This document shows positions 1 through 64,000 of a DNA stretch of 64,000 bases, in pieces. How positions within the stretch are numbered: position 1 is the first letter of the stretch; each line of letters opens with the position of its first letter. The position numbers and the translations under genes were made by a program. The notes beneath the pieces were generated by a model. It did no database searches. It saw only the letters and a program-made list of their open reading frames with translations, and had not been told where the DNA came from. Origin of the DNA: an uncultured Thermodesulfobacteriota bacterium (GTDB lineage: Bacteria > Desulfobacterota > WTBG01 > CAIYCZ01 > CAIRTM01); assembly GCA_964518865.1 (NCBI GenBank), contig CAZFIB010000003.1, positions 10,520 through 74,519 on the forward strand. Reading direction: 5' to 3'.

Positions 1-2
1 AC

Positions 3-917
3 AGCTGCCAGAAGTGCCACACATCACAAGAACACCGCATTGAAGGGCGCATCTATTCACAGGCTGCGCGGATTTCGCACACCATTGCCCTCCCCGATGA
101 TGACGGCCGGCGAATCGGCTGTGAAAACTGTCACGGCGCACAGCCGCACACACGGAAAGCCAAGCTGAACGATCATACCGAGCGGGTCGCCTGCCAGACC
201 TGCCATATTCCCGCCTACGCGCGCGGAGGTATCCCGACCAAAACCCGGTGGGACTGGAGCACGGCGGGCAGGCTGAAGGACGACGGAACACCCGTTGTGG
301 AAAAAATGGACAGCGGTCTGATACGATATCACGGCAAAAAGGGAACCATGCGCTGGGGTGAAAACCTGACACCCGACTATGCCTGGTATAACGGCTCCAT
401 GTCCTATCTGTTACCAAAGGATACGATCAACCCGGACTCCGTTGTTTTTATCAACAAACCTGCAGGAGATGCCGACAGTGCGGACGCACGCATCTTCCCC
501 TTTAAAATTCACCGGGGCAGACAGCCCTATGACCCGGTAAACAAAAGGCTTGTTGTGCCCAAGCTGTTCGGCCCAAAAGGGAGCGGCGCGTTCTGGCAGG
601 AATACGACTGGGCCCTGGCTGCTGAGCACGGAATGCGTGCAGTCGGCCTGCCGTTCAGCGGGAAGATTGCCTTTACCGAAACCGCCATGTACTGGCCGAT
701 AACCCACATGGTCGCCCCCAAGGAAAAAGCCCTCGCATGCGGAGACTGCCACGACAGAAACGGCAGGCTTGCCGGTCTCGGGGGCTTTTACCTCACCGGC
801 CGTGACCGTTCGGGAGTCATTGACATGCCGGGCTGGGCTGCCGTCTGGATCTCGATCGCCGGCGTATCCGTGCACGGTTTTCTGCGGATCGCATCAAGAG
901 GAAGGAGAAAGCGATGA
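3..917 (+). CDS. multiheme cytochrome c (5' partial, HAO/OTR-like multiheme family)
   Basis: Frame 3 is open from the window edge. The translation has four CxxCH heme motifs (CQKCH, CENCH, CQTCH, CGDCH). The stop overlaps the start of the downstream cytochrome b gene. Confidence 0.75.
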   Translation, partial: SCQKCHTSQEHRIEGRIYSQAARISHTIALPDDDGRRIGCENCHGAQPHTRKAKLNDHTERVACQTCHIPAYARGGIPTKTRWDWSTAGRLKDDGTPVVEKMDSGLIRYHGKKGTMRWGENLTPDYAWYNGSMSYLLPKDTINPDSVVFINKPAGDADSADARIFPFKIHRGRQPYDPVNKRLVVPKLFGPKGSGAFWQEYDWALAAEHGMRAVGLPFSGKIAFTETAMYWPITHMVAPKEKALACGDCHDRNGRLAGLGGFYLTGRDRSGVIDMPGWAAVWISIAGVSVHGFLRIASRGRRKR

Positions 918-1513
918 AAACTAAAATCAGCATGTACACCCGTTTTGAGCGCCTCTGGCACTGGCTGCAGGCACTGCTCATCGCCGTTCTGATCGTGACC
1001 GGCTTTGAAATCCACGGCACCTGGCAGCTACTCGGCTTTGAGAACGCCTGTGAAGTGCACAACACGTCCGGCGGGACGCTCCTGATACTGTCCGTATTCG
1101 CTATTTTCTGGCATATCACAACAGGAGAGTGGAAGCAGTATCTGCCGACACTGTGCGACACCGGTGCCGTAACACGCTATTACCTCGTCGGCATGTTCCG
1201 GGGTGAATCACATCCGTTCCGCAAAACGCGCGAGCAAAAGCTCAACCCCCTGCAGCGCCTTGCATATCTGAGCCTCAAAATCATTTTGCTGCCCGCTGCC
1301 CTGCTGAGCGGGCTGGTGTATTATTATCCTGAATTTGTTGAAAAAGCAGCAGGCGGTCGTCTGGAACTCGTCGCCTACGTTCACACGGCCGCAGCCTTCG
1401 CCCTGATGGTTTTTTTCGTCATGCACACCTATCTGACCACAACAGGCGGAACACTGCTGCAGTATATCACTGCCATGATTACGGGGTGGGAAAAACAAAG
1501 CGATAGCGCCTGA
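914..1513 (+). CDS. membrane b-type cytochrome (Ni/Fe-hydrogenase CytB / cytochrome b561-like)
   Basis: ~200 aa with four predicted TM helices carrying conserved His. It is translationally coupled (ATGA) to the multiheme cytochrome c gene. Confidence 0.7.
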   Translation: MKTKISMYTRFERLWHWLQALLIAVLIVTGFEIHGTWQLLGFENACEVHNTSGGTLLILSVFAIFWHITTGEWKQYLPTLCDTGAVTRYYLVGMFRGESHPFRKTREQKLNPLQRLAYLSLKIILLPAALLSGLVYYYPEFVEKAAGGRLELVAYVHTAAAFALMVFFVMHTYLTTTGGTLLQYITAMITGWEKQSDSA

Positions 1514-2033
1514 AGCCGGAATCATCCCGCACTTTTTTACACCAGCTGCAAATCGGAAGAAGGCCCTGGAGCTGCTTTACCGCGGAAAAGGCCTCCGTCA
1601 GTCGTTTTTCGGCCTCCTTGCGCTCCGGTATGTCATGAAATATCGAACCGAAGTAAATAGTATCACCACGCTTCCATGCAAAGTTCGATGTCTCTATGGC
1701 CACCTGACCGCCTGTTTTCTTCAGGCATCTGGTCTCTATAATCGACCCGTTTGTATTCATGCTGTACGCTCTGTCGGGCCTGCTCAAAAAAGCCTGAAAG
1801 GCACCGCGTATGTCTTCCGGAACAAGCAGGGCACAGGACATCCCGATCAGCTCATCTCGCTCATACTCAAACAGCGAGCAGGCCGCGGCATTGCAATAGA
1901 CGATTTGCAAGGATTGATCGGCAAGGATAACGGCATCAGGCGAGGCCTCCGTCATAGCGCTTAGGAGTGAGTTCTGCTCGACGATAAAAACTTGATCCTG
2001 TTTGCCGGACTGTCCGTTTTCTATATCGCTCAT
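1479..2033 (-). CDS. PAS domain protein with C-terminal CxxCKKxRDD motif
   Basis: The PAS-like core is followed by a C-terminal 'PICSWCKKVRDDSG' motif, which is typical of a deltaproteobacterial PAS sensor family. Confidence 0.65.
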   Translation of the reverse strand: MSDIENGQSGKQDQVFIVEQNSLLSAMTEASPDAVILADQSLQIVYCNAAACSLFEYERDELIGMSCALLVPEDIRGAFQAFLSRPDRAYSMNTNGSIIETRCLKKTGGQVAIETSNFAWKRGDTIYFGSIFHDIPERKEAEKRLTEAFSAVKQLQGLLPICSWCKKVRDDSGFRRYRFVFPTP

Positions 2034-2056
2034 CTTTTTTTCGAGTGGTATAGCCC

Positions 2057-2557
2057 CTATTCTTCCTGCTGGTTCAGCTTCTTATACTGCTTGAGAGCCA
2101 GGTCCCGCTTGATCTTTGAGACACGGTCTATAATAAGCTTGCCGTCAAGATGATCGATTTCATGCTGAAAACAGCGTGCAAGCAGATCCTCGGCATCAAA
2201 TGAAAGCGGCCTGCCGTCAAGGTCGACGCCTTGTACCTGAGCGCAGGCTTTGCGCTCGACATCGACCGTAATCTGCGGCAGGCACAGGCAGCCCTCTTCC
2301 ATCCTGGCGGTGCCTTCAACAATAGTGATTTCGGGGTTGATAAGCGTTATGAGCCCCTCGCCGACATCCAGAACAATGAGCTGCTTGGATATGCCGACCT
2401 GGGGAGCTGCTAGGCCGATGCCCTGAAAGCGATACATAGCTTCCGCCATTTCCTGCGCAATCCGGATTATCTCGTCATCGATATTTTCGATTTTCTCACA
2501 TGTCTGCCGCAAAACGGAATGCGGGTATTTTATTACCTCGAATTCTGACATGCGCAC
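2057..2557 (-). CDS. def: peptide deformylase
   Basis: PDF motifs are present: GIGLAAPQ, EGCLxxP, QHEIDHLDG (HExxH). Confidence 0.9.
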   Translation of the reverse strand: MRMSEFEVIKYPHSVLRQTCEKIENIDDEIIRIAQEMAEAMYRFQGIGLAAPQVGISKQLIVLDVGEGLITLINPEITIVEGTARMEEGCLCLPQITVDVERKACAQVQGVDLDGRPLSFDAEDLLARCFQHEIDHLDGKLIIDRVSKIKRDLALKQYKKLNQQEE

Positions 2558-2580
2558 TCCTTATCTGCTCTTTGCGTGTT

Positions 2581-3333
2581 TCATTCCAGGGCACTCAAAA
2601 CCCACGGTCCGTTGTCGGTTACCGCTACGGTGTGCTCGTAATGAGCCGAGAGCATTCCGTCGCCGGTGACGGCCGTCCAGCCGTCCTGCAGCACGTTTAC
2701 CTTATAGGTACCCTGGTTGACCATGGGTTCGATGGCAAGCACCATACCCGGCTTGAGCCGTGGGTTCATGGCTGAGGGAGAGTAAAAATTCGGTATCTGC
2801 GGATCCTCATGCAGATTGCGGCCGATACCGTGCCCGACAAAATCACGCACCACGCTGAACCCGTTTTTTTCGACATGCGTCTGAACCGCGATCGAAACAT
2901 CCGACAGGCGACCGCCGGCTTTTACCTGATCGATGGCAAGATACAGCGACTCCTCGGTAACGGTCATCAGTTTGCGTGCCTGACGGTCGACATTCCCCAC
3001 GGCTGCGGTGATGGCGGCATCCCCGTAAAATCCTTTCTTAACAACGCCGATATCCATGCTGACGATATCACCCTCCTTCAGCTTCCGTTTGCCGGGGATA
3101 CCGTGCACGACTTCCTCATTGATGGAAATGCAGAGCGTGGCAGGATAGCCGCGATAACCCTTGAAAGCCGGAACAGCGTTGCGGCCGCAGATGAATCGCT
3201 CGGCAATCTGGTCAAGCTCTCTGGTGGTAATGCCGGGTTTGATGTTTCGTTTCAGCTCCTGGAGGGTTTCCGCTACAATCAGGTTGGCTGTCCGAATAGA
3301 CTGGAGTTCCTTATCGTTTTTGAGAACAATCAT
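2581..3333 (-). CDS. map: methionine aminopeptidase type I
   Basis: Full-length similarity to MetAP-I, including the conserved metal-ligand Asp/His/Glu pattern. It sits immediately upstream of def. Confidence 0.9.
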   Translation of the reverse strand: MIVLKNDKELQSIRTANLIVAETLQELKRNIKPGITTRELDQIAERFICGRNAVPAFKGYRGYPATLCISINEEVVHGIPGKRKLKEGDIVSMDIGVVKKGFYGDAAITAAVGNVDRQARKLMTVTEESLYLAIDQVKAGGRLSDVSIAVQTHVEKNGFSVVRDFVGHGIGRNLHEDPQIPNFYSPSAMNPRLKPGMVLAIEPMVNQGTYKVNVLQDGWTAVTGDGMLSAHYEHTVAVTDNGPWVLSALE

Positions 3334-3351
3334 GCAGACACAACATTCCTT

Positions 3352-3798
3352 TCAGCTTGTCGAGCTTCCGGACCCCCGTCTGAAAGGCAGTGAGCGCGTT
3401 TTGGGGGAAAAGGAATACAGGCCGGCAAAACCCTTGAAGCGCTCTGCTACCGCACGTCGTATAATGCCGATCATTTTGCCGTTCTTTTCCACGACAATCC
3501 TGGTGCGTCCCGTTTCCTCAAAACGTTTCAGCACCGTATCGAGGCTGTCGTCACATAAACAGGTCTCGAGCGGCTGCGACATGATCTCGCCTGCCCGCGA
3601 CGTTTCAAAATCAAGGCCGTTGAGAACAGCCCGAAGCAGGTCGTTCGTCGTAACGATACCGACCGTTGTTTCACCGCGGTTTACGAGTACCGAACCCAGA
3701 TGCTCATGTACCATTATTTCAGCCACTTTTTTCAAAAGCGTACTTTCTTCACAAAACGTAATGTTTGTGCGCATTATGTGGGATACCGGCAGGGACAT
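3352..3798 (-). CDS. CBS-pair domain protein
   Basis: Two tandem CBS motifs (GIVTTNDLL..., GIIRRAV...). Confidence 0.7.
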   Translation of the reverse strand: MSLPVSHIMRTNITFCEESTLLKKVAEIMVHEHLGSVLVNRGETTVGIVTTNDLLRAVLNGLDFETSRAGEIMSQPLETCLCDDSLDTVLKRFEETGRTRIVVEKNGKMIGIIRRAVAERFKGFAGLYSFSPKTRSLPFRRGSGSSTS

Positions 3799-3995
3799 GG
3801 GCCAATCCTCCTACTGTTACTATTTAAATATAGCATATAAGGCCAATACAGTAAAAAAAAGGCCCCCGAGCAGCATAAGGAAAAGAGCACCGAAATGAAT
3901 GACCTGCGCCAGCACATACAGCAGAAAGTTCCGCCGGTCGTCTCGCCTGAGTGAATCGCGCTGAAATTCCTGCAGCAACCGACTTCTACGCACTA

Positions 3996-4649
3996 TTATG
4001 CGCTTTCTTCTGCCCGCGCGTCAAGCACGGCTTTAATTTTTTTAAGGCGGGTAAAGCTTTCGCGTTCGATCTCATCGAGCCGCATTCTGATATATTTAAC
4101 CGTGGCCTTGAGGCGGGGGATGACGATATATTCCAGAGCATTGACGCGGCGCTTGGTCTTTTCAACTTCCAGTGCAAGCCGGCGGACGGTTTCTTCTACT
4201 TCGGCCAGCTTTACGATTGTTGCCAGAGCATGCTCCATTTTAAGGGCCGCCTCGTCAAGGCGTGCACTGGTATCGGCAAAACCGTAGCCGCGGTGAACCA
4301 TGGTACGCTCGGCCTTGTCGGCCTCGATGATAGGCACCCGAACACCCATTATATTGCGGGAGCGCATGTCGATCTGCAGATCCTGTTCGGCATTCAGCGC
4401 TATTTCACCCACGGAGCCCACGCCCATGATCGCCTGGGATGCAAGAAAGGCACGGTAGGCATCGGCGAGCTGCTGCTCGGCATCCTGACGGATGGAACGG
4501 ACATTGCCCGCAATGCTTAAAAATTCGGATATCAGCGCATCACGCTTCTCCTTGAGAAGACGGTGACCGCGCTCGGCCAGCACCGCACGCTTTCTGAGCT
4601 GCAGAAGCTCCATTCTGGTCGGTTTGATACCTTCGATTACATCGGCCAT
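3996..4649 (-). CDS. atpD: V/A-type ATP synthase subunit D
   Basis: Coiled-coil protein with a start typical of subunit D (MADVIEGIKPTRMELLQLRKR...). It is the last gene of the atp operon. Confidence 0.9.
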   Translation of the reverse strand: MADVIEGIKPTRMELLQLRKRAVLAERGHRLLKEKRDALISEFLSIAGNVRSIRQDAEQQLADAYRAFLASQAIMGVGSVGEIALNAEQDLQIDMRSRNIMGVRVPIIEADKAERTMVHRGYGFADTSARLDEAALKMEHALATIVKLAEVEETVRRLALEVEKTKRRVNALEYIVIPRLKATVKYIRMRLDEIERESFTRLKKIKAVLDARAEESA

Positions 4650-4668
4650 GAGTCACACTCTCCGAAAC

Positions 4669-6075
4669 TTAGTCGCTTTTCTGACTGTGGGCTGGATGAT
4701 ATTTCTTGATATGCTCCTCATCGATGCGCTTCAGATCGCTTTCATCGAGAATGTCGAGAAGCTTCCATCCCAGGTCGAGCGTCCCCTCGGTAATCGAGCG
4801 ATTCTCGTCCCTGCCCTGAATAACAAACTCTTTTTCAAACGCTTCGGCGAATTCCAGAAATTTTTTATCGCGCTCGGTCAGCGCCTCCTCACCGACGACC
4901 GCCACCAGGTTGCGCACATCCCGCCCCTCTGCATACGCGGCATAACACTGGTCCGAAACGCCCGAGTGATCTTCACGCGTGTTGCCCTCACCGATGCCCT
5001 GGTTCATGAGGCGCGACAGGCTCGGCAAAACATCAACCGGGGGATAAATGCCACGGCGGTGCAGGTCGCGGGACAGCACGAACTGACCCTCGGTAATGTA
5101 TCCGGTCAAATCGGGAATCGGATGGGTAATATCGTCATCGGGCATTGAAAGTATCGGCACCTGGGTTATGGATCCCTTCCTGCCCCTGATCCGTCCGGCC
5201 CGCTCGTAGCTCATGGCGAGGTCGGTATACATATAGCCGGGATAGCCGCGACGGCCCGGCACCTCTTCGCGGGCGGCGGCGATTTCCCGGAGCGCCTCAC
5301 AGTAGTTCGTCATGTCGGTCAGGATTACAAGCACGTGCATATCACACTCGAACGCCAGAAACTCCGCCGTTGTCAGCGCCATGCGCGGGGTGATTATGCG
5401 CTCGATTGCCGGGTCATCGGCGAGGTTGATGAAGGCCACGATCTGCTCCATGGCGCCGGTGCGCTCGAAATCGCGCATAAAGAAGTTGGCCTCCTCGCTG
5501 GTGATGCCCATCGCTGCAAAAACGACTGAAAACGGCTCGGTGGAGCTCAGCACCTTGGCCTGGCGGGCAATCTGAGCCGCAAGCTCATTGTGCGGCATGC
5601 CGGCGCCTGAGAAAATCGGCAGCTTCTGACCGCGGACGAGCGTGTTCATACCGTCGATCGTGGAAATGCCCGTCTGAATGAATTCGTTGGGAAACGCGCG
5701 CGCCGTCGGATTAATCGAAGCGCCGTTGATGTCGAGTCTCGTGTCGGATATGATTTCAGGGCCGTCGTCGATCGGCCGCCCCAGTCCGTCGAAAAACCTA
5801 CCGACCATGTCACGGGAAACGGCAAGCTTCATGGTATCGCCGATGAACCTGACGCTGGTGTCGCTGGTATCGATGCCCGCGGTTCCCTCGAAGACCTGAA
5901 CGACGGCAATACCTTCGCGGGATTCAAGCACCTGCCCGGTGCGGTCTTCTCCGGAACCGGTCCTGATTTTGACGACTTCCCCGAAGGCCACTCCCTCGAC
6001 TCCCTCGACAACCATCAGGGGTCCGGCAACTTCCTTGACGGTTTTGTATTCCCGGATTTTTATGTCGGAACTCAT
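4669..6075 (-). CDS. atpB: V/A-type ATP synthase subunit B
   Basis: 468 aa with full-length similarity to the regulatory B subunit. The 4-nt overlap with atpA shows coupling. Confidence 0.95.
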
Positions 6076-7841
6076 TCTGCCTCTCCTAATGAAGTAAATT
6101 GTTCTTCCATTCTGCTCATCAGCTGCGCGTGCTCATCGGCAAACGTCGTGTTGTCGATATATTTCATGCGGGAAATTTCATCCCTGATCGGAAGCTTGCC
6201 GATAGCGTCGATTCCCCTGCCCCGCTCGAGCGCCTGTTCGGCAAGGTCGCTGAACCTCATAATGGTCTGCATCATTTTGGACTGCTTTTCGAGCGGGCAG
6301 TAGGTATCCATCTTGTGAAATGCGTGCTGCTGCAAAAAGTCCTCTCTGACCATGCGCGCTACCTCGAGGGTAAGGCGCTCGCGCTCGGGCAGGGCGTCGG
6401 GTCCGATAAGCTGAACGACTTCGGCCAGCTCGGACTCCTCCTGCAGAATAACCATCGCCTTGGTGCGCAGCTGCCTGAATTCCGGTGACAGGTTTTCATC
6501 ATACCAGGCCTTGGTAAAATCAAGATACAGCGAGTAGCTTCGCAGCCAGTTGATGGCCGGAAAGTGGCGGCGGTCGGCAAGCGTGGAATCAAGCGCCCAG
6601 AACGAACTGACAACGCGCAGCGTGTTCTGTGACACCGGCTCGGACAGGTCGCCGCCCGGAGGGGAAACAGCACCGATAATTGAAACGGACCCGTAGCGCT
6701 CCTCGGAGGCCATAGTCTGCACACGGCCGGCGCGCTCGTAAAAGCTTGCAAGACGCGTTGCCAAATAGGCGGGGTAGCCCTCCTCGCCGGGCATCTCCTC
6801 GAGTCGCCCGGAAATCTCGCGCAGGGCCTCGGCCCAGCGCGAGGTGGAGTCCGCCATAATCGCCACATCATAACCCATGTCGCGGTAGTACTCGGCGATG
6901 GTCACACCGGTATAAATGGAGGCCTCACGGGCCGCAACCGGCATATTCGATGTGTTGGCGATCAGGGTCGAGCGCTCCATAAGCTTGAACCCTGTTTTGG
7001 GATCGTCGATTTCAGGAAACGTGTCAAGCACCTCGGTCATCTCATTGCCGCGCTCGCCGCAACCCACATAGACAACCAGCTGGGCATCGGCCCAGCGGGC
7101 TACCTGGTGCTGGCTGACGGTTTTGCCGGTGCCGAAACCGCCGGGGATGGCCGCCGTGCCGCCCTTGGCTATCGGGAAAAACGTGTCGTAAATCCGCTGC
7201 CCGGTCAGCAGCGGCACGCTCGGATCGACTTTCTTTTTATTCGGGCGGTTGTTGCGAACAGGCCACTTCTGCTTCATAACCACCGGAATCTCGCTACCGT
7301 CCTTATCAAGCACGGCTATGACGTCATTAACGGTAAACGAGCCCTGCTTGATCTCCTTGACCGTTCCGCTTACGCCGGGCGGGACCATAATCTTGTGCGT
7401 TATGACCTTCGATTCCGGGACCGTACCCAGCACATCGCCGGCGGTCACCTGCGCGCCCTTTTCAATCGTCGGTGTAAACTCCCATTTGGCATCCGGATCG
7501 AGACCGGGGACATTGATGCCGCGCGTGATAAAGTCGCCGGCTTTTTCCTGTATGCGCAGCAGCGGCCGCTGTATGCCGTCGTAAAAATTTTTAATAATGC
7601 CGGGTCCCAGTTCGACGGACAGCGGCTCGCCTGTTCGCATGACCTTTTCACCGGGCTTGAGACCCGAAGTATCCTCGTACACCTGGATGTAGGCTTCATC
7701 GCCGTCGAGCCTGATTGTTTCCCCCATCAGGCCTTCATCGCCGACCCGCACAACTTCGTACATTTCACAGCCCTGCAGCCCTTTTGCAATAACCAGAGGG
7801 CCCGCAATGCTTTTTATGCTTCCATCTTTATACTCGGGCAA
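6072..7841 (-). CDS. atpA: V/A-type ATP synthase catalytic subunit A
   Basis: 589 aa with Walker A 'GGFGTGKTV' and the non-homologous insert region typical of A subunits. Confidence 0.95.
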
Positions 7842-7911
7842 CGTTCGTCCCTCCCTGTAAAAAGTAGTTTATCGTACAACACGACGCTTTATCATATCTC
7901 AAAGCTGTTTT

Positions 7912-8220
7912 CTATTGAATGTCGGCGCCGATTGCCCTGCGAATAAGCTCGCGTATCGGATCCTCTTTGCGCTCAATCGGTCCGGATGTATCCGGTACTT
8001 CCACGATGATCGGCAGCATGCGCTTTGACTCCTTATGGTCGTCGATAAGGCGGCGGTTGTCTTCGGCAAACCGCTCGGTAACGATAACGATGCCGTTCGC
8101 CTCATCGGAAAGAATCTGCTTGAGATCCTGCCGACCCTCATCGTCCCCGTATACTTTTTTGACTCCTGAAAGTCGAAATGACGTCGCAGTGTTCCGGTCG
8201 CCGATAACTACAATATCCAT
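7912..8220 (-). CDS. atpF: V/A-type ATP synthase subunit F
   Basis: 102 aa starting 'MDIVVIGDRNTATSFRLSG', the subunit F signature. Confidence 0.85.
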   Translation of the reverse strand: MDIVVIGDRNTATSFRLSGVKKVYGDDEGRQDLKQILSDEANGIVIVTERFAEDNRRLIDDHKESKRMLPIIVEVPDTSGPIERKEDPIRELIRRAIGADIQ

Positions 8221-8223
8221 GTT

Positions 8224-9345
8224 TTACACCCTCAATACGAATTCCCGTATGCTGTCGGCAGCCAGGCCGGCCTCTTTCGCGCGGGAGATAGCCCGAATGT
8301 TTCTTATTTCCGTCTCTTTAAGCGCCAGGTACCCCAGTATCGGGGCGATGCCGTACGGCTGCTTGACGGCGGTCTGCCGGCCGATCGAAAGCACGGTCTC
8401 GTCGATCGCTTTTTCAAGCGCATACATGGTTTTGTCGCGCTCATACTCGGGAAGCGCATCCATCAGCGGCTTGAAAAAAACCGTGCCGTCGACCTCGGCC
8501 ACAAGCGCCGGGACCTCGTCTACCTCATCAAGAACGTTGAACAGCGAGGCCGGCAAATCCCCGCCGTCGATAAGATAGCGCTCGACATCGCTCAGCACGA
8601 GATGGTCGGACTTGGCACGCAGAAGAATTTTCAGATTGAGGCCGTCGATACGGGCGGCAAAGCTCGGCCGCAGATCGGACAGTTCCCGGTCGGCGGTAAC
8701 GTTTTTCCACATGGATTCAAGCAGGGTCTTGTCAAGCAGCGCCTCCAGCGGCAGCAGGCTGTTCTCCTGCTCATAGACCGAAAGCCTGCCTGCAAGAGGC
8801 TCGTAGCGGGTTCCCTCGAAAACGGGCAGCAGGTCTTCTATGCTGACGGCTTCACACATTTTCTTTAAAACCTCGGCATCGATCTCGCCGAACGGTATGG
8901 CAGCCGCAATGATTTCTTCCGACGGCAGCCCTGCCCGCACGCCGCGCATCACCGTTTTCAGATTGCGAACATCCCACTGCTGCTGCAGATAGCTGAACGC
9001 GCTTGAGACTTTTGCAGGCAGCATCCCGGCTATTTCGCTGTACACGTCGGCGCTTTGCCGCGTCAAAAGTGATTCGATCGACTCGGCGCTTTCGAGCACA
9101 AGCCCCTGCATTGCAGATGCATATTCTGAGTTTTCAAGAATTGATGCGATCTCGGCGACCGACCCCGCATTGATCATATCGTCAACCGTTTCGGGTTTGA
9201 GCAGCCGGGCTTCCTTGGCCCTGACCCTGGCCGTCACATACAGGTACGGCAGGATTGATCGCAGGTTGCGGATCAGAAAAACAAGAAACGGCAGCAGAAA
9301 GCCGAGCAGCAGCAGTAGTATCACAAGAAAAAAGTTTGCATCCAT
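8224..9345 (-). CDS. atpC: V/A-type ATP synthase subunit C (V0 d-like) with N-terminal hydrophobic extension
   Basis: The 'YLYVTARVRAKEARLL' motif matches the subunit C N-terminus. The ATG at 9345 with a GGGAG RBS is the only in-frame start. It adds a ~28-aa hydrophobic segment (FFLVILLLLLGFLLPFLVFLI). Confidence 0.8.
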   Translation of the reverse strand: MDANFFLVILLLLLGFLLPFLVFLIRNLRSILPYLYVTARVRAKEARLLKPETVDDMINAGSVAEIASILENSEYASAMQGLVLESAESIESLLTRQSADVYSEIAGMLPAKVSSAFSYLQQQWDVRNLKTVMRGVRAGLPSEEIIAAAIPFGEIDAEVLKKMCEAVSIEDLLPVFEGTRYEPLAGRLSVYEQENSLLPLEALLDKTLLESMWKNVTADRELSDLRPSFAARIDGLNLKILLRAKSDHLVLSDVERYLIDGGDLPASLFNVLDEVDEVPALVAEVDGTVFFKPLMDALPEYERDKTMYALEKAIDETVLSIGRQTAVKQPYGIAPILGYLALKETEIRNIRAISRAKEAGLAADSIREFVLRV

Positions 9346-9348
9346 CTG

Positions 9349-9999
9349 CTATGACTCCCGGCTGAAGAGCTCTTTGGCGACATGGGTACGTATTTCGTCC
9401 CGAAAACGATCGATACGCGATTCAAACGTATTATCAACCCGCACCGTACCGCTGCTGCTGCGAACGGCGACACCGCCCATGCTGCTCAGCGATTCTTCGG
9501 ATATGCGCAGTCTGATCTGCGTTCCGGTCCGGCCGCCTGCCTGACCGGCAATTCTGTCGAGCAGGTCCTGACCCACAAGCTGCCTGTCGCGCCGGGGTAC
9601 CATCACTTCGAGATCGGTTTCGCCGGAAGAGACAACGGATTCGGAAATAAGCCGCTCCAGCACACCGGCGTAAGAAATACCGTCGGCGCTGCCCTGCTCG
9701 GCCAGGCTGCGGAGCGTATCCATGGCGGTATCAAAGGATTTCTGCACGACAGATTCCTGAGCTCTGACCTTCTCGCGGCGGGCTTTTATGCGGGCTTCCG
9801 CGAGAATGCGCTGTGATTCGCGGCGGGCCTCCTGCCCGGCGCGGGCAAGAATAGCCTGTTTCTTCTGCTCGGCCTGCCTGCGCGCCTCACCAAGACGCGC
9901 ATCGACCTTTTCCTGTGCTTCCGCCATGCCGGCCGATTCAGCTTCCGCGGCGCTTTTTTCAATCTGTTCGATAATCTTCCGGACTCCATCGGTTGCCAT
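9349..9999 (-). CDS. atpE: V/A-type ATP synthase subunit E
   Basis: Start chosen at internal Met55 (MATDGVRKIIEQIEK...), which is preceded by a GAGAGG RBS. The coiled-coil, charged sequence is typical of subunit E. The upstream extension of the ORF has no homology. Confidence 0.8.
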   Translation of the reverse strand: MATDGVRKIIEQIEKSAAEAESAGMAEAQEKVDARLGEARRQAEQKKQAILARAGQEARRESQRILAEARIKARREKVRAQESVVQKSFDTAMDTLRSLAEQGSADGISYAGVLERLISESVVSSGETDLEVMVPRRDRQLVGQDLLDRIAGQAGGRTGTQIRLRISEESLSSMGGVAVRSSSGTVRVDNTFESRIDRFRDEIRTHVAKELFSRES

Positions 10000-10221
10000 A
10001 TGGAACCTCTCAAAAAAAATGAGTTGATAAATATCGTGATCAATACATGCCCAAAAAATACGACTTGACAGCAAAACAGCATGCGGAAACATCTGCTGTC
10101 TGTGAACACACTGCCCGGCCCCCCGTATGCAGGAGGGAGATCCGGCGATCATACCGCACACCCGCTTTTTAAAAGCGGTGCGTTCGCACAGGGCCCGTTC
10201 AGTCGTTCTATTAGTGCGGCA

Positions 10222-10701
10222 TTACATAATGCCGGCGCCGACCATGATCAGAATCGCAATCAGCAGTGCGAATACCGCAAAGGTTTCGGACATGACCGAA
10301 AGAACCATATTCTGGCCCAGCGTTTCAGGCTTTTTGGCTACGGATCCCATGGCGGCCCCGGCCGTCATGCCCTGACCGATCGCGGTCAGGCCGCCCAGTG
10401 CGGAAGCAAGACCTGCACCGAGGCTGATAAGCCCCAGCTCCATGGAAATCGGCTTTATCTCGCCGCCGAGCAGCCCGACGCCCATCAGGATGAGTACGGC
10501 CGTTACGAACCCGTAAATTCCCTGCGTCTGGGGAAACGCCTGCAGGATCAGTACCGGGCCGAATTTTTTAGGGTCTTCGGCTATAACGCCCGCGCCGGCG
10601 GCGCCCGCAATACCGACACCGATTCCGGAACCGATAGCGGCAACGCCCATCGCAAGCCCGGCACCAAGTGCCGCCAGTCCTAAGCCAAGTGTAAATTCCA
10701 T
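10222..10701 (-). CDS. atpK: V/A-type ATP synthase proteolipid subunit K (duplicated 4-TM c subunit)
   Basis: 159 aa, Gly/Ala-rich, two-hairpin proteolipid. It contains TQxxY, Q110 and E139, which align to the E. hirae NtpK Na+ site. Confidence 0.9.
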   Translation of the reverse strand: MEFTLGLGLAALGAGLAMGVAAIGSGIGVGIAGAAGAGVIAEDPKKFGPVLILQAFPQTQGIYGFVTAVLILMGVGLLGGEIKPISMELGLISLGAGLASALGGLTAIGQGMTAGAAMGSVAKKPETLGQNMVLSVMSETFAVFALLIAILIMVGAGIM

Positions 10702-10780
10702 ACCTGTATACCTCCTTACTGCGTTATATGAAATGTATTAATTCTGTTTGCATATCACGAGTCGGCTAAAAAAACCGGCC

Positions 10781-12748
10781 TTACGTTGAAGCCTGTCGTG
10801 CTTCCGTCACTTCCCGCTTGACGCGGAAGGGTTCAAAATCCTCTCCCCCGCCGCTGTAAAACTTGCCGAAAAATTCGACAAAATGAAGGCGGATGCCGTG
10901 GGCAAAAGCCCCCATCAGGTTAAGCACAAAGCTGAACAGATGGCCGCCTGCCAGTATCAGAATCGCCACGATCCAGCCGAAATACGGGATGCCGAACACC
11001 ATCTTTGCGAGCGCGTTGATAGCCACCGCAAGACCGAAGCTCACCAGCCCCAGCGCCATAAGGCGCGCATAGGACAGCGAATCGCCCAGCAGCCCGGTCA
11101 CGCCGAACAGCGCCATGCCTTTTTCGGCATACAGCAGCAGCAGCAGTGCCGGTACCGCGAAAACGATCGCCAGGGTCGATGCCTTGAGATAAAAGCAAAT
11201 CAGGGACAGCTCAAGAAAAAATATCCAGACGTTTTTGAGCGCTTCCGGAATATCGTTCCTGCGCATGTCCTTAATGATACCGACGACGATACCGAGATTG
11301 AGGTGCAGCAGGCCGACGCCGATGGCGAACAGGAGAAAATTGGACACGTCGACCATCGGATTTATAACCACTATTTTGTTCAAAAACGTCATGCCCAGGT
11401 ACTCGGTGGCGAGGTTGCCGAACCACCCCCCCGTCAACGAGCCGAGCACGACTGTGGAGGCTCCGCCAAGGGTCAGCAGCATGCCTGCGCTGCGGTACAG
11501 CGAATAGTATTTGCCGCCGCCGCGCAGGATAAAAACCCCCAGCAGCAGACACATCAGCCCGTACATGGCATCGGTTATCATGAGCCCGAAGAAAAAGAGA
11601 AACGAGGGGAATATGAGCACGGTCGGATCGACCTCGTCATATCGGGGCGGCGCATACAGTTTGACAAGCAGTTCGAAGTGCTTGAGAATGCCCGGGTTGT
11701 CGAGTGCGACCGGCAGTTTTTCCACCGGCTCGTCGGGTTCGGTCGCCTGACCGATTGCAAGCCCGTCACATGCACCCTCAATATCCTGAATCACTTTCTG
11801 CGCATGCTTTGCTGTCACAAAGCCCTCAATGGCAACGACATGCTCTGTGCGAGCGAAGCCGGTATAGGCCTCGGCGCGTTCGCGCTCGATAAGAAGGAGC
11901 TCACGCAGGGCTTTCAGGCGATTGCGGTAGGTTGCAGCGGTTCCCGCAATGAGTTTCCGGCAATGCTGCTGTTTTTCATCGAGGGCGTCGATACGCCTGG
12001 TTATGTCCGCAATGGCGTCGGCGGGTGTCCCCGCGGTGTCGACCGGCTGAATGCGCTCGACATCCCGGCGCCGCAGACAGGCTGCTGCTTCATCCGCATC
12101 ACTGTTCAGGCAAACAAGCAGAATACAGCTTTCAGAATCCGAGACAGCGGTCTCGGCAAAAAACGAGCAGCCGTTGGTAACTTCTTCAATTTCTTCGCGC
12201 AGCGGCCCGAATTCTTTTCCGGGTGCGACCCCGAGCAGTGCGGTGACAAAAGCTCCCTGACCCAGAAGCTCGATGGACACCTGCACTGATTTGATCCGCT
12301 GCAGGGCATCGCGCTGGGCAACGAGGTCCGTTTTTTCGGCCTCGCATTTTTCAAGCAGGGCCAGCTGGTCAGACACTTCCGCCTCAACCGTGGCAACAGC
12401 CGAATCGGTTTCCTTAAACAGGTCCTCTCCCGCAATATCCTCTATTGCTATTTTTTCGGGAGGCGCCGGCGCAAACAGTGTTTTAAAAAAGCCCTCCTCC
12501 TGCTCGGGCGCGACCATGGTAAAAATATCCAGAAGCCGGTTGACGGCCATTATCTGTGTCATTACCCGCCGAACATCGACGGACATGGGGTGTGAGCTCA
12601 GCAGATCGCTCCACTCCTGCGTTGCAAGACGACTGCGAAAGTCGGTAATCTGTACGGCGCCCAGCTCGTGCAGACGCTTGACCGCCTGCTGCTTGACTGA
12701 TTCATGAACGGCAAAGCGGACCCTCTGCATTCTTTCAGGGTAAAACAT
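10781..12748 (-). CDS. atpI: V/A-type ATP synthase subunit I (a subunit)
   Basis: 655 aa with an N-terminal soluble coiled-coil domain and a C-terminal polytopic membrane domain. The start (MFYPERMQRV) is typical. Confidence 0.9.
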   Translation of the reverse strand: MFYPERMQRVRFAVHESVKQQAVKRLHELGAVQITDFRSRLATQEWSDLLSSHPMSVDVRRVMTQIMAVNRLLDIFTMVAPEQEEGFFKTLFAPAPPEKIAIEDIAGEDLFKETDSAVATVEAEVSDQLALLEKCEAEKTDLVAQRDALQRIKSVQVSIELLGQGAFVTALLGVAPGKEFGPLREEIEEVTNGCSFFAETAVSDSESCILLVCLNSDADEAAACLRRRDVERIQPVDTAGTPADAIADITRRIDALDEKQQHCRKLIAGTAATYRNRLKALRELLLIERERAEAYTGFARTEHVVAIEGFVTAKHAQKVIQDIEGACDGLAIGQATEPDEPVEKLPVALDNPGILKHFELLVKLYAPPRYDEVDPTVLIFPSFLFFFGLMITDAMYGLMCLLLGVFILRGGGKYYSLYRSAGMLLTLGGASTVVLGSLTGGWFGNLATEYLGMTFLNKIVVINPMVDVSNFLLFAIGVGLLHLNLGIVVGIIKDMRRNDIPEALKNVWIFFLELSLICFYLKASTLAIVFAVPALLLLLYAEKGMALFGVTGLLGDSLSYARLMALGLVSFGLAVAINALAKMVFGIPYFGWIVAILILAGGHLFSFVLNLMGAFAHGIRLHFVEFFGKFYSGGGEDFEPFRVKREVTEARQAST

Positions 12749-13063
12749 TTAGCCCTCTCCTATCATCCGGCTGACTATAATCTTTGCAGCTGCCTGCACA
12801 TGGGCTTCGCCGCTTTCGGTGACGCTCCGTGCGCTTTCCCCGCCTTCCTTGACAATTGACTCAGCCTGTGCCTCAGCTTCAGCGCAGGCTTTTTGTATGA
12901 TTTCATCTGCCGTGCGTTCAGCCTCCTTTTCGGCGTCGGCAATGATCTGCTTTGCCTCGGATTCTGATTTTGCCAGCATATCGGCCGCTTTTTTCTTTGA
13001 CGCCTCTATGCGTTCCTGAACTTTCTGTTCGGCTTCCTTGATTTTTTTAAGGGAATCGATCAT
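12749..13063 (-). CDS. atpH: V/A-type ATP synthase subunit H (G-like stalk subunit)
   Basis: 104 aa charged helical protein (KE-rich). It is the first gene of the operon, immediately upstream of atpI. Confidence 0.6.
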   Translation of the reverse strand: MIDSLKKIKEAEQKVQERIEASKKKAADMLAKSESEAKQIIADAEKEAERTADEIIQKACAEAEAQAESIVKEGGESARSVTESGEAHVQAAAKIIVSRMIGEG

Positions 13064-13311
13064 CGATGCCTCCCAAAAGTGAACTGCGATGCTGTATGCT
13101 CCGGGTACACGTTAGTCAACAGCACGGTGACGTGCGGGTTCTAAGATTTACCTAAAAAACCGTATTAAATCAAGGACATTTTTAGCGTGGGTGTTTTTTT
13201 AAAACCAGTATAGTTTTTTATAGTCCTGTGTATAAAAAAATGTTAAAGTTTTCTAAACTATTCCTATAAATCATATGATTACTTGATATATTTTCAAAGC
13301 ATTCTGAAAGA

Positions 13312-16300
13312 ATGAGGTGCACTGATTCTATGATAACACAAACTGCAGGACACAGTTCTAAAGTCATAGGCAGACTTGCAATCATGCTCCTGCTGCTATG
13401 CCCGTCCGCGCACGGAGCAACGCTTGGCGTTCAAAAGGAGGGCGGCGCCTGCGACCCGAGCGGAACACCCTATTATTGCACAATCCAAAGCGCTCTTGCG
13501 GCTGCAAGCAACGGAGACACTGTATGCGTGTATGCAGCGACATCCACCGGCGCCTATGTCGAGGCGTTGACACTGACCAGGCAGGTTTCACTTGTCGGCA
13601 AAAAAAGTGACGGCAGCGATGCCTGGTCGGCGGGCCTTGCAGGCTCACTCAGCGGAGCACCGATCCTGACCATCACCGACACCTCTTCGTTTGCTTCTCA
13701 GCCGGTGGTGACGATAGGCGGGGCATCCGGAATCTCGATGCAGGGCCTTACCATTGACTCGCGCGGCTATCCCCTGACCTGCACCGCCATTACTTCGACC
13801 AGCTACGTATCGGTTACCTACTGCGATTTTCTAATGGGAGGAGATGCCGGAACCGACTGCGCGATCGGCGTGTATGACAATAACATTCCTGACAATATTA
13901 CCGTCACCTTTTGCAGGTTTGTCGGTCAGACAACCGGCACGGCCAACTGGTTTGCGGTTATGGGCGGTGCGGGGATAAGCTCCGTAACGCTTTCCTGCAA
14001 TCAGATAACGCGCACAAGCTCACTGCTCAGCCTTGGCAGTGCCGGCGACGTGCGTAATGTTCTCTACAACCGCAACACGTTTTACGGTACCGCGGGAGCC
14101 ATATTACTCAGTGATCCGCTCGGTGTGTCGGCAAAGGACTTTGCAAACATCCGTATCATTGACAACGAATTCGATGCAACCAATGAATATGCGGTTGTTG
14201 TAAGCAGTAACGTTGGCACAGATGATGCGGAAAACGGCGACTGGCGCTCGAACCTGGTTGTCAACAACAATGCCATCAAGACTTTGACGTCCTCAAGCTA
14301 CCCTGTCGTCGGTTTCGTCAGTTCCACGTTCAATATCACCCCGACCTATTATATGGACGCACAGCTGAACTGGTGGGGCGATCTGGACGGACCGGCGGAT
14401 GTTTCGTCCCGCGTGGATTACAGCCCCTGGATTGCCCAGGCGCAGGAGTACCGCACCGGCGGGGACCCGGCCTACTGGGGCACAAACGACAGCATTACCG
14501 ACGCCCTGGCGCAGGCCGGTGCAAACGACACGGTGTATGTGGTTGCCAAAGGCAGCCCCTTTGCCGAGTCGGTAACCGTGACGACCAGCCTGACCCTTAC
14601 GGGCAGAACAAGCGCGGGTGCGGACGCCTGGACCACCGGCACGGCCGGCGCCGCATCGGGAGCGCCGATTCTCGCTATTACGAATACGTCATTTTCAAAT
14701 CCCTTGATGCTTATTCGATCAACCGCAAACAATACGACTCTCAAAGGGTTTAAAATTAATACGGGTGGTGCTGTGGCACAGCAAATATCATGTACAACTT
14801 TTGGAGGCGCTGTAAGCAATGTTGATATTTCATATTGTGACTATGCGCTTGATGAAGGAGATAAAGCTATCGCTGTTGATTACGGAAACAGCATCAGCAA
14901 CCTTACTGCTACGTACAATACCTTCACCGGCCAAAATGACAATATTAGTAATTGGTTTTTTGTTGGCGAAAATGGGAGCGGAGGTGCAGTAAACAATGCA
15001 ATCCTTTCAAACAATTCAATAACAAATGCGATGTCAACGCTGCAGCTGAACAACTCAATTAAAAAAATACGTTATTCCAATAATACATTTAACAACAGCT
15101 GGGACGGGGGCGCAATTGCAACAAAAGCCGGGTATCTTCTTATTGAAGAACCTAACGATGACAATCCGAACATTATTCAAGGTATTACGATAACGCACAA
15201 CACCTTTAATAACGGTAATCCGGACACCGAGCCGAATGAATTCGGCGTTTTGATAGCAAATACCGTCGATCTTAATGAAACCGACTGGGAATCAAATCTT
15301 GCGATTCATTTCAATAATTTCCTTCAGGATGATGATAACGGAGGTTTCCCAATCGCAGGTTTTCAAACGGGTTCCCCGGATCATGCTAGCGAGATAACCG
15401 CGACAAAAAACTATTGGTCAGCGGCACCTAATGTGAGCAGCAACGGTATGGTTTCCGACAATGTGAAATATAACCCCTGGGTCAGAAGCGGAATCGATGG
15501 CGGATCCTATGCGGTACTCGGCGCCAACACAGTCGACTATATAACCGACACCACGAACGGCATTTACCTGACCGTCGAAACCGGTGCCGGTGGCGCGACC
15601 CTGCTGCCCACAAAATACGTCGGCAATCCCACCTCCACCTCACTGACAAGCGCGCAGGGGTATTTCGATCTCGGAATCAAGTCCGGCACAATCGATAAAA
15701 TAACCGCGACATTCACCTACTCCGGCAGCGACCCGAGCATCTCGAACCCGGCTGTCTGGTATAACGGCAGCACATGGGTTTCCTGCTCCAACCAGTCCCT
15801 CGATGCCTCGGCAAATGCGGTTACCGTTTACATCACCGACACAAGTCAGATTACGCCGACCATGAGCGATGTCGGAACCATTCACAATATAACACCCTCG
15901 ACCTTTTTCGCTCTCGCATTCTCGACAACCACAACGACAGCGCCCTCCACAAGCACATCATCGGCTGCGGCCACAACGACAAGCGTAACCGCCACATCCA
16001 CAACCACCTCAACCGGCGGCGGGGGAGGCAGCACGACAACGTCGACGAGCACCGTCCCGTCGACAACCACATCCGCGCTGCCTGATACCGCGAGCACGAC
16101 CACGATCGGGGTACCGCAGCTGAGCATAACGCCCGCTTCGCTCGAATTCGCCGACAATGAAAGCGCAAAGCAGCTCAGCATTGCCAATACCGGCACCGGA
16201 ACGCTCGACTGGTCGATCGACGACAATGCAACCTCGTATGCTGAGACAAGCGGATGGGTCTTCTCCGCGCGTCCCTCGACAGGACAGGTCATGGATACCC

Positions 16301-17064
16301 CTGATTCCGTCACCCTGACGGTCAGCCGCACGCTTCTGTCGCCGGGCACCTACAGTGCCGAAATCCCGGTCATGTCGAATGCCGGCGATGCCGACATCGA
16401 CGTGGAGATGGAAGTCGCCCGAAGCGAGCTTCCGATCATGTCCGTGCGGCCGCGCCTGCTTCTTTTCCTGCTGGACGATATCGACAACCAGACCATGACC
16501 GTGCGAAACCTTTTTTCAGGAACGCTTCTCTGGGAACTTGAGGACCCGATATATCACCGCGGTGAGGGGTGGCTCTCCTTCACGCCCTCATCGGGCTCTG
16601 TCCGGCGCGAAGCCGACACCGTTACCGTGAGCGTAACGCGGGATGCCATGTCGCCCGGACTGTACAGCGCAACCGTTCCCGTGCGCTCCAACTTCAACCG
16701 CCGGAACATCACGGTCGTCATGCTTGTGCAGGAAGGGCCCGACCTGCAGATCTCGCCGTCGCTTCTGTTTTTCGGCCGCAATGACGAAAATGAAAAAGAG
16801 GTGCTCCTCACGAATACCGGTTCGGGAATTGCGAACTGGACGATTGATTCGGATGCCATCGACTACCGGGGTGGCGACACGCCATGGGTGGTATCGGTAA
16901 GCCCTCTGTCGGGCTCCACCGAAACGCTTGAGGAGGACACCGTTACCGTTACCGTCAGCAGGGACTCTCTCGGTTTCGGCCTGTACCGTGCGATCATTCC
17001 GATAACATCGGCAAACGGCGGCGACAAAAAAATCAACGTGTATTTACTGGTACCGTTTTTGTAA
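13312..17064 (+). CDS. giant secreted surface protein
   Basis: Signal peptide, then two parallel beta-helix modules each ending in an NWWG..DGP motif, then a Thr/Ser-rich linker, then 3x DUF1573/BACON-like Ig domains. Confidence 0.8.
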   Translation: MRCTDSMITQTAGHSSKVIGRLAIMLLLLCPSAHGATLGVQKEGGACDPSGTPYYCTIQSALAAASNGDTVCVYAATSTGAYVEALTLTRQVSLVGKKSDGSDAWSAGLAGSLSGAPILTITDTSSFASQPVVTIGGASGISMQGLTIDSRGYPLTCTAITSTSYVSVTYCDFLMGGDAGTDCAIGVYDNNIPDNITVTFCRFVGQTTGTANWFAVMGGAGISSVTLSCNQITRTSSLLSLGSAGDVRNVLYNRNTFYGTAGAILLSDPLGVSAKDFANIRIIDNEFDATNEYAVVVSSNVGTDDAENGDWRSNLVVNNNAIKTLTSSSYPVVGFVSSTFNITPTYYMDAQLNWWGDLDGPADVSSRVDYSPWIAQAQEYRTGGDPAYWGTNDSITDALAQAGANDTVYVVAKGSPFAESVTVTTSLTLTGRTSAGADAWTTGTAGAASGAPILAITNTSFSNPLMLIRSTANNTTLKGFKINTGGAVAQQISCTTFGGAVSNVDISYCDYALDEGDKAIAVDYGNSISNLTATYNTFTGQNDNISNWFFVGENGSGGAVNNAILSNNSITNAMSTLQLNNSIKKIRYSNNTFNNSWDGGAIATKAGYLLIEEPNDDNPNIIQGITITHNTFNNGNPDTEPNEFGVLIANTVDLNETDWESNLAIHFNNFLQDDDNGGFPIAGFQTGSPDHASEITATKNYWSAAPNVSSNGMVSDNVKYNPWVRSGIDGGSYAVLGANTVDYITDTTNGIYLTVETGAGGATLLPTKYVGNPTSTSLTSAQGYFDLGIKSGTIDKITATFTYSGSDPSISNPAVWYNGSTWVSCSNQSLDASANAVTVYITDTSQITPTMSDVGTIHNITPSTFFALAFSTTTTTAPSTSTSSAAATTTSVTATSTTTSTGGGGGSTTTSTSTVPSTTTSALPDTASTTTIGVPQLSITPASLEFADNESAKQLSIANTGTGTLDWSIDDNATSYAETSGWVFSARPSTGQVMDTPDSVTLTVSRTLLSPGTYSAEIPVMSNAGDADIDVEMEVARSELPIMSVRPRLLLFLLDDIDNQTMTVRNLFSGTLLWELEDPIYHRGEGWLSFTPSSGSVRREADTVTVSVTRDAMSPGLYSATVPVRSNFNRRNITVVMLVQEGPDLQISPSLLFFGRNDENEKEVLLTNTGSGIANWTIDSDAIDYRGGDTPWVVSVSPLSGSTETLEEDTVTVTVSRDSLGFGLYRAIIPITSANGGDKKINVYLLVPFL

Positions 17065-17275
17065 GTACAGCTCTGGTGCCGAAAACGAACCTTCAGCTGC
17101 AGCGCACAAAGCCGGGCTGATCTCAGCGTGTCCGTCAATACTGATGTCATTCAGGTATCTGCCGGGCTCTCTGGGCAATTCACGGAAATTCATAGCCTGC
17201 CTGATCTTCAGATGTTTCCCGGACCCTGCGATCACGTCGCAGGGTGACATATCACCAAGAGCAATAAAGCGGGGC

Positions 17276-17395
17276 CAGAGCAATTTTCAATTTTTTGCAG
17301 CCGTTTTTTTGTCATTTCGACCGCAGGGGGAAATCGCTTCAGGAGCGTGCGCTTTCTCAGTCGCCGTGCTCCCTGAAAATGACAGAATGGCCTTG
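17276..17395 (-). repeat. structured ~110-nt intergenic repeat element, copy A
   Basis: Reverse complement is ~85% identical to copies at 43221-43330 and 48621-48740. It has nested inverted repeats (GTCATTTC.../...GAAATGAC) and a conserved flank 'CGGCTGCA...AAAATTGCTCTG'. Confidence 0.7.
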
Positions 17396-17483
17396 AGTAT
17401 TGTGAAAAATGGTTTAGTCCGGACGGTTTGAGCTGGTAACCGTGCCTGTTTTGTGTGATTTATACTGCATTATGATTGCACTG

Positions 17484-19340
17484 TCATGACAGGTTGATCT
17501 TCACCCTTCCGCGCGACTTGATGAGCGCGATGATGTGCTGTGCTTCTTCGAAATCGGGTTTTATGTGCAGCACGCGGTCGAAAACCTCAAGAGCTTTGTC
17601 ATTCATGCCGGCATTTGCATATGCCGCTCCCAGAATAAACAGCGCATTGAGGTTGTAGGGCTGACGGGAGACGACACGCTCGAGCACCTCAATACCCCTG
17701 TCGAGCCTGCCGGTCGTGATATGGGCCCGGCCGGCAGTCGTCAGCACATCCATTCTGTTTTCGTTGTAAGATATAGCTTTCAGTGCGTTTTGCAGAGCCG
17801 GTTCATTGCGGCCCGTGCGCTCCATACGCATGGCCGAATAAAAGTATTTTTCACAGTACAGGTCCTTGACCGCGTACCGGGCGTAGAAAGCTCCGCAGAC
17901 AAGCACAACTGCTGCAAGCGCTGCGGCAGCAGGCCGTGGAAACGACCGCTGCATAGATGCTCTGCCGGGACGCTGTCGCGTATACATACCGCTCAGCATA
18001 CCCAGATACACAAACAGCAGCAGCGGCGGCATGGAACGCTGAAAGGGAAAACTGAAAAAAGCGGTAACCCCGAGGGATACGATGCCGCACAGCAGACCTG
18101 CGGCGATTGCCTGTTCGGACCGGCTGCTGCCGGCCCTGATAATTTTCACGGCCGGATAAAAAGCCGACATAAACAGGAAAACAAACAGCAGCATACCCGG
18201 AAGGCCGAGCTCGACTGTCATCTGGACGTAATCATTGTGCGCCCGGCGTATCTGCTTTGTTTTATCGAATGCCCTGTCGAATTCACGGCTGTAAGTATAG
18301 CGTGGATACTGCAGCTTGAACGAGCCGGGACCGAACCCCGTGACAGGCCGGTCCAGTACCATATCAAAGCTGTTTTTCCAGATGGTGACCCGATAGACTG
18401 CGCTGGGGCCGAACATTTTTCCTATCTTATCTGGACGGCCTGCAGCTAAAAAATAGAAGCCCGCACACAGGATACATGCCAGCAAAGCAGTATAACCCGC
18501 ATAAACACGCCAATGCTGCCTGCGCACAACGGCGAGCAACATCACGGCGCTGCCCGCAGCAACGAGTACGGCAAGCCATGCAGCCCTGCAGTGCGTATAA
18601 TAAAGAAATACCAGTGAACACAGGACCAGCGCCACGGCTGACATGCGACGGATGGTTTTGTGCGTAAGAAAAGCGGCCGCTGTTAAGACGGGAAGTGTTA
18701 TGGCAAGATACTGCGCAGCCATATTGGGGTTTGCAAAAACAGCCGCCGGGGACTCCCGCAGCGGCACAACCTGCAAACCGAACAGCTGCTGGCACAGTCC
18801 AAGCAGCACGACCCCTGCCCCGGCAAGTATGATAACCGCACAAAATCGTCTGAGCCATCCGGCCTGTTCGGCACACATAACGGTAAAAAAATAAGCAAGT
18901 CCGCATGCCGACCAGTGCAGTGCAGCGTACAGGCCCTCGTAGTGATTATTCGACCACAGCAGCTGCACAAGGGACCACACTATAAAAAGAGCCGCCAAGA
19001 TATCGACCAGATTGGAGCTTATGATGACCCTCCCGGCAATACAGCGGCGCACAGCCCATACAAGAGCCATAAAAAACATACACAGCTGTATGAAATAGCG
19101 CTGCGGCATATCCGCAAAATTGCTCAACCCCTTAATAAACACAAACGGAGCAAAGAGCAGCACACCGCACATAAGTATGCCCGAAACTCCCAGCAGTCGG
19201 GAATCCCACATCTGCGCGGCAAGTCCCAGAGTTTGATACACTTCGGAAACCGCAACATCAAGCTCAGCTGCGATCTGCTCCGGGGACCGGCCGGGATAAC
19301 TTTTTTTTATCTGTTTTATCTGCTTACTGGAGAGCTGCAT
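17484..19340 (-). CDS. O-antigen ligase family (Wzy_C) polytopic membrane protein with C-terminal TPR repeats
   Basis: 'RRAHNDYVQMTVELGLPG' is the Wzy_C signature. It has ~10-12 TM helices and C-terminal TPRs. Its start lies 3 nt after the stop of the upstream PQQ gene. Confidence 0.75.
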   Translation of the reverse strand: MQLSSKQIKQIKKSYPGRSPEQIAAELDVAVSEVYQTLGLAAQMWDSRLLGVSGILMCGVLLFAPFVFIKGLSNFADMPQRYFIQLCMFFMALVWAVRRCIAGRVIISSNLVDILAALFIVWSLVQLLWSNNHYEGLYAALHWSACGLAYFFTVMCAEQAGWLRRFCAVIILAGAGVVLLGLCQQLFGLQVVPLRESPAAVFANPNMAAQYLAITLPVLTAAAFLTHKTIRRMSAVALVLCSLVFLYYTHCRAAWLAVLVAAGSAVMLLAVVRRQHWRVYAGYTALLACILCAGFYFLAAGRPDKIGKMFGPSAVYRVTIWKNSFDMVLDRPVTGFGPGSFKLQYPRYTYSREFDRAFDKTKQIRRAHNDYVQMTVELGLPGMLLFVFLFMSAFYPAVKIIRAGSSRSEQAIAAGLLCGIVSLGVTAFFSFPFQRSMPPLLLFVYLGMLSGMYTRQRPGRASMQRSFPRPAAAALAAVVLVCGAFYARYAVKDLYCEKYFYSAMRMERTGRNEPALQNALKAISYNENRMDVLTTAGRAHITTGRLDRGIEVLERVVSRQPYNLNALFILGAAYANAGMNDKALEVFDRVLHIKPDFEEAQHIIALIKSRGRVKINLS

Positions 19341-19343
19341 AAC

Positions 19344-20375
19344 TCAGTTCAAACGAACACCCCTGACATAGTATTTTGCAGCGACTATTGCTTTTTCGCG
19401 TTGTATAATAATAAATCTACCCGGCGGCAGCATCGTCGTCTCCTGCTCCTTACCTGAGTCGGCATTAATTTTATAAAGACGGCCGCTGATATCTTTTACA
19501 AAAACACTTCCGGCATGCACTACCGGAGGCACAAGCCATGCCGGTCTGGCAGTTGCAAATGTCCAGAGTACGGTCCCGTATTCTGCATCATAACAATGCA
19601 GTTCACCCGCCGCCACATACAGCCTGTTCCCATAAAAAAGCGGTTTTGCAAATACAGGCCACTGAAGCTTTTTTTCCCATACAATATGACCGGTTTTTAC
19701 ATTGATTCCGAGCAAATATTTTTCCATTGTGGCAACGAATGCCGTTTGGTTTGTTGCGACAAGTACTGTAAGTCGCACGTCGTTTTCAATTCTCCAAAGC
19801 TGCTTGCCGTTAGATCCGTCATAACAGCTTAAAGCGCCCTGAGCAGCCACAAGAACGTCTGTGCCGGCCGCTGCCAGCAATATGCGTCCGCTGTCTGTCC
19901 TGACCGTCCAATGCCGGTGTCCGGTGTCGGAACTAAGACAATAGAGTTTCGATTGTATTACAATATACACAAATTCGTCCATCACTACCGGCTGTGATAC
20001 ACTCCAGTCATCGCCCCAGAAATCCCATTGCAGTTCTCCGGTGAGAGCGTCAAGGCAATACAGGCCGCCGCTCTGGAAGTAGACCCGCCCATTGTGCACA
20101 ACCGGCTTTGAAGGAGACAGCCCAAAAGGCTTAAAGGTCCAGAGCAGGCTGCCGTCCGCCGCATTAAAACAATAAATCCGGTCACTGCTGACATAAACGT
20201 TCGAATTGTTGTCTGTCGCAAGCAGCACCTGAGGAAAGCCGGTACGAAACTTCCATGCATAGTTGACTGTATCTTCGAGACAACCCGCGGAAACGATGAT
20301 AAAAACAATCAAGCAGACTGCTTTAAGCATTTTAGATTGAAATAGACAAAACGTTTGCACAATATTCTTTTTCAC
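19344..20375 (-). CDS. PQQ-repeat beta-propeller lipoprotein (BamB-like)
   Basis: Repeated 'G.LY..D...G...W' propeller blades and a lipobox (…VSAGC). The true start may be the internal ATG at ~20330 (MLKAVCLIVF...). Confidence 0.75.
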   Translation of the reverse strand: MKKNIVQTFCLFQSKMLKAVCLIVFIIVSAGCLEDTVNYAWKFRTGFPQVLLATDNNSNVYVSSDRIYCFNAADGSLLWTFKPFGLSPSKPVVHNGRVYFQSGGLYCLDALTGELQWDFWGDDWSVSQPVVMDEFVYIVIQSKLYCLSSDTGHRHWTVRTDSGRILLAAAGTDVLVAAQGALSCYDGSNGKQLWRIENDVRLTVLVATNQTAFVATMEKYLLGINVKTGHIVWEKKLQWPVFAKPLFYGNRLYVAAGELHCYDAEYGTVLWTFATARPAWLVPPVVHAGSVFVKDISGRLYKINADSGKEQETTMLPPGRFIIIQREKAIVAAKYYVRGVRLN

Positions 20376-20442
20376 AATTTAGATAAAAAAGCGTTTGGTT
20401 TGCAATCCGTGCAAAACAGTTTATAGCGACGATTTCGGAAAG

Positions 20443-20483
20443 TCAAAAACAAACAAAAAGCCCGGCTGCAGTACAGCCGGGCT
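20443..20483 (-). terminator. Rho-independent terminator downstream of giant surface protein 2
   Basis: On the minus strand: AGCCCGGCTG-tactg-CAGCCGGGCT (10-bp GC stem, 5-nt loop) followed by TTTTTGTTTGTTTTT. Confidence 0.7.
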
Positions 20484-20531
20484 GATGGTTCAATAAAGGG
20501 TTTCGCTGCCCCTCTTCGACAGCACCAAAAC

Positions 20532-23500
20532 TTATCTGAAAAACAGCGGGACAAATATGATGACTGTTATTTCCTCATCACCGCCGTTCGACGTGACCGG
20601 CACAACCGCGCGGTGAAAGCCCGGCCGCAGGCTGCTTCGGTCGACACTGATCGTAATGGTTTCTTCACTCTCTTCACCGCTGACGGTACCGCTGTCTGAA
20701 TTGAAGCTTATCCAGTCGCTGCCGCGCCAGCCGTACTGAATGTCGCCGATACTCCACTCCAGAATACCGGTTCCCGCATTCTGAACTGCACACTGCGTTT
20801 CCGACACATTGCGGCGCATAAAGCAGAACGTCCGGCCGAGAGAAAGACGTGGCTCGCCCGTCGGAGGAGGTGCAGGTTCTTCCTCCTGGACGGTCAGAGT
20901 AACAGTTATATCCTTGCTGTCGGAGCCGTCTCGAAGTGCAAGTGTTATAATGGCATTGTATGTGCCCTGGTCCAAACCCTGACGGTCGACCGACACGGTC
21001 ATATCCATGCTGTCGCCCGGAGCAAGAGAGATGATGTTGGCATCCGTGCTGAGCCAGCCGCTGACGTCCGCGTACAGCGTTTCAACATACCAGGTCCCGT
21101 CCGCATCGCCCCGGTTCGTAACCGTAACCGTGGATTGCTCCTGCATCTCGAATGACGTGAATTCAAGGCTGCCTGAGCTGATCTCTACAGCCGGAGCAAG
21201 CGGAACATAGACATCACCCACACCAAGGCGCACGAGAACCGAGTCGGAGCCGCCGCTGGATGTTATGGGGAGATAGGCCTCGTAAATTCCCTCGCTCAAA
21301 CCGTCCCGGTTTACGTAGATGGTGACAATCTGCGTACCGGTACCGCTCGGGGGCTGAATCGACTCGATCCACCCGCTGCCGTCGAGGTACTGGGGGGTCC
21401 CGATGCTCCAGGTGAGGGTGCCGCCGCCGCTGTTGCCGATGGCGATAAAGCGGTCGTCGACGTCTTCAGGGAATCCGATATAGCCGTCCACATCTAGTAC
21501 CGGCGTCGTTGTGGAGCCGCCGCCTCCGCCGGTAGTGCCGCCACCGGTAGTGCCGGAATCGTCGTCATCGCCCGACGATGATCCTTCCATTGCGCCGGCA
21601 CCGAAGTAGGTTCCGCCGAGCTGTTCGATGGACGGGCTGCTGCTGTCTGTAATGACAACCTGCAGACAGTTGCCGACGCTTATTGCTGCCGGGTCGGTCG
21701 GTTTCCATTCGCCGGTATCACCGTTGAACCACATGACCGTATCGCCGCCGCTGCCGCAGATTTCGATTGTTATACTTGTCAACCCGTCAGGATCGGGGAC
21801 AAAAATATCGACATACTTTGCACCGGCCTTCAGCCCGCTGGACTTCCCGGTCGGTGTGCCGCTGTAGCTTGCAGCCATTATTTTGGCCGATCCCTCTACT
21901 TCAAGATTGACACCCGGCACCACGTCCGAGGCGCTGCTGCCGTTCATTTCCATCATGACAACCGAGCCTTCAAACGGACTTTCAAGGTGAGGAGAGAAGC
22001 AAACCAGGCCGCTGACGGATGCACCGCTGCCGGCAGCGGTTTTTCCCGCCGTGCAGTTGTCGGCCGTGTCGCCCGACGGACCGTCCTCAGCACCCCACCA
22101 GTTGTTGCGGGCATCCACGTGCTCGGTTCCGCTGTGCTCCAACCCAACCGGAACTGCAGGTTTGCATATATCCTCATTCTGGTCAGGATTGTACGTAGAC
22201 GGGCAGTTGTCGTCGTCATCCGCTATGCCGTCGCAGTCGGTATCATCAAGCGTAACCGTCTCTTCCTCGGGTGTTGACGGTATTGTTACGTTGCAGTTGC
22301 TGCCGCATGCATCGCCGATTCCGTCATCATCTGAATCCCGCTGATCGGGATTATAAACGTAAGGACAATTGTCATCACATGCTTCTGTCTCACCCTCCGC
22401 ACAGGCAACATCGCCGACGATACCGTTTTGGTCGCCGTCATCCGCTATGCCGTCGCAGTCGGTATCATCAAGCGTAACCGTCTCTTCCTCGGGTGTTGAC
22501 GGTATTGTCACTGTGCAGTTCTCCTGCACACCACCCTCCCCCGGAGTAAACTTGATGTTGTTGAAACTGATCTGCGTACCGTTGACATCATCGACGACAA
22601 AAGCTTTTTGATAGGTGCCGCTATCCATATCAATGGTCAGGCCGAGGATGGTGGCATTTTCCGCACGTATAGAAATCGCGGTGCTGTTCTCTGCAGGCAC
22701 ACCGTTTATAACCGGTGCAGCACCTTCGGCTGCCTTTATCGTCAGATTGGCAACATCAATCGCAAAACCGTCATAATCGCCGGTTTGAAGCTCAATAACC
22801 TTTTCTTCTTCGGGCGGAAGGGCGGCAAAAGCCGTAATGACATCGTTGATAGTTGCATACCCTGATCCGCCGCCCCCTGGACTGAAAAGAATGCTGTTGC
22901 TGTCATCACAGGTATCGCCGCGACCATCCTGGTCCGCATCATTTTGATCTTCGTTGTCCGTGTACGGACAGTTATCGCAGGCATCACCACGAGTGTCACC
23001 GTCACTGTTTGCCTGATCGCCATTTGCAATATCCGGACAGTTGTCACACGCATCACCGATAGTGTCATTATCAAAATCCAACTGATCGGCATTCGCGGTA
23101 TTCGGGCAATTGTCGCAGGCATCACCTACATCGTCACCGTCAAAGTCGGCCTGGGATGTATTGTTATCATACTGGCAGTTGTCGCACGCATCACCGATAG
23201 TGTCATTATCGAAATCCAACTGATCGGCATTCGCGGTATTCGGGCAATTGTCTTCTCCATCCTCAATACCGTCATTATCATCATCATCGTCACAGATATC
23301 GCCGATACCGTCGCCGTCGCTGTCACCGATATCGGGTGCAAATGAAGTAAATGCGGCGTCTTTGGCATAGGGATAAAAGCTCAGATTGGCGCTGACGCCC
23401 ATGACGGCAAGTTCACCGCCGGACCCGTCAGCAGCAGGGGTGCAGCCCAGAAAAGATTCGGAATTGTTAATTCCTCCTGACGGTCCGTCATCGGCTCCCC

Positions 23501-24254
23501 ACCAGTTATACCGCATATCTATGGCAGGCGGATTGTTTGTTGACAAATACTGCCCGAAAGCATGTCCCGCGTAATCAGGATTTCCTTCCCAGGCACTGCT
23601 GTTGTCGTTACCGCTCAAATCATTATATTGTATGAACAATTTCGGGACGTTACCGTAGACCCCGATCCCGCGGTGGTTGCCGGTAATACTGTTTTTCATA
23701 GAAATGTCGCCACCAATAAATATCCAGGACGAACTGGACCCGTTAATAAAAATACCGTAACCGTAGTCCGGGTGTTTGGTAGCATTATCTGGCGCAAAGC
23801 CGGCTATGGTATTATTTCTAATTGCAATGGAAGACCCGGAGTTGATAAAAATGCCGCAATCAGAACCGGTAATGGTAAAACCTTGGAGTGTTGTTAGACT
23901 TCCGGGAGGAGTCTGAATAAATACTGATGCGTATATATCAAGTATGTCAAGTGGAGAAATACCTGACTCGGGGGAAATCTGCTCTCCTTCGATAACCGGT
24001 GCAGCCCCGTCTGCAGCCTTGATGGTCAATCCCTGTTTCCAGATGATAAAACCGTCATAACTGCCGTCAGCCACCTCGATGGTAGAACCGGGGGCCGACA
24101 GATTTATCGCACTTTGAATGTCTAAAAAGTCGGCTGCACCTGTGGCGTTATCGTCATCCACCAGCAACGTGGCGGATTGCGCATTAGCATTAGAAATACA
24201 GACTGCATATGCCAGTAGTGCTATGAATAAACCGTGCATCCATGAAACTTTCAT
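20532..24254 (-). CDS. giant secreted Ca-binding surface protein
   Basis: Signal peptide (…ISNANAQS), then beta-helix modules with NWWG..DGPS motifs, then ~10 TSP3 repeats (DxDxDGxGDxCDNCPxxxNxDQ), then a Gly/Ser/Thr linker, then 3x DUF1573/BACON-like domains. Confidence 0.85.
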   Translation of the reverse strand: MKVSWMHGLFIALLAYAVCISNANAQSATLLVDDDNATGAADFLDIQSAINLSAPGSTIEVADGSYDGFIIWKQGLTIKAADGAAPVIEGEQISPESGISPLDILDIYASVFIQTPPGSLTTLQGFTITGSDCGIFINSGSSIAIRNNTIAGFAPDNATKHPDYGYGIFINGSSSSWIFIGGDISMKNSITGNHRGIGVYGNVPKLFIQYNDLSGNDNSSAWEGNPDYAGHAFGQYLSTNNPPAIDMRYNWWGADDGPSGGINNSESFLGCTPAADGSGGELAVMGVSANLSFYPYAKDAAFTSFAPDIGDSDGDGIGDICDDDDDNDGIEDGEDNCPNTANADQLDFDNDTIGDACDNCQYDNNTSQADFDGDDVGDACDNCPNTANADQLDFDNDTIGDACDNCPDIANGDQANSDGDTRGDACDNCPYTDNEDQNDADQDGRGDTCDDSNSILFSPGGGGSGYATINDVITAFAALPPEEEKVIELQTGDYDGFAIDVANLTIKAAEGAAPVINGVPAENSTAISIRAENATILGLTIDMDSGTYQKAFVVDDVNGTQISFNNIKFTPGEGGVQENCTVTIPSTPEEETVTLDDTDCDGIADDGDQNGIVGDVACAEGETEACDDNCPYVYNPDQRDSDDDGIGDACGSNCNVTIPSTPEEETVTLDDTDCDGIADDDDNCPSTYNPDQNEDICKPAVPVGLEHSGTEHVDARNNWWGAEDGPSGDTADNCTAGKTAAGSGASVSGLVCFSPHLESPFEGSVVMMEMNGSSASDVVPGVNLEVEGSAKIMAASYSGTPTGKSSGLKAGAKYVDIFVPDPDGLTSITIEICGSGGDTVMWFNGDTGEWKPTDPAAISVGNCLQVVITDSSSPSIEQLGGTYFGAGAMEGSSSGDDDDSGTTGGGTTGGGGGSTTTPVLDVDGYIGFPEDVDDRFIAIGNSGGGTLTWSIGTPQYLDGSGWIESIQPPSGTGTQIVTIYVNRDGLSEGIYEAYLPITSSGGSDSVLVRLGVGDVYVPLAPAVEISSGSLEFTSFEMQEQSTVTVTNRGDADGTWYVETLYADVSGWLSTDANIISLAPGDSMDMTVSVDRQGLDQGTYNAIITLALRDGSDSKDITVTLTVQEEEPAPPPTGEPRLSLGRTFCFMRRNVSETQCAVQNAGTGILEWSIGDIQYGWRGSDWISFNSDSGTVSGEESEETITISVDRSSLRPGFHRAVVPVTSNGGDEEITVIIFVPLFFR
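22211..22508 (-). repeat. intragenic near-identical ~78-bp direct repeats (2 copies, ~220 bp apart)
   Basis: The same 78-nt string (…gtcatccgctatgccgtcgcagtcggtatcatcaagcgtaaccgtctcttcctcgggtgttgacggtattgt) occurs at ~22211 and ~22431. It encodes NVTIPSTPEEETVTLDDTDCDGIADD twice. Confidence 0.85.
23043..23251 (-). repeat. intragenic near-identical ~72-bp direct repeats in TSP3 region (2 copies, ~137 bp apart)
   Basis: 70/72 identical copies at ~23043 and ~23180. They encode DNCPNTANADQLDFDNDTIGDACDNC. Confidence 0.85.
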
Positions 24255-24276
24255 GGTTCTTCCCCCCTCTTAGTCT

Positions 24277-24603
24277 TTAGTTATCCATCATGCCGCCGTG
24301 CGGCATTATTTTATGATCGCCGAACTTTACGGCAATTCCGTCCGCATCACAGCGAACAACGGTACCTGTTACTTTTATGCAACCTTTATGCCCTGTCATG
24401 TCAAACAAAGTTGAATTATCGAGAATAATTTCCACCCGTACCTTCGTCCCCACATCGAACGGCCGGCTGGTGGTCAGAAATGCACCCCCGGCACTGATAT
24501 CACGGGTGGCGAGCTGCATACTGTCAAAGCCGTTGAGCATGGTCGCCGGAAAATTAACATCGAACCGTTGATGCTCGCGCTTGTTTTCAATGGTCTGCTG
24601 CAT
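24277..24603 (-). CDS. PilZ domain protein (c-di-GMP receptor)
   Basis: RxxxR (REHQR) and DxSxGG (DISAGGAF) motifs. It lies 22 nt upstream of giant protein 2, which has a GAGGGGGGA RBS. Confidence 0.75.
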   Translation of the reverse strand: MQQTIENKREHQRFDVNFPATMLNGFDSMQLATRDISAGGAFLTTSRPFDVGTKVRVEIILDNSTLFDMTGHKGCIKVTGTVVRCDADGIAVKFGDHKIMPHGGMMDN

Positions 24604-24881
24604 GGGTGCTGCCTTTTATTAAATCGATACCTGAATAAATTTATATTTTGTTAGTTTACAGTTAAAATTATACCATTCAAACCTGAACATAGGCAATCAC
24701 CCTAAGGTATGATTTTGCTTCGTATTTTTTCAGTGCTCATGCAAGAGACATATACGAAAAAAGTATTAAATAAAAATAAGCTTGTATAATTCCTGTTAGA
24801 GACAAAATGTTGCTGCCTGCATGAAAACCGGATACGGAACAAGACGCGGGGAAGGGAGGATAATATATTTATAAAGTAAAA

Positions 24882-25553
24882 TCAGAGGTTTTTGGCTGCC
24901 CACAGGGTGGCCTGCAGGCGGTTGGCAACATTGATCTTTTTATAGATATTGTAAAGATGTGTTTTGATAGTATGAGGACTGACACACAGCTTGTCGGCGA
25001 TTTCCTCATTCTTGCGTCCGATCGCCACGTGCGAAAGTATTTCTATTTCACGCTGCGTCAAAATTTTTCTGACTTTTATGCCGCTTATGTCCTCGTCGCG
25101 GTCTTCGAGAATATACCTGGTCATAACATCGCGGGTGAACCAGAGTTCCTGATTATATAAAGCCGTAATGCCCTTTATAAACAGGTCGGTGTCGGTATCC
25201 TGATAAAAAATACCCCGCACGCCATGTCCCATGCAGCTTTCTTCGATACCCAGTCCCGGCTTGACATTGAACAGCGCAACCACGGAGGCATCAGTCACTT
25301 CACAGATTGATGCAAGCAGGCCGGACATGAAATCGTCCATGGTCTTACCCATACAGTCCCAGAGATAAAGTTCGCTTTCAAACTGTTTTCTTTTTTCCTG
25401 GGATAGTACACTGATATCCTTGATACAGGTACATGACGCCCCTGTTTCAGTCTCGATAAGACTTCCGAGGGCCTGACTGCTCAAAATGTGTGCGCCTACG
25501 ATAAAAATGGTGTGTCCCGCCAGAACTTTGCCTGCCTGTACGTCGTTTTTCAT
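24882..25553 (-). CDS. CsgD-family transcriptional regulator (LuxR-type HTH)
   Basis: Alignable along its whole length with E. coli CsgD. This covers both the N-terminal receiver-like domain and the C-terminal LuxR HTH (LTQREIEILSHVAIGRKNEEIADKL…TIKTHLYNIYKKI). Confidence 0.8.
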   Translation of the reverse strand: MKNDVQAGKVLAGHTIFIVGAHILSSQALGSLIETETGASCTCIKDISVLSQEKRKQFESELYLWDCMGKTMDDFMSGLLASICEVTDASVVALFNVKPGLGIEESCMGHGVRGIFYQDTDTDLFIKGITALYNQELWFTRDVMTRYILEDRDEDISGIKVRKILTQREIEILSHVAIGRKNEEIADKLCVSPHTIKTHLYNIYKKINVANRLQATLWAAKNL

Positions 25554-25805
25554 ATCGTACCCTGAATATATCTGACGTGAAGCGGTAATAAATATGTGTG
25601 ACAGTCTAATACTTTACAACAAAACAAAAAATTATACAATTGATTATTTTCAATAACTTTAAATAATTTTATAAAAAAAGATATCTATGGCAAACCTTCC
25701 GGTAAGGAAAGAAACTGCAAATCGCTGTATTATTATTTTCTGACTACAGCAGTATAAGGTATAATACGTATCAGACAATTCAAAACAACCTATGAGGTGA
25801 ATTAA

Positions 25806-26822
25806 ATGAATCCTGATGTATATGCATTCGGCAGTGCCCTGGTTGACATTCAGGCTACGGTAGATGATCGTCTGCTGATGGAAATCGGTGTTGAAAAAGG
25901 CAATATGTTTCTCACGGACCGCATTCGACAGGAAGAAGTACTAAAGCGTATAATGTCCGCCGAAACCCTTGACCTCGACAGTATCGGATCCGCCCTGGAC
26001 ACGGCGGCAGGGGGCAGCGCAGCAAATACTGTCTATGGTATCAGCCAATTGGGAGGGATGTCGGCCCTCTGCGGCAAGGTCGCCGACGACGGACTCGGCA
26101 GGCTGTATGTCGACAGCATGAATAACAGTGGTGTTACGTTCAGTCACACTACTGCGACCGGCATGACCGGCTCGTGCGTTGTGCTGGTGACAGACGATGC
26201 CCAGCGGACGATGCTGACCTGCCTGGGGGTTTCCAGCGAAATAGGGCAGGACGATATCGATGAGGGGCTCCTGAGCAACGCATCTTATGTATATATCGAG
26301 GGCTACCTCTTTGACAGTCCGCTTGCAACACAGACAATTCTTCACGCCATAGGGCTGGCCCGCAAAAACGGCGTTCGGGTTGCTCTGACCGCCTCGGATG
26401 CCTTCTGCATAGAGCGCCACCGGGATATATTTCTCAGTCTGATTGAGAATGAGATCGACCTGCTGTTTGCAAATGCCCAGGAAGCACAGGCCGTTACCGG
26501 AAAAGGGTCGCTCGGAGAGGCGTGTACGGCACTGTCGGCGCACTGCAGCTGTGCGGTTACGGACGGTCCTGCCGGATCGGTACTCTGCTTCGACGGCCGG
26601 CAGGTAAAAATACCTGCTTTTTCCGTAGAGGCCCGCGACACAACCGGTGCCGGGGATGCCTATGCAGCAGGCCTGCTGTTCGGCCTGACGCATAATTACC
26701 CGCTGGAAACATGCGGCCGCCTCGCGAGCTTTTTTGCATCGCGTGTTGTAGCTCAGACCGGGCCCAGGTACTGCGGTGATATCTGGTCTGAGATTCCGGA
26801 CCTTGGACTTGAGCAGGGATGA
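25806..26822 (+). CDS. PfkB-family carbohydrate/nucleoside kinase (adenosine kinase-like)
   Basis: N-terminal GG motif (AAGGSAANT) and C-terminal DTTGAGDAYAAG anion hole. Confidence 0.85.
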   Translation: MNPDVYAFGSALVDIQATVDDRLLMEIGVEKGNMFLTDRIRQEEVLKRIMSAETLDLDSIGSALDTAAGGSAANTVYGISQLGGMSALCGKVADDGLGRLYVDSMNNSGVTFSHTTATGMTGSCVVLVTDDAQRTMLTCLGVSSEIGQDDIDEGLLSNASYVYIEGYLFDSPLATQTILHAIGLARKNGVRVALTASDAFCIERHRDIFLSLIENEIDLLFANAQEAQAVTGKGSLGEACTALSAHCSCAVTDGPAGSVLCFDGRQVKIPAFSVEARDTTGAGDAYAAGLLFGLTHNYPLETCGRLASFFASRVVAQTGPRYCGDIWSEIPDLGLEQG

Positions 26823-27679
26823 CCGCATCAGCCGACGCCAGAACCATTGTTTTCATTCTCTCGACCAACTATGCGGGCTCCCACTTTCTCTCGCTCATGC
26901 TCGGGAGCAACCCCGGAGCCCGGCACATCGGAGAGGCAAAAGCGTTCAGGAAAAAAAAGCGAAATCCCGGAAAAACTTACTGCAGCCTGTGCGGCAGCGA
27001 AGATCGCTGCCCGCTGTTCAGAAGCGTGACCCCGGACACTATCAGGGATATTTTTGATATTATTTTCACAAACGCGCCGGCCGGTACCGAGGTGCTTGTC
27101 GACATATCCAAAAAACCGTTCTGGGCCCAACGTTTCCTGCACGACAGCCGCTACCACAAAAAGTATATCCACCTTGTCCGGGACCCGCGGGCCCTGATAC
27201 GACGCTGGATTCTGACCTATGACGGCCGTCACCTCTCTCAGCGCTTCAAGGCAGTCCGTTCACGCCCCTCAAAGTGTATTCCTCTGATGCTGCGCGGGTT
27301 GTGGTATGTATATCTGTATAAATGGCTGATACAAAACCGTGAAATAACGGCGTTCCTGAGAGAACATGCACCGGCATACCGGATCGTTACCTATCGGGAT
27401 CTTGCAATCGAAACGGAACGAACCCTCAGTGACATTACGGAGTGGATCGGCCTTGATTTCCGGCGCGATCAGCTCGAATACTGGAAGTTCGAGCATCACG
27501 GCACACAAAAAAGGGGGTATGACCGGGTGCGTCAGGACGGACGATCATATTTCGACGACCGATGGAAGGACTTTCTCTCACCCGAAATAAAAAAGGCAAT
27601 AACAGAAAACGGCAGTATACTGGCCTACCTCCGTGAACAGGGCCTGGTTTTTACGGAAAAAGGTCTTACCTGCGCATAG
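26819..27679 (+). CDS. sulfotransferase-family-like protein
   Basis: The 5'-PSB-like segment ILSTNYAGSHFL and the 3'-PB-like motif LVRDPRALIRRW match the sulfotransferase signature. It has an ATGA overlap with the upstream kinase gene. Confidence 0.45.
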   Translation: MTASADARTIVFILSTNYAGSHFLSLMLGSNPGARHIGEAKAFRKKKRNPGKTYCSLCGSEDRCPLFRSVTPDTIRDIFDIIFTNAPAGTEVLVDISKKPFWAQRFLHDSRYHKKYIHLVRDPRALIRRWILTYDGRHLSQRFKAVRSRPSKCIPLMLRGLWYVYLYKWLIQNREITAFLREHAPAYRIVTYRDLAIETERTLSDITEWIGLDFRRDQLEYWKFEHHGTQKRGYDRVRQDGRSYFDDRWKDFLSPEIKKAITENGSILAYLREQGLVFTEKGLTCA

Positions 27680-27937
27680 AGCATGCCGGGGCATTCCAGT
27701 ACTCTGAAAAAACGGGATTCCTCAGCATTGTTTTTGCTCCGGCAGCAGGCCATGCCATAGCGTGCTGCAAAACTGCAGGAGCTGCTTTAGCTGCGATTTT
27801 TTCGCGGCCGGAGGCCGCTCTACCCGGCTGCACTATTTTGATACATGCTTTGGCGAAGACACCCGCCGAAGGTTTTGGTTTTAAATACATAAATAACTGG
27901 CGGCTCTTCGGCGCAATGCCTGTTTGAGCGCTCCGTC

Positions 27938-29290
27938 TCAGGACTCCTGCAGCAGTTGCTGCACGGCCGTCTCGACCTCCTGCCTGATCGCCTCGAGCCC
28001 CTTCTGCGTGTCCGCCTCAAAACGAAGCACAAGCACCGGCTGCGTGTTTGACGCCCGCACCAGCCCCCAGCCTCCCGGCATACAGATACGTGCCCCGTCG
28101 ATATCGATTATTGAATACTTAGGTCGAAACAGATTTTTAACGGATTCTATTATCTCAAACTTTCTCGAGTCGGGGCAGTCAATGCGGATCTCCGGGGTCG
28201 AGCAGGTTTGCGGCACATCCCGCAGCAGCCCGCTCAGGGGTCCTTCGGCTGCGGAGAGAATTTCAACCAGCCTGCAGGCTGCATACACGGCATCATCGAA
28301 ACCGAAATACCGGTCGGCGAAAAACATGTGGCCGCTCATCTCACCGGCAAGCACGGCACCGGTCTCCTTCATCTTGGCCTTGATGAGCGAATGGCCCGTC
28401 TTCCACATTATTGCCTTGCCGCCGCGCGACGCGACATCATTATAAAAATTCTGCGAACCCTTGACCTCGGAGATGAAGGTTGATCCGGGATGTCGCTTTA
28501 AAATATCCCGGGCAAAAAGAATCATCAGGTGGTCTCCCCATATGATCTTACCCCGTTCATCGACCACGCCGATCCTGTCGGCGTCACCATCGAACGCTAT
28601 TCCCATATCGGCGTCATTGCTGCGCACCGCTGCGATAAGATACTGAAGGTTGTCCGGGACCGTTGGGTCGGGATGATGGTTCGGAAAGTGCCCGTCCATT
28701 TCGCAGTACAGAGCGGTAACCTCGCAGCCCAGCCGCTGCAGCAGCGGCAGGACCGCCGGCCCGGCGGTTCCGTTACCGGCGTCTACGACAACCCGCAGCT
28801 TTCTGCCCGCGGATATGTTGCCGGCTATCCGGTCGATATATGCCGGCAGCACATCCACGGCCGTGCAGGAGCCCTCACCGGAGGAGTAAGAACCCTGCTG
28901 CATTATTTTTTGCAGACTCTGTATCTCGGCGCCGTGAATGGTCGTTTTTCCGCAACAGATCTTAAAGCCGTTGAATTCCGCAGGATTGTGGCTGCCGGTT
29001 ATCATGACGCCGCCGTTTTTTTCGAGGTGAAAAAGCGAAAAATACACAAGGGGGGTGTGACATGTTCCGATATCCGTCACCGCCATCCCGGTTTGCATGA
29101 GCCCCTGCAGCAGTGCTTTGAACAGGTCAGGCGATGACAGGCGGCAGTCCCTGCCGACAACCGCCTCACGGATATCGCGGCGCTGCAGGTAGGTGCCGAT
29201 TGCCCGTCCCAGATCGACAACCGTATTTTCATCAAGGTCCTCGCGCACCACCCCCCGAATGTCGTATTCACGAAATATGTGTTCATTCAT
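27938..29290 (-). CDS. phosphomannomutase/phosphoglucomutase (alpha-D-phosphohexomutase)
   Basis: 'FREYDIRGV' start and the 'TGSHNP' catalytic Ser loop. Start chosen at the internal ATG with a GAGGGA RBS (MNEHIF…). Confidence 0.85.
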   Translation of the reverse strand: MNEHIFREYDIRGVVREDLDENTVVDLGRAIGTYLQRRDIREAVVGRDCRLSSPDLFKALLQGLMQTGMAVTDIGTCHTPLVYFSLFHLEKNGGVMITGSHNPAEFNGFKICCGKTTIHGAEIQSLQKIMQQGSYSSGEGSCTAVDVLPAYIDRIAGNISAGRKLRVVVDAGNGTAGPAVLPLLQRLGCEVTALYCEMDGHFPNHHPDPTVPDNLQYLIAAVRSNDADMGIAFDGDADRIGVVDERGKIIWGDHLMILFARDILKRHPGSTFISEVKGSQNFYNDVASRGGKAIMWKTGHSLIKAKMKETGAVLAGEMSGHMFFADRYFGFDDAVYAACRLVEILSAAEGPLSGLLRDVPQTCSTPEIRIDCPDSRKFEIIESVKNLFRPKYSIIDIDGARICMPGGWGLVRASNTQPVLVLRFEADTQKGLEAIRQEVETAVQQLLQES

Positions 29291-29364
29291 AAAAAATCCC
29301 TCGTTTGCACCCTCCGGCCGGTTCAAAAGCCGACGCGACGGAGCGCAGCGCGCCAAAGGCGCTT

Positions 29365-29841
29365 TTAAAGATCGTAAAGAGTTTCATCCCGCTGCGGTTC
29401 TTTTTTGTGCCTGCCCTTTTTGCCGCCGAGCTCGAAGGGATCTTCGCTTTCGAGAACATCGCCCAGCTCTGCTTCGATTGCTTCCGGGTCTTCGCCGGAC
29501 TCCATCCGGGAAAGGGCCTCCTCCATACCGCTGCCGAGCTTCATGCCCGTCATGTCTGAAAATTTACGCATCAGGTTTGCCGCCTGGCGCGGATCATCCT
29601 CATTCAGTCCTTCCGCTTCAGCGGCAAGCTTTCCGATAGCGCCTTCCAGCCTGGATTCATCAAACGGCAGGTCGTCGGGCCCCTCTTCACGGGCCCTGCC
29701 GATGCAGGAAAACACCGAGGCCTGCCGCTGCAGCCTGCGCTTACAGCGCGGACAGGCCGGCTTTTTGGTCACGTTTATCGTACGTGAAAAAAAATTAAAA
29801 ATGGTATTGCAGTGCTTGCAGTAAAACTCATAAATGGGCAC
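29365..29841 (-). CDS. FmdB-family zinc-ribbon protein with acidic C-terminal tail
   Basis: 'MPIYEFYCKHCNTIF…CPRCK' CxxC…CxxC zinc ribbon, followed by an acidic, low-complexity tail. Confidence 0.6.
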   Translation of the reverse strand: MPIYEFYCKHCNTIFNFFSRTINVTKKPACPRCKRRLQRQASVFSCIGRAREEGPDDLPFDESRLEGAIGKLAAEAEGLNEDDPRQAANLMRKFSDMTGMKLGSGMEEALSRMESGEDPEAIEAELGDVLESEDPFELGGKKGRHKKEPQRDETLYDL

Positions 29842-29911
29842 GCCGGCATCCTCCCTGCAAGATGGGTCTGCGTCTGAATAACAGCACCATGACAGATTTT
29901 TCCGAATCTTT

Positions 29912-40421: not shown

Positions 40422-41014
40422 GCCGGGTGCCTCCGCTGCGGAAACGGATTTCGCCTGCCCGCAATAATCTCCTGGAGTTTCAATATGCCCTCTATCAGCC
40501 CTTCCGGCCGCGGCGGACAGCCCGGCACATAGACATCAACCGGTATCAGCCTGTCGACCCCCTCTATGACATAGTAGTTTCCTTCACCGGCAAACGGCCC
40601 GCCGGAAACCGCGCAATTGCCCAGAGCGATAACCCACTTGGGGTACGGCATCTGCTGGTACAGGGTAATGACCGACTCTGCCATCTTTTTGTTGACCGTG
40701 CCGGCCACGATCATAAGGTCTGCCTGTCGCGGCGAAGGCCGAAACACTTCGGCACCGTAGCGGGAAAGGTCAAAGCGGGCCATGCCCGCGCTCATCATCT
40801 CGATGGCACAGCACGACAGACCGAATGTCAAAGGCCACAGGGAGTTGGCGCGGCAGAGATTCTGCAGCTTTTCGCTGAGCCGCATGCGTCCGAGCACGCC
40901 GGCCTGCTGCAGCTCCTGCCCCTCTTCAAACTTTGAGCGCAGGCGGGAGGCAAACTCGTTGATGTCTAATAAATCTTTTTTTCGCTGCTCCAGAGAAAGA
41001 CTCCTTTCCTCCAT
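40418..41014 (-). CDS. nuoB: NADH-quinone oxidoreductase subunit B (20 kDa, N2 cluster)
   Basis: '[17 protein letters not shown]', '[10 protein letters not shown]' and '[10 protein letters not shown]' cysteine motifs. The exact start is uncertain (overlaps nuoA). Confidence 0.85.
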
Positions 41015-41361
41015 GCATATACCAGCCCCAGTGACAGAATGCCCAGGAACAGAACAAAAGCCGTTATGCCGCGAACCCGTTCGACCGCGTCAAAGGCGGC
41101 CGCAACGGGATACAGATAGAGAACATCAACCTCGAATGCCAGAAATATGAGGGCGTATAAATAATAGGCTATGCCGTGGCGAAAGTCCCACGACTGTCCG
41201 AAGGGCACGATCCCGCACTCATACGTCTGCAGCATGGCTGGCGAAATTCGTGCCGCAGGGCGCAGAAGGCGGGAGGCAAGAAACGGCAGACATGCAGCTG
41301 CAATACCGCTGCCCGCAAACAGGCTGATGTAAATGTATGCTCTGAGGTCTGCAAATTCCAT
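40966..41361 (-). CDS. nuoA: NADH-quinone oxidoreductase subunit A
   Basis: Start chosen at the internal ATG giving ~131 aa and 3 TM. 'YECGIVPFG' is the NuoA motif. The upstream extension lacks homology. Confidence 0.8.
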
Positions 41362-41400
41362 GAAAAGAACTAACAAACACCGCTGTAGTACACTGCGGAC

Positions 41401-41419
41401 ATGCAGGCAACACCTGCAT
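41401..41419 (-). promoter_or_regulatory. perfect 7-bp inverted repeat (ATGCAGG-N5-CCTGCAT) ~40-58 nt upstream of nuoA
   Basis: The palindrome is read directly in the nuo leader. It is a candidate operator or 5'-UTR hairpin. Confidence 0.3.
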
Positions 41420-41636
41420 GCGGAGAACGCGCACCCGCACGCTGCACCGTATGCGGTTTGCCCGTTGAAGACCCTCACCGGCCGGAGCACAGTAGTGCCG
41501 GCTGGAGGGGAGGCACCCTGATATAAAAAAGTAAAGTATACAGAAGCTGCCGGACGTGTCAACCGCTATCAGCGGCATACGGACGGCACGAACGGATGCC
41601 CTATAAGCCATTAAGTATTATTCTATTAAAATACTA

Positions 41637-43148
41637 CTAAACGGATTCACTGTCAAGAGCTGTGGGCTCCTGCGGTTTTTCTCTGCCTGATATCAGCCGA
41701 AACACAGCCCCTGCGCACAGCACGAGAAAAGGCGCATCAACCGGCAGGCGGAATCGGTTGTTCTCCCCGAATTCGATCAGCGATGATACCGACAGCACAT
41801 ACACGTGAACCAGCAGGCAGAGCAGCAGCACCGGCACGGCTGCGTCACCTGATGTTTTTCTGCGCAGTGCGGCATAAAGCGCTCCGGCATAGGCGGCAAG
41901 CAGCACTGCGCTCATACATGCCGTGCGAATCCACACGCCCGGCACCTCGTGCTTGCTTCGCACACCCAGAAAGCCGAAATGCAGAAAGCGGTACACCTTT
42001 TCCATGCCGCTCAGCAGTTCCATATGTTTTTCAAACAGACCGTGCACCGAATCGGATGAATGCCAGAGCGTCAGGCTGTAGGAGCCCAGCGTGTAAAAGG
42101 CGAACAGCCCCGGGTCATGACGGATAAGGCGCAGTGCATCCCGGCCGAGCTGACGCGAAAGCCGTACATAGCCGATATGATTGAAGTTCGGCTTGCCGCT
42201 GCTTTTCCACTCGGCGCAGTCCGCTTGATGATGGCACGGCATAGCTTCCAGCTCGACCCCGCTGTAAAACCTGCTGATCGGCACAAATGCCTGCAGTTGG
42301 GCCCGGCAGGCAAGCCTGCTGACGGTCCCCCGCTCGTACAGAGCCTCAATCCGCTCAGGGGGCAGACCGTTCGCCTTGGTCCACAGGCTCATACCGGTCC
42401 ATGAGGATGTTCCGAAAAAGCCGAAAATTAACAGATTTTTGCAGCAGACAAGCCCGAGGGGAACAAGCGCGACAAGCGAAAACCGCAGCATCCGCGCGGC
42501 GTCGGCGCGCTGCCTGCGCACAAAAAGCAAATAGGCCCATAAAAGTCCGGCAGCTGCAGGAAAAAACACCGGATGAAACAGCGATCGAACCAGACCCAGA
42601 CATCCAAGCGCAGCCCAGAAAAGAAACAGGGGAAGCCGTGTGCCCGAACAGCTCCACCAGGAGAGAAAAAACACAGCCGCGATGACAAGAAACACCTCAC
42701 AGTACGTGTAGTAAAGAAGGTGTTCATAAAGCAGCAGACTCGGGTTCAGCATAAAAACAAGTGTCAGCACAAAAGACACCGGGCGCCGGACACCCACCAG
42801 CACGAGGCTGCCGAACAGCAGAAGCGGTATTAGAGCACCCCAGGTTGTAAAGCATATGTTGAAGGTGAGGCTCGGGTCCGGTGATATTTTCAGCGCAGTG
42901 CCGAGAAACAGGTTGAAACACGGCGGCTGGCTGTGAAGATAGAAAAGCCCCTCGAGCAGATCGTTTCGAAGTACCGTCGGATCAAGGTATTGTTTCGCAA
43001 AGCCGATGGGGCTGTCGAGAAACTTACCTCCGGCCCGGTAAAATACAATCCTGCTGAGTGCAAAAACGAACAGCAGCACAAGGCCGTAGCCCGGTTCGCG
43101 AAGAAGCAGTATGCGGTCTGATTTCTCTTTCGGATTAACAGCATTCAT
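41637..43148 (-). CDS. polytopic membrane protein, possible GT-C-like glycosyltransferase paralog
   Basis: 503 aa with ~9 N-terminal TM helices and acidic/PP motifs in the first loop (…LDPTVLRNDLLEGLFYLHSQPP…). It is distantly similar to the protein at 45620-47257. Confidence 0.4.
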   Translation of the reverse strand: MNAVNPKEKSDRILLLREPGYGLVLLFVFALSRIVFYRAGGKFLDSPIGFAKQYLDPTVLRNDLLEGLFYLHSQPPCFNLFLGTALKISPDPSLTFNICFTTWGALIPLLLFGSLVLVGVRRPVSFVLTLVFMLNPSLLLYEHLLYYTYCEVFLVIAAVFFLSWWSCSGTRLPLFLFWAALGCLGLVRSLFHPVFFPAAAGLLWAYLLFVRRQRADAARMLRFSLVALVPLGLVCCKNLLIFGFFGTSSWTGMSLWTKANGLPPERIEALYERGTVSRLACRAQLQAFVPISRFYSGVELEAMPCHHQADCAEWKSSGKPNFNHIGYVRLSRQLGRDALRLIRHDPGLFAFYTLGSYSLTLWHSSDSVHGLFEKHMELLSGMEKVYRFLHFGFLGVRSKHEVPGVWIRTACMSAVLLAAYAGALYAALRRKTSGDAAVPVLLLCLLVHVYVLSVSSLIEFGENNRFRLPVDAPFLVLCAGAVFRLISGREKPQEPTALDSESV

Positions 43149-43220
43149 GCTGATCCACTTCTCGACCCGGGAACGGACGAAAAATACATACTAAAGAATT
43201 ATTCACAATACGTATAGCCA

Positions 43221-43330
43221 CTCTGTCATTTCGAAGGAGCACGGCGACTGAGAAATCTCACGCCCCTGAAGAGATTTCTCCCTGCGGTCGAAATGACAAA
43301 AAACAGACGGCTGCAGAATAAAGGGGTCTG
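43221..43330 (+). repeat. structured ~110-nt intergenic repeat element, copy B (best-preserved)
   Basis: GTCATTTCGA[…]GAGAAATCTC[loop]GAGATTTCTC[…]TCGAAATGAC followed by AAAAAACAGACGGCTGCAG. Confidence 0.7.
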
Positions 43331-43539
43331 CTTTAAAACGCTAAACTGATTATTACATACTTACTATGGAATTACAAAGGCTTATATGGTCAGGCAGGCA
43401 TGCCGTTCCCTCTCTCAAGGCAGATACTGCATCATGCTGCTCTGCGTACTTAAGGCGGGTTCCGGCTCTTTTTTTTAGATAATATGAAATGCACAAAAGG
43501 TGTCTGATCAAAGAAGGGTAACGGGTCGAGCAAGGTCAG

Positions 43540-44628
43540 CTAATGCGCGTGGTCGGTACTGTGCCGGTCGGCAATCAAGTCATTCGAGGGAGGCACCGGC
43601 CCGCTCACCCCTCTGTTGCGGCCCTGATGCTTGGCCTGATATAAATATGTATCGGCGGCATGAATAAGGCTGTCAAACAGGGTATCGCTGTCTTCCGTTA
43701 TGAGGTCGAATCCGGCAATGCCGTAGCTTGACGTAACGACGATCGAATGCTGTTTCACGGCAACAACCATGTTCGAGAGATTCTCCTGAAGGCGCTCTAC
43801 CATCCGGCAGGCCCGGTCAATTCCGGTAGCGGGCAATACGATCAGAAATTCCTCGCCGCCGAACCGGGCGATCCAGTCGACATTTTGCCTGATCGTCTGT
43901 CGTATGCAGGCAACAAACGCCTGCAGAACTGTATCGCCCGCCTGGTGGCCGTAGGTATCGTTGACTTTCTTGAAATGATCGATATCGCACAGCACAATAG
44001 ACAGAGGCGACCCGTACCGCTTTGCGCGCTTGAGCTCCCCAGGTAAAAATTCATTGATATATGCCCTGTTATAACAGCCGGTCAGGCTGTCGGTAATGGA
44101 AAGAAGCTGTATTTTTTCATTCGCCTTCTTGCGTTTTTTGACTTCGCGCTGCAGCCTGATATTGGCCATTTCAGCTTTCAGCGCCATTTCGTTTGCCCGC
44201 TCGATGGCGGACTCAAGCTGCTCGTTCATCATTCTGAACTTGTGAAGGATTTCCCGCTCCCGTTTTATTCTGACAATTCGTGCTTTCAGCTCCTTTATCT
44301 CAAAAGGCTTGACCATGTAGTCTGCGGCGCCGGCCTCGATTATGTCGACATACGGGTAGTCGGAGGCATAACCGGTCATGATAATGAAATCAAGTTCCGG
44401 AAATGTTCTTTTTGTTTCCTTCATGAACTGAAGGCCGTCCTTAACCGGCATTTCAATATCAGACAGAACAAGGTCGAAACGGTGTTGTGCAAGATGCCGG
44501 TCAGCTTCTGCCGGGTCGAGAGCGGTTGTACATGAGTAACCCTCTCCCGTGAGATTGCTGTGAAGAAAATCGAGCATCGCTTCGTCATCATCGACAACGA
44601 GAATGTTTTTCAGGGAGGCCATTTCCAT
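43540..44628 (-). CDS. response regulator receiver-GGDEF diguanylate cyclase
   Basis: REC domain (ILVVDDDEAM…LSDIEMP), then a coiled coil, then a GGDEF domain with an intact 'RFGGEEF' motif. Start chosen at the internal ATG (MEMASLKN…). Confidence 0.85.
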   Translation of the reverse strand: MEMASLKNILVVDDDEAMLDFLHSNLTGEGYSCTTALDPAEADRHLAQHRFDLVLSDIEMPVKDGLQFMKETKRTFPELDFIIMTGYASDYPYVDIIEAGAADYMVKPFEIKELKARIVRIKREREILHKFRMMNEQLESAIERANEMALKAEMANIRLQREVKKRKKANEKIQLLSITDSLTGCYNRAYINEFLPGELKRAKRYGSPLSIVLCDIDHFKKVNDTYGHQAGDTVLQAFVACIRQTIRQNVDWIARFGGEEFLIVLPATGIDRACRMVERLQENLSNMVVAVKQHSIVVTSSYGIAGFDLITEDSDTLFDSLIHAADTYLYQAKHQGRNRGVSGPVPPSNDLIADRHSTDHAH

Positions 44629-44862
44629 AGCGGTATACGTTCGCCGGCATGCACTGTTCTTCGGTACGGGCGCCATTCTGATGCATGGCAACGTGTCTGG
44701 AAATAGTATCGGTCGGAAGAGATCAGCAATTGATTGATAATGTACTGTTTAACGCTTTTTTAATCATTTTTTTAAAAACTATGCCCCGGCACCTGTTCAC
44801 AGCGGAAAATCGGAAATTATACATGCGATTATCGAAAAAAGCCGGGAGGGGGTCGGCACAGG

Positions 44863-45540
44863 CTATTCGTCATATCTTTCAGGCAGCATTCCGTTTGAGG
44901 ACGGGGCAATAGGGCTTTTGCACTTCACGATATAGTGACAAAGGTCTTCGATTTTGTGGACGGTTGAGAAGTGAAACCTTTTTTCCAGCATATTGAAAAA
45001 CACATGCGAATTGTCAAGCCATTTAAAGTAGGTTTCACCCTCTTCAATAAGTGCTGCGTTACGCAGCTGCACCAGGGGCGGAATAATGTTTACCAGCGGA
45101 GAGAGCAGCACAACGTGATACAGGTCACGAAACCAGGTTTTGCGGGGCTCTATAAAACAGAAATAGCCCTCCGGCTTGAGCAGCCGTTTGACCTCAGTGA
45201 TTAACGGGTCGAGGTCGAGGAAATGATGCAGCGCCTTGTGTATGATAATAGCGTCAAAAATGTCTTCCCTGAAGGGGCAATGGTTTGCATCTGCCTGAAC
45301 AAGCGGAATGTTGTTTTTTGCGCGTTTCAAAAGGTTATTTGAAACATCCAGACCGGTAAGGTTGCGGTATCCGGCCCGCCTGAAAACATCAAGGGTGCCC
45401 CCGTTTCCGCAGCAGAGATCAAGTATACGGGAATCATGGTGCAGGTTCCACTTTTTCATTACCTTGGCGAACTTACCCGGGTTGGTAACGATCCGGACAA
45501 GCCTCAGGTAGGTTTGCTCCCATTCCTCCGAGCATATCAT
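44863..45540 (-). CDS. class I SAM-dependent methyltransferase
   Basis: Motif I 'ILDLCCGNGGT' and an acidic loop 'LTGLDVS'. Confidence 0.8.
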   Translation of the reverse strand: MICSEEWEQTYLRLVRIVTNPGKFAKVMKKWNLHHDSRILDLCCGNGGTLDVFRRAGYRNLTGLDVSNNLLKRAKNNIPLVQADANHCPFREDIFDAIIIHKALHHFLDLDPLITEVKRLLKPEGYFCFIEPRKTWFRDLYHVVLLSPLVNIIPPLVQLRNAALIEEGETYFKWLDNSHVFFNMLEKRFHFSTVHKIEDLCHYIVKCKSPIAPSSNGMLPERYDE

Positions 45541-45619
45541 AATGCACTCTGCCGCATGTCAACGTAGTACTGGTTTCTGGCAATACATACTACATTTGAT
45601 TAGGAAATGAAATAAAAAG

Positions 45620-47257
45620 CTATCGTTCGGCGTGCGGATCCTTTGGAAGGAGAACAATTTCCGGCCGTGTCATAAACCCTGTCGGGTTTCTGAAAACATC
45701 TTCACCCTGGTAGTCTATCCGGCGGGCAGGGTAATAATGCCGTTCGATTGCACGGGAGAGCGGCTCGTCGCTTTCCAGCAGAAGATCAACATTTTTAAAG
45801 GCATACCGCTTTTCCATATGCGTATAGTAGCTTGTATCGTCGATAATAATCGCTGCGAAGTGATGGTTTGATATTTTTGCAATGAGATCATTCGGCACAA
45901 ATCCTTCCGGTGAAAGAATTTGATAGCCCCAGAATGCACCGGCATTAAAAATCATATCTTTTCCGGCCATAACAGCATACATTGAATGATAGGGAATATA
46001 CACCTCTCCGGGCAGCTCGCGGACCATTTCCATAAACCGGTTTCCCGCTTCAGTCGAGCCCGGGGCCGGTATGACACTTTTAGGATCATACAGCTGCAAA
46101 GCAAGCTGTACGGCCAGCAAACCATACAGCACTGAGCCCGCCACACAGCGAAGCCGTACGGAGCGAAGCGCTTGAACGCGTCCAAGCAGCATGCCCAGCA
46201 GAACCGCACCCCAGATTGTCAGGTACATAAAATCGTTTTTCTCTGAGCCGACGTTCGGCCTGATCATGCAATACGATACGACAGCGGCACCGGCGGTATA
46301 CTCCCATACCGAATAGTCGGAAGGCTTTCTGCGTGTCACCAGGGAACACACGACGAAGGCAAGCAAAAGGGAAAAAAATATCGGCAGGCGGTAGCAGATT
46401 TCATAGCGGATTTCCGCCGGCAGCTTGCTTTTGATATCCATAATAAGATCGTAGTAAAGATTGGGCATTGAGGATGCCACACTGTCCGAGTAGCGCAGGG
46501 GATTGAGAAGCGTGTAAACGGCAAACCAGCCGTCGGTGACGGCGGTCAGCACCAGAAAAACTGCGACAACAGCGCCGAGCGTTGCAGCGGTAAACACGAA
46601 CGCCTTTTTGCGGTCCACACTCAAAAGATACAGCCCTGCAAAGGGCACATACACCAGCGCCGACTGCTTTGTGAAGCAGGCCAGCACAAAAAAACCGACA
46701 GCTGCCGGCAGCCAGCGGCTTCGGCTGCTGTAGTTGCCAACCGCCAGGCAGCCGCCCAGAAGCAGCAGAAAAAAAACCATGTCAACCCGCCCCACGTCAT
46801 ACCAGGGGCCGTGCAAATGATAAAAGCTCACAAACATGCTGCAGCTCACAAAGGCGGCTGCCGCACCGGCCCCCTGTGACCGAACGATGCGGTAGATAAC
46901 AGCTATAATACCCGCGCAGGCTGCAAGAGAAACCAGGCGCTGACTGAAAAAGGAAACCCCCAAAAGCCTGGCGGCCGCAGCCACGACGACATAATATACC
47001 GGCGGATACAGCTCGGCGACCAGCTCGGTTGACGGTGCAGCATACACAGGCTCGCCATCCATAAGCCGGATGACATGACACAGCAGTTCTCCCTCGAGCC
47101 ACTCAAGCTCAAACGGGTACATCAGGCGCACGAGAGCACAGTACAGAAAACAAAGCCAGAATACCGCCAGCAGTACACAGACAGCTGTCCATGCGGCATT
47201 GTAAAAACCTCGCGCGGCTGACAGGCCTGTTGGATGTGTTGCCGGTGCAGTTCCCAT
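45620..47257 (-). CDS. GT-C-fold (ArnT/PMT-like) membrane glycosyltransferase candidate
   Basis: 545 aa with ~11-12 TM helices and a C-terminal soluble domain. The acidic first loop (ELEWLEGE…ELYPP) resembles the GT-C catalytic loop. Confidence 0.55.
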   Translation of the reverse strand: MGTAPATHPTGLSAARGFYNAAWTAVCVLLAVFWLCFLYCALVRLMYPFELEWLEGELLCHVIRLMDGEPVYAAPSTELVAELYPPVYYVVVAAAARLLGVSFFSQRLVSLAACAGIIAVIYRIVRSQGAGAAAAFVSCSMFVSFYHLHGPWYDVGRVDMVFFLLLLGGCLAVGNYSSRSRWLPAAVGFFVLACFTKQSALVYVPFAGLYLLSVDRKKAFVFTAATLGAVVAVFLVLTAVTDGWFAVYTLLNPLRYSDSVASSMPNLYYDLIMDIKSKLPAEIRYEICYRLPIFFSLLLAFVVCSLVTRRKPSDYSVWEYTAGAAVVSYCMIRPNVGSEKNDFMYLTIWGAVLLGMLLGRVQALRSVRLRCVAGSVLYGLLAVQLALQLYDPKSVIPAPGSTEAGNRFMEMVRELPGEVYIPYHSMYAVMAGKDMIFNAGAFWGYQILSPEGFVPNDLIAKISNHHFAAIIIDDTSYYTHMEKRYAFKNVDLLLESDEPLSRAIERHYYPARRIDYQGEDVFRNPTGFMTRPEIVLLPKDPHAER

Positions 47258-47636
47258 ACGAGTCCTCTGAAACGGTCTGTTCGCAAAATGCCGCAGGCAG
47301 CAGATTACAACAGCATCACGTTATAACCAACAAAAAACCTCCAATGCAAGCTAAACCTGAATCGTCGTTGCTGTTGGCCTGATAATAGATCGTATTGCGA
47401 TTGATTGGAATAGCAACTATTGAATTACAATACTTATTATTTTATACTAATACTTTAGTAGTATATTTTAAAAAATTAAAATAAGAATATAAATACGCTG
47501 AACGGTCGATTGTGCTTTTTGCCCGATAAAACTATATTTTTATATAAATAATCACCTTTGAAACGCATACGGTCAGACGTCTATACCAGAAAAAGTAGTA
47601 TTATTTGACAGTAAAAATTCATACAAAGGGCATGAA

Positions 47637-48593
47637 ATGAAAAATATAGGAATCGCAACGGCAATACTTTTTATGGTACTTATTATATTAGATACGCCAT
47701 CTGCAGTATCATATGAATACCTGGATGACAACAGCAATCCCGGGCATGAACAGGATCTGTATGAAATATTCAATACTGTTTTCGATACCGACTACACTTC
47801 ATCTGATCACATATATTACGATTGCGGTCTTGCCGACGAAGATGATGATCAGTGGCATGAAATCGGCAGCGGCCATATCAGCATAACCGTCCGCTATGCC
47901 GGATACGAGCAGGAGCTCGGTATCATCGACACCTCCGGCACCTATTACACGATAGCTGCCGACATTCCGAAAGGTTTTTCCAACATACAGGCCCTGCTGC
48001 CCATTCCGGATGACTTTGTTTTTGTCGAAAAGCTTGGCGGCAAAGGAAGCGGCACGGGGCCCTGGTACTCAGACGACCGGAATTCTGAAAATGTCGATCA
48101 TTTCATGGCGTTTGACGTAACAGAGCTGTACAGAAAAAAATTTTCATCTGATGTCGACCGGGCATGGTTTATTGCATTCGAGGACGGGCCGGACGGGGCC
48201 GATTTTGACTATAATGATTTGATCTGTGTTGTTGCAGATGTGGAACCGACCCTCATCGAGCTGTCGTCGTTTACGGCTGTACCGTTCAGCAACAAAGTCA
48301 TGATTAACTGGTCGACTGCCTCCGAAGTCGATTGCGTAGGGTTCAATATGTATCGCGCAGAATCATCCGACGGAGACTACCGGAAAATCAACGAGGCTGT
48401 TATACCTTGCACAGGTTCTCCCGTAAGCGGTGACTCATATCTTTTCATCGACGAATCCGCGGTTAACCGAAAGACGTATTTTTACCGGCTTGAAGATATC
48501 GACCGTTTCGGCGAAACAACCCTTCACAGGCCCGTTCAGGCTACACCCCGGTTCATTTTTGCCCTTTTGCAGGGCCTGGCTTCGTACCGCTAG
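47637..48593 (+). CDS. secreted protein with DUF4114-like domain and C-terminal Fn3/Ig-like domain
   Basis: Signal peptide. 'AWFIAFEDGPDGADFDYNDLICVV' matches the DUF4114 core. The C-terminal 'IELSSFTA…INWSTASEVDCVGFNMYR…YFYRLEDID' is a conserved beta-sandwich module. Confidence 0.55.
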   Translation: MKNIGIATAILFMVLIILDTPSAVSYEYLDDNSNPGHEQDLYEIFNTVFDTDYTSSDHIYYDCGLADEDDDQWHEIGSGHISITVRYAGYEQELGIIDTSGTYYTIAADIPKGFSNIQALLPIPDDFVFVEKLGGKGSGTGPWYSDDRNSENVDHFMAFDVTELYRKKFSSDVDRAWFIAFEDGPDGADFDYNDLICVVADVEPTLIELSSFTAVPFSNKVMINWSTASEVDCVGFNMYRAESSDGDYRKINEAVIPCTGSPVSGDSYLFIDESAVNRKTYFYRLEDIDRFGETTLHRPVQATPRFIFALLQGLASYR

Positions 48594-48620
48594 AGCATTT
48601 TTCACGCTGCTGCAGTCCTT

Positions 48621-48740
48621 CCGTCATTTTTAAGCAGCACAGCGACTGAGAAATCTCAAGCAAATGAATATATTTCTCTCCCTTCGGTCGAAACAACAAA
48701 AAAAGACGGCTGCAGAAAACAGAAAATTGCTCTGTCCTCC
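48621..48740 (+). repeat. structured ~110-nt intergenic repeat element, copy C (partly degenerate outer stem)
   Basis: Alignable with copy B throughout. It shares 'GACGGCTGCAGAAAACAGAAAATTGCTCTG' with the reverse complement of copy A. Confidence 0.65.
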
Positions 48741-48878
48741 GGTGCTGTTTCTCGATGCCGTGCCGACAAACTAGTTTTTGCAATAGCGCACGTATTGTTC
48801 TAAAATACTGACTCTGCACCCCGGCTGAGGGAACAAAACGGCGTTCGTTTTTTCCGCTATCAGGCACAAGGAGTCCGT

Positions 48879-49820
48879 ATGGGTATCAAAATGACAACGG
48901 CTGAAATCGTGAAGGCCACGGGAGGAAGGCTTGCAACCGGTTTTGCGCTTTCCATGATTCAATCCCTGTGCACAGACCCGGCCCGGGTTGAAGACGGCGC
49001 GTTGTTTATACCACTGGAAACCAGTGGTCTGCAGCATTCGGTCGACCGGGCCTTCCGTTGCGGCGCCATAACGGCGCTGGTTCCCGGCTCCGACACTGCA
49101 TGTGCCGCCACGCTGAAAAAACATCCGAAAAAAATTATTATCGAAATCGATGACCCGCACAGAGCTGTCGGTGAGATCGCCCGCTACTGGCGGCAGCAGT
49201 TACGGATTCCGATCGCACTGATTGTCGGGGCCGAAAAAGCCGCTGCCGTCAGGCACATCTCCTGGAGCATTACCCGTACCATGCTCGGAAGCCGCACAGT
49301 TGAAAACAACGACAGCCCTTTGTCAACAGCGTTGTTTCTGGCTGATTTAAATGCAGATTCCCGGGCGGCAATTATCGATGCCGGAACAATGAATGAAGCC
49401 GATCTCATGCGGTGCTTTGATATCTGCGTTCCCGATATCGGCATGGTAACCGATTCCGAACCGGCGCAAAGCCGGATGCATACGGCATTTATGCAGCGTT
49501 TTGAAAAAGACACAATTATCATCTGCAACAATGACGACCGCCGGGCTCTGAAAAGTGCAGAAAAAGCATCTGCCCGCACAATTTCATTCGGTACGAAAAA
49601 AGCCGATATACATGCCTCGTCGACAAAGCATGCAAAAAGCGGTATCGTCTCTTTTGACCTGCACCTGCCCGATAACGCTGTACAGCTTCGCATGACGCTG
49701 CCTGCCGGCATCGACCTGAGCTGCATTCTGGCAGCAGCTGCCCTGGCACACGGCTTCGGTCTTACCGCCGAAGCGGTTAAACAGGGGCTCGAAAATCTGC
49801 AGAACCATCAGGTTTCCTGA
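48879..49820 (+). CDS. Mur-ligase (MurF-like) N-terminal/central-domain protein lacking P-loop
   Basis: AAGGAG RBS. The N-terminus 'VKATGGRLATG…DPARVEDGALFIPL…GAITALV' resembles the MurF N-terminal domain. The expected GxxGKT/S position reads 'GAEKAAAV', and at 313 aa the protein is too short for a full ligase. Confidence 0.45.
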   Translation: MGIKMTTAEIVKATGGRLATGFALSMIQSLCTDPARVEDGALFIPLETSGLQHSVDRAFRCGAITALVPGSDTACAATLKKHPKKIIIEIDDPHRAVGEIARYWRQQLRIPIALIVGAEKAAAVRHISWSITRTMLGSRTVENNDSPLSTALFLADLNADSRAAIIDAGTMNEADLMRCFDICVPDIGMVTDSEPAQSRMHTAFMQRFEKDTIIICNNDDRRALKSAEKASARTISFGTKKADIHASSTKHAKSGIVSFDLHLPDNAVQLRMTLPAGIDLSCILAAAALAHGFGLTAEAVKQGLENLQNHQVS

Positions 49821-50383
49821 TCGGGCAGCGCCACATCAATTTCGCGCTCGCTTGTGCAGAAACGGTCGCCGCCGAGATGATGCAGCAGCTGCAAACCGTT
49901 CTCATAACACCAGCCGCCGTCTTTGAAATGCAGCTCTGCGGCACACGCAGCAAGAATCTGTGCGATAAGCAGCGATGATGCACCGAGGTCGACAATCTGG
50001 CACACACGGCACTCCAGATTTCCGACCGCTTCCGTTACCAGGGGGGCGCGAATCCTTTCGGCATTCTGACGCGTAAGCCCGAAACGCTCGAACTTGTCGG
50101 CAACCGTGCTGCCGCTTGTACGGCCGCACCCGAGCACGGCACCGGCTATGTCCGCCCCGGGAATATTGATGCCGAACTCACCCGTACGCTCAATGAAGGG
50201 ATAAGAATAATGACGCTTTCCGGACAGAATTGCAATCATTCCGGGATCCCGCCGCACCGGCATATTCCAGGTTACGGAAAATAAATTATCCTTTGTGCCG
50301 TCTCCCACGCTGATCAGGGCTACCGCGCCGGGGTTAAGCAGCCGGTAGGCATCCGCCGCTTTTGTGATAGCTGTTTTTTTCAT
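49808..50383 (-). CDS. flavin reductase-like (FMN-binding split-barrel) protein
   Basis: Start chosen at the internal ATG with an AGGAGG RBS (MKKTAITKA…). It is similar to the flavin reductase domain family. Confidence 0.7.
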   Translation of the reverse strand: MKKTAITKAADAYRLLNPGAVALISVGDGTKDNLFSVTWNMPVRRDPGMIAILSGKRHYSYPFIERTGEFGINIPGADIAGAVLGCGRTSGSTVADKFERFGLTRQNAERIRAPLVTEAVGNLECRVCQIVDLGASSLLIAQILAACAAELHFKDGGWCYENGLQLLHHLGGDRFCTSEREIDVALPDQET

Positions 50384-51026
50384 GCAATCCTCCTTGAGTT
50401 GTCTCGTCATCACAGTCCGCACCCGCCGGATGAGGGCTCGGCAATTCAACTAACGGGTGCTGAGTACGAAATACAGAATACGTGGTTATCCATACCGGTC
50501 GGGGTGCCGTACCGCCCGGCATGTTCGGAAACTTCCCCGTAGAAGTCATAAGATGCTATGATACCCTCTTCCAGGTCCGTCTGCAAGCGGCGGGAGGAAC
50601 CATGCCAGCGATTACTGTTACCGGATTCGGCTGTTTTTAATGCGTCATTATACCGGGATACCGGAACGAAAAAACTTTTTCCCTTGACTCGTCATACTGA
50701 ATATGCGATGGGTTGAAGAGAATCGCACTGCTGCAGACTGATGCAGTCAGTATCGGCACCGGCTTCACAGAAGCTGAAGAAAAACAAAACAGCACTGAAA
50801 TTTTCACGAGGATTTTACTGGATAAACAAGCTCTGCTCGTGCATACGCAAAGTCTTCGCCTGTCGAAAATCCCGACCGGTTGTCGGGGAAGGCGGGGGTT
50901 TTTCTCTTCGAGTGAGACAATAAAATTCGCTTTTGCGAGATTTATTATCAATTCCATCGAAGCAGACTCATGTACTGAGCCCTCGGGATTATAATTGATC
51001 TTGAGGGCTTTTTTTATGGAGGAAAT

Positions 51027-52076
51027 ATGCTGAAAATAAAAAAAACCGTTTATTATCATTCAGTTATGGCAGTAACCGTTATCCTTCTCAGCGGCTGCAG
51101 CAACAGTTCACCTCCGGCTGTATCCGAAAAAAACAACTCGCGGGAGATGCAGCCCGCGCGAACCGAACAGCAGGAGACTACTATGGTTGCACGAGTCAAT
51201 GGCGTTACCATTGCGGCGGCAGAAGTTGAAGATGAACTCAATAATTTTATTGCCCAGTATCGGGACAAGGTCCCGCCCGAAACCCTGCAGAAGATGAGAC
51301 CGACCCTGCAGCAGCAGGCTCTGGATAAGCTCATCAATACCGAGCTTCTTATGCAGGAAGCGGGACGCACAAACGTGAAACCGACTGAAAAAGAAATCGA
51401 GGCTGAGGTCGATGAGCTGAAAAACCGTTTTCCGTCACCTGAAGCATTTCAGCAGCGACTGGCCGATATCGGTGTAACCGACCAGAACCTTCGAGATGAT
51501 ATTATCAAGCAGCTGAAGATTACGTCTGTTGTAGAAACGGTGGTTGAAAATGTGCCTTCTGCCGAAGATGCTGCCATCAAAGACTATTACGACAGCAATC
51601 CCGATGATTTCCTGGTTCCTGAAAAAGTACGCGCAAGCCATATTCTTTGCATGATCAAGCAGGATGACAGCCAGAAGGCAAAAGAGATAAAACGAAAAAA
51701 AATTGAGCTGCTTAAAACGCAAATCGATAATGGCGCTGATTTTGCCGAAATTGCGCAGGAGCATTCCGAATGTCCCAGCGGAAAGCAGGGTGGAGATCTC
51801 GGTTTTTTTGAACGCGGCAAAATGGTAAAGCCGTTTGAGGATGCCGCTTTCAGTCTCAAAACCGGCGAGGTCAGCGATATTGTCGAAACTCCGTTCGGAT
51901 ATCACCTGATAAAAGTCTTCGACCGCATGCCTGAAAAAACACTTTCTTTTGACAATGCTTCAGACAAAATTGCCGACTATCTCAACGAGCAGAAGAAAAA
52001 TGAAGCAATTAATTCATTCATTCAGCAGCTGCGTGAGAAGGCAAAAATCGACTACGCCGATTCCACGCAAAACTAG
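51027..52076 (+). CDS. SurA/PrsA-like peptidyl-prolyl isomerase (parvulin domain) lipoprotein
   Basis: Lipobox (LLSGCSNS), an N-terminal chaperone-like domain, and a parvulin domain (…GGDLGFFERGKMVKPFEDAAF…FGYHLIKV). Confidence 0.85.
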   Translation: MLKIKKTVYYHSVMAVTVILLSGCSNSSPPAVSEKNNSREMQPARTEQQETTMVARVNGVTIAAAEVEDELNNFIAQYRDKVPPETLQKMRPTLQQQALDKLINTELLMQEAGRTNVKPTEKEIEAEVDELKNRFPSPEAFQQRLADIGVTDQNLRDDIIKQLKITSVVETVVENVPSAEDAAIKDYYDSNPDDFLVPEKVRASHILCMIKQDDSQKAKEIKRKKIELLKTQIDNGADFAEIAQEHSECPSGKQGGDLGFFERGKMVKPFEDAAFSLKTGEVSDIVETPFGYHLIKVFDRMPEKTLSFDNASDKIADYLNEQKKNEAINSFIQQLREKAKIDYADSTQN

Positions 52077-52111
52077 CGGTGCAGTACTGCGACGAGAAAG
52101 GAGACCAGGGC

Positions 52112-52405
52112 ATGTTTAAAGTAACCACAGCAGCAATGGAGGTACTGGCAGGAGCCCTCAAGCAGGATCAGACTGATGCTGAAATGCGTATCAGGCTGTA
52201 TGCTTCTGAGGAGGACCCGCAGCGCCTTGAGTTCGGCCTCGACAATGAGCGCGAAAATGACGTAGTGCTTTCAAGTGCTTCCGGCTCGGAGGTGCTGGTT
52301 ATTGAAAACGGACTTGCCGACAAAATCGACCGGCTTCAGCTGGACTTTCAGGAATCCGAGCAGGGCCCCGGATTCGTTCTCGAGCCCCAGCAGCTTGATT
52401 CGTAA
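52112..52405 (+). CDS. HesB/IscA-fold protein lacking cluster-ligating cysteines
   Basis: ATG preceded by an AGGAGA RBS. '…RLQLDFQESEQGPGFVLE' aligns with IscA '…TQLDFVKEGLNEGFKF', but all three Cys are absent. Confidence 0.45.
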   Translation: MFKVTTAAMEVLAGALKQDQTDAEMRIRLYASEEDPQRLEFGLDNERENDVVLSSASGSEVLVIENGLADKIDRLQLDFQESEQGPGFVLEPQQLDS

Positions 52406-53408
52406 GAGTATCTGCACACTCTGCCTGCAGATAATGCCGCAGCATATCTGAGGCCTCCCGCAGCCCGCTGAGCATTTCGTGTGCGGCAGCACCCCACATG
52501 ATTGAGGCATGCCCCAGCCCTTTGAGCTGCAGATATCTGACAGGTACTCCGGCATCCTCAAGACGCACGGCATAGGCCCTGCCCTCGTCACGCAGCACAT
52601 CCCTCTCCCCGGTGATGATCAGTGCCGGCGGCATACCGTTGAGATCATCGGCCAGCAGGGGCGATACCAGCGGATTGAAACGATCCGCAGGACGGGTAAG
52701 ATAACAGGACCGGAACAATATCATCTGCGATTTCAGCAGACCCGGCGGCTCTGAGAATCGCCGGTAGGAGTCCGTGTCGAAAGAGGCCAGATTGAGGGCG
52801 GGAAACACCAGGAGCTGAAAACGCGGTAACGGGCCGTCTCTCTTTTTTGCAAGCAGACACACTGCGGCAGCCAGATTGCCGCCGGCGCTCGATCCCCCCA
52901 CGCCGATCCGTTTTGTATCGCCACCGATGGTATCGGCATAGCGGTCGCACCATGAAAGAACCGCGTAGACATCCTCAAGCGCAGCAGGAAACCTGTGCTC
53001 AGGAGCCAGGCGATACGCTACGGATAAAACAATACATTTGCTGTCCGTTGCCAGAAAACGGCATGCCGGATCATGGGCCGCAATGCTTCCCGCTATCCAG
53101 CCGCCGCCATGCAGGTATATCAATACCGGATGAACACGGGTATCGCTGAACAACGGCCGGTACAGCCTGACATTGACCGGCCCATCGGGTCCGGGAATAG
53201 TTTCTTCTAAAATACTGCCGCTGAATACAATGGATTGACGGTGCTTTTCAGCCTGCTGCTGTAAAGCGGCACGTATCAGATCGGTACGCGTATGAACGGA
53301 GCACGCTGAAGCATGCACTACAATTAGTGTAATTAAAATTTTTTTTCCGGCAAAAAACACATTCCTCATATCTGTCTCCCTGCCGCTGAATGGATCGTCA
53401 GACAACAA
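52299..53408 (-). CDS. alpha/beta-hydrolase fold-3 esterase/lipase (HSL family), secreted
   Basis: Oxyanion 'HGGGW' and the nucleophile elbow 'GGSSAGG'. There is an N-terminal signal peptide. Confidence 0.8.
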   Translation of the reverse strand: MLSDDPFSGRETDMRNVFFAGKKILITLIVVHASACSVHTRTDLIRAALQQQAEKHRQSIVFSGSILEETIPGPDGPVNVRLYRPLFSDTRVHPVLIYLHGGGWIAGSIAAHDPACRFLATDSKCIVLSVAYRLAPEHRFPAALEDVYAVLSWCDRYADTIGGDTKRIGVGGSSAGGNLAAAVCLLAKKRDGPLPRFQLLVFPALNLASFDTDSYRRFSEPPGLLKSQMILFRSCYLTRPADRFNPLVSPLLADDLNGMPPALIITGERDVLRDEGRAYAVRLEDAGVPVRYLQLKGLGHASIMWGAAAHEMLSGLREASDMLRHYLQAECADTLTNQAAGARERIRGPARIPESPAEAGRFCRQVRFQ

Positions 53409-53713
53409 TTAAGATATATTTAAGAAGCACCAAAGGCATCTCTCTGCTTTGTTTTGGCATACTGGACAGCATGGAAACAAAGTAATGTGTAAAAAAGTTT
53501 TAACCTCTTTCTCAACTCTAATGATCCAACAGTCTAAAAGCAATTACCTTTTCTGATTGGCCACTGTTTTTCCCCGCTGCGGAATCGGTTTTATTAATTT
53601 ACTTTTATTATAATAAATCTATAAAACAGGTCTTTTAGAATGGTCTATAATTAAATATATTTTTAGATTTTTACAACAAGCACAAATTTTTTTAATAAAT
53701 GTGCATTTTTTTC

Positions 53714-53743
53714 TTGACATATTTTTTTCAAAACATTAATAAT
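53714..53743 (+). promoter_or_regulatory. candidate sigma70 promoter TTGACA-N17-TAATAA
   Basis: Read in the AT-rich leader, ~65 nt upstream of the ATG at 53806. Confidence 0.4.
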
Positions 53744-53757
53744 GATTATCAAATTCT

Positions 53758-53793
53758 ATATGTGGTGTGTTAATTATCGGTTAACCACAATAT
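53758..53793 (+). promoter_or_regulatory. inverted repeat (ATATGTGGT-N17-ACCACAATAT) between promoter and RBS; embeds GGTTAACC palindrome
   Basis: Operator-like dyad overlapping the probable TSS. The half-sites resemble NrdR-box halves (aCACaATAT) only partially. Confidence 0.3.
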
Positions 53794-53805
53794 CAGGGGG
53801 GAGTC

Positions 53806-54120
53806 ATGACACGAAATGAATTAAGCAGTTACCTGGAAAGCAACCAAAACATTGAGTGGTTTGACAGCCCGGAAGAACAGCAGATGCACTTCAGAAACAT
53901 GCTGCTTGACTGGTATAGAAAAGATGAAAGCCGGTCAACAGCGGTAAAGTACTGGAAACTGGACAACATTACCCCGGAAGAACTGGAACGTGAAATCAAC
54001 AGAGGCTTGATGGTGGAAGGCATCACCCGCATTACCGGCTATTTTACCAAGGTCCCCGGCTGGAATCCCGGAAAACGTGCTGAGCTTCGTGACCGCAGAA
54101 AATTTTCGCTCAGCGCATAG
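53806..54120 (+). CDS. small glycyl-radical-domain-like protein resembling the NrdD C-terminus
   Basis: GGGGGAG RBS. 'RITGYFTKVPGWNPGKRAELRDR' has the same spacing and residues as the class III RNR C-terminal 'R-x-C-G-Y-x6-W-N-x-G-K-x2-E-x3-R' region. It has no Zn-ribbon cysteines. GC is lower than the genome average. Confidence 0.45.
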   Translation: MTRNELSSYLESNQNIEWFDSPEEQQMHFRNMLLDWYRKDESRSTAVKYWKLDNITPEELEREINRGLMVEGITRITGYFTKVPGWNPGKRAELRDRRKFSLSA

Positions 54121-54427
54121 TTCTGAAAAATTTGTACTCTAAAAAAGCAGTGCATGATTAAATTGTTACTGCTTTTTTTATTTAAAGACACTGCTCGATT
54201 TTCGGGCTGCCTGGCTGAATGCTGCCGGTGACGATAGCAAATAAATCACAGCAACCAGCATTATCAACAGGCAGTCAACAATAGTCGTTGCATGACCATT
54301 ATACTGAATATATTGTGGTATCAGACGTTGCACACACAAGATATCAACAGTAAAGAGCATTTCCAATCGTATGCCTGCTGCATTCATTCAGCGGTATAAA
54401 ATACATCCTGGCATACGGAAATTTTCA

Positions 54428-54730
54428 TTAAGCCCTGAGTGTAAGAATTTTGGCTGATGCCGTGCCGGGGGTAAGCTGGGATGAGTTGAAAGAGTTGCTG
54501 TAGGGTTCTATCTCCAGAAAACTCGAGAGAAGTTCGCTGTTTTTTTTCCATACGGATTCATCCTCATGAAGCCAGTCCGGAAAAATCCCGCTGGCGACAT
54601 ACCATTTGACCCTGTGCCGTCTGCAGATAAACCAATGGTCTCTCCCGATATTCAGGTATCCGCTGGTCCGGCCGCATTTGGGACAAACACCGAAATGAGC
54701 AGACTTTCTTAATTTTATTACTTTTTTCAT
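54428..54730 (-). CDS. small CxxC zinc-ribbon-like protein
   Basis: 100 aa with 'VCPKCGRTSGYLN…HWFICRRH'. No family is recognised. Confidence 0.35.
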   Translation of the reverse strand: MKKVIKLRKSAHFGVCPKCGRTSGYLNIGRDHWFICRRHRVKWYVASGIFPDWLHEDESVWKKNSELLSSFLEIEPYSNSFNSSQLTPGTASAKILTLRA

Positions 54731-54858
54731 TAAAACACCTTATTGCACTAAAATCATCTATGAACAATATATAGTGGTTTGCCATTTTCCTGCTCTATAT
54801 ATTGTATATTTTCGACACCCGAAAGAACAACTTGAACGTTTTTTTGCCTTTACGGTAA

Positions 54859-55254
54859 TTACATCCACCTGATCCTGATGAGGATATATCCCGGCACAGT
54901 TCCGATACATGCTGCAATAAAATTTATCAGCATATCCATATTTGAACACTGTCTGTAGGGTATTCGCAGCTGCAGAAACTCGACTAGTATTCCATATGCT
55001 GCGGCCAGCAGCACAGCGAAAAAACAGGGATGGGTAATACGTCGATCATGCAGATAAAAAACCAGCATGAATGAAAAAAGTGCATAGGCACCGATATGTG
55101 CTGAAAACCCCGAATTCAGCCCGTCATCCCGGGCCGGAATAATCGAAAAAAACAGTATAAGTGCTGCCAGCACAAAAACAGCACCCGCGTAGGCATCATA
55201 CTGCCTGGCGATTGAATCGATTTTTACAAATATTTTTTTAAGCGTGTTCTGCAC
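54859..55254 (-). CDS. VanZ-like family membrane protein
   Basis: 131 aa, 4 TM, with 'ILVEFLQLRIPYRQCSNMDMLINFIAACIG' matching the VanZ motif (E..Q…R…D…N). Confidence 0.55.
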   Translation of the reverse strand: MQNTLKKIFVKIDSIARQYDAYAGAVFVLAALILFFSIIPARDDGLNSGFSAHIGAYALFSFMLVFYLHDRRITHPCFFAVLLAAAYGILVEFLQLRIPYRQCSNMDMLINFIAACIGTVPGYILIRIRWM

Positions 55255-55342
55255 AGGCTTATCGTGCCTCGCCTAAATTTTATTCTTTGACCTAAAGACA
55301 GGTTTATGATTTAACCTACCATATATCCGTGTATATGGTTGC

Positions 55343-55888
55343 ATGAAAAAACCGATGTGTAAAAACAAGCCAGAAAAGCTTCTCTTTTTCCTTGCAGTGC
55401 TGCTCTCGACAGCATCGGCCCATGCCGGAAATGAAACCGTCAAGTTTCATTATCCCGACGGAACGCTCCAGGCCGAATATCGGCTCAAAAACCGGGTGAT
55501 CGACGGTGTCAGCAAAAAATATTATAAAAAGGGTACGCTGCAGTCAGAAGAGTTGTACAAAAACGGAACACTTGACGGTGTCTGCAGGTATTATTACCGG
55601 AACGGAAAGCTGAAAAAACAGGAGACGTATGTCGAGGGCTCGCGCCACGGTACCAGCAGGCTCTACCATAAAAACGGCTCTTTGAAAGCGAAGTTCGAAT
55701 TCATCCACGGAAAAATAAACGGAATCGGCAACGTCTATGCCCCTGACGGAACACTGCTTGCTGAAGGAATATATAAAAACGGCAGGCGCCACGGCGAGAC
55801 GCGGCTCTATAATCCGGATGGAACGCTGCGAAGCATTGATACGTACCGTGACGGTGTGAGAATCAAACGCACACCGGCTGAGAAGTGA
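55343..55888 (+). CDS. secreted MORN-variant repeat protein (YwqK-like)
   Basis: Signal peptide plus ~6 tandem 'Y..NG.L…G' repeats. Confidence 0.6.
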   Translation: MKKPMCKNKPEKLLFFLAVLLSTASAHAGNETVKFHYPDGTLQAEYRLKNRVIDGVSKKYYKKGTLQSEELYKNGTLDGVCRYYYRNGKLKKQETYVEGSRHGTSRLYHKNGSLKAKFEFIHGKINGIGNVYAPDGTLLAEGIYKNGRRHGETRLYNPDGTLRSIDTYRDGVRIKRTPAEK

Positions 55889-55929
55889 TTTATATAATTT
55901 TCTTTCAAGGCTGTCGCTCGACAGCCTCG

Positions 55930-56820
55930 CTAAACGATCTTCCTCTCTTCATCAAGCGCCTTGATATACATATCCGCCTCGAAATAATAATAGGCACCGG
56001 TTTCCGGGAAGTCGTACTGAATGCGTTTCAGAAGACTGCGCAGCAGCTCTTTATCGCCGCGCGGTAATGCTGCCTGAAACTGATCGATCACATCGAGCTT
56101 GCGGCTCATGGGCACCTTTTGAGTAAAATGATCCCCCAGATGTTCTATGCCCAGTTCCCTGTTTATTATTTTTTTCAAAAGGCGGAAGAGCGGCTGTTCG
56201 ATATCCGAAAACAGTATACTGAGCCAGGATTCCGTGTTAAGGCCCGACACCCAGTACGGTGGCGTGTAGTATGAGTAATAGCCCTGGTTGAGTTCCGTCA
56301 GGCGGTCCATCAGTCCGTATACATCTTCGGGCTTGAACTCAGCACCGTCACAGGATGATTTGGGACAGTGAACACTGTATTTGAGACCGGTCTGCTCGAG
56401 CACGGGATGCCCGTGCAGCCTGCAGGCCAGGCTTCGCCCCGGATATACACCGCACAGCTTATCGGCTGTTTGAAATCGGCACATGAGATGGCCGGGAAAA
56501 TCAGGATGCTCGGGAACGGTGCGGGAAAGTGCAGACACAAGAAAATCAGGGGTTTCGAGCATATGGCTCATCAGGAAACAAAACTCGATGAGCGTCATAT
56601 GCGGACTGACACAGCACTCTCCGCACGCCTTGCACATTACCGCCGGAACATGGTCGTAAATATCGTTACGTAGGGCTTGATAGGAAGAGGCAAGAATGCC
56701 CACTATGCAGTCGCCTCCCTGCGCCTGATACGGTTCATTGGTGAATTGCCTGCATCCGGCACGTCCCTGCACCGGAACCGATCTATTACTTTTCTTAGTA
56801 CGTATCGGCTGTTCAGTCAT
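55930..56820 (-). CDS. YkgJ-family CxxCxxCC cysteine-cluster protein
   Basis: 'CKACGECC' matches the PF03692-type zinc/iron-chelating motif. Confidence 0.65.
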   Translation of the reverse strand: MTEQPIRTKKSNRSVPVQGRAGCRQFTNEPYQAQGGDCIVGILASSYQALRNDIYDHVPAVMCKACGECCVSPHMTLIEFCFLMSHMLETPDFLVSALSRTVPEHPDFPGHLMCRFQTADKLCGVYPGRSLACRLHGHPVLEQTGLKYSVHCPKSSCDGAEFKPEDVYGLMDRLTELNQGYYSYYTPPYWVSGLNTESWLSILFSDIEQPLFRLLKKIINRELGIEHLGDHFTQKVPMSRKLDVIDQFQAALPRGDKELLRSLLKRIQYDFPETGAYYYFEADMYIKALDEERKIV

Positions 56821-57493
56821 ATTTCTTAATACATGCGTTTTGTTTTGTCAGAATGCACAAAAAACCTTTTCATCACGCGGCATCTGCCTGACGCCGTTCC
56901 CGGAATTTCAAAAGCGCTTTACAAGCGCATCGAGCACAACGTCCTGCTGCATGCACGCGCAGGCATATGCCGGTATCAGTGAATATATGTCACTGAAACA
57001 ATGAGTCTGAATCAACAGATTGCGCTTTATGTGTTTCGAATCCGAGGATGTTCCTTTCCTGCGCCTGTCTGCCTGATCGAAATATAGAACTGTCGCCATA
57101 CGATTGTGTCTCCCGCACAGCAACATTTCAAAAACCGTTCCAAATTATTCAGCAAAAATAGTATAAGCTATTGCAACTACTTACGGGACATCGCAGAAGC
57201 GCAAGGGCCGGGACATGCTGAGCAGCGTCAAAAATCGGATAGTCGTGCATGCTTTTCCGACGAGCAGCTGAAAACATTTTCTACTGTGCTTTTATTGAAA
57301 TCGACAAAAATACACACTATTTTACTTTTCCTGACAACCGCCTTTTAAGCTTTTGCTGAAACTGCAGATACAAAGAGAGAGCGGGGGTATCCCGGAGAGG
57401 TCGGTACAAAAACGACGTTTCCGGACCGGTGCGTTCGGCTGCCCGGCCTGTGAGTAATCGCCGGAGGCAGGCGAACGCATGCTGCCGGGAGCA

Positions 57494-58834
57494 TCAGCGG
57501 CGGAAATAGTCCATCGTCTCCTGGTACACCACATAGCTGAGACCCAGCAGTCCTACCAGATTCGGCACCGCCATGAGCCCGTTCATGGCATCTGAAAAAT
57601 TCCACACCACAGCCACCTTGGCAATTGCTCCCACGACAATCAGGCAGCAGAATACGACCCGGTACGGTACCCGGGCCCGGATGCCGAACAAAAACTCGAT
57701 GCACTCCTCGCCGTAATACGACCAGCCGATAAGCGTCGAGTAGGCAAACACCGAAAGGCCGATGGCCACTATGTACTTGCCGAAACCCGGCAGAAAGGTT
57801 TCGAACGCATGGGCGGTGAGGCTCGAGCTCTGCAGCCCGCTCTGCCAGACATCCGGCGACAGAAGAATGACAAACGCTGTTGTCGAGCAGATGATGACGG
57901 TGTCTATGAGCACCTCGGTCATGGAAATCAGGCCCTGGCGGACCGGGCTGTCCGTCTTTGCCGCCGCATGGGCAATAGGTGCGCTTCCCAGCCCCGCCTC
58001 ATTGGAAAACACGCCCCGCGCAAATCCGTAGCGGACCGCCTGCGCTACGGCCGCGCCGGCGAACCCTCCGCCTGCTGCACAGGGCGTAAAGGCATGCGTA
58101 ACGATGAGCTGCAGAACCGAGGGCAGCCGTGCACTGTTCATCAGAATGATAAGCAGGCCGAAGCCCAGATAAAAAATACCCATAACCGGCACGACCTTCG
58201 CCGTCACGCTGCCGATGCGGCGAATGCCCCCGATAATAACAAGGCCCGTGAGCAGGCACAGGACGATACCGGTAACGTACGACGGCACACCGAAGGCATC
58301 CCGCAGGGCCAGCGACACGGAATTGGACTGCACCATGTTGCCTATTCCCATGGCAGCCAGCGAGCCGCAGAAAGCAAACACGATACCCAGCCAGCGCAGC
58401 CCCAGGCCCTGGCTCAGATACTGCATCGGCCCGCCCGAAATTGTGCCGTCAGGGAGGTGCTGCCGGTATTTTACGGCAAGCACCGCTTCGCTGTACTTGG
58501 TAGCCATGCCGAAAAAAGCGCAGACCCACATCCAGAAAATCGCGCCCGGCCCGCCGAGGCTGATGGCTGTCGCGACGCCGGCGATATTGCCGGTACCGAC
58601 CGTGGCCGACAGGGCGGTGGTAAGTGCCTGAAAGGGGCTGATATCCCCTTCCGTATCATCCGCCGCCGGGGTGAGCACCAGCCGTATGGAATGGACAAGT
58701 TTGCGGATATTTATAAACCGCAGAATAATGGTCAGAATAAAGCCGGTGCCGACAAGCAGCATAAGCATGTACTGGCCCCAGACAAAACTGCTCAATGCGC
58801 TCAGCATGACATCAATACGTTCCAGCATATACAA
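57494..58834 (-). CDS. alanine/glycine:cation symporter (AGCS family)
   Basis: 'SATVGTGNIAGVATAISLGGPGAIFWMW' is the AGCS signature. The protein has 11 TM helices. Confidence 0.9.
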   Translation of the reverse strand: MYMLERIDVMLSALSSFVWGQYMLMLLVGTGFILTIILRFINIRKLVHSIRLVLTPAADDTEGDISPFQALTTALSATVGTGNIAGVATAISLGGPGAIFWMWVCAFFGMATKYSEAVLAVKYRQHLPDGTISGGPMQYLSQGLGLRWLGIVFAFCGSLAAMGIGNMVQSNSVSLALRDAFGVPSYVTGIVLCLLTGLVIIGGIRRIGSVTAKVVPVMGIFYLGFGLLIILMNSARLPSVLQLIVTHAFTPCAAGGGFAGAAVAQAVRYGFARGVFSNEAGLGSAPIAHAAAKTDSPVRQGLISMTEVLIDTVIICSTTAFVILLSPDVWQSGLQSSSLTAHAFETFLPGFGKYIVAIGLSVFAYSTLIGWSYYGEECIEFLFGIRARVPYRVVFCCLIVVGAIAKVAVVWNFSDAMNGLMAVPNLVGLLGLSYVVYQETMDYFRR

Positions 58835-58895
58835 AATCTCCCTCCATGATACATCGAGTGAACCCGCCGAACACGGACAGTGCCGCTCGGCTTAC

Positions 58896-60005
58896 CTAAA
58901 CAGCCAGCATGCCGGCGGGCTCCTGCCAGGCAAGTCCGTGCGCCTCAGCCACACCCCGGTTTACAATCCGTCCTCTGATAATATTCAATCCCTTCAGAAG
59001 ATCCTCACGCGCAAAAGCAGCCTCCCCCTTGTTTGCAAGTTCGAGCGCATAGGGCAGCGTCGCACCTGTCAGCGCCAGGGTTGCGGTGCGCGGGAAAATG
59101 CCGGGCATATTCGCCACACAGTAGTGAATCACGCCGTGCTCGATAAAAACGGGGTCGCTGTGAGTTGTTGGCCGGGTGGTTTCACAGCAGCCGCCCTGAT
59201 CGACAGAGATATCCACAATGACCGACCCTGCCTCCATCGAGGCAACCATGTCTGCGGTTACCAGCCTCGGCGACCGGCTGCCCGGAACGTGAATCGTCCC
59301 GATAACGGCATCGGCTTTCTGTATCTGTTCGGCGATACTATCCTGCTGCGGCGGAGCTATCAAGGCAGCGGGGAAGGCCCGCTCAAGTTTTCCGGCCGTA
59401 TCGCTGTTTTTTTCAATGATACACACATCAGCGCCGATTCCGACGGCAACTGCCGCTGAAGCCCGGCCGGCGGTGCCGCCGCCCAGTATCAGAAATCGCG
59501 CGGGCGGCACATTCCCGACAGCGCTTGCAAGCACCCCCTTGCCGCCCGCAGGGCGGGAAAGGCAGTTTGCCGCAACCAGGGGCGCCATTTTGCCGGCGAT
59601 TTCGCTCATGGGAGCCAGCAGCGGCGTCGCGCCCGCTGCCGTTTGAACGGTTTCATAGGCCACGCATACGGCCCCGCACTCCATCATCGCGCGGGTAAGC
59701 TCGAGGCTCGAGGCAAAATGAAAAAAAGTGAACAGAATCTGCCCGCGGCGACACAGCGCATACTCGGGTGGAAGAGGTTCTTTTATTTTGACGATCAAAT
59801 CCGCGCGCCCGAACACATCCGCAGCCGAGGAAACGATCTCTGCACCGGCGTTCCGGTAGGCGTTATCGCTGCAGCCGCTCCCCTCGCCCGCACCCCGCTG
59901 GATGAGCACGCTGTGGCCTGCACTGACAAAACAGGCTGAGCTTTCAGGTGTTATCGCCACCCGGTGCTCGCTGTCCTTGATCTCTCGGACGGTACCGACT
60001 ATCAC
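58896..60005 (-). CDS. ald: alanine dehydrogenase
   Basis: Rossmann motif 'ILGGGTAGRASA'. The start is set at an internal GTG (VIVGTVREIK ~ MKIGVPKEIK) with a GGGGGA RBS. The ORF table extends to 60059. Confidence 0.85.
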   Translation of the reverse strand: MIVGTVREIKDSEHRVAITPESSACFVSAGHSVLIQRGAGEGSGCSDNAYRNAGAEIVSSAADVFGRADLIVKIKEPLPPEYALCRRGQILFTFFHFASSLELTRAMMECGAVCVAYETVQTAAGATPLLAPMSEIAGKMAPLVAANCLSRPAGGKGVLASAVGNVPPARFLILGGGTAGRASAAVAVGIGADVCIIEKNSDTAGKLERAFPAALIAPPQQDSIAEQIQKADAVIGTIHVPGSRSPRLVTADMVASMEAGSVIVDISVDQGGCCETTRPTTHSDPVFIEHGVIHYCVANMPGIFPRTATLALTGATLPYALELANKGEAAFAREDLLKGLNIIRGRIVNRGVAEAHGLAWQEPAGMLAV

Positions 60006-60094
60006 TGCCGAATCCCCCGGCGTACACACAGCACATGCTGTGTATCCAGAACATAGCAAAGGGGTGGCATCCCGTCAATACGTGCGGGCAGGTA

Positions 60095-60595
60095 TCAGGG
60101 CTGCTTGATGGGTAGCATGAAGTCTGCCAGCTGGCTGGATGTTTTTCGCAGGTTCATGCTCAGCAGACGGGCAAGACCCTTGAGGATTTTAATGCCGACC
60201 GGCGGCTGGGCTCTGAGCAGTTCATCGAAGGCTTCCCGTGTCAGCACGAGCAGGGTCGCGTTGGTACGGGCGCGAACGGTCGCAGAGCGGGGAAAATTAT
60301 CTATGACGGACATTTCGCCGATCGAGCGACCGCGGGCAAGTGAGCTTATGACGACATCCTTGCGTGAGGCTGTCTGCTTGACGATATCGAGTATGCCGTC
60401 GACGACAAAACACATGTAATTTCCCTTGTCCCCCTCTTTGAAAATAATATCGTGCCGTCTGGCTTCGACGAGGTTCATCCTGCGGGCTACGATTTTCAGT
60501 TCGGTTGCCTGCAGCTCGTCAAAGAGAGGGATATCGATCAGGAAATTGATGATCGAATCGACTATTCGGCTTTCTTTGATGTTTGATTCCGCCAT
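60095..60595 (-). CDS. cyclic-nucleotide-binding domain protein
   Basis: cNMP-binding beta-barrel with 'FKEGDKGNYMCFVVDGIL…GEMS…RSATVRA'. No DNA-binding domain is present. Confidence 0.7.
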   Translation of the reverse strand: MAESNIKESRIVDSIINFLIDIPLFDELQATELKIVARRMNLVEARRHDIIFKEGDKGNYMCFVVDGILDIVKQTASRKDVVISSLARGRSIGEMSVIDNFPRSATVRARTNATLLVLTREAFDELLRAQPPVGIKILKGLARLLSMNLRKTSSQLADFMLPIKQP

Positions 60596-60672
60596 ACCGC
60601 TGCGCTGCCTGATGCTCTATATCCGGGGCTCTCTCTGTTGATTCATACCGGACAGTTAAAATATTTCTGCGT

Positions 60673-61212
60673 TCAGCCCTCACTTTTATATCGGTTAAAC
60701 CAGGCTCTGTCTTGAAACGGTTTTTTCTCTTTTCGAGCACCCTGCTCCGCCGGAACGCCGACAGGCAGCAGCACCCTGATCACTTTATCCGGCGGCAGTC
60801 CAAGAAGCCTGCCGATCCGGCCCGCCGTCCCGCCGACCCGCAGCCATCCGTCGATCCATACCGTTGCGTATCCCAGCGCGGTAATCGCCAGCAGCATGTT
60901 CTCGACGGCTGCTGCGCAATCCTCCACCTGAAACGAGTGCCCTTCGTAAACAGGCTCCGGACGGCTGTCGATAATGCAGGCAATATAGGCCCGGGCCTGC
61001 TGCATGGCGGTATTTCTCTGGTGCAGCTCTCTGATCTCGTCAACGAGTTTCGGCTCGTCTATGATAATAAATTCTGTGGTTTGCAGGTTCTTGCCCGAAG
61101 GAGCCCGAAGTCCTGCCGTAACGATTCGTTCAAGATCTTCGCGGGGGACCTGACGTTGAAGAAACGGGCCGCGATAGCTGTGACGTTTTTCTAGTGCCTC
61201 AAAAAGATCCAT
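60673..61212 (-). CDS. nitroreductase family protein
   Basis: 'LEKRHSYRGPF' N-terminal signature. Start chosen at the internal ATG (MDLFEALEK…). Confidence 0.75.
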   Translation of the reverse strand: MDLFEALEKRHSYRGPFLQRQVPREDLERIVTAGLRAPSGKNLQTTEFIIIDEPKLVDEIRELHQRNTAMQQARAYIACIIDSRPEPVYEGHSFQVEDCAAAVENMLLAITALGYATVWIDGWLRVGGTAGRIGRLLGLPPDKVIRVLLPVGVPAEQGARKEKKPFQDRAWFNRYKSEG

Positions 61213-61237
61213 GCCTGCTTCTCCGTCCGGCTGTGTG

Positions 61238-61858
61238 TTATTCAAGTGATCGAATGACAGCCGTTACCTTGCCGATTATTTGCAACTCAGAGCTGTTATT
61301 CCTGAACGTTGTGGGATCGTAGCCCGGGTTGGCCGGCTGCAGCCGTATGCAGCCCTGATCCCGGTAAAAATACTTTACGGTTGCCTCCTCGCCGATAAGA
61401 ACAGCGGCAATTTCGCCCTGCTCGACGGTCTGCTGCGGGCGAATCAGCACAAGGTCACCGTCAAGCAGGTGTGCATCGACCATGCTGTCGCCGTCAATGC
61501 GCAGCAGAAACATGTCATCGGCGCGGGCCAGACCGACATCTACGGCAATTCGATCCTCGATATTCTCAACCGCCAGAATCGGCTCCCCCGCTCTGATGCG
61601 GCCCACAAGCGGAACACGCCGTGTCTGCCGATCCTCCCGGGCCCGATTGATCAGTTCTATTGCACGCGATGCTCCGGACCTTCGCCGTATAAAACCCTTT
61701 CGCTCGAGAATATCAAGATATTTTTTTACGCTGTTCGGTCCTGCAAGACCGAGAGACCCGGCCGCTTCGCGCACGGAAGGAGGATACCCGTTATCACGTA
61801 TGAAACGGTCAAGAAAATCCAGCATGCGCTTCTGTTTTATCGTCAGCTTTTCAGGCAC
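61238..61858 (-). CDS. lexA: LexA repressor
   Basis: The N-terminal wHTH (LTIKQKRMLDFLDRFIRDNGYPPSVRE) and the C-terminal S24 peptidase domain are present, with Ser in 'GDSM' and Lys in 'GKVTAV'. A GTG start at 61858 gives 206 aa. The ORF table's longer start at 61903 is also GTG. Confidence 0.85.
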   Translation of the reverse strand: MPEKLTIKQKRMLDFLDRFIRDNGYPPSVREAAGSLGLAGPNSVKKYLDILERKGFIRRRSGASRAIELINRAREDRQTRRVPLVGRIRAGEPILAVENIEDRIAVDVGLARADDMFLLRIDGDSMVDAHLLDGDLVLIRPQQTVEQGEIAAVLIGEEATVKYFYRDQGCIRLQPANPGYDPTTFRNNSSELQIIGKVTAVIRSLE

Positions 61859-62031
61859 AGCCCCGTTACCCTCGTTGCCTTTTTGCCTCCAGCACGTATA
61901 CACCTGTTATATTTTTACCCGCCACCGCGTAATGTCAAGAAAAATAGCTGTTTATGGTTGCAAAATCAACCGCTTTGTCCGATTATCTAACAGGTTGCCT
62001 GCAATACGTTAACATCTGAGCGGAGGATATC

Positions 62032-63693
62032 ATGAGAAGCGACAGAATGAAAAAAGGAATCGAAAAAGCCCCCCACAGATCTCTTTTCAAGGCCATGGGG
62101 TACACCGACGATGAAATAGCACGGCCCCTGATCGGCGTCGTTAACTCCGCAAATGAAATCGTACCCGGTCACATTCATCTCGATACCATCGCGGATGCGG
62201 TCAAAGCCGGTATCCGGCACGCCGGCGGGACACCCGTCGAGTTTCCGACTATCGGCGTCTGCGACGGCATCGCCATGAACCATGAAGGCATGAAATACTC
62301 GCTTGCCAGCCGCGAGCTCATAGCGGATTCGATAGAGATCATGTCCATAGCGCATCCTTTCGACGGCCTGGTTCTGATCCCCAACTGCGATAAAATCATT
62401 CCGGGAATGCTGATGGCTCTGCTCAGACTGAATATTCCGGCGATCGTTATCAGCGGCGGCCCCATGATGAGCGGTTATCAGGGAAAGAAAAAAATCGACC
62501 TCATCAGCGTCTTTGAAGGAGTGGGCGCCGTAAAAGCGGGTAAAATCACCGAAGATGAGCTGAAGTGCCTTGAGGACACGGCCTGTCCCGGCTGCGGCTC
62601 GTGCTCCGGCATGTTCACGGCAAACTCGATGAACTGCCTGACAGAGGCGCTCGGCCTGGGCCTTCCCGGCAACGGCACCGTACCGGCAGTGCAGGCGGCC
62701 CGCGTGCGGCTGGCAAAAGCCGCCGGCATGCAGGTCATGGAGCTGGTGGAAAAAAACATGACACCCCGCGATATCGCCACCCCGGCCGCGTTCAGAAATG
62801 CGATTGCCGTGGACATGGCCCTGGGATGCTCGACTAATACGGTTCTGCATGTTCCGGCTATCGCTCATGAGGCGGGCATCAGCCTGAACCTCGATCTTTT
62901 CAATGAAATAAGTGCGCAGGCACCGCACCTCTGCTCTCTGAGCCCGGCAGGCCCCAACCACATACAGGACCTGCACGCGGCAGGAGGCGTTATGGCCGTC
63001 ATGAAAGAACTCACCGGAAAAGAGATTATCGATACATCATGCATGTCCGTTACGGGCCGCCCTATCGGGGACAGCATCGATAATGCCGCAGTTGCCGACC
63101 GGAACGTTATTCGGTCTCTCGACAATCCGCACAATCCTGAAGGCGGTATCGCCATACTGCGGGGCAACCTGGCACCGGACGGCTGTGTTGTCAAGCAGTC
63201 GGGAGTCTCACCGGAAATGCTGAAAAGCAGGTGCCGGGCGCGCGTGTTCGATGCGGAGGAGGATGCCGTCGCAGCTATCCTCGGAAATGCCATACAGCCG
63301 GGCGACGTCATTGTTATCCGCTATGAGGGCCCCAAAGGCGGGCCCGGCATGCGCGAAATGCTGACACCGACCTCTGCGATTGTCGGCATCGGGCGGGACC
63401 GTGACGTCTCACTTATAACTGACGGGCGCTTTAGCGGCGGGACCAAGGGAGCTGCAATCGGACACGTCTCTCCTGAGGCTGCCGAGGGAGGACCTATCGC
63501 GCTTGTACATGATGGCGATGAAATCGAAATAGATATTCCGTCCCGGAAAATTCGCCTGTGTGTTGATGAAAAAGAAATCGAGAAAAGGAAAAAAGACTGG
63601 CAGGCACCCGAACCGAAAATCACAACGGGCTATGCCGGCCGCTACGCACGCATGGTGACCTCTGCAAGCACGGGTGCAGTTTTCAAAGACTGA
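62032..63693 (+). CDS. ilvD: dihydroxy-acid dehydratase
   Basis: 553 aa with the Fe-S ligand motifs 'CDKIIPGM' and '[10 protein letters not shown]'. Confidence 0.95.
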
Positions 63694-63734
63694 ACGCATG
63701 CGGGCCGACGGCGGGACCGGTGGTGTTCACCGTG

Positions 63735-63992
63735 TCACCTGTCCTGCCGGCCGGCTTCGGTTTTTGCAATATTGATCTTGGTCGTATCCTGCTCCCTGAC
63801 GAGGCTGAAGGTGAGCCCGAAATCGCCCTTTTTACCCTGAAGCATTTTCATCTCTCCGACACTCATCTGACCGGCCAGAACCCAGCCTTTTTCTGCAAGC
63901 GCTTTTTCATAAAAGGCATAAACGGTTTCCGGGCTGTCCGTTGTGCTGAGCGATACGATTGCATTGGCCCCGTTTTTAAAAACCTGATTCAT
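63735..63992 (-). CDS. hypothetical small protein
   Basis: 85-aa ORF at the window edge with no recognisable motif. Confidence 0.3.
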   Translation of the reverse strand: MNQVFKNGANAIVSLSTTDSPETVYAFYEKALAEKGWVLAGQMSVGEMKMLQGKKGDFGLTFSLVREQDTTKINIAKTEAGRQDR

Positions 63993-64000
63993 GAGAATTG

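What the first reader, a model, noticed from the sequence alone, without database searches (positions are those of the whole stretch)
41637..47257. Envelope-modification cluster: two paralogous GT-C-like polytopic membrane proteins, a REC-GGDEF cyclase and a SAM methyltransferase
The two large membrane proteins share an acidic first-loop motif (…LLEG…PP) typical of GT-C glycosyltransferases such as ArnT and PMT. Between them sit an active diguanylate cyclase response regulator and a methyltransferase. Repeat-element copy B lies in the leader of the first. This may be a second c-di-GMP-linked module glycosylating lipid or protein substrates of the envelope, possibly the giant proteins.
Basis: inference. 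Interest (0 to 1): 0.5.

Follow-up and report, generated by a model that had tools for sequence, protein, structure and literature searches.

The report
Two unrelated GT-C glycosyltransferases, chance neighbours
The four genes are real and both membrane proteins are predicted lipid-linked-sugar (GT-C) glycosyltransferases, but they are not paralogs, and comparison with about 130 related loci shows that only one of them plus the methyltransferase forms a conserved unit, so this is ordinary envelope-glycosylation equipment and not a c-di-GMP-controlled module.

Summary
Four co-directional minus-strand genes are confirmed. They are MP2 (45620-47257, 545 aa), a class I SAM methyltransferase (44863-45540), a REC-coiled-coil-GGDEF cyclase (43540-44628) and MP1 (41637-43148, 503 aa).

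The two proteins are not paralogs. BLASTP gives E 0.046 and profile-profile comparison gives 0.6% probability. The shared "LLEG" motif is coincidental: that Glu is variable in the MP1 family, whose conserved acids are D56 and D63, while MP2 has an invariant E55.

Synteny rejects a four-gene module. None of 39 genome loci holding MP1 relatives has MP2, the methyltransferase or a REC-GGDEF within 10 kb. None of 80 MP2 loci has MP1 or an orthologous REC-GGDEF cyclase.

The one conserved unit is MP2 plus an adjacent methyltransferase or methyltransferase-like gene, found in every informative ortholog locus. MP1 belongs to a large GT-C family (3027 clusters) with no dedicated curated model. Substrates are unknown. 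No c-di-GMP receptor domain, donor synthase or flippase was found nearby.

The parts
45620..47257 (-). MP2: 545-aa GT-C fold glycosyltransferase of the PMT_2 (ArnT/GT39-like) type, with a C-terminal extracytoplasmic alpha/beta domain (about residues 400-545).
44863..45540 (-). Class I SAM-dependent methyltransferase, 225 aa, soluble, 79 nt downstream of MP2. It is the conserved partner of MP2.
   Evidence: Methyltransf_11 scores 1.9e-20. Motif I is ILDLCCGNGG, read from the sequence. No hydrophobic segment was found. Orthologs at 55-67% identity lie directly downstream of an MP2 ortholog in L005, L047/L048, L127, L128 and L129.
43540..44628 (-). Orphan response-regulator diguanylate cyclase: REC, coiled-coil linker, GGDEF (362 aa from the ATG at 44628; the ORF extends to a TTG at 44691).
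   Evidence: GGDEF scores 1.1e-43 and Response_reg 5.4e-24. It resembles PleD and DgcR but falls below the equivalog cut-offs. The sequence shows the REC residues DD, D (LVLSDIEMP), T and K, the GGEEF motif, and QNVD where the RxxD I-site would be. The 362-aa form is the one in the public (NCBI-sourced) record. It is not found next to MP1 or MP2 relatives elsewhere.
41637..43148 (-). MP1: 503-aa GT-C fold membrane protein from a large family that has no dedicated curated model. Family signature residues are D56, HSQPP (72-76), E142 and E-x-G-E-N-N-R-F-R (459-467).
43190..43303 (-). Copy B of an intergenic hairpin repeat of about 115-145 nt, in the 391-nt gap between the cyclase and MP1.
   Evidence: It is 86% complementary to 17305-17418 over 114 nt, and a third copy lies at 48619-48737. 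The RNA fold is -48.8 kcal/mol with z = -3.0. No Rfam family matches.

Best explanation
The region is a lineage-specific juxtaposition of three independent units, not one module.

(1) MP2 plus the methyltransferase is a conserved two-gene cassette, separated here by a 79-nt gap. MP2 is a PMT_2/ArnT-like GT-C enzyme. Inference: it takes a sugar from a polyprenyl-phosphate-linked donor at the outer face of the inner membrane and transfers it to an envelope acceptor (lipid A or LPS, another glycan, or a protein). Residues E52/E55 in the first loop and D154/R157/D159/K197 would form the active site. The soluble cytoplasmic methyltransferase most likely methylates the donor sugar or its precursor before it is flipped. 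This is inferred by analogy with AglP and AglB in Haloferax N-glycosylation, which I recall from memory and did not test.

(2) The REC-GGDEF protein is a stand-alone, phosphorylation-activated diguanylate cyclase. It has an intact A-site and a degenerate I-site, sits behind a 234-nt gap, and feeds the cellular c-di-GMP pool.

(3) MP1 is a second, evolutionarily separate GT-C enzyme. It is a stand-alone gene in nearly all relatives. It probably also uses a lipid-linked donor, with D56 and E142 as catalytic or metal-binding residues. Its acceptor is unknown.

Shown here: the folds, the conserved residues, and the presence or absence of synteny. Inferred: donor, acceptor, the role of the methyltransferase, and the transcription units.
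For: Fold:
- MP2 passes the Pfam PMT_2 cut-off.

Catalytic hallmarks:
- MP1 D56 is present in 36 of 36 close relatives and in at least 90% of the wider family. E142 is invariant.
- MP2 E55 is present in 32 of 32.

Independence of MP1 and MP2:
- BLASTP E 0.046 and hhalign probability 0.6%.

No four-gene module:
- None of 39 GTDB loci with MP1 relatives has MP2, the methyltransferase or a REC-GGDEF within 10 kb. Only 1 of 39 keeps nuo downstream.
- No neighbour family recurs in more than 4 loci.
- 80 MP2 loci contain no MP1 and no orthologous cyclase.

Conserved pair:
- All methyltransferase orthologs with readable context sit directly downstream of an MP2 ortholog, inside otherwise unrelated neighbourhoods.
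- The remaining MP2 orthologs have a protein of about 245 aa with a GxGxG motif directly upstream. It gives sub-threshold Methyltransf_25 hits.

General GT-C properties (7-13 TM helices, an extracytoplasmic domain after TM1, lipid-linked donors) are as described in PMC11127046.
Against: - No donor-synthase (GT2 or GtrB-like) or flippase gene was found in any scanned ORF of the window. Donor and acceptor are therefore pure inference.
- The four genes are co-directional, so read-through transcription cannot be excluded. Lineage-specific co-regulation by the cyclase cannot be excluded either.
- The 'type II' upstream methyltransferase-like proteins are below the Pfam cut-off (21.6-25.3 bits against 27). 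They show no detectable homology to the window methyltransferase, so the generality of the pairing rests partly on weak hits.
- All relatives come from uncultured MAGs or metagenomes, and none is characterised.
Confidence: 0.72

Rival explanations
1. The four genes form one c-di-GMP-linked envelope-modification module. The cyclase controls two GT-C enzymes and a methyltransferase that glycosylate lipids or proteins, possibly the giant proteins at 13.3-17.1 kb and 20.5-24.3 kb.
For: - The four genes are co-directional and adjacent.
- Both membrane proteins are GT-C.
- The cyclase looks catalytically competent (and the sequence).
- The window also holds a VpsT/LuxR-like regulator, a Wzy_C-TPR protein and two proteins of about 1250 aa.
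Against: - No relative of MP1 or MP2 in 119 scanned loci has an orthologous REC-GGDEF nearby, and MP1 and MP2 never co-occur.
- The gaps of 234 nt and 391 nt suggest separate promoters.
- Neither GT-C matches any Pfam c-di-GMP receptor domain such as PilZ.
- From my own knowledge, not tested here: known c-di-GMP-controlled glycan synthases are GT2 enzymes, not GT-C.
Confidence: 0.08
2. The juxtaposition arose by rearrangement or insertion mediated by the hairpin repeat. Copies B (43190-43303) and C (48619-48737) lie in the same orientation. They bracket a 5.4-kb segment that carries the cyclase, the methyltransferase, MP2 and the DUF4114 protein. That segment was placed next to an ancestral MP1-nuo arrangement.
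For: - Direct repeat D4 is 81% identical over 59 nt at 43222-43280 and 48620-48678.
- The relative that keeps MP1 upstream of nuo (L025) has none of the four bracketed genes (cyclase, methyltransferase, MP2, DUF4114) within 10 kb upstream of MP1.
Against: - Only three copies were seen, and all could be ordinary intergenic REP-like elements.
- Per-gene GC and GC3 show no sharp compositional boundary.
- No transposase or integrase is present in the segment.
- This explanation is compatible with the best explanation and does not replace it.
Confidence: 0.1
3. MP1 has a GT-C fold but is not a glycosyltransferase. It could be a non-catalytic scaffold, like the GPI-transamidase subunits PIG-U and GAB1, or it could transfer a non-sugar group.
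For: - The window protein matches no curated GT family model.
- It has no conserved glycan-pathway neighbours.
Against: - D56 is present in 36 of 36 close relatives and in at least 90% of the wider family, and E142 is invariant. Both, with the HSQPP motif, lie where GT-C active sites lie.
- The best structural matches are catalytic enzymes (ArnT, Pmt4, Pmt2, AglB).
- Eleven of 36 relatives weakly match Pfam PMT.
Confidence: 0.1

Closest known systems
ArnT (GT83, undecaprenyl-phosphate-L-Ara4N:lipid A transferase; PDB 5f15)
   Different: Sequence identity is 11-12%. There is no hit to any ArnT model in NCBIfam and no PDB sequence or profile hit. No arn-type partner genes (ArnA, B, C, D, E, F) were found in the window. 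MP2 is paired with a methyltransferase instead.
Protein O-mannosyltransferases (PMT, GT39; yeast Pmt1/2/4, actinobacterial Pmt) and TMEM260
   Different: The window protein itself does not match the PMT model. From the sequence, it has no MIR or TPR domain, and loop 1 has no adjacent Asp-Glu pair (D56-P57 and D63-L64 instead).
Three-component periplasmic glycosylation systems (GtrA/GtrB/Gtr*; ORF15/14/12 of Citrobacter youngae, GT136; PMC11127046)
   Same: A GT-C enzyme acts outside the cytoplasm with a polyprenyl-phosphate sugar donor. This is the mechanism inferred here for both proteins.
   Different: In those systems the donor synthase and flippase are encoded with the GT-C. Neither is present in this cluster or in the scanned ORFs of the window.
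AglP/AglB of Haloferax volcanii N-glycosylation (recalled from memory, not tested)
   Same: A soluble SAM methyltransferase modifies a lipid-linked sugar that a GT-C enzyme then transfers. This is a precedent for the conserved MP2-methyltransferase pair.
   Different: It is an archaeal oligosaccharyltransferase pathway with many further genes. No sequence relationship was tested or is claimed.
PleD / WspR / DgcR response-regulator diguanylate cyclases
   Same: The protein has a REC domain with all phospho-acceptor residues, a coiled-coil linker (as I recall for WspR), and a GGDEF domain with GGEEF. It scores 225 bits to the PleD model and 195 bits to DgcR.
   Different: The scores are far below the equivalog cut-offs (474 and 500). 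It has one REC domain where PleD has two. The RxxD I-site reads QNVD. No cognate kinase is adjacent.

Membership tests
GT-C fold glycosyltransferases (MP1) | Polytopic membrane core (7-13 TM helices) with an extracytoplasmic domain after TM1 (definition as in PMC11127046) | tested here: met
   The AF2 model (pLDDT 85.8) has about 12 long helices and a 50-residue loop with short helices after TM1. Hydropathy finds at least 9 strong segments.
GT-C fold glycosyltransferases (MP1) | Structural similarity to solved GT-C enzymes that exceeds similarity to other folds | tested here: met
GT-C fold glycosyltransferases (MP1) | Conserved acidic residue in the first extracytoplasmic loop | tested here: met
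   D56 is present in 36 of 36 and D63 in 35 of 36 close relatives. D56 is present in at least 90% of 38 sequences at 26-31% identity.
GT-C fold glycosyltransferases (MP1) | Match to a curated GT-C sequence family (Pfam PMT, PMT_2 or others; NCBIfam) | tested here: not met
   The window protein has 0 Pfam and 0 NCBIfam families. None of 38 wider-family members hits NCBIfam. Only 11 of 36 hit PMT weakly and 1 of 10 distant members passes PMT_2.
GT-C fold glycosyltransferases (MP1 and MP2) | Transfers a sugar from a polyprenyl-phosphate-linked donor | not testable with these tools
   This needs biochemistry.
Pfam PMT_2 / ArnT-like GT-C (MP2) | Score above the family gathering threshold | tested here: met
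ArnT proper (lipid A L-Ara4N transferase, GT83) (MP2) | Equivalog-level sequence match, and arn pathway genes (ArnA-F) nearby | tested here: not met
   There is no ArnT model hit in NCBIfam and no PDB sequence hit to ArnT. No arn-like genes are among the scanned ORFs.
Paralogous pair (MP1 and MP2) | Detectable sequence or profile homology between the two | tested here: not met
   BLASTP E 0.046 over 31 hydrophobic residues. hhalign probability 0.6%. The two share only the fold.
Three-component periplasmic glycosylation system | Polyprenyl-phosphate sugar synthase (GT2) and flippase encoded with the GT-C | tested here: not met
   The gene gaps in 41.6-47.6 kb are 79-391 nt, with no room for extra genes. 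No GT2, GtrA or MATE was found in the scanned window ORFs. A GT2 lies next to one MP2 ortholog only, in L007.
c-di-GMP-regulated glycan-synthesis module (Bcs/Pel/Alg-type logic) | A c-di-GMP receptor domain in or beside the glycosyltransferase, and a conserved association with a cyclase | tested here: not met
   MP1, MP2 and the methyltransferase match no Pfam c-di-GMP receptor domain such as PilZ. No orthologous REC-GGDEF lies near any of the 119 related loci scanned.
Active REC-GGDEF diguanylate cyclase (PleD/WspR type) | REC phospho-acceptor residues and a GG(D/E)EF A-site | tested here: met
   The sequence shows VVDDDE, LVLSDIEMP, IIMTGY, MVKPF, DIDHFKKVND and RFGGEEF.
Active REC-GGDEF diguanylate cyclase (PleD/WspR type) | RxxD allosteric I-site five residues upstream of GGEEF | tested here: not met
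   The sequence reads R-Q-N-V-D-WIARF-GGEEF. The aligned tetrad is QNVD, with the Arg shifted by one position. This is read from the sequence using the PleD register from memory.
Class I SAM-dependent methyltransferase | Rossmann-type methyltransferase domain with motif I (D/E-x-G-x-G-x-G) | tested here: met
   Methyltransf_11 scores 73.8 bits against 21.2, and Methyltransf_25 scores 64 against 27. Motif I is LDLCCGNGG. It is not an equivalog of UbiE, BioC or DVU_1556.

The most novel reading that the evidence does not exclude
MP1 represents a large GT-C family that is essentially undescribed. The family has 3027 clusters at 50% identity and 1263 of them score E <= 1e-30. Its signature is D56, HSQPP, E142 and GENNRFR. 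It has no dedicated curated Pfam or NCBIfam model and no solved or characterised member. If confirmed it would found a new CAZy family with an unknown donor and acceptor. In addition, the strictly conserved MP2 + methyltransferase cassette would define a new two-gene route for adding a methylated sugar to the envelope of Desulfobacterota.
Probability: 0.4. Interest if true: 0.45.

Novelty: new member of a known kind. Interest (0 to 1): 0.3.

Why it matters
GT-C enzymes build or decorate lipid A, O-antigens, cell-wall glycans and glycoproteins. Many bacterial GT-C families still have no known substrate.

This analysis assigns a fold and candidate catalytic residues to a widespread family that is annotated only as 'hypothetical' (MP1). 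It also identifies a strictly conserved GT-C + methyltransferase gene pair (MP2) that could be tested directly by knockout and glycolipid or glycoprotein mass spectrometry.

It also removes a tempting but unsupported idea: that a neighbouring diguanylate cyclase marks a c-di-GMP-regulated periplasmic glycosylation system. Such a system would have been new for GT-C enzymes.

Tried and rejected
- Sequence and profile searches of both membrane proteins against all PDB chains found nothing useful.
- hhalign of the MP1 and MP2 families found no homology.
- hhalign of the two methyltransferase(-like) families that flank MP2 orthologs found no homology, but both alignments are shallow, with Neff about 2.
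- An Rfam scan of the whole window at gathering thresholds gave 0 hits. The repeat and the long leaders are therefore not a curated RNA family such as a c-di-GMP riboswitch.
- The promoter and terminator consensus scan was uninformative within the cluster. It gave one strong sigma-70-like site upstream of nuoA.
- A functional link between MP1 and the nuo operon immediately downstream was considered and rejected. Only 1 of 39 genome loci keeps nuo downstream of an MP1 relative.
- A search for conserved neighbours of MP1 found none shared by more than 4 of about 37 loci.
- Horizontal acquisition judged by GC content showed no clear boundary.
- Literature searches for the run accession and for a GT-C/cyclase/methyltransferase combination found nothing relevant.
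- The organism could not be named. All close relatives are uncultured Thermodesulfobacteriota or 'Deltaproteobacteria' MAGs.


Full report
**1. What is there**

The interval 41637-47257 holds four co-directional minus-strand genes:
- MP2, 45620-47257, 545 aa.
- A 225-aa methyltransferase, 44863-45540.
- A REC-GGDEF protein. The ORF runs 43540-44691 from a TTG. The form in the public (NCBI-sourced) record starts at the ATG at 44628 and gives 362 aa.
- MP1, 41637-43148, 503 aa.

The intergenic gaps are 79 nt (MP2 to methyltransferase), 234 nt (methyltransferase to cyclase), 391 nt (cyclase to MP1) and 275 nt (MP1 to nuoA). Downstream on the same strand lies an 11-subunit-type nuo operon. Upstream, and divergent, lies a DUF4114-like protein.

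All four proteins have strong homologs, so the ORFs are real genes. The best relatives are all from uncultured Thermodesulfobacteriota or 'Deltaproteobacteria' MAGs.

**2. The two membrane proteins: fold**

MP2 passes the Pfam PMT_2 threshold (30.8 against 26.1 bits). MP1 matches nothing in Pfam or NCBIfam. Neither hits any PDB sequence, alone or as a profile.

AlphaFold2 models were built from alignments of 36 and 32 homologs. Both are confident: pLDDT 85.8 with pTM 0.88, and pLDDT 91.5 with pTM 0.91.

Foldseek for MP1 has weak E-values (best 9.5e-3). It ranks ArnT, Pmt, ALG9 and PglB with probability 0.9-1.0, and MATE, MFS and RND transporters with probability below 0.1.

Both proteins are GT-C fold proteins. 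This fits the description of the class in PMC11127046: 7-13 TM helices, an extracytoplasmic domain after TM1, and lipid-linked donors.

**3. Not paralogs, and the motif**

BLASTP between MP1 and MP2 finds only a 31-residue hydrophobic stretch at E 0.046. Profile-profile comparison of the two families gives 0.6% probability.

Column counts show that the 'LLEG' of MP1 is not conserved. The E is Q/R/A/K/E and the G is normally S. The conserved acids of loop 1 in MP1 are D56 (36 of 36) and D63 (35 of 36).

In MP2, E52 (E or D), W53 and E55 (32 of 32) are conserved. The 'PP' is conserved in each family separately. In MP1 it is H72-S-Q74-P75-P76, invariant even at 26-31% identity. In MP2 it is Y84-P85-P86.

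The literal shared motif and the paralogy are not.

**4. The MP1 family**

A profile search of 1.84 billion cluster representatives finds 3027 clusters at E <= 1e-3 and 1263 at E <= 1e-30. Most are 470-510 aa and align over their full length.

- Of 10 distant representatives, one passes PMT_2 and the rest have no significant Pfam match.
- None of 38 family members hits NCBIfam.
- Eleven of 36 close relatives weakly hit Pfam PMT, best E 1.7e-6.
- Family-wide invariant residues are L64, H72, Q74, P75, P76, N79, P136, E142, Y147, G252, N321, E462 and R465. D56 is present in at least 90%.

This is a large GT-C family, distantly related to PMT, with no dedicated curated model.

**5. Is it a module? 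Synteny**

For MP1, 39 loci from GTDB species representatives were examined, with up to 10 kb on each side.
- None carries an MP2-family gene, an ortholog of the methyltransferase, or a REC-GGDEF. The only hits to the cyclase query are REC domains of other regulators.
- Only L025 keeps nuo downstream. Two further metagenomic loci agree.
- Clustering of all neighbours finds no family shared by more than 4 loci.
- One four-locus group has a carbamoyltransferase-like ORF and a different 600-aa ORF, TM-rich with a DED motif in its first loop, upstream of MP1. Both assignments are read from the translated sequence only.

For MP2, 80 metagenomic loci were examined. None contains MP1 or an orthologous cyclase.

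**6. The one conserved pair**

Every ortholog of the window methyltransferase with readable context lies directly downstream of an MP2 ortholog, co-directional with a gap of about 25-80 nt. The surrounding neighbourhoods are otherwise unrelated. This holds for 7 loci:
- L005 (which has an extra methyltransferase in between), L047 and L048.
- L127, L128 and L129. L130 agrees but the contig is cut.

Only 10 such orthologs (55-67% identity) were found in 5.8 billion proteins.

The other MP2 orthologs are L004 (same contig as L052), L006, L007, L050, L051, L053, L054, L055, L057 and L058. Each has a conserved protein of about 245 aa directly upstream.
- It carries the motif E-[ML]-G-A-G-M-G-R-F.
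- It gives sub-threshold Methyltransf_25 hits (21.6-25.3 bits against a cut-off of 27; E 2.6e-5 to 3.5e-4).
- Its best PDB hit is a SAM methyltransferase at E 0.12.

The two methyltransferase(-like) families show no detectable mutual homology with the shallow alignments available. All informative MP2-ortholog loci therefore pair the GT-C with a class I methyltransferase or methyltransferase-like gene. L049 and L056 lack enough flank to judge. This pair is the only conserved functional unit in the finding.

**7. The cyclase and the methyltransferase**

The cyclase has a complete REC domain. The sequence shows the acidic pair in VVDDDE, the phospho-acceptor in LVLSDIEMP, T in IIMTGY and K in MVKPF. 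A coiled-coil linker of about 60 residues follows. The GGDEF domain carries DIDHFKKVND, GGEEF and YQAKHQGRN (sequence).

It resembles PleD, DgcR and SiaD but scores far below the equivalog cut-offs. The I-site position reads QNVD where RxxD is expected, using the PleD register from memory. 'Active diguanylate cyclase response regulator' is a fair reading. No kinase is adjacent.

The methyltransferase is soluble. It is a generic class I enzyme and not an equivalog of UbiE, BioC or the DVU_1556 family.

**8. Mechanism (inferred)**

MP2 and MP1 each probably transfer a sugar from a polyprenyl-phosphate donor to an envelope acceptor on the periplasmic side. The conserved loop-1 acids would act as base or metal ligands.

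The cytoplasmic methyltransferase partnered with MP2 most plausibly methylates the donor sugar or its precursor before flipping. The precedent recalled from memory is AglP and AglB.

The donor synthase and flippase typical of three-component systems (PMC11127046) are absent from the cluster and from the scanned ORFs of the window. They must be encoded elsewhere.

Nothing supports c-di-GMP control. No receptor domain was found, and there is no conserved association with a cyclase. From my own knowledge, there is also no precedent among GT-C enzymes.

**9. The repeat**

Copies A (17273-17418) and C (48619-48737) are 76-87% similar to it.

The element folds into a long imperfect hairpin of -48.8 kcal/mol, z = -3.0. 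It matches no Rfam family.

Copies B and C are in direct orientation. They bracket the 5.4-kb segment that carries the cyclase, the methyltransferase, MP2 and the DUF4114 gene. This might explain how the genes came to lie beside MP1-nuo, but that is speculation.

**10. Verdict**

The fold and enzyme classes are right. Paralogy, the shared motif and the integrated c-di-GMP module are not supported.

On novelty, both proteins are new members of a known kind (GT-C glycosyltransferases). The modest points of interest are the large MP1 family with no dedicated curated model, and the strictly conserved GT-C + methyltransferase cassette.

Noticed in passing
window 17273-17418 (+), 43190-43303 (-), 48619-48737 (-): Three copies of an intergenic hairpin repeat of about 115-145 nt, 76-87% similar, with no Rfam match. 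Copies B and C are in direct orientation and bracket the 5.4-kb segment carrying the cyclase, the methyltransferase, MP2 and the DUF4114 gene. It is possibly a REP- or MITE-like element. Its spread in other genomes was not examined.
   Followed up: partly
L004 7218-7946, L006 7171-7941, L007 7182-7922, and L050, L051, L053-L055, L057, L058: In a second group of MP2 orthologs, the partner gene is a conserved protein of about 245 aa directly upstream. It has the motif E[ML]GAGMGRF and only sub-threshold Methyltransf_25 hits. It is probably a divergent methyltransferase family that Pfam does not capture.
   Followed up: partly
L014, L017, L019, L029 (upstream of the MP1 relatives): In four related MAG loci, the MP1 homolog is preceded by a carbamoyltransferase-like ORF (NodU/CmcH type, judged from its sequence) and another TM-rich ORF of about 600 aa with a 'DEDIY' first-loop motif that looks GT-C-like. 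Neither ORF was scanned against Pfam.
   Followed up: no
L004 1-6514 and L006 1-6520: Some MP2 orthologs lie just downstream of a cluster of three ketoacyl synthases, a ketoreductase, an ACP and a FabA/ApeI-like dehydratase (an aryl-polyene or lipid-type cluster). An inositol monophosphatase-family gene lies downstream, adjacent to MP2 in L006 and two genes away in L004.
   Followed up: no
window 13312-17064 (+) and 20532-24254 (-): There are two proteins of about 1250 aa. The first has no Pfam match at all. The second has thrombospondin type 3 repeats and a BACON_2 domain. Between them lie a Wzy_C (O-antigen-ligase-like) + TPR protein (17484-19340) and a BamB/PQQ_2 beta-propeller protein (19344-20375).
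   Followed up: no
window 24882-25553 (-): A LuxR/GerE regulator with a weak VpsT-like receiver domain (23.5 bits, below the cut-off of 27) lies in a low-GC stretch (0.44). From my own knowledge, VpsT-type regulators can bind c-di-GMP. This was not tested.
   Followed up: no
window about 27900-41361 (-): In the nuo operon, nuoD is followed directly by nuoH, with no nuoE, F or G. The operon also contains several antiporter-like subunits (495, 588 and 503 aa) and an 81-aa ORF. This is the 11-subunit-type complex I.
   Followed up: no
window 48879-49820 (+): A MurF-like protein of only 313 aa covers positions 2-284 of the 418-position murF model (83.9 bits, far below the cut-off of 288.6). It appears to lack the C-terminal domain. 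A homolog lies 4.5 kb upstream of the MP1 relative in L015.
   Followed up: no
window 3996-12748 (-): A V/A-type ATPase operon (subunits I, E, C/AC39, A, B and D) lies next to a peptide deformylase and a methionine aminopeptidase.
   Followed up: no

What the first reader, a model, noticed from the sequence alone, without database searches (positions are those of the whole stretch)
43221..43330. Family of ~110-nt structured intergenic elements (3 copies in 64 kb) with compensatory base changes
Copies lie at 17276-17395 (reverse), 43221-43330 and 48621-48740 and share ~85% identity. Each has nested stems: an outer GTCATTTCGA/TCGAAATGAC stem and an inner 10-bp stem. The inner stem reads GAGAAATCTC/GAGATTTCTC in copy B but GAGAAAGCGC/GCGATTTCCC in copy A. 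Positions 8-10 of the 5' arm (CTC in B, CGC in A) still pair with the 3' arm in both copies, the T-to-G change at position 9 being compensated (T-A becomes G-C). A conserved loop 'GGAGCACGGCGACTGAGAAA' and a conserved 3' flank 'GACGGCTGCAG…AAAATTGCTCTG' are also present. None is a canonical terminator in either orientation. All three sit beside genes for secreted or envelope proteins (giant protein 1 and the Wzy_C protein, a GT-C-like protein, and the DUF4114 protein).
Basis: seen in the sequence. Interest (0 to 1): 0.65.

Follow-up and report, generated by a model that had tools for sequence, protein, structure and literature searches.

The report
Hairpin DNA repeats linked to Ssn nuclease
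The three look-alike intergenic elements are real, but they are best read as DNA-level palindromic repeats (inverted pairs of "TGTC/CGTC-tagged" hairpin units of the kind that flank small GIY-YIG single-strand DNA nucleases of the Ssn type), not as a new structured RNA, so they are a fairly ordinary new member of a known repeat class with some unusual details.

Summary
Three copies of a ~145-nt imperfect palindrome lie at 17270-17413(-), 43195-43339(+) and 48594-48740(+), with nhmmer E-values of 1e-43 to 1e-46 and no fourth copy.

The ~80-nt core is two inverted hairpin units of the form [T/C]GTC-ATTTC-GA-loop-GA-GAAAT-C, with the tags facing outward. This matches the head-to-head dimers of CGTC/TGTC-tagged REPs (Di Nocera 2013) and the NTS/SRM hairpins that flank, and are cut by, GIY-YIG ssDNA nucleases of the Ssn family (Chenal 2025).

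The same unit occurs nearly unchanged in Bacteroidota, Desulfobacterota, Spirochaetes, Chloroflexota and Caldithrix contigs. In 6 of 6 Bacteroidota loci examined it flanks a 99-aa GIY-YIG gene.

Covariation supports the two small unit hairpins: nine compensated stem variants, and 73 fully paired non-ATTTC stems against 3.5 expected.

There is no Rfam hit, no shared promoter or terminator, and the copies do not share one orientation relative to genes, so an RNA role is not supported.

The nuclease gene is not in the window, so its presence in this genome is inferred. The unit fails the published SRM search pattern literally, because it has a tandem G·A interior.

Verdict: new member of a known kind, modest interest.

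The parts
43195..43339 (+). Copy B, whole composite element (~145 nt imperfect palindrome), the best preserved copy
   Evidence: nhmmer E = 2e-45. DNA fold -23.5 kcal/mol, z = -3.2.
43224..43257 (+). Copy B left (long) unit: TGTC-ATTTC-GA-AGGAGCACGGCGACT-GA-GAAAT-C
   Evidence: Sequence read directly. It meets the tag + 5-bp stem + C rule. The predicted ssDNA fold is 5 bp, then G·A/G·A, 2 bp, G·A/G·A, 2 bp and a triloop.
43258..43272 (+). Copy B spacer between the two units (TCACGCCCCTGAAGA). Its first and last bases extend the inner stem.
   Evidence: Spacer length and sequence vary freely among relatives, 3 to ~50 nt.
43273..43298 (-). Copy B right (short) unit, read on the minus strand: TGTC-ATTTC-GA-CCGCAGG-GA-GAAAT-C
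   Evidence: The same short unit is common in other loci and in IMG/VR contigs, with CCNNNGG loops.
43195..43223 (+). Copy B outer 5' arm, shared only by the three window copies (..ATT(A/T)TTCACAATAC..AGCCA)
   Evidence: Alignment. It pairs with the 3' arm in the fold. It is absent from relatives in other genomes.
43299..43339 (+). Copy B outer 3' arm (A-run, GACGGCTGCAG...)
   Evidence: Alignment; sequence.
17270..17413 (-). Copy A, whole composite element, between the convergent 1250-aa gene and the Wzy_C gene
   Evidence: nhmmer E = 5e-46. Flanking genes.
17351..17384 (-). Copy A left (long) unit, degenerate stem (ATTTT / GAAAG)
   Evidence: It fails the strict unit rule.
17310..17335 (+). 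Copy A right (short) unit, intact: TGTC-ATTTC-GACCGCAGGGG-GAAAT-C
17219..17249 (-). Separate single unit of a second type, TGTC-ACCCTGCGA-CGTGA-TCGCAGGGT-CCGG (9-bp stem, 5-nt loop), 20 nt from copy A
   Evidence: It is the only literal match in the window to the published SRM pattern, against 0.28 expected from shuffles. DNA hairpin -10.8 kcal/mol, z = -4.0.
48590..48740 (+). Copy C, whole composite element. Its first bases supply the TAG stop codon (48591-48593) of the upstream DUF4114-like ORF.
   Evidence: nhmmer E = 2e-43 for 48594-48740. Stop codon read.
48622..48655 (+). Copy C left (long) unit, CGTC tag, stem ATTTT/GAAAT (one T·G)
48670..48698 (-). Copy C right (short) unit, decayed (tag GTTG, stem broken)

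Best explanation
Each element is a DNA repeat. It is a head-to-head (tags outward) heterodimer of two small hairpin units of the CGTC/TGTC-tagged REP class, and here it is embedded in a lineage-specific outer inverted repeat that brings the whole to ~145 nt.

Each unit has the form [T/C]GTC + A-Y-Y-Y-Y + GA + loop + GA + R-R-R-R-T + C. When the DNA is single-stranded, the unit folds into a 5-bp stem extended by tandem G·A pairs. The unpaired GTC tag upstream and a C just after the stem give the unit a direction.

Units of exactly this kind are the partner sites of small single-domain GIY-YIG nucleases of the Ssn type. In Neisseria these bind the hairpin only as ssDNA and cut a few bases upstream of the tag (published result, PMC11893778). 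Because the two units are inverted, each strand of the element carries one correctly oriented site, at its outer edge.

Shown here:
- the anatomy of the element;
- the unit-level covariation;
- that this same unit flanks GIY-YIG genes in Bacteroidota.

Inferred:
- that the source genome (a Desulfobacterota-like MAG) encodes such a nuclease;
- that the nuclease acts on these copies;
- that the dimer is the gene-less miniature of the unit-nuclease gene-unit arrangement and spreads, or once spread, with that enzyme's help.

Any effect on neighbouring genes (RNA hairpins in transcripts, recombination hot spots, restriction of incoming ssDNA) would be secondary and is untested.
For: Anatomy: tag, AT start, C after the stem and tags outward are read directly.

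Agreement with the literature:
- Di Nocera 2013 (PMC3733652) describes a CGTC tag often changed to TGTC and stems that start with AT.
- The same paper reports mostly head-to-head dimers, often heterodimers with different loops, and no RAYT association.
- It lists the host phyla as Proteobacteria, Chlorobi, Bacteroidetes, Spirochaetes and Thermotogae.
- Chenal 2025 (PMC11893778) gives NTS = CGTC-ATTCCCGCG-MAV-GCGGGAAT-C.
- In that work the C after the palindrome is critical for binding and the 3 nt upstream are critical for cleavage.
- 71% of ssnA homologues are flanked by such motifs.

The same unit elsewhere: it is found, outside the 17-mer used as bait, in Anaerolineales, Spirochaetes, Desulfobulbaceae, Smithella, Syntrophobacterales, Caldithrix, Flavobacteriaceae and Bacteroidales contigs.

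Association with a nuclease gene:
- Two of the ~24 independent loci fetched by the repeat alone carry a GIY-YIG gene flanked on both sides by the unit. These are L051 (PF01541, E = 6e-15) and L044 (a frameshifted copy).
- All 4 further homologues sampled (Maribacter, Polaribacter, Urechidicola, Galbibacter) are flanked on both sides. They carry 3, 15, 26 and 2 units per 5.3 kb, against 0.2-0.5 in shuffles.
- A 52%-identical homologue in Sinorhizobium meliloti is flanked by the canonical CGTCATCCTCGGGCTTGACCCGAGGATCCA, which is a literal SRM match.

Covariation: the two-unit model beats every shuffle. There are nine compensated stem variants, and 73 of 153 non-ATTTC stems are fully paired against 3.5 expected.

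Other points:
- A literal SRM unit lies 20 nt from copy A.
- An independent assembly of the same sample breaks inside copy B, as expected at a repeat.
Against: - No GIY-YIG gene is in the 64-kb window or in the 2.2 kb beyond it that could be read. The rest of the genome could not be searched.
- The ATTTC units do not fit the published degenerate SRM pattern, which finds 0 of them even in the flavobacterial arrays. Nor do they fit the 8-9-bp stem / 4-5-nt loop format of the four published CGTC families.
- Homology of the flavobacterial GIY-YIG proteins to Neisseria SsnA (CDD cd10448) could not be tested directly. NCBIfam has no model for this family.
- With standard nearest-neighbour DNA parameters the single units are weak hairpins (-1.7 and -2.6 kcal/mol, no better than shuffles), whereas the long hairpin is strong.
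- About 30-40 nt of flank on each side is copied along with the dimer in this genome. Cleavage 'a few nucleotides upstream of the tag' does not explain this.
- Only 3 of the 6 units in the three dimers are intact, so these copies may be relics.
Confidence: 0.72

Rival explanations
1. A structured small RNA or cis-regulatory RNA. The ~110-145-nt element is transcribed and its nested stems are maintained by selection at the RNA level.
For: As RNA, the element folds into a stable hairpin in copy B (-40 kcal/mol, z = -2.7). One compensated pair exists in copy A. Some long-stem variants are U·G pairs. REP-type repeats that are transcribed can stabilise mRNA (general knowledge; discussed in PMC3733652).
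Against: - No Rfam match was found.
- Copies A and C fold no better than shuffles (z = -1.1 and -1.65).
- Orientation relative to genes is mixed.
- There is no shared promoter or terminator.
- Covariation favours the two small units, which lie on opposite strands, so a single transcript would carry only one unit in its proper sense.
- Units occur alone, in arrays and in both orientations in other genomes.
Confidence: 0.08
2. A REPIN, that is a REP doublet mobilised in trans by a RAYT (an HUH/Y1 tyrosine transposase related to IS200/IS605 TnpA).
For: The architecture is the same: two inverted REP units that can form one long hairpin, with singlets, dimers and clusters.
Against: - The tag is TGTC/CGTC, not GTAG.
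- Di Nocera et al. found no RAYT flanked by CGTC repeats.
- The gene found flanked by this unit is a GIY-YIG nuclease, not a Y1 transposase.
- No recurrent transposase lies near the repeats.
- Ten further window ORFs scanned in Pfam show no Y1_Tnp domain (not all ORFs were scanned).
Confidence: 0.07
3. A classical MITE: a deletion derivative of a DDE-type insertion sequence, defined by the outer terminal inverted repeats (CTAGAGCATTTTTC / GAAAATTGCTCTG) and moved by that IS's transposase. On this reading the tagged units are only passengers.
For: The three window copies share ~30-40 nt of outer arms that are inverted repeats of each other. These arms are specific to this genome. In another metagenome the same core sits inside a different outer inverted repeat (L079/L080).
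Against: No target-site duplication is visible at any copy. No parent IS or transposase is in the window. The arms are only loosely conserved, and copy B lacks the terminal AAAATTGCTCTG.
Confidence: 0.1

Closest known systems
Ssn-related motifs (SRM), including the Neisseria Transformation Sequence (NTS, which contains dRS3), partnered with SsnA-type GIY-YIG ssDNA nucleases (Chenal et al., Nat Commun 2025, PMC11893778)
   Same: - Both are directional hairpin repeats with an upstream HGTC tag, a stem that starts with AT and a C directly after the stem.
- Both are intergenic and multi-copy, and often lie near envelope genes.
- The same unit flanks ~99-aa single-domain GIY-YIG genes on both sides.
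- A 52%-identical homologue of that protein in S. meliloti is flanked by literal SRMs.
   Different: - The stem is 5 AT-rich base pairs continued by tandem G·A, rather than a GC-rich 8-9-bp stem.
- Loops are 7-19 nt and partly structured.
- The published SRM pattern misses every copy.
- The tag is often G/AGTC in Flavobacteria.
- One 35-nt version is nearly identical across at least five phyla.
- In this window the dimer is embedded in extra outer arms.
- The nuclease was not found in the window, and nuclease activity on this unit is untested.
CGTC-tagged REP super-family (families CGTC-1 to -4; Di Nocera, De Gregorio & Rocco, BMC Genomics 2013, PMC3733652)
   Same: - The CGTC tag is frequently TGTC.
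- The first two stem positions are A-T.
- There is a short unpaired 3' tail.
- Head-to-head dimers predominate, and heterodimers have different loops.
- Singlets and large clusters occur.
- No RAYT association is seen.
- The reported phyla include Bacteroidetes (Gramella forsetii), Spirochaetes, Chlorobi and Proteobacteria.
   Different: - The published stems are 8-9 bp with 4-5-nt loops and mostly a CCA tail.
- Here the stem is 5 bp plus G·A pairs, the loops are longer and the tail is CTC/CTT.
- Only the singlet at 17219-17249 fits the published format.
REPINs / BIMEs with RAYT transposases (Bertels & Rainey 2011; Nunvar 2010; Ton-Hoang 2012)
   Same: Two inverted short palindromes form one larger hairpin. 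There are singlets, doublets and clusters. A single-copy nuclease or transposase gene is flanked by its own repeats.
   Different: The tag is different (GTAG in REPINs) and the enzyme class is different (HUH/Y1 in REPINs, GIY-YIG here). REPIN-RAYT pairs are described as vertically inherited and lineage-specific, whereas this unit is shared across phyla.
ERIC / Correia-type ~100-150-nt palindromic intergenic elements (MITE-like)
   Same: The size is similar, and both are imperfect palindromes with intergenic dispersal. Both can change ORF ends; here copy C supplies a stop codon.
   Different: ERIC/Correia-type elements have no tagged sub-units and no link to a GIY-YIG gene. Correia elements have TA target duplications and IHF sites, and none is seen here.

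Membership tests
CGTC/TGTC-tagged REPs (Di Nocera 2013) | Unpaired terminal tag CGTC (also TGTC or CCTC) at one end of the palindrome | tested here: met
   TGTC in five units (A left, A right, B left, B right, C right) and CGTC in C left. In C right only the next base has decayed, giving TGTTG.
CGTC/TGTC-tagged REPs (Di Nocera 2013) | Stem starts with complementary A-T at positions 1 and 2 | tested here: met
   AT...AT in the intact units. Across all fetched loci the compensated stems are A-Y-Y-Y-Y / R-R-R-R-T.
CGTC/TGTC-tagged REPs (Di Nocera 2013) | Stem of 8-9 bp with a loop of 4-5 nt | tested here: not met
   The ATTTC units have 5 Watson-Crick pairs, then tandem G·A, then loops of 7-19 nt. 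The singlet at 17219-17249 does meet this feature, with a 9-bp stem and 5-nt loop.
CGTC/TGTC-tagged REPs (Di Nocera 2013) | Mostly head-to-head dimers (tags outside), often heterodimers | tested here: met
   All three window copies and 14 relatives are tags-outward pairs of a long-loop and a short-loop unit.
CGTC/TGTC-tagged REPs (Di Nocera 2013) | High copy number, dispersed in intergenic DNA of one genome | tested here: inconclusive
   The window holds 3 dimers and 1 singlet in 64 kb, all intergenic. The rest of the genome was not available. An assembly break inside copy B hints at more copies.
Ssn-related motif (SRM/NTS; Chenal 2025) | Match to the published pattern HGTCWYN(0-2)YYVSBRHN(0-5)WNVSBRGN(0-2)RNCYNB | tested here: not met
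   None of the ATTTC units matches, either in the window or in the flavobacterial arrays. The pattern requires C/G where these units have the A of the G·A pair. One literal match exists at 17219-17249(-).
Ssn-related motif (SRM/NTS; Chenal 2025) | Directional hairpin: conserved GTC just upstream of the palindrome and C just after it | tested here: met
   GA/GA follows the stem in 105 of ~170 units, and the tags are TGTC 94, GGTC 28, CGTC 25 and AGTC 23.
Ssn-related motif (SRM/NTS; Chenal 2025) | The motif flanks the gene of a small single-domain GIY-YIG protein (ssnA homologue) | tested here: met
   Met in other genomes for this same unit: L051, L044, L084, L085, L086 and L087. In the source genome itself this is not testable, and no GIY-YIG gene is in the window.
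Ssn-related motif (SRM/NTS; Chenal 2025) | The flanked protein belongs to CDD cd10448 / is homologous to N. meningitidis SsnA | not testable with these tools
   There is no CDD library or SsnA sequence here. The indirect evidence is limited to:
- PF01541, E = 6e-15, 99 aa, single domain;
- 41-52% identity to rhizobial GIY-YIG genes, one of which (S. meliloti) is flanked by literal SRMs;
- PDB hits only to UPF0213 GIY-YIG proteins, E = 0.005.
Ssn-related motif (SRM/NTS; Chenal 2025) | Cleaved by the cognate nuclease as ssDNA only, on one strand, upstream of the tag | not testable with these tools
   This needs a biochemical assay.
REPIN / RAYT system | GTAG tag and a RAYT (Y1 HUH transposase) gene flanked by the same repeats | tested here: not met
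   The tag is TGTC/CGTC. No transposase recurs next to the repeats. The flanked gene is GIY-YIG. The literature reports no RAYT for CGTC repeats.
MITE (IS-derived) | Terminal inverted repeats plus target-site duplication | tested here: not met
   Loose outer inverted arms are present, but no direct duplication is seen at the ends of any of the three copies.
Known structured RNA family (Rfam) | Covariance-model match at the gathering threshold | tested here: not met
   0 matches in the window and 0 in four related loci.
Integron attC site | R''/R' core sites RYYYAAC ... GTTRRRY at the ends of the imperfect palindrome | tested here: not met
   The ends read TGTCATTTCGA ... TCGAAATGACA, with no GTT/AAC cores. 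No cassette-like ORF arrays are present.

The most novel reading that the evidence does not exclude
The ATTTC/GAAAT unit with its tandem G·A interior is a distinct, previously uncatalogued class of Ssn partner site that the published SRM definition misses. One 35-nt version of it (TGTCATTTCGAAGGAGCACAGCGACTGAGAAATC) has moved between at least five bacterial phyla and into IMG/VR (pro)viral contigs. The gene-less head-to-head dimers, such as the three in this window, would then be non-autonomous mobile elements copied with the help of the GIY-YIG nuclease. That would make Ssn-type enzymes the engine of a REPIN-like system built on a GIY-YIG rather than an HUH nuclease.
Probability: 0.25. Interest if true: 0.6.

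Novelty: new member of a known kind. Interest (0 to 1): 0.33.

Why it matters
The practical points are:
- The three elements should be annotated as REP/SRM-type DNA repeats, not as candidate sRNAs.
- Short ORFs called across them (for example 17144-17431 and 48553-48867) are most likely spurious.

For the young Ssn field, the result points to a large set of hairpin sites that the published search pattern does not catch. These sites have a 5-bp A-Y-Y-Y-Y stem followed by tandem G·A. They sit next to easily obtainable flavobacterial GIY-YIG genes, which could widen the catalogue of site-specific ssDNA nucleases.

The near-identity of one unit across phyla, together with the unit-gene-unit versus unit-unit pairing, makes the question 'do Ssn nucleases spread their own repeats?' testable.

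Tried and rejected
- Rfam at gathering thresholds on the window and on four related loci gave nothing.
- Hammerhead or other ribozyme cores were checked by eye. CUGAGAA / GAAA does not fit CUGANGA...GAAA with the right helices, so this was dropped.
- Integron attC was considered because of 304-nt-spaced copies in Christiangramia. It was rejected: there are no R'/R'' cores and no cassettes, and the spacing comes from a 300-nt tandem duplication of repeat clusters.
- An all-against-all comparison of 363 ORFs within 3 kb of the repeats in 28 loci looked for a recurrent neighbouring gene. Only orthologous Smithella loci recur, and there is no transposase.
- Full-text search of papers for the sequence itself returned only chance primer matches.
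- Exact-protein look-ups to name the source gave only anonymous Logan contigs of run SRR7048224 plus an unnamed NCBI contig of 102,866 nt. The taxon was inferred from ilvD neighbours, which are Deltaproteobacteria/Desulfobacterota at 73-78% identity, with an unnamed best hit at 81%.
- GIY-YIG was searched for in the window and in the 2.2 kb beyond its right end, and none was found.
- GIY-YIG relatives were searched for in viral contigs, and none was found.
- The long unit as a 28-mer has 0 hits in viral contigs, although the generic unit is common there.
- NCBIfam and PDB give no specific family name for the flanked GIY-YIG protein.
Full report
**1. The observation**

Reading the three places shows the same element. 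A profile built from them finds exactly three matches in the window and nothing else above noise:
- 17270-17413 on the minus strand, E = 5e-46;
- 43195-43339 on the plus strand, E = 2e-45;
- 48594-48740 on the plus strand, E = 2e-43.

The element is therefore about 145 nt long, not 110. Pairwise identities are 83-90%.

Copy C is more decayed. None of the copies coincides with a promoter-like or terminator-like site shared between them. All three are intergenic.

**2. Anatomy**

The ~80-nt core is made of two units in inverted orientation.
- The left unit, read on the element's strand, is TGTC-ATTTC-GA-AGGAGCACGGCGACT-GA-GAAAT-C.
- The right unit, read on the other strand, is TGTC-ATTTC-GA-CCGCAGG-GA-GAAAT-C.

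Each unit has an unpaired tag (TGTC, or CGTC in copy C), a 5-bp stem that begins with A-T, a G-A on each side that can form tandem G·A pairs, a loop with its own small stem, and a C right after the stem (one search shows this fold for both units). The tags face outward.

Around this core, the three window copies share about 30-40 nt of further sequence on each side. These flanks are loosely inverted repeats of each other.

**3. Relatives elsewhere**

A scan of one genome per species with a 17-mer from the long loop returned 72 places. Most are chance matches, as expected for a 17-mer in 596 Gb.

A profile search showed that about 18 of the hits carry the unit well beyond the bait. The full TGTCATTTCGAAGGAGCACAGCGACTGAGAAATCT is often followed by a spacer and the inverted short unit. 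These hits lie in Anaerolineales, Spirochaetes, Desulfobulbaceae, Smithella, Syntrophobacterales, Caldithrix, Flavobacteriaceae, Bacteroidales and Lentimicrobiaceae contigs. A 34-mer scan of metagenomes added ten more.

None of these relatives shares the outer arms of the window copies. In one lake metagenome the same core sits inside a different outer inverted repeat.

Units also occur alone, in tandem fragments and in arrays. Christiangramia echinicola has about 5 kb of ORF-free DNA filled with several unit types.

The source organism is a Desulfobacterota-like MAG, judged from its ilvD neighbours.

**4. Which structure is conserved**

On an alignment of 17 full-length cores, two models were compared.

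| Model | Cells paired | Pairs changed on both sides | Cells changed on both sides | Shuffles doing as well |
|---|---|---|---|---|
| Nested long hairpin | 93.5% | 3 | 4 | 14-38 of 500 |
| Two-unit hairpins | 97.1% | 6 | 17 | 0 of 500 |

Several heterodimers combine an ATTTC/GAAAT left unit with an ATTCC/GGAAT or ATCTC/GAGAT right unit. Each small stem then stays intact while the long stem acquires mismatches.

Over all non-redundant loci, the 5-bp stem occurs in these compensated forms:

| Stem variant | Count |
|---|---|
| ATTTC/GAAAT | 244 |
| ATTCC/GGAAT | 25 |
| ATCCC/GGGAT | 17 |
| ATCCT/AGGAT | 13 |
| ATCTC/GAGAT | 6 |
| ATCTT/AAGAT | 4 |
| ATTCT/AGAAT | 3 |
| ATATC/GATAT | 2 |
| ACTCT/AGAGT | 2 |

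Of 153 matches whose 5' arm is not ATTTC, 73 are fully complementary, against 3.5 expected if the arms are shuffled.

The energy model points the other way. Single units are weak hairpins (-1.7 and -2.6 kcal/mol) and the long hairpin is strong (-18.6 kcal/mol). However, standard parameters give no credit for sheared G·A pairs or for a bound protein. My conclusion is that the unit is the evolving entity, and the long hairpin follows from pairing two similar units.

**5. What is known about such units**

Di Nocera et al. (PMC3733652) sorted REPs into GTAG-tagged and CGTC-tagged super-families. For the CGTC class they report:
- a tag often changed to TGTC;
- stems that almost always start with A-T;
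- a short unpaired tail;
- mostly head-to-head dimers (tags outside), often heterodimers with different loops;
- large clusters in some species;
- no associated RAYT;
- hosts in Proteobacteria, Chlorobi, Bacteroidetes (including Gramella forsetii), Spirochaetes and Thermotogae.

Chenal et al. (PMC11893778) showed that the Neisseria member of this class (dRS3/NTS, CGTCATTCCCGCGMAVGCGGGAATCYRG) is the site of SsnA, a 94-aa single-domain GIY-YIG nuclease. Their main findings are:
- SsnA binds the hairpin only as ssDNA and cuts a few bases upstream.
- The C after the palindrome matters most for binding, and the three bases upstream matter most for cutting.
- 71% of ssnA homologues are flanked by such motifs (SRMs).
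- The motif-gene-motif layout resembles an insertion sequence.
- In Neisseria the system restricts transforming DNA.
- NTS clusters lie near membrane-protein genes.

**6. Test of the link for this particular unit**

Among the loci fetched only because they contain the repeat, two carry a small GIY-YIG gene flanked on both sides by the unit.
- L051, a Bacteroidia MAG: ORF 416-715, PF01541 E = 6e-15. The gene's stop codon overlaps an inverted unit.
- L044, a Bacteroidales MAG: a frameshifted copy between two complete head-to-head dimers.

The L051 protein has about 1000 relatives, and the top 120 are all from Flavobacteriaceae. I sampled four genera. In all four the gene lies between units of the same format:

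| Genus | Units per 5.3 kb | Shuffle mean |
|---|---|---|
| Maribacter | 3 | 0.22 |
| Polaribacter | 15 | 0.34 |
| Urechidicola | 26 | 0.53 |
| Galbibacter | 2 | 0.22 |

The Maribacter unit, AGTCATTTCGAAGGAGCTTGCGACTGAGAAATC, is almost the window's long unit. Galbibacter uses a compensated ATATC/GATAT stem.

A 52%-identical homologue on S. meliloti pSymB is flanked by the classical CGTCATCCTCGGGCTTGACCCGAGGATCCA, which matches the published SRM pattern literally. A Spirosoma homologue has, just upstream of the gene, an inverted pair of TGTCATCCCGAGGAACGAGGGATC units.

In four of the seven clear cases the units nearest the gene have their tags facing outward. That is the same layout as the gene-less dimer in the window.

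**7. Limits**

- The window contains no GIY-YIG gene, nor does the 2.2 kb beyond its right end. The remainder of the MAG could not be reached.
- The ATTTC units fail the published SRM pattern, which finds none of them even in the flavobacterial arrays. They also fail the published 8-9-bp stem format.
- The only literal SRM in the window is a different unit at 17219-17249(-), 20 nt from copy A.
- Membership of the flavobacterial proteins in cd10448 could not be checked directly.
- The conserved outer arms are not explained by cleavage just upstream of the tag.

**8. Rival readings**

- A structured RNA is unlikely, for the reasons given in sections 1 and 4 and because no Rfam family matches.
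- A RAYT-driven REPIN is unlikely. The tag is wrong, no Y1 transposase is associated with the repeats, and the gene that is associated is a GIY-YIG nuclease.
- A DDE-type MITE defined by the outer arms cannot be excluded, but there is no target duplication and no parent element.
- An integron attC site is excluded by the lack of core sites.

**9. Verdict**

The finding is real and well described at the sequence level, but its interpretation needs changing. These are DNA repeats of the CGTC/TGTC-tagged REP (SRM) class, arranged as head-to-head heterodimers. They are most probably the partner sites, or relics of partner sites, of an Ssn-type GIY-YIG ssDNA nuclease. This is a new member of a known kind.

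Three features are unusual:
- the G·A-containing stem, which escapes the published motif;
- the near-identity of one 35-nt unit across at least five phyla and its presence in IMG/VR contigs;
- the extra outer arms in this genome.

Interest is modest.

Noticed in passing
window 17219-17249 (-): A single hairpin unit of a second type, TGTCACCCTGCGACGTGATCGCAGGGTCCGG (9-bp stem, 5-nt loop), lies 20 nt from copy A. It is the only literal match in the window to the published Ssn-related motif pattern.
   Followed up: partly
window 48590-48593: The first bases of copy C (CTAGAGC...) supply the TAG stop codon of the upstream DUF4114-like ORF (47637-48593). The insertion may therefore have reshaped that protein's C-terminus. 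In L051 the GIY-YIG gene's stop codon likewise overlaps a unit.
   Followed up: no
window 43248 / 43289 (inside copy B): Two contigs of an independent Logan assembly of run SRR7048224 end and start inside copy B. One ends at window position 43248 and the next begins at 43289. Copy A is assembled through. This suggests that B-like copies exist elsewhere in that sample.
   Followed up: partly
window 17144-17431 (+) and 48553-48867 (-): ORFs of 95 and 104 aa run across copies A and C. They are probably spurious calls of the kind these repeats generate in many annotations.
   Followed up: no
L031 2100-6900 (Christiangramia echinicola DSM 19838): About 5 kb with almost no ORF is packed with several different tagged hairpin types (GTCATTTCGAAGGAGCACAGCGACTGAGAAATCTC, CGTCATGCTGAAC..TTCAGCATCTC, GTCACCCTGAA..TTCAGGGTCTC, GTCACTCTGAGTGCAACGAAGAGTCTC). 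The region includes 300-nt tandem duplications.
   Followed up: partly
L079 614-770 and 1480-1640; L080 850-1018 (lake metagenome Ga0172370): The same core dimer sits in the loop of a different, larger inverted repeat (TTAATTAGTGKCTGAACGRAAAC ... GTTTYCGTTCAGMCACTAAYTA). This outer repeat recurs next to ribosome-binding sites and looks like a separate repeat family or 5' leader element.
   Followed up: no
L094-L213 (IMG/VR contigs), e.g. L145, L147, L114, L129, L202: The generic unit GTCATTTCGA-N(5-30)-GAGAAATC is common in contigs classed as viral (at least 120 stretches, up to 7 per contig, mostly with CCNNNGG loops). These include head-to-head dimers like the window core. No GIY-YIG relative was found on them. 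Whether these contigs are phages, prophages or host DNA was not examined.
   Followed up: partly
L044 1700-1760: Directly upstream of the repeat-flanked GIY-YIG pseudogene there is a sequence that looks like the 3' end of a tRNA or tmRNA gene (GGTTCGACTCTCCAGCTCCACA), which would suggest insertion next to a tRNA. It was not checked with a tRNA finder.
   Followed up: no
window 13312-17064 (+) and 20532-24254 (-): Two ~1250-aa proteins flank the Wzy_C/TPR gene region. The second gives partial NCBIfam hits, all far below their cut-offs, to the MYXO-CTERM protein MtsC, an Omp28-related selenoprotein, NosD and choice-of-anchor D. The first has no Pfam hit. They are possibly a surface-protein locus.
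   Followed up: no
window 1-12750 and 29960-41600: A V-type ATPase operon (subunits I, A, B and others) lies at the left end of the window. A long run of Nuo/Mrp-type antiporter-like subunit genes follows at 29960-41600. The GC skew is steadily negative across the whole window.
   Followed up: no

What the first reader, a model, noticed from the sequence alone, without database searches (positions are those of the whole stretch)
53400..55260. Low-GC islet encoding a small NrdD-C-terminal-like glycyl-radical-domain protein (possible 'spare part' for class III RNR)
The 104-aa protein has R-I-T-G-Y-x6-W-N-P-G-K-R-A-E-L-R-D-R. This spacing and these residues match the conserved glycyl-radical C-terminus of anaerobic ribonucleotide reductase. 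The Zn ribbon is missing. The arrangement is analogous to GrcA/YfiD, which replaces the oxygen-cleaved glycyl-radical domain of PFL. It has its own promoter and a dyad operator. GC is ~40% over three small genes, which suggests horizontal acquisition. The convergent neighbour (54428-54730) curiously contains CPKCGRTSGYL.
Basis: partly seen in the sequence, partly recalled or inferred. Interest (0 to 1): 0.55.

Follow-up and report, generated by a model that had tools for sequence, protein, structure and literature searches.

The report
Candidate spare part for anaerobic ribonucleotide reductase
A 104-residue protein carries a stand-alone copy of the oxygen-sensitive glycyl-radical loop of the anaerobic ribonucleotide reductase NrdD and sits behind that enzyme's own repressor sites, so it is probably a replacement part for oxygen-damaged NrdD, something so far known only for pyruvate formate-lyase.

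Summary
ORF 53806-54120 (+) encodes a cysteine-free 104-aa protein. Its last ~37 residues (…RGLMVEGITRITG78YFTKVPGWNPGKRAELRDR…) match the extreme C-terminus of NrdD above Pfam's threshold. They are almost identical to the C-termini of 700-aa NrdDs of Thermodesulfobacteriota, minus the Zn ribbon. Residues 1-66 form a separate, confidently folded domain with no detectable relative.

The protein belongs to an unnamed family: 53 close homologues and 36 clusters at 50% identity. Nearly all are 70-150 aa with the same two-part architecture, and they are under purifying selection.

- Two MAGs hold both a family member and an intact full-length NrdD, so it is not a split gene.
- The promoter carries a tandem NrdR-box pair. 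Among the three pairs in this islet are the three best NrdR-box matches in the 64-kb window. A Fur/PerR-type palindrome overlaps the -10 element.
- In six other lineages the gene lies next to a PerR-like regulator. In others it lies among rubrerythrin, AhpC, Msr or Hcp genes.
- At least five phage contigs carry a copy.

A June 2026 review states that spare parts are known only for formate lyases. The most likely function is a GrcA-like autonomous glycyl-radical cofactor for class III RNR. This is inferred, not shown. Horizontal acquisition is not supported.

The parts
53714..53743 (+). Sigma-70-type promoter of the small gene (TTGACA, 18 nt spacer, AATAAT)
   Evidence: 11 of 12 consensus matches. 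A TTGACA -35 element is present in the same place in L013, L010, L014-L017 and L019.
53737..53751 (.). Fur/PerR-type 7-1-7 palindrome TAATAATGATTATCA overlapping the -10 hexamer (candidate PerR operator)
   Evidence: Best match in the whole window to the B. subtilis PerR-box consensus TTATAATNATTATAA, with 2 mismatches. Similar palindromes lie just after the -35 of the perR-like genes that precede the small gene in L002, L005, L011 and L093, and in the L013 orthologous promoter. The regulator assignment is inferred.
53753..53768 (.). NrdR box 1 (ATTCTATATGTGGTGT)
   Evidence: Joint top-scoring hit in the 64-kb window for a PWM trained on boxes upstream of nrdD genes. Conserved in the L013 orthologue.
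53785..53800 (.). NrdR box 2 (CCACAATATCAGGGGG), 16-bp spacer from box 1, overlapping the RBS
   Evidence: Pair score 20.1 bits. Good left half with a G-rich right half, as in many genuine nrdD box-2 sites such as ATACTACATATGGGGG. The spacer lies within the 15-16 bp norm (PMC12051234).
53806..54003 (+). Codons 1-66: family-specific N-terminal alpha/beta domain
54004..54120 (+). Codons 67-104 plus stop: NrdD-derived glycyl-radical loop and C-terminal tail. The predicted radical glycine Gly78 is codon 54037-54039.
   Evidence: Pfam NRDD hit above the gathering score. Alignment to P. copri NrdD residues 706-736 around Gly711. Near-identity to ...VEGITRITGYFTKVSSWNKGKRGELRDR... of full-length NrdDs. 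T74 R75 I76 T77 G78 Y79 F80 N87 G89 K90 E93 L94 R97 are invariant in 46 sequences.
54141..54186 (+). Terminator-like hairpin with flanking A and U tracts after the small gene
   Evidence: RNA fold shows a 14-bp stem followed by a U run. The position is conserved in L013. The z-score of the whole 83-nt stretch is weak (-1.0).
54303..54349 (.). Third tandem NrdR-like site (ACTGAATATATTGTGG, 15-bp spacer, ACACAAGATATCAACA) between the convergent genes; target unknown
   Evidence: Fourth-best PWM hit in the window. The same pair with the same spacing is conserved in L013 inside otherwise unalignable DNA, and no ORF is conserved there.
54428..54730 (-). orf100: small CPxC...CxxH protein, a second predicted NrdR-regulated gene of the islet
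   Evidence: Homologues exist only in L013 (57% identity) and P0055. pN 0.35 against pS 0.76. No family hit.
54762..54807 (.). Tandem NrdR boxes (GAACAATATATAGTGG, 14-bp spacer, GCTCTATATATTGTAT) upstream of orf100
   Evidence: Second- and third-best PWM hits in the window, 29 bits as a pair. The orthologous L013 site scores 40.8 bits with a 16-bp spacer. Spacers of 14-17 bp are bound by NrdR in vitro (PMC12051234).

Best explanation
The gene encodes an autonomous glycyl-radical cofactor for the class III (anaerobic) ribonucleotide reductase. It would be a functional analogue of GrcA/YfiD that arose independently from NrdD.

Shown:
- The protein is a two-part fusion. One part is a private, folded 66-residue N-domain. 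The other is a near-exact copy of the host-type NrdD glycyl-radical loop and C-terminal tail, without the Zn ribbon.
- The family is conserved and under purifying selection.
- It coexists with an intact NrdD and an adjacent radical-SAM activase gene.
- Its promoter carries a tandem site that matches the NrdR-box motif, and a Fur/PerR-type palindrome lies over the -10 element.

Inferred:
1. When dNTPs are scarce, NrdR releases the promoter. After oxidant exposure, a PerR-like repressor also releases it, and the protein is made.
2. The NrdD activase NrdG abstracts the hydrogen from Gly78, because the loop it recognises is the same as in NrdD.
3. In NrdD molecules whose backbone was cut at the radical glycine by O2, the lost piece is the Gly loop and tail. 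The small protein replaces it by inserting its own loop into the barrel next to the catalytic cysteine. This restores ribonucleotide reduction without resynthesis of the 80-kDa enzyme.
4. The N-domain probably does the docking or activase-recognition job that the Zn ribbon does in cis.

Phages carry a copy, presumably to keep host dNTP supply running during infection of oxygen-stressed anaerobes.
For: Homology to exactly the part of NrdD at and after the radical glycine:
- Pfam NRDD 29.8 bits against a gathering score of 26.2, profile positions 533-562 of 562.
- PDB profile hit to P. copri NrdD residues 706-736. In that enzyme, residues 676-739 are the glycyl-radical domain, comprising a Zn site, the buried Gly711 loop and a surface tail (PMC11226230).
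- hhalign probability 99.4%.
- Full-length NrdDs of the same phylum end in ...C..CGS..VEGITRITGYFTKVSSWNKGKRGELRDR.

Not a split gene or a fragment:
- MAG CAIRTM01 has the small gene (L016) and an 835-aa NrdD (L047; NRDD 495 bits, radical-SAM activase gene downstream).
- MAG CALJBY01 has the small gene (L017) and a 706-aa NrdD with an ATP-cone (L034).
- The family has 53 close homologues of 102-105 aa.
- The N-domain HMM finds only 36 cluster representatives in 1.84 billion proteins. Of these, 33 are small proteins (70-151 aa) and 3 are low-scoring partial matches in large proteins. Of the 28 small ones read, 26 keep R[IV]TGY...N.GK..E..DR.
- pN/pS is 0.26-0.47 with saturated synonymous sites.

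RNR regulon:
- A PWM built from boxes upstream of nrdD puts its three best hits of the 64-kb window in this islet.
- In 1.3 Mb of window plus loci, all 55 tandem pairs of 15 bits or more lie in an nrdD-bearing or small-gene-bearing locus. 46 of them lie within about 560 bp upstream of the nrdD start as I called it. Six lie upstream of small genes (window, L001, L014, L019, L091, L095). One lies upstream of the L013 orf100 homologue.
- Two of the 55 have an unidentified target (L028, 8.5 kb downstream of nrdD; L081, 1.9 kb upstream).

Oxidative-stress link:
- A Fur-family gene whose best NCBIfam matches are PerR models (E 1e-29 to 1e-31) lies directly upstream in L002-L005. A Fur-family gene (Pfam only) lies directly upstream in L093. 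In L011 and L012 the gene appears as unscanned upstream sequence, and L012 is identical to L005 over the 200 bp read.
- A Fur-family gene is divergent from the small gene in L017 and L019.
- L001 sits among rubrerythrin, AhpC, MsrAB and HSP20 genes.
- L094 sits between the hybrid-cluster protein and rubrerythrin genes.
- The window promoter has the best PerR-box-like site of the window over its -10 element.

Phage copies:
- L007/L008 sit beside DnaB, Rep_O, terminase and P22 portal genes.
- L097, L100, L103 and L105 sit beside portal, terminase or tail-spike genes.
- From my own knowledge (not checked here beyond the reference title), this parallels T4 Y06I, the phage GrcA homologue (Wagner et al. 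2001, cited in PMC13450708).

O2 cleaves NrdD at the radical glycine as it does PFL (PMC12288474).
Against: - There is no biochemical or expression evidence. Radical installation and rescue are inferred by analogy.
- The Zn ribbon is absent. From my own knowledge (Logan et al. 2003), it is needed in T4 NrdD for glycyl-radical formation, so NrdG may not accept this substrate unless the N-domain compensates.
- The N-domain has no recognisable relative, so its docking role is a guess.
- AF2 gives low confidence for the loop itself (pLDDT about 48-59). That is expected for a loop that folds only inside a barrel, but it does not help the case.
- I could not show that the window's own genome has nrdD and nrdG. 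They are not in the 64 kb, and the genome was not among the loci returned from the genome collection.
- The PerR assignment rests on best-scoring models that fall below their equivalog cut-offs, and on AT-rich palindromes in AT-rich DNA.
- Five of 17 loci show no NrdR boxes.
Confidence: 0.58

Rival explanations
1. The protein is a regulator, decoy or protector rather than a replacement part. It mimics the NrdD radical loop to bind NrdG, or to bind the NrdD barrel. Under oxidative stress it would compete with NrdD for activation, or act as a sacrificial radical sink. NrdD would then stay in the oxygen-stable, non-radical form and escape irreversible cleavage.
For: The same facts fit this model: loop identity with NrdD, NrdR and PerR-type control, and stress-gene neighbourhoods. 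A folded N-domain of its own would suit a protein-binding regulator. GrcA, by contrast, has a disordered N-terminus (PMC13450708). Loss of the Zn ribbon could make it a poor radical acceptor but still a binder.
Against: Strict invariance of Gly78 and of the whole tail N87-G89-K90-E93-L94-R97 is more than a simple competitor needs. These are residues that pack into the NrdD barrel and surface. Phages that need dNTPs would gain little from an NrdD inhibitor. Derepression by NrdR happens when dNTP synthesis should go up, not down.
Confidence: 0.2
2. The protein is a radical-bearing subunit for a different partner. It would be a detachable glycyl-radical cofactor that serves another barrel enzyme lacking its own radical domain, or full-length never-activated NrdD, rather than O2-cleaved NrdD.
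For: GrcA is reported to restore activity to inactive full-length PflB in vivo (title of Kammel & Sawers 2022, cited in PMC13450708). The private N-domain could target another partner. Contexts are varied and include priA, P5CR and phage replication modules.
Against: The loop and tail track the host NrdD sequence almost residue for residue. For example, L017 has ITRITGYFTKVSQWNKGKRGELKDR and the NrdD of the same MAG (L034) has ITRITGYFTKVSSWNKGKRGELNDR. NrdR is reported as RNR-specific (PMC9110341). No conserved partner gene other than the PerR-like regulator is seen next to it.
Confidence: 0.12
3. The ORF is a remnant or split piece of nrdD. It would be either a pseudogene fragment left by a deletion, or the C-terminal half of a split NrdD whose large subunit lacks the radical loop.
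For: Some sources auto-name members 'anaerobic ribonucleoside-triphosphate reductase'. Only the last ~37 residues match NrdD.
Against: It has its own strong promoter, RBS and terminator. A conserved 66-residue N-domain unrelated to NrdD is found in every member. Length is uniform at 102-105 aa across 53 homologues, and selection is purifying. Two MAGs also have a complete NrdD with its own intact ...GITRITGYFTK... loop.
Confidence: 0.03

Closest known systems
GrcA / YfiD, the autonomous glycyl-radical cofactor of E. coli (spare part for pyruvate formate-lyase; Pfam Gly_radical PF01228)
   Same: Both are small stand-alone proteins (127 aa against 104 aa) whose C-terminal part copies the glycyl-radical loop of a large oxygen-sensitive enzyme. 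Both coexist with the intact parent enzyme. Both have a stress-linked setting. Both have an extra N-terminal region that is not part of the copied loop (PMC13450708).
   Different: The parent enzyme differs: NrdD rather than PflB. There is no PF01228 hit at E<=1, so the origin is independent. The N-terminus is predicted to be a folded alpha/beta domain, whereas that of GrcA is disordered. The copied piece is shorter, about 37 residues, and omits the parent's Zn ribbon. Predicted control is by NrdR and a PerR-like repressor.
Bacteriophage T4 Y06I (phage-encoded GrcA homologue)
   Same: It is a phage-borne copy of a host-type spare part. This family is likewise found in at least five phage contigs next to portal, terminase, tail-spike or replication genes.
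   Different: Y06I is a PFL-type loop (Wagner et al. 2001, cited). The phage copies here are NrdD-type and have the same N-domain as the bacterial ones.
C-terminal glycyl-radical domain of NrdD (for example P. copri NrdD residues 676-739, PDB 8p23)
   Same: The loop around the radical glycine and the C-terminal tail align residue by residue.
   Different: The structural Zn site (four Cys) that opens the domain in NrdD is missing, and the protein has no cysteine. The ten-stranded barrel, the Cys loop and the ATP-cone are all absent.
NrdR regulon (tandem 16-bp boxes upstream of nrdAB, nrdHIEF, nrdDG, nrdJ)
   Same: Two partially palindromic 16-bp boxes with a 16-bp spacer overlap the region from the transcription start to the RBS. 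They match a PWM built from nrdD promoters of the same phylum. Dual NrdR plus Fur-family control has a precedent at E. coli nrdHIEF (PMC12051234).
   Different: The regulated gene is not an RNR subunit or activase but a 104-aa loop mimic. A second gene (orf100) and a third site of unknown target lie in the same islet.

Membership tests
NrdD, class III RNR catalytic subunit (Pfam PF13597, TIGR02487) | Ten-stranded alpha/beta barrel core with the catalytic Cys loop (about 550 residues) | tested here: not met
   The protein is 104 aa. Only profile positions 533-562 of 562 are matched. TIGR02487 scores 26.1 bits against a cut-off of 326.
NrdD, class III RNR catalytic subunit (Pfam PF13597, TIGR02487) | C-terminal glycyl-radical motif R-[IV]-x-G-Y followed by the W-N-x-G-K-x-x-E tail | tested here: met
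   The sequence is R75-I-T-G78-Y...W86-N-P-G-K-R-A-E93. The motif is invariant in 46 family members and aligned to real NrdDs.
NrdD, class III RNR catalytic subunit (Pfam PF13597, TIGR02487) | Structural Zn site (CxxC...CxxC) preceding the glycine loop | tested here: not met
   The window protein has no cysteine. Relative to NrdD, the segment ...RGL---C--CGS--VEG... is shortened to ...RGLMVEG....
GrcA/YfiD-type spare-part protein (autonomous glycyl-radical cofactor) | Sequence membership in the PFL-type Gly_radical family (PF01228) | tested here: not met
   No PF01228 hit at E<=1 in Pfam and no GrcA model hit in NCBIfam. It is therefore an analogue, not a homologue, of GrcA.
GrcA/YfiD-type spare-part protein (autonomous glycyl-radical cofactor) | Small stand-alone protein that duplicates the radical loop of a full-length enzyme present in the same genome | tested here: met
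   L016 with L047 (MAG CAIRTM01) and L017 with L034 (MAG CALJBY01) each pair a small protein with an intact NrdD. This could not be tested for the window's own genome.
GrcA/YfiD-type spare-part protein (autonomous glycyl-radical cofactor) | Expression under conditions that damage the parent enzyme | tested here: inconclusive
   A Fur/PerR-type box overlaps the -10 element. PerR-like regulator genes are adjacent in six lineages, and there are rubrerythrin, AhpC, Msr and Hcp neighbours. No expression data are available.
GrcA/YfiD-type spare-part protein (autonomous glycyl-radical cofactor) | Radical installed by the parent's activase, and rescue of the O2-cleaved parent enzyme | not testable with these tools
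   This needs EPR and activity assays.
NrdR regulon member | Two 16-bp partially palindromic boxes separated by 15-16 bp (14-17 tolerated) in the promoter region | tested here: met
   Boxes lie at 53753-53768 and 53785-53800 with a 16-bp spacer and a pair score of 20.1 bits. In 1.3 Mb, every pair of 15 bits or more lies in an nrdD-bearing or small-gene-bearing locus; two of the 55 have an unidentified target.
NrdR regulon member | Site conserved at orthologous promoters | tested here: met
   Tandem pairs of 19.6-29.8 bits are found upstream of the small gene in L001, L014, L019, L091 and L095. Weaker pairs of about 12 bits are found in L013, L015 and L016. They are absent in the perR-operon type loci, the L010 and L094 loci, and the phage locus L007.
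NrdR regulon member | Binding and repression by NrdR | not testable with these tools
   This needs EMSA or MST binding assays, or reporter assays.

The most novel reading that the evidence does not exclude
This would be the first spare-part protein for a glycyl-radical enzyme other than pyruvate formate-lyase. It would be an independently evolved, NrdR- and PerR-controlled autonomous glycyl-radical cofactor that lets strict anaerobes, and phages infecting them, restart class III ribonucleotide reduction after oxygen has cut NrdD at its radical glycine. A new folded N-domain would take over the docking or activase-recognition role of the Zn ribbon.
Probability: 0.55. Interest if true: 0.85.

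Novelty: new variant of a known kind. Interest (0 to 1): 0.8.

Why it matters
[quoted passage not shown] This family is a concrete, testable candidate for class III RNR, the enzyme that supplies all DNA precursors in many strict anaerobes.

If confirmed, three things would follow:
- Repair by part replacement would be shown to be a recurrent, convergently evolved answer to oxygen damage of radical enzymes.
- It would explain how sulfate reducers and relatives recover DNA synthesis after transient oxygen exposure.
- It would add an auxiliary metabolic gene to the phages of anaerobes.

It would also give enzymologists a 12-kDa minimal substrate for the NrdG activase that lacks the Zn ribbon.

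Tried and rejected
- **N-domain versus NrdD.** hhalign of residues 1-66 against 40 full-length NrdDs gave probability 0.2%. The low-confidence N-terminal part of the full-length alignment should therefore not be read as homology.
- **Split NrdD or pseudogene.** Rejected.
- **Horizontal acquisition.** Rejected as unsupported. GC3 is 0.57 against 0.52-0.58 for neighbours. The block of small gene, orf100, vanZ and MORN is syntenic in L013.
- **orf100 as a second glycyl-radical-like protein.** R-T-S-G-Y is not conserved; the homologues read QNNGY and GNDGY. The AF2 model of orf100 had pLDDT 56, too poor for a fold search. There were no Pfam, NCBIfam or PHROG hits.
- **RNA elements.** Rfam found nothing, in particular no B12 riboswitch of the kind reported upstream of nrdDG in delta-proteobacteria.
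- **Ungapped dyad search at the promoter.** None was found.
- **nrdD or nrdG in the window.** The ten large ORFs scanned (446-1250 aa) include V-type ATPase, Mrp/Nuo-type antiporter subunits, O-antigen ligase and others, but no RNR.
- **Literature search for the NrdD scission site by residue number.** It returned only unrelated papers.
- **Search for any paper describing an NrdD-type spare part.** None was found.

Full report
**What is in the sequence**

ORF 53806-54120 (+) encodes 104 residues: MTRNELSSYLESNQNIEWFDSPEEQQMHFRNMLLDWYRKDESRSTAVKYWKLDNITPEELEREINRGLMVEGITRITGYFTKVPGWNPGKRAELRDRRKFSLSA. It has a strong RBS (GGGGGGAG, 53796-53803). Its promoter matches the sigma-70 consensus at 11 of 12 positions (TTGACA-18-AATAAT, 53714-53743). 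A hairpin with a U run follows the stop codon (54141-54186).

The region is AT-rich. Most of that comes from the intergenic stretches, which are 29-38% GC. The coding parts are 44-49% GC, and the gene's GC3 (0.57) matches its neighbours. The block of small gene, convergent orf100, vanZ-like gene and MORN-repeat lipoprotein is syntenic in a related Thermodesulfobacteriota MAG, L013. I therefore find no support for recent horizontal acquisition.

**Homology to NrdD**

- Pfam NRDD matches residues 70-100 to the last 30 positions of the profile, above the gathering score (29.8 against 26.2 bits).
- TIGR02487 matches the same stretch.
- A profile of 46 family members finds one significant PDB relative, Prevotella copri NrdD, residues 706-736.
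- In that enzyme, residues 676-739 form the glycyl-radical domain: a structural Zn site, the buried loop with Gly711, and a tail lying on the surface (PMC11226230). The small protein covers the loop and the tail but not the Zn site.
- A scan of one genome per species returned about 70 NrdD reading frames, most of them full-length (about 700 aa), from Thermodesulfobacteriota, Synergistaceae and relatives. They end in ...C..CGS..VEGITRITGYFTKVSSWNKGKRGELRDRYRN.
- Profile-profile comparison gives probability 99.4%, E 4.5e-21.

**A real, conserved, unnamed family**

There are 53 close homologues, nearly all 102-105 aa, carrying the invariant residues T74 R75 I76 T77 G78 Y79 F80 N87 G89 K90 E93 L94 R97.

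An HMM of the N-domain alone, scored against 1.84 billion cluster representatives, finds 36 proteins. Of these, 33 are small (70-151 aa). The other 3 are low-scoring partial matches inside large proteins (553-1918 aa) that I did not examine. I read the sequences of 28 of the small ones. Of these, 26 continue into an R[IV]TGY...N.GK..E..DR tail, and two look truncated. In this search, the N-domain turned up convincingly only attached to this loop.

Non-synonymous divergence is about a third of synonymous divergence, which is itself saturated, in both halves of the gene. Sources call the members 'hypothetical protein' or auto-name them after NrdD. No Pfam, NCBIfam or PHROG model is dedicated to them.

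**Not a split enzyme**

Two MAGs contain both a family member and a complete NrdD with its own intact loop.

- CAIRTM01: L016, plus L047 (835 aa, NRDD 495 bits, with a radical-SAM activase gene downstream).
- CALJBY01: L017, plus L034 (706 aa, ATP-cone plus NRDD).

Within a genome the two loops are nearly identical. L017 reads ITRITGYFTKVSQWNKGKRGELKDR and L034 reads ITRITGYFTKVSSWNKGKRGELNDR. I could not check the window's own genome. No RNR gene was found among the ten large ORFs scanned in the 64 kb, and the genome was not among the loci returned from the genome collection.

**Regulation ties the gene to ribonucleotide reduction**

NrdR is the RNR-specific repressor. It binds two partially palindromic 16-bp boxes separated by 15-16 bp, and 14-17 bp is tolerated. 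I built a weight matrix from boxes found upstream of the nrdD genes in the fetched loci and scanned the window.

- The three best hits in 64 kb are at 53753, 54762 and 54792.
- The first pairs with a half-degenerate box at 53785. The spacer is 16 bp, and the G-rich right half overlaps the RBS, as in many genuine nrdD sites.
- The pair lies between the -10 element and the start codon.
- Across 1.3 Mb of window plus loci, 55 tandem pairs reach 15 bits.
  - 46 lie within about 560 bp upstream of the nrdD start as I called it.
  - Six lie upstream of small genes (window, L001, L014, L019, L091, L095).
  - One lies upstream of the L013 orf100 homologue.
  - Two have an unidentified target (L028, 8.5 kb downstream of nrdD; L081, 1.9 kb upstream of the short frame called there).
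- Weaker pairs of about 12 bits occur upstream of the small gene in L013, L015 and L016.

An ungapped repeat search finds nothing.

**A second control and the gene neighbourhood point to oxidative stress**

TAATAATGATTATCA (53737-53751) overlaps the -10 element. It is the best match in the window to the Bacillus PerR-box consensus.

A 138-139-aa Fur-family gene lies directly upstream and co-directional in L002-L005 and L093 (Pfam FUR). In L011 and L012 the same gene appears only as unscanned upstream sequence. L012 is identical to L005 over the 200 bp read. A Fur-family gene is divergent in L017 and L019. The two that I scanned match PerR models best, although below the equivalog cut-offs. Their promoters carry TAGTAATAnATACTA-type palindromes just after the -35 element. 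The L013 orthologue of the window promoter shares the left arm, AATAGTAATA.

Other family members sit among rubrerythrin, AhpC, MsrAB and HSP20 genes (L001), or between the hybrid-cluster protein and rubrerythrin genes (L094). PerR regulons of delta-proteobacteria are described as local and variable, with operators over the -10 element (PMC545781). The PerR assignment is an inference. A Fur-type iron response cannot be excluded.

A further set has priA immediately downstream (L014-L016, L095).

**Phages**

Nine IMG/VR contigs encode full-length members. L007/L008, L097, L100, L103 and L105 place the gene beside DnaB, Rep_O, portal, terminase or tail-spike genes.

**Mechanism**

O2 attacks the glycyl radical and cuts the backbone at that glycine, in NrdD as in PFL (PMC12288474). 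From my own knowledge, the scission is at Gly681 in E. coli NrdD and Gly580 in T4 NrdD. GrcA/YfiD repairs PFL by supplying a fresh, separately activated radical loop (PMC13450708).

The protein here supplies exactly the NrdD segment around and after the glycine. It is co-regulated with RNR genes, associated with peroxide-stress regulators, present beside intact NrdD, and borrowed by phages. The most economical reading is an NrdD-type autonomous glycyl-radical cofactor. NrdG would install the radical on Gly78. The loop would insert into the barrel of cleaved NrdD. The N-domain would replace the Zn ribbon for docking or activase recognition. I put this at about 0.58.

The main alternative, at about 0.2, is a loop mimic that titrates NrdG or caps NrdD to protect it during stress. 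A cofactor for another partner (0.12) and a gene remnant (0.03) are less likely.

**Novelty**

I found no paper describing such a protein. The 2026 review says explicitly that spare parts are known only for formate lyases and that their existence for other glycyl-radical enzymes is undetermined. The protein is not a GrcA homologue, since it has no PF01228 hit, and it is not an NrdD. It is a new, independently derived variant of the spare-part idea.

**The neighbour**

orf100 (54428-54730, -) is a real but very rare gene, with only two homologues found (one in the 5.8-billion-protein search, one in the syntenic locus L013). It has a conserved CPxC-x15-CR[RK]H pattern. The glycyl-radical-like R-T-S-G-Y of the window copy is not conserved.

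It does, however, have its own tandem NrdR boxes, in the window (54762/54792, 14-bp spacer) and in L013 (40.8 bits). A third conserved NrdR-like pair lies at 54303-54349, between the two convergent genes, with no conserved ORF nearby. The islet is thus a small cluster of predicted NrdR-controlled genes, one of them of unknown function.

Noticed in passing
window 54428-54730 (-), with boxes at 54762-54807; L013 4175-4498 (-), with boxes at 4532-4579: orf100 is a 100-aa protein with a conserved CPxC-x15-CR[RK]H pattern. Only two homologues were found, one in the 5.8-billion-protein search and one in locus L013. It has tandem NrdR boxes upstream in both genomes, so it is a predicted new NrdR-regulon member of unknown function. 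Its R-T-S-G-Y is not conserved.
   Followed up: partly
window 54303-54349; L013 about 4108-4154: A third tandem NrdR-like pair (15-bp spacer) lies between the convergent small gene and orf100. It is conserved in L013 inside otherwise unalignable DNA, with no conserved ORF. It may be the promoter of an unannotated small RNA or peptide, or a roadblock site.
   Followed up: partly
L014 10405-12843, L015 and L016 10412-12844, L095 3732-6146: In four loci the small gene is followed about 100 bp downstream, on the same strand, by a long ORF. This ORF is confirmed as priA (replication-restart helicase) in L014, L016 and L095, and is an unscanned 810-aa ORF in L015. NrdR boxes lie upstream of the small gene, which suggests a small-gene-priA operon.
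   Followed up: partly
P0059, P0060, P0078 (family members): Some distant family members carry a C-terminal extension ending in ...CNSACP[IV]A.., a small conserved Cys motif that the window protein lacks.
   Followed up: no
L028 16523-16569: A strong tandem NrdR site (36.8 bits) lies 8.5 kb downstream of nrdD in this locus. The gene it precedes was not examined and may be another RNR operon.
   Followed up: no
L081 9509-10105: Only a 174-aa frame is open upstream of an NrdD-type C-terminus that includes the Zn ribbon, and NrdR boxes lie 1.9 kb upstream. It is probably a frameshifted or misassembled nrdD rather than a second kind of short protein.
   Followed up: no
L002 5506-9299; L001 3963-7418; L005 192-1570: A conserved gene trio recurs upstream of the perR-like and small-gene pair in several lineages: a large Thioredox_DsbH-domain protein, a 134-139-aa protein with no family hit, and an NMO/FabK-like flavoprotein.
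   Followed up: no
window 6072-12748: V/A-type ATPase genes are present (A subunit 6072-7841, I subunit 10781-12748). Elsewhere there are Mrp/Nuo-type antiporter subunits (31391-34791) and a 1240-aa protein with thrombospondin type-3 repeat and BACON domains (20532-24254). These are unrelated to the finding.
   Followed up: no
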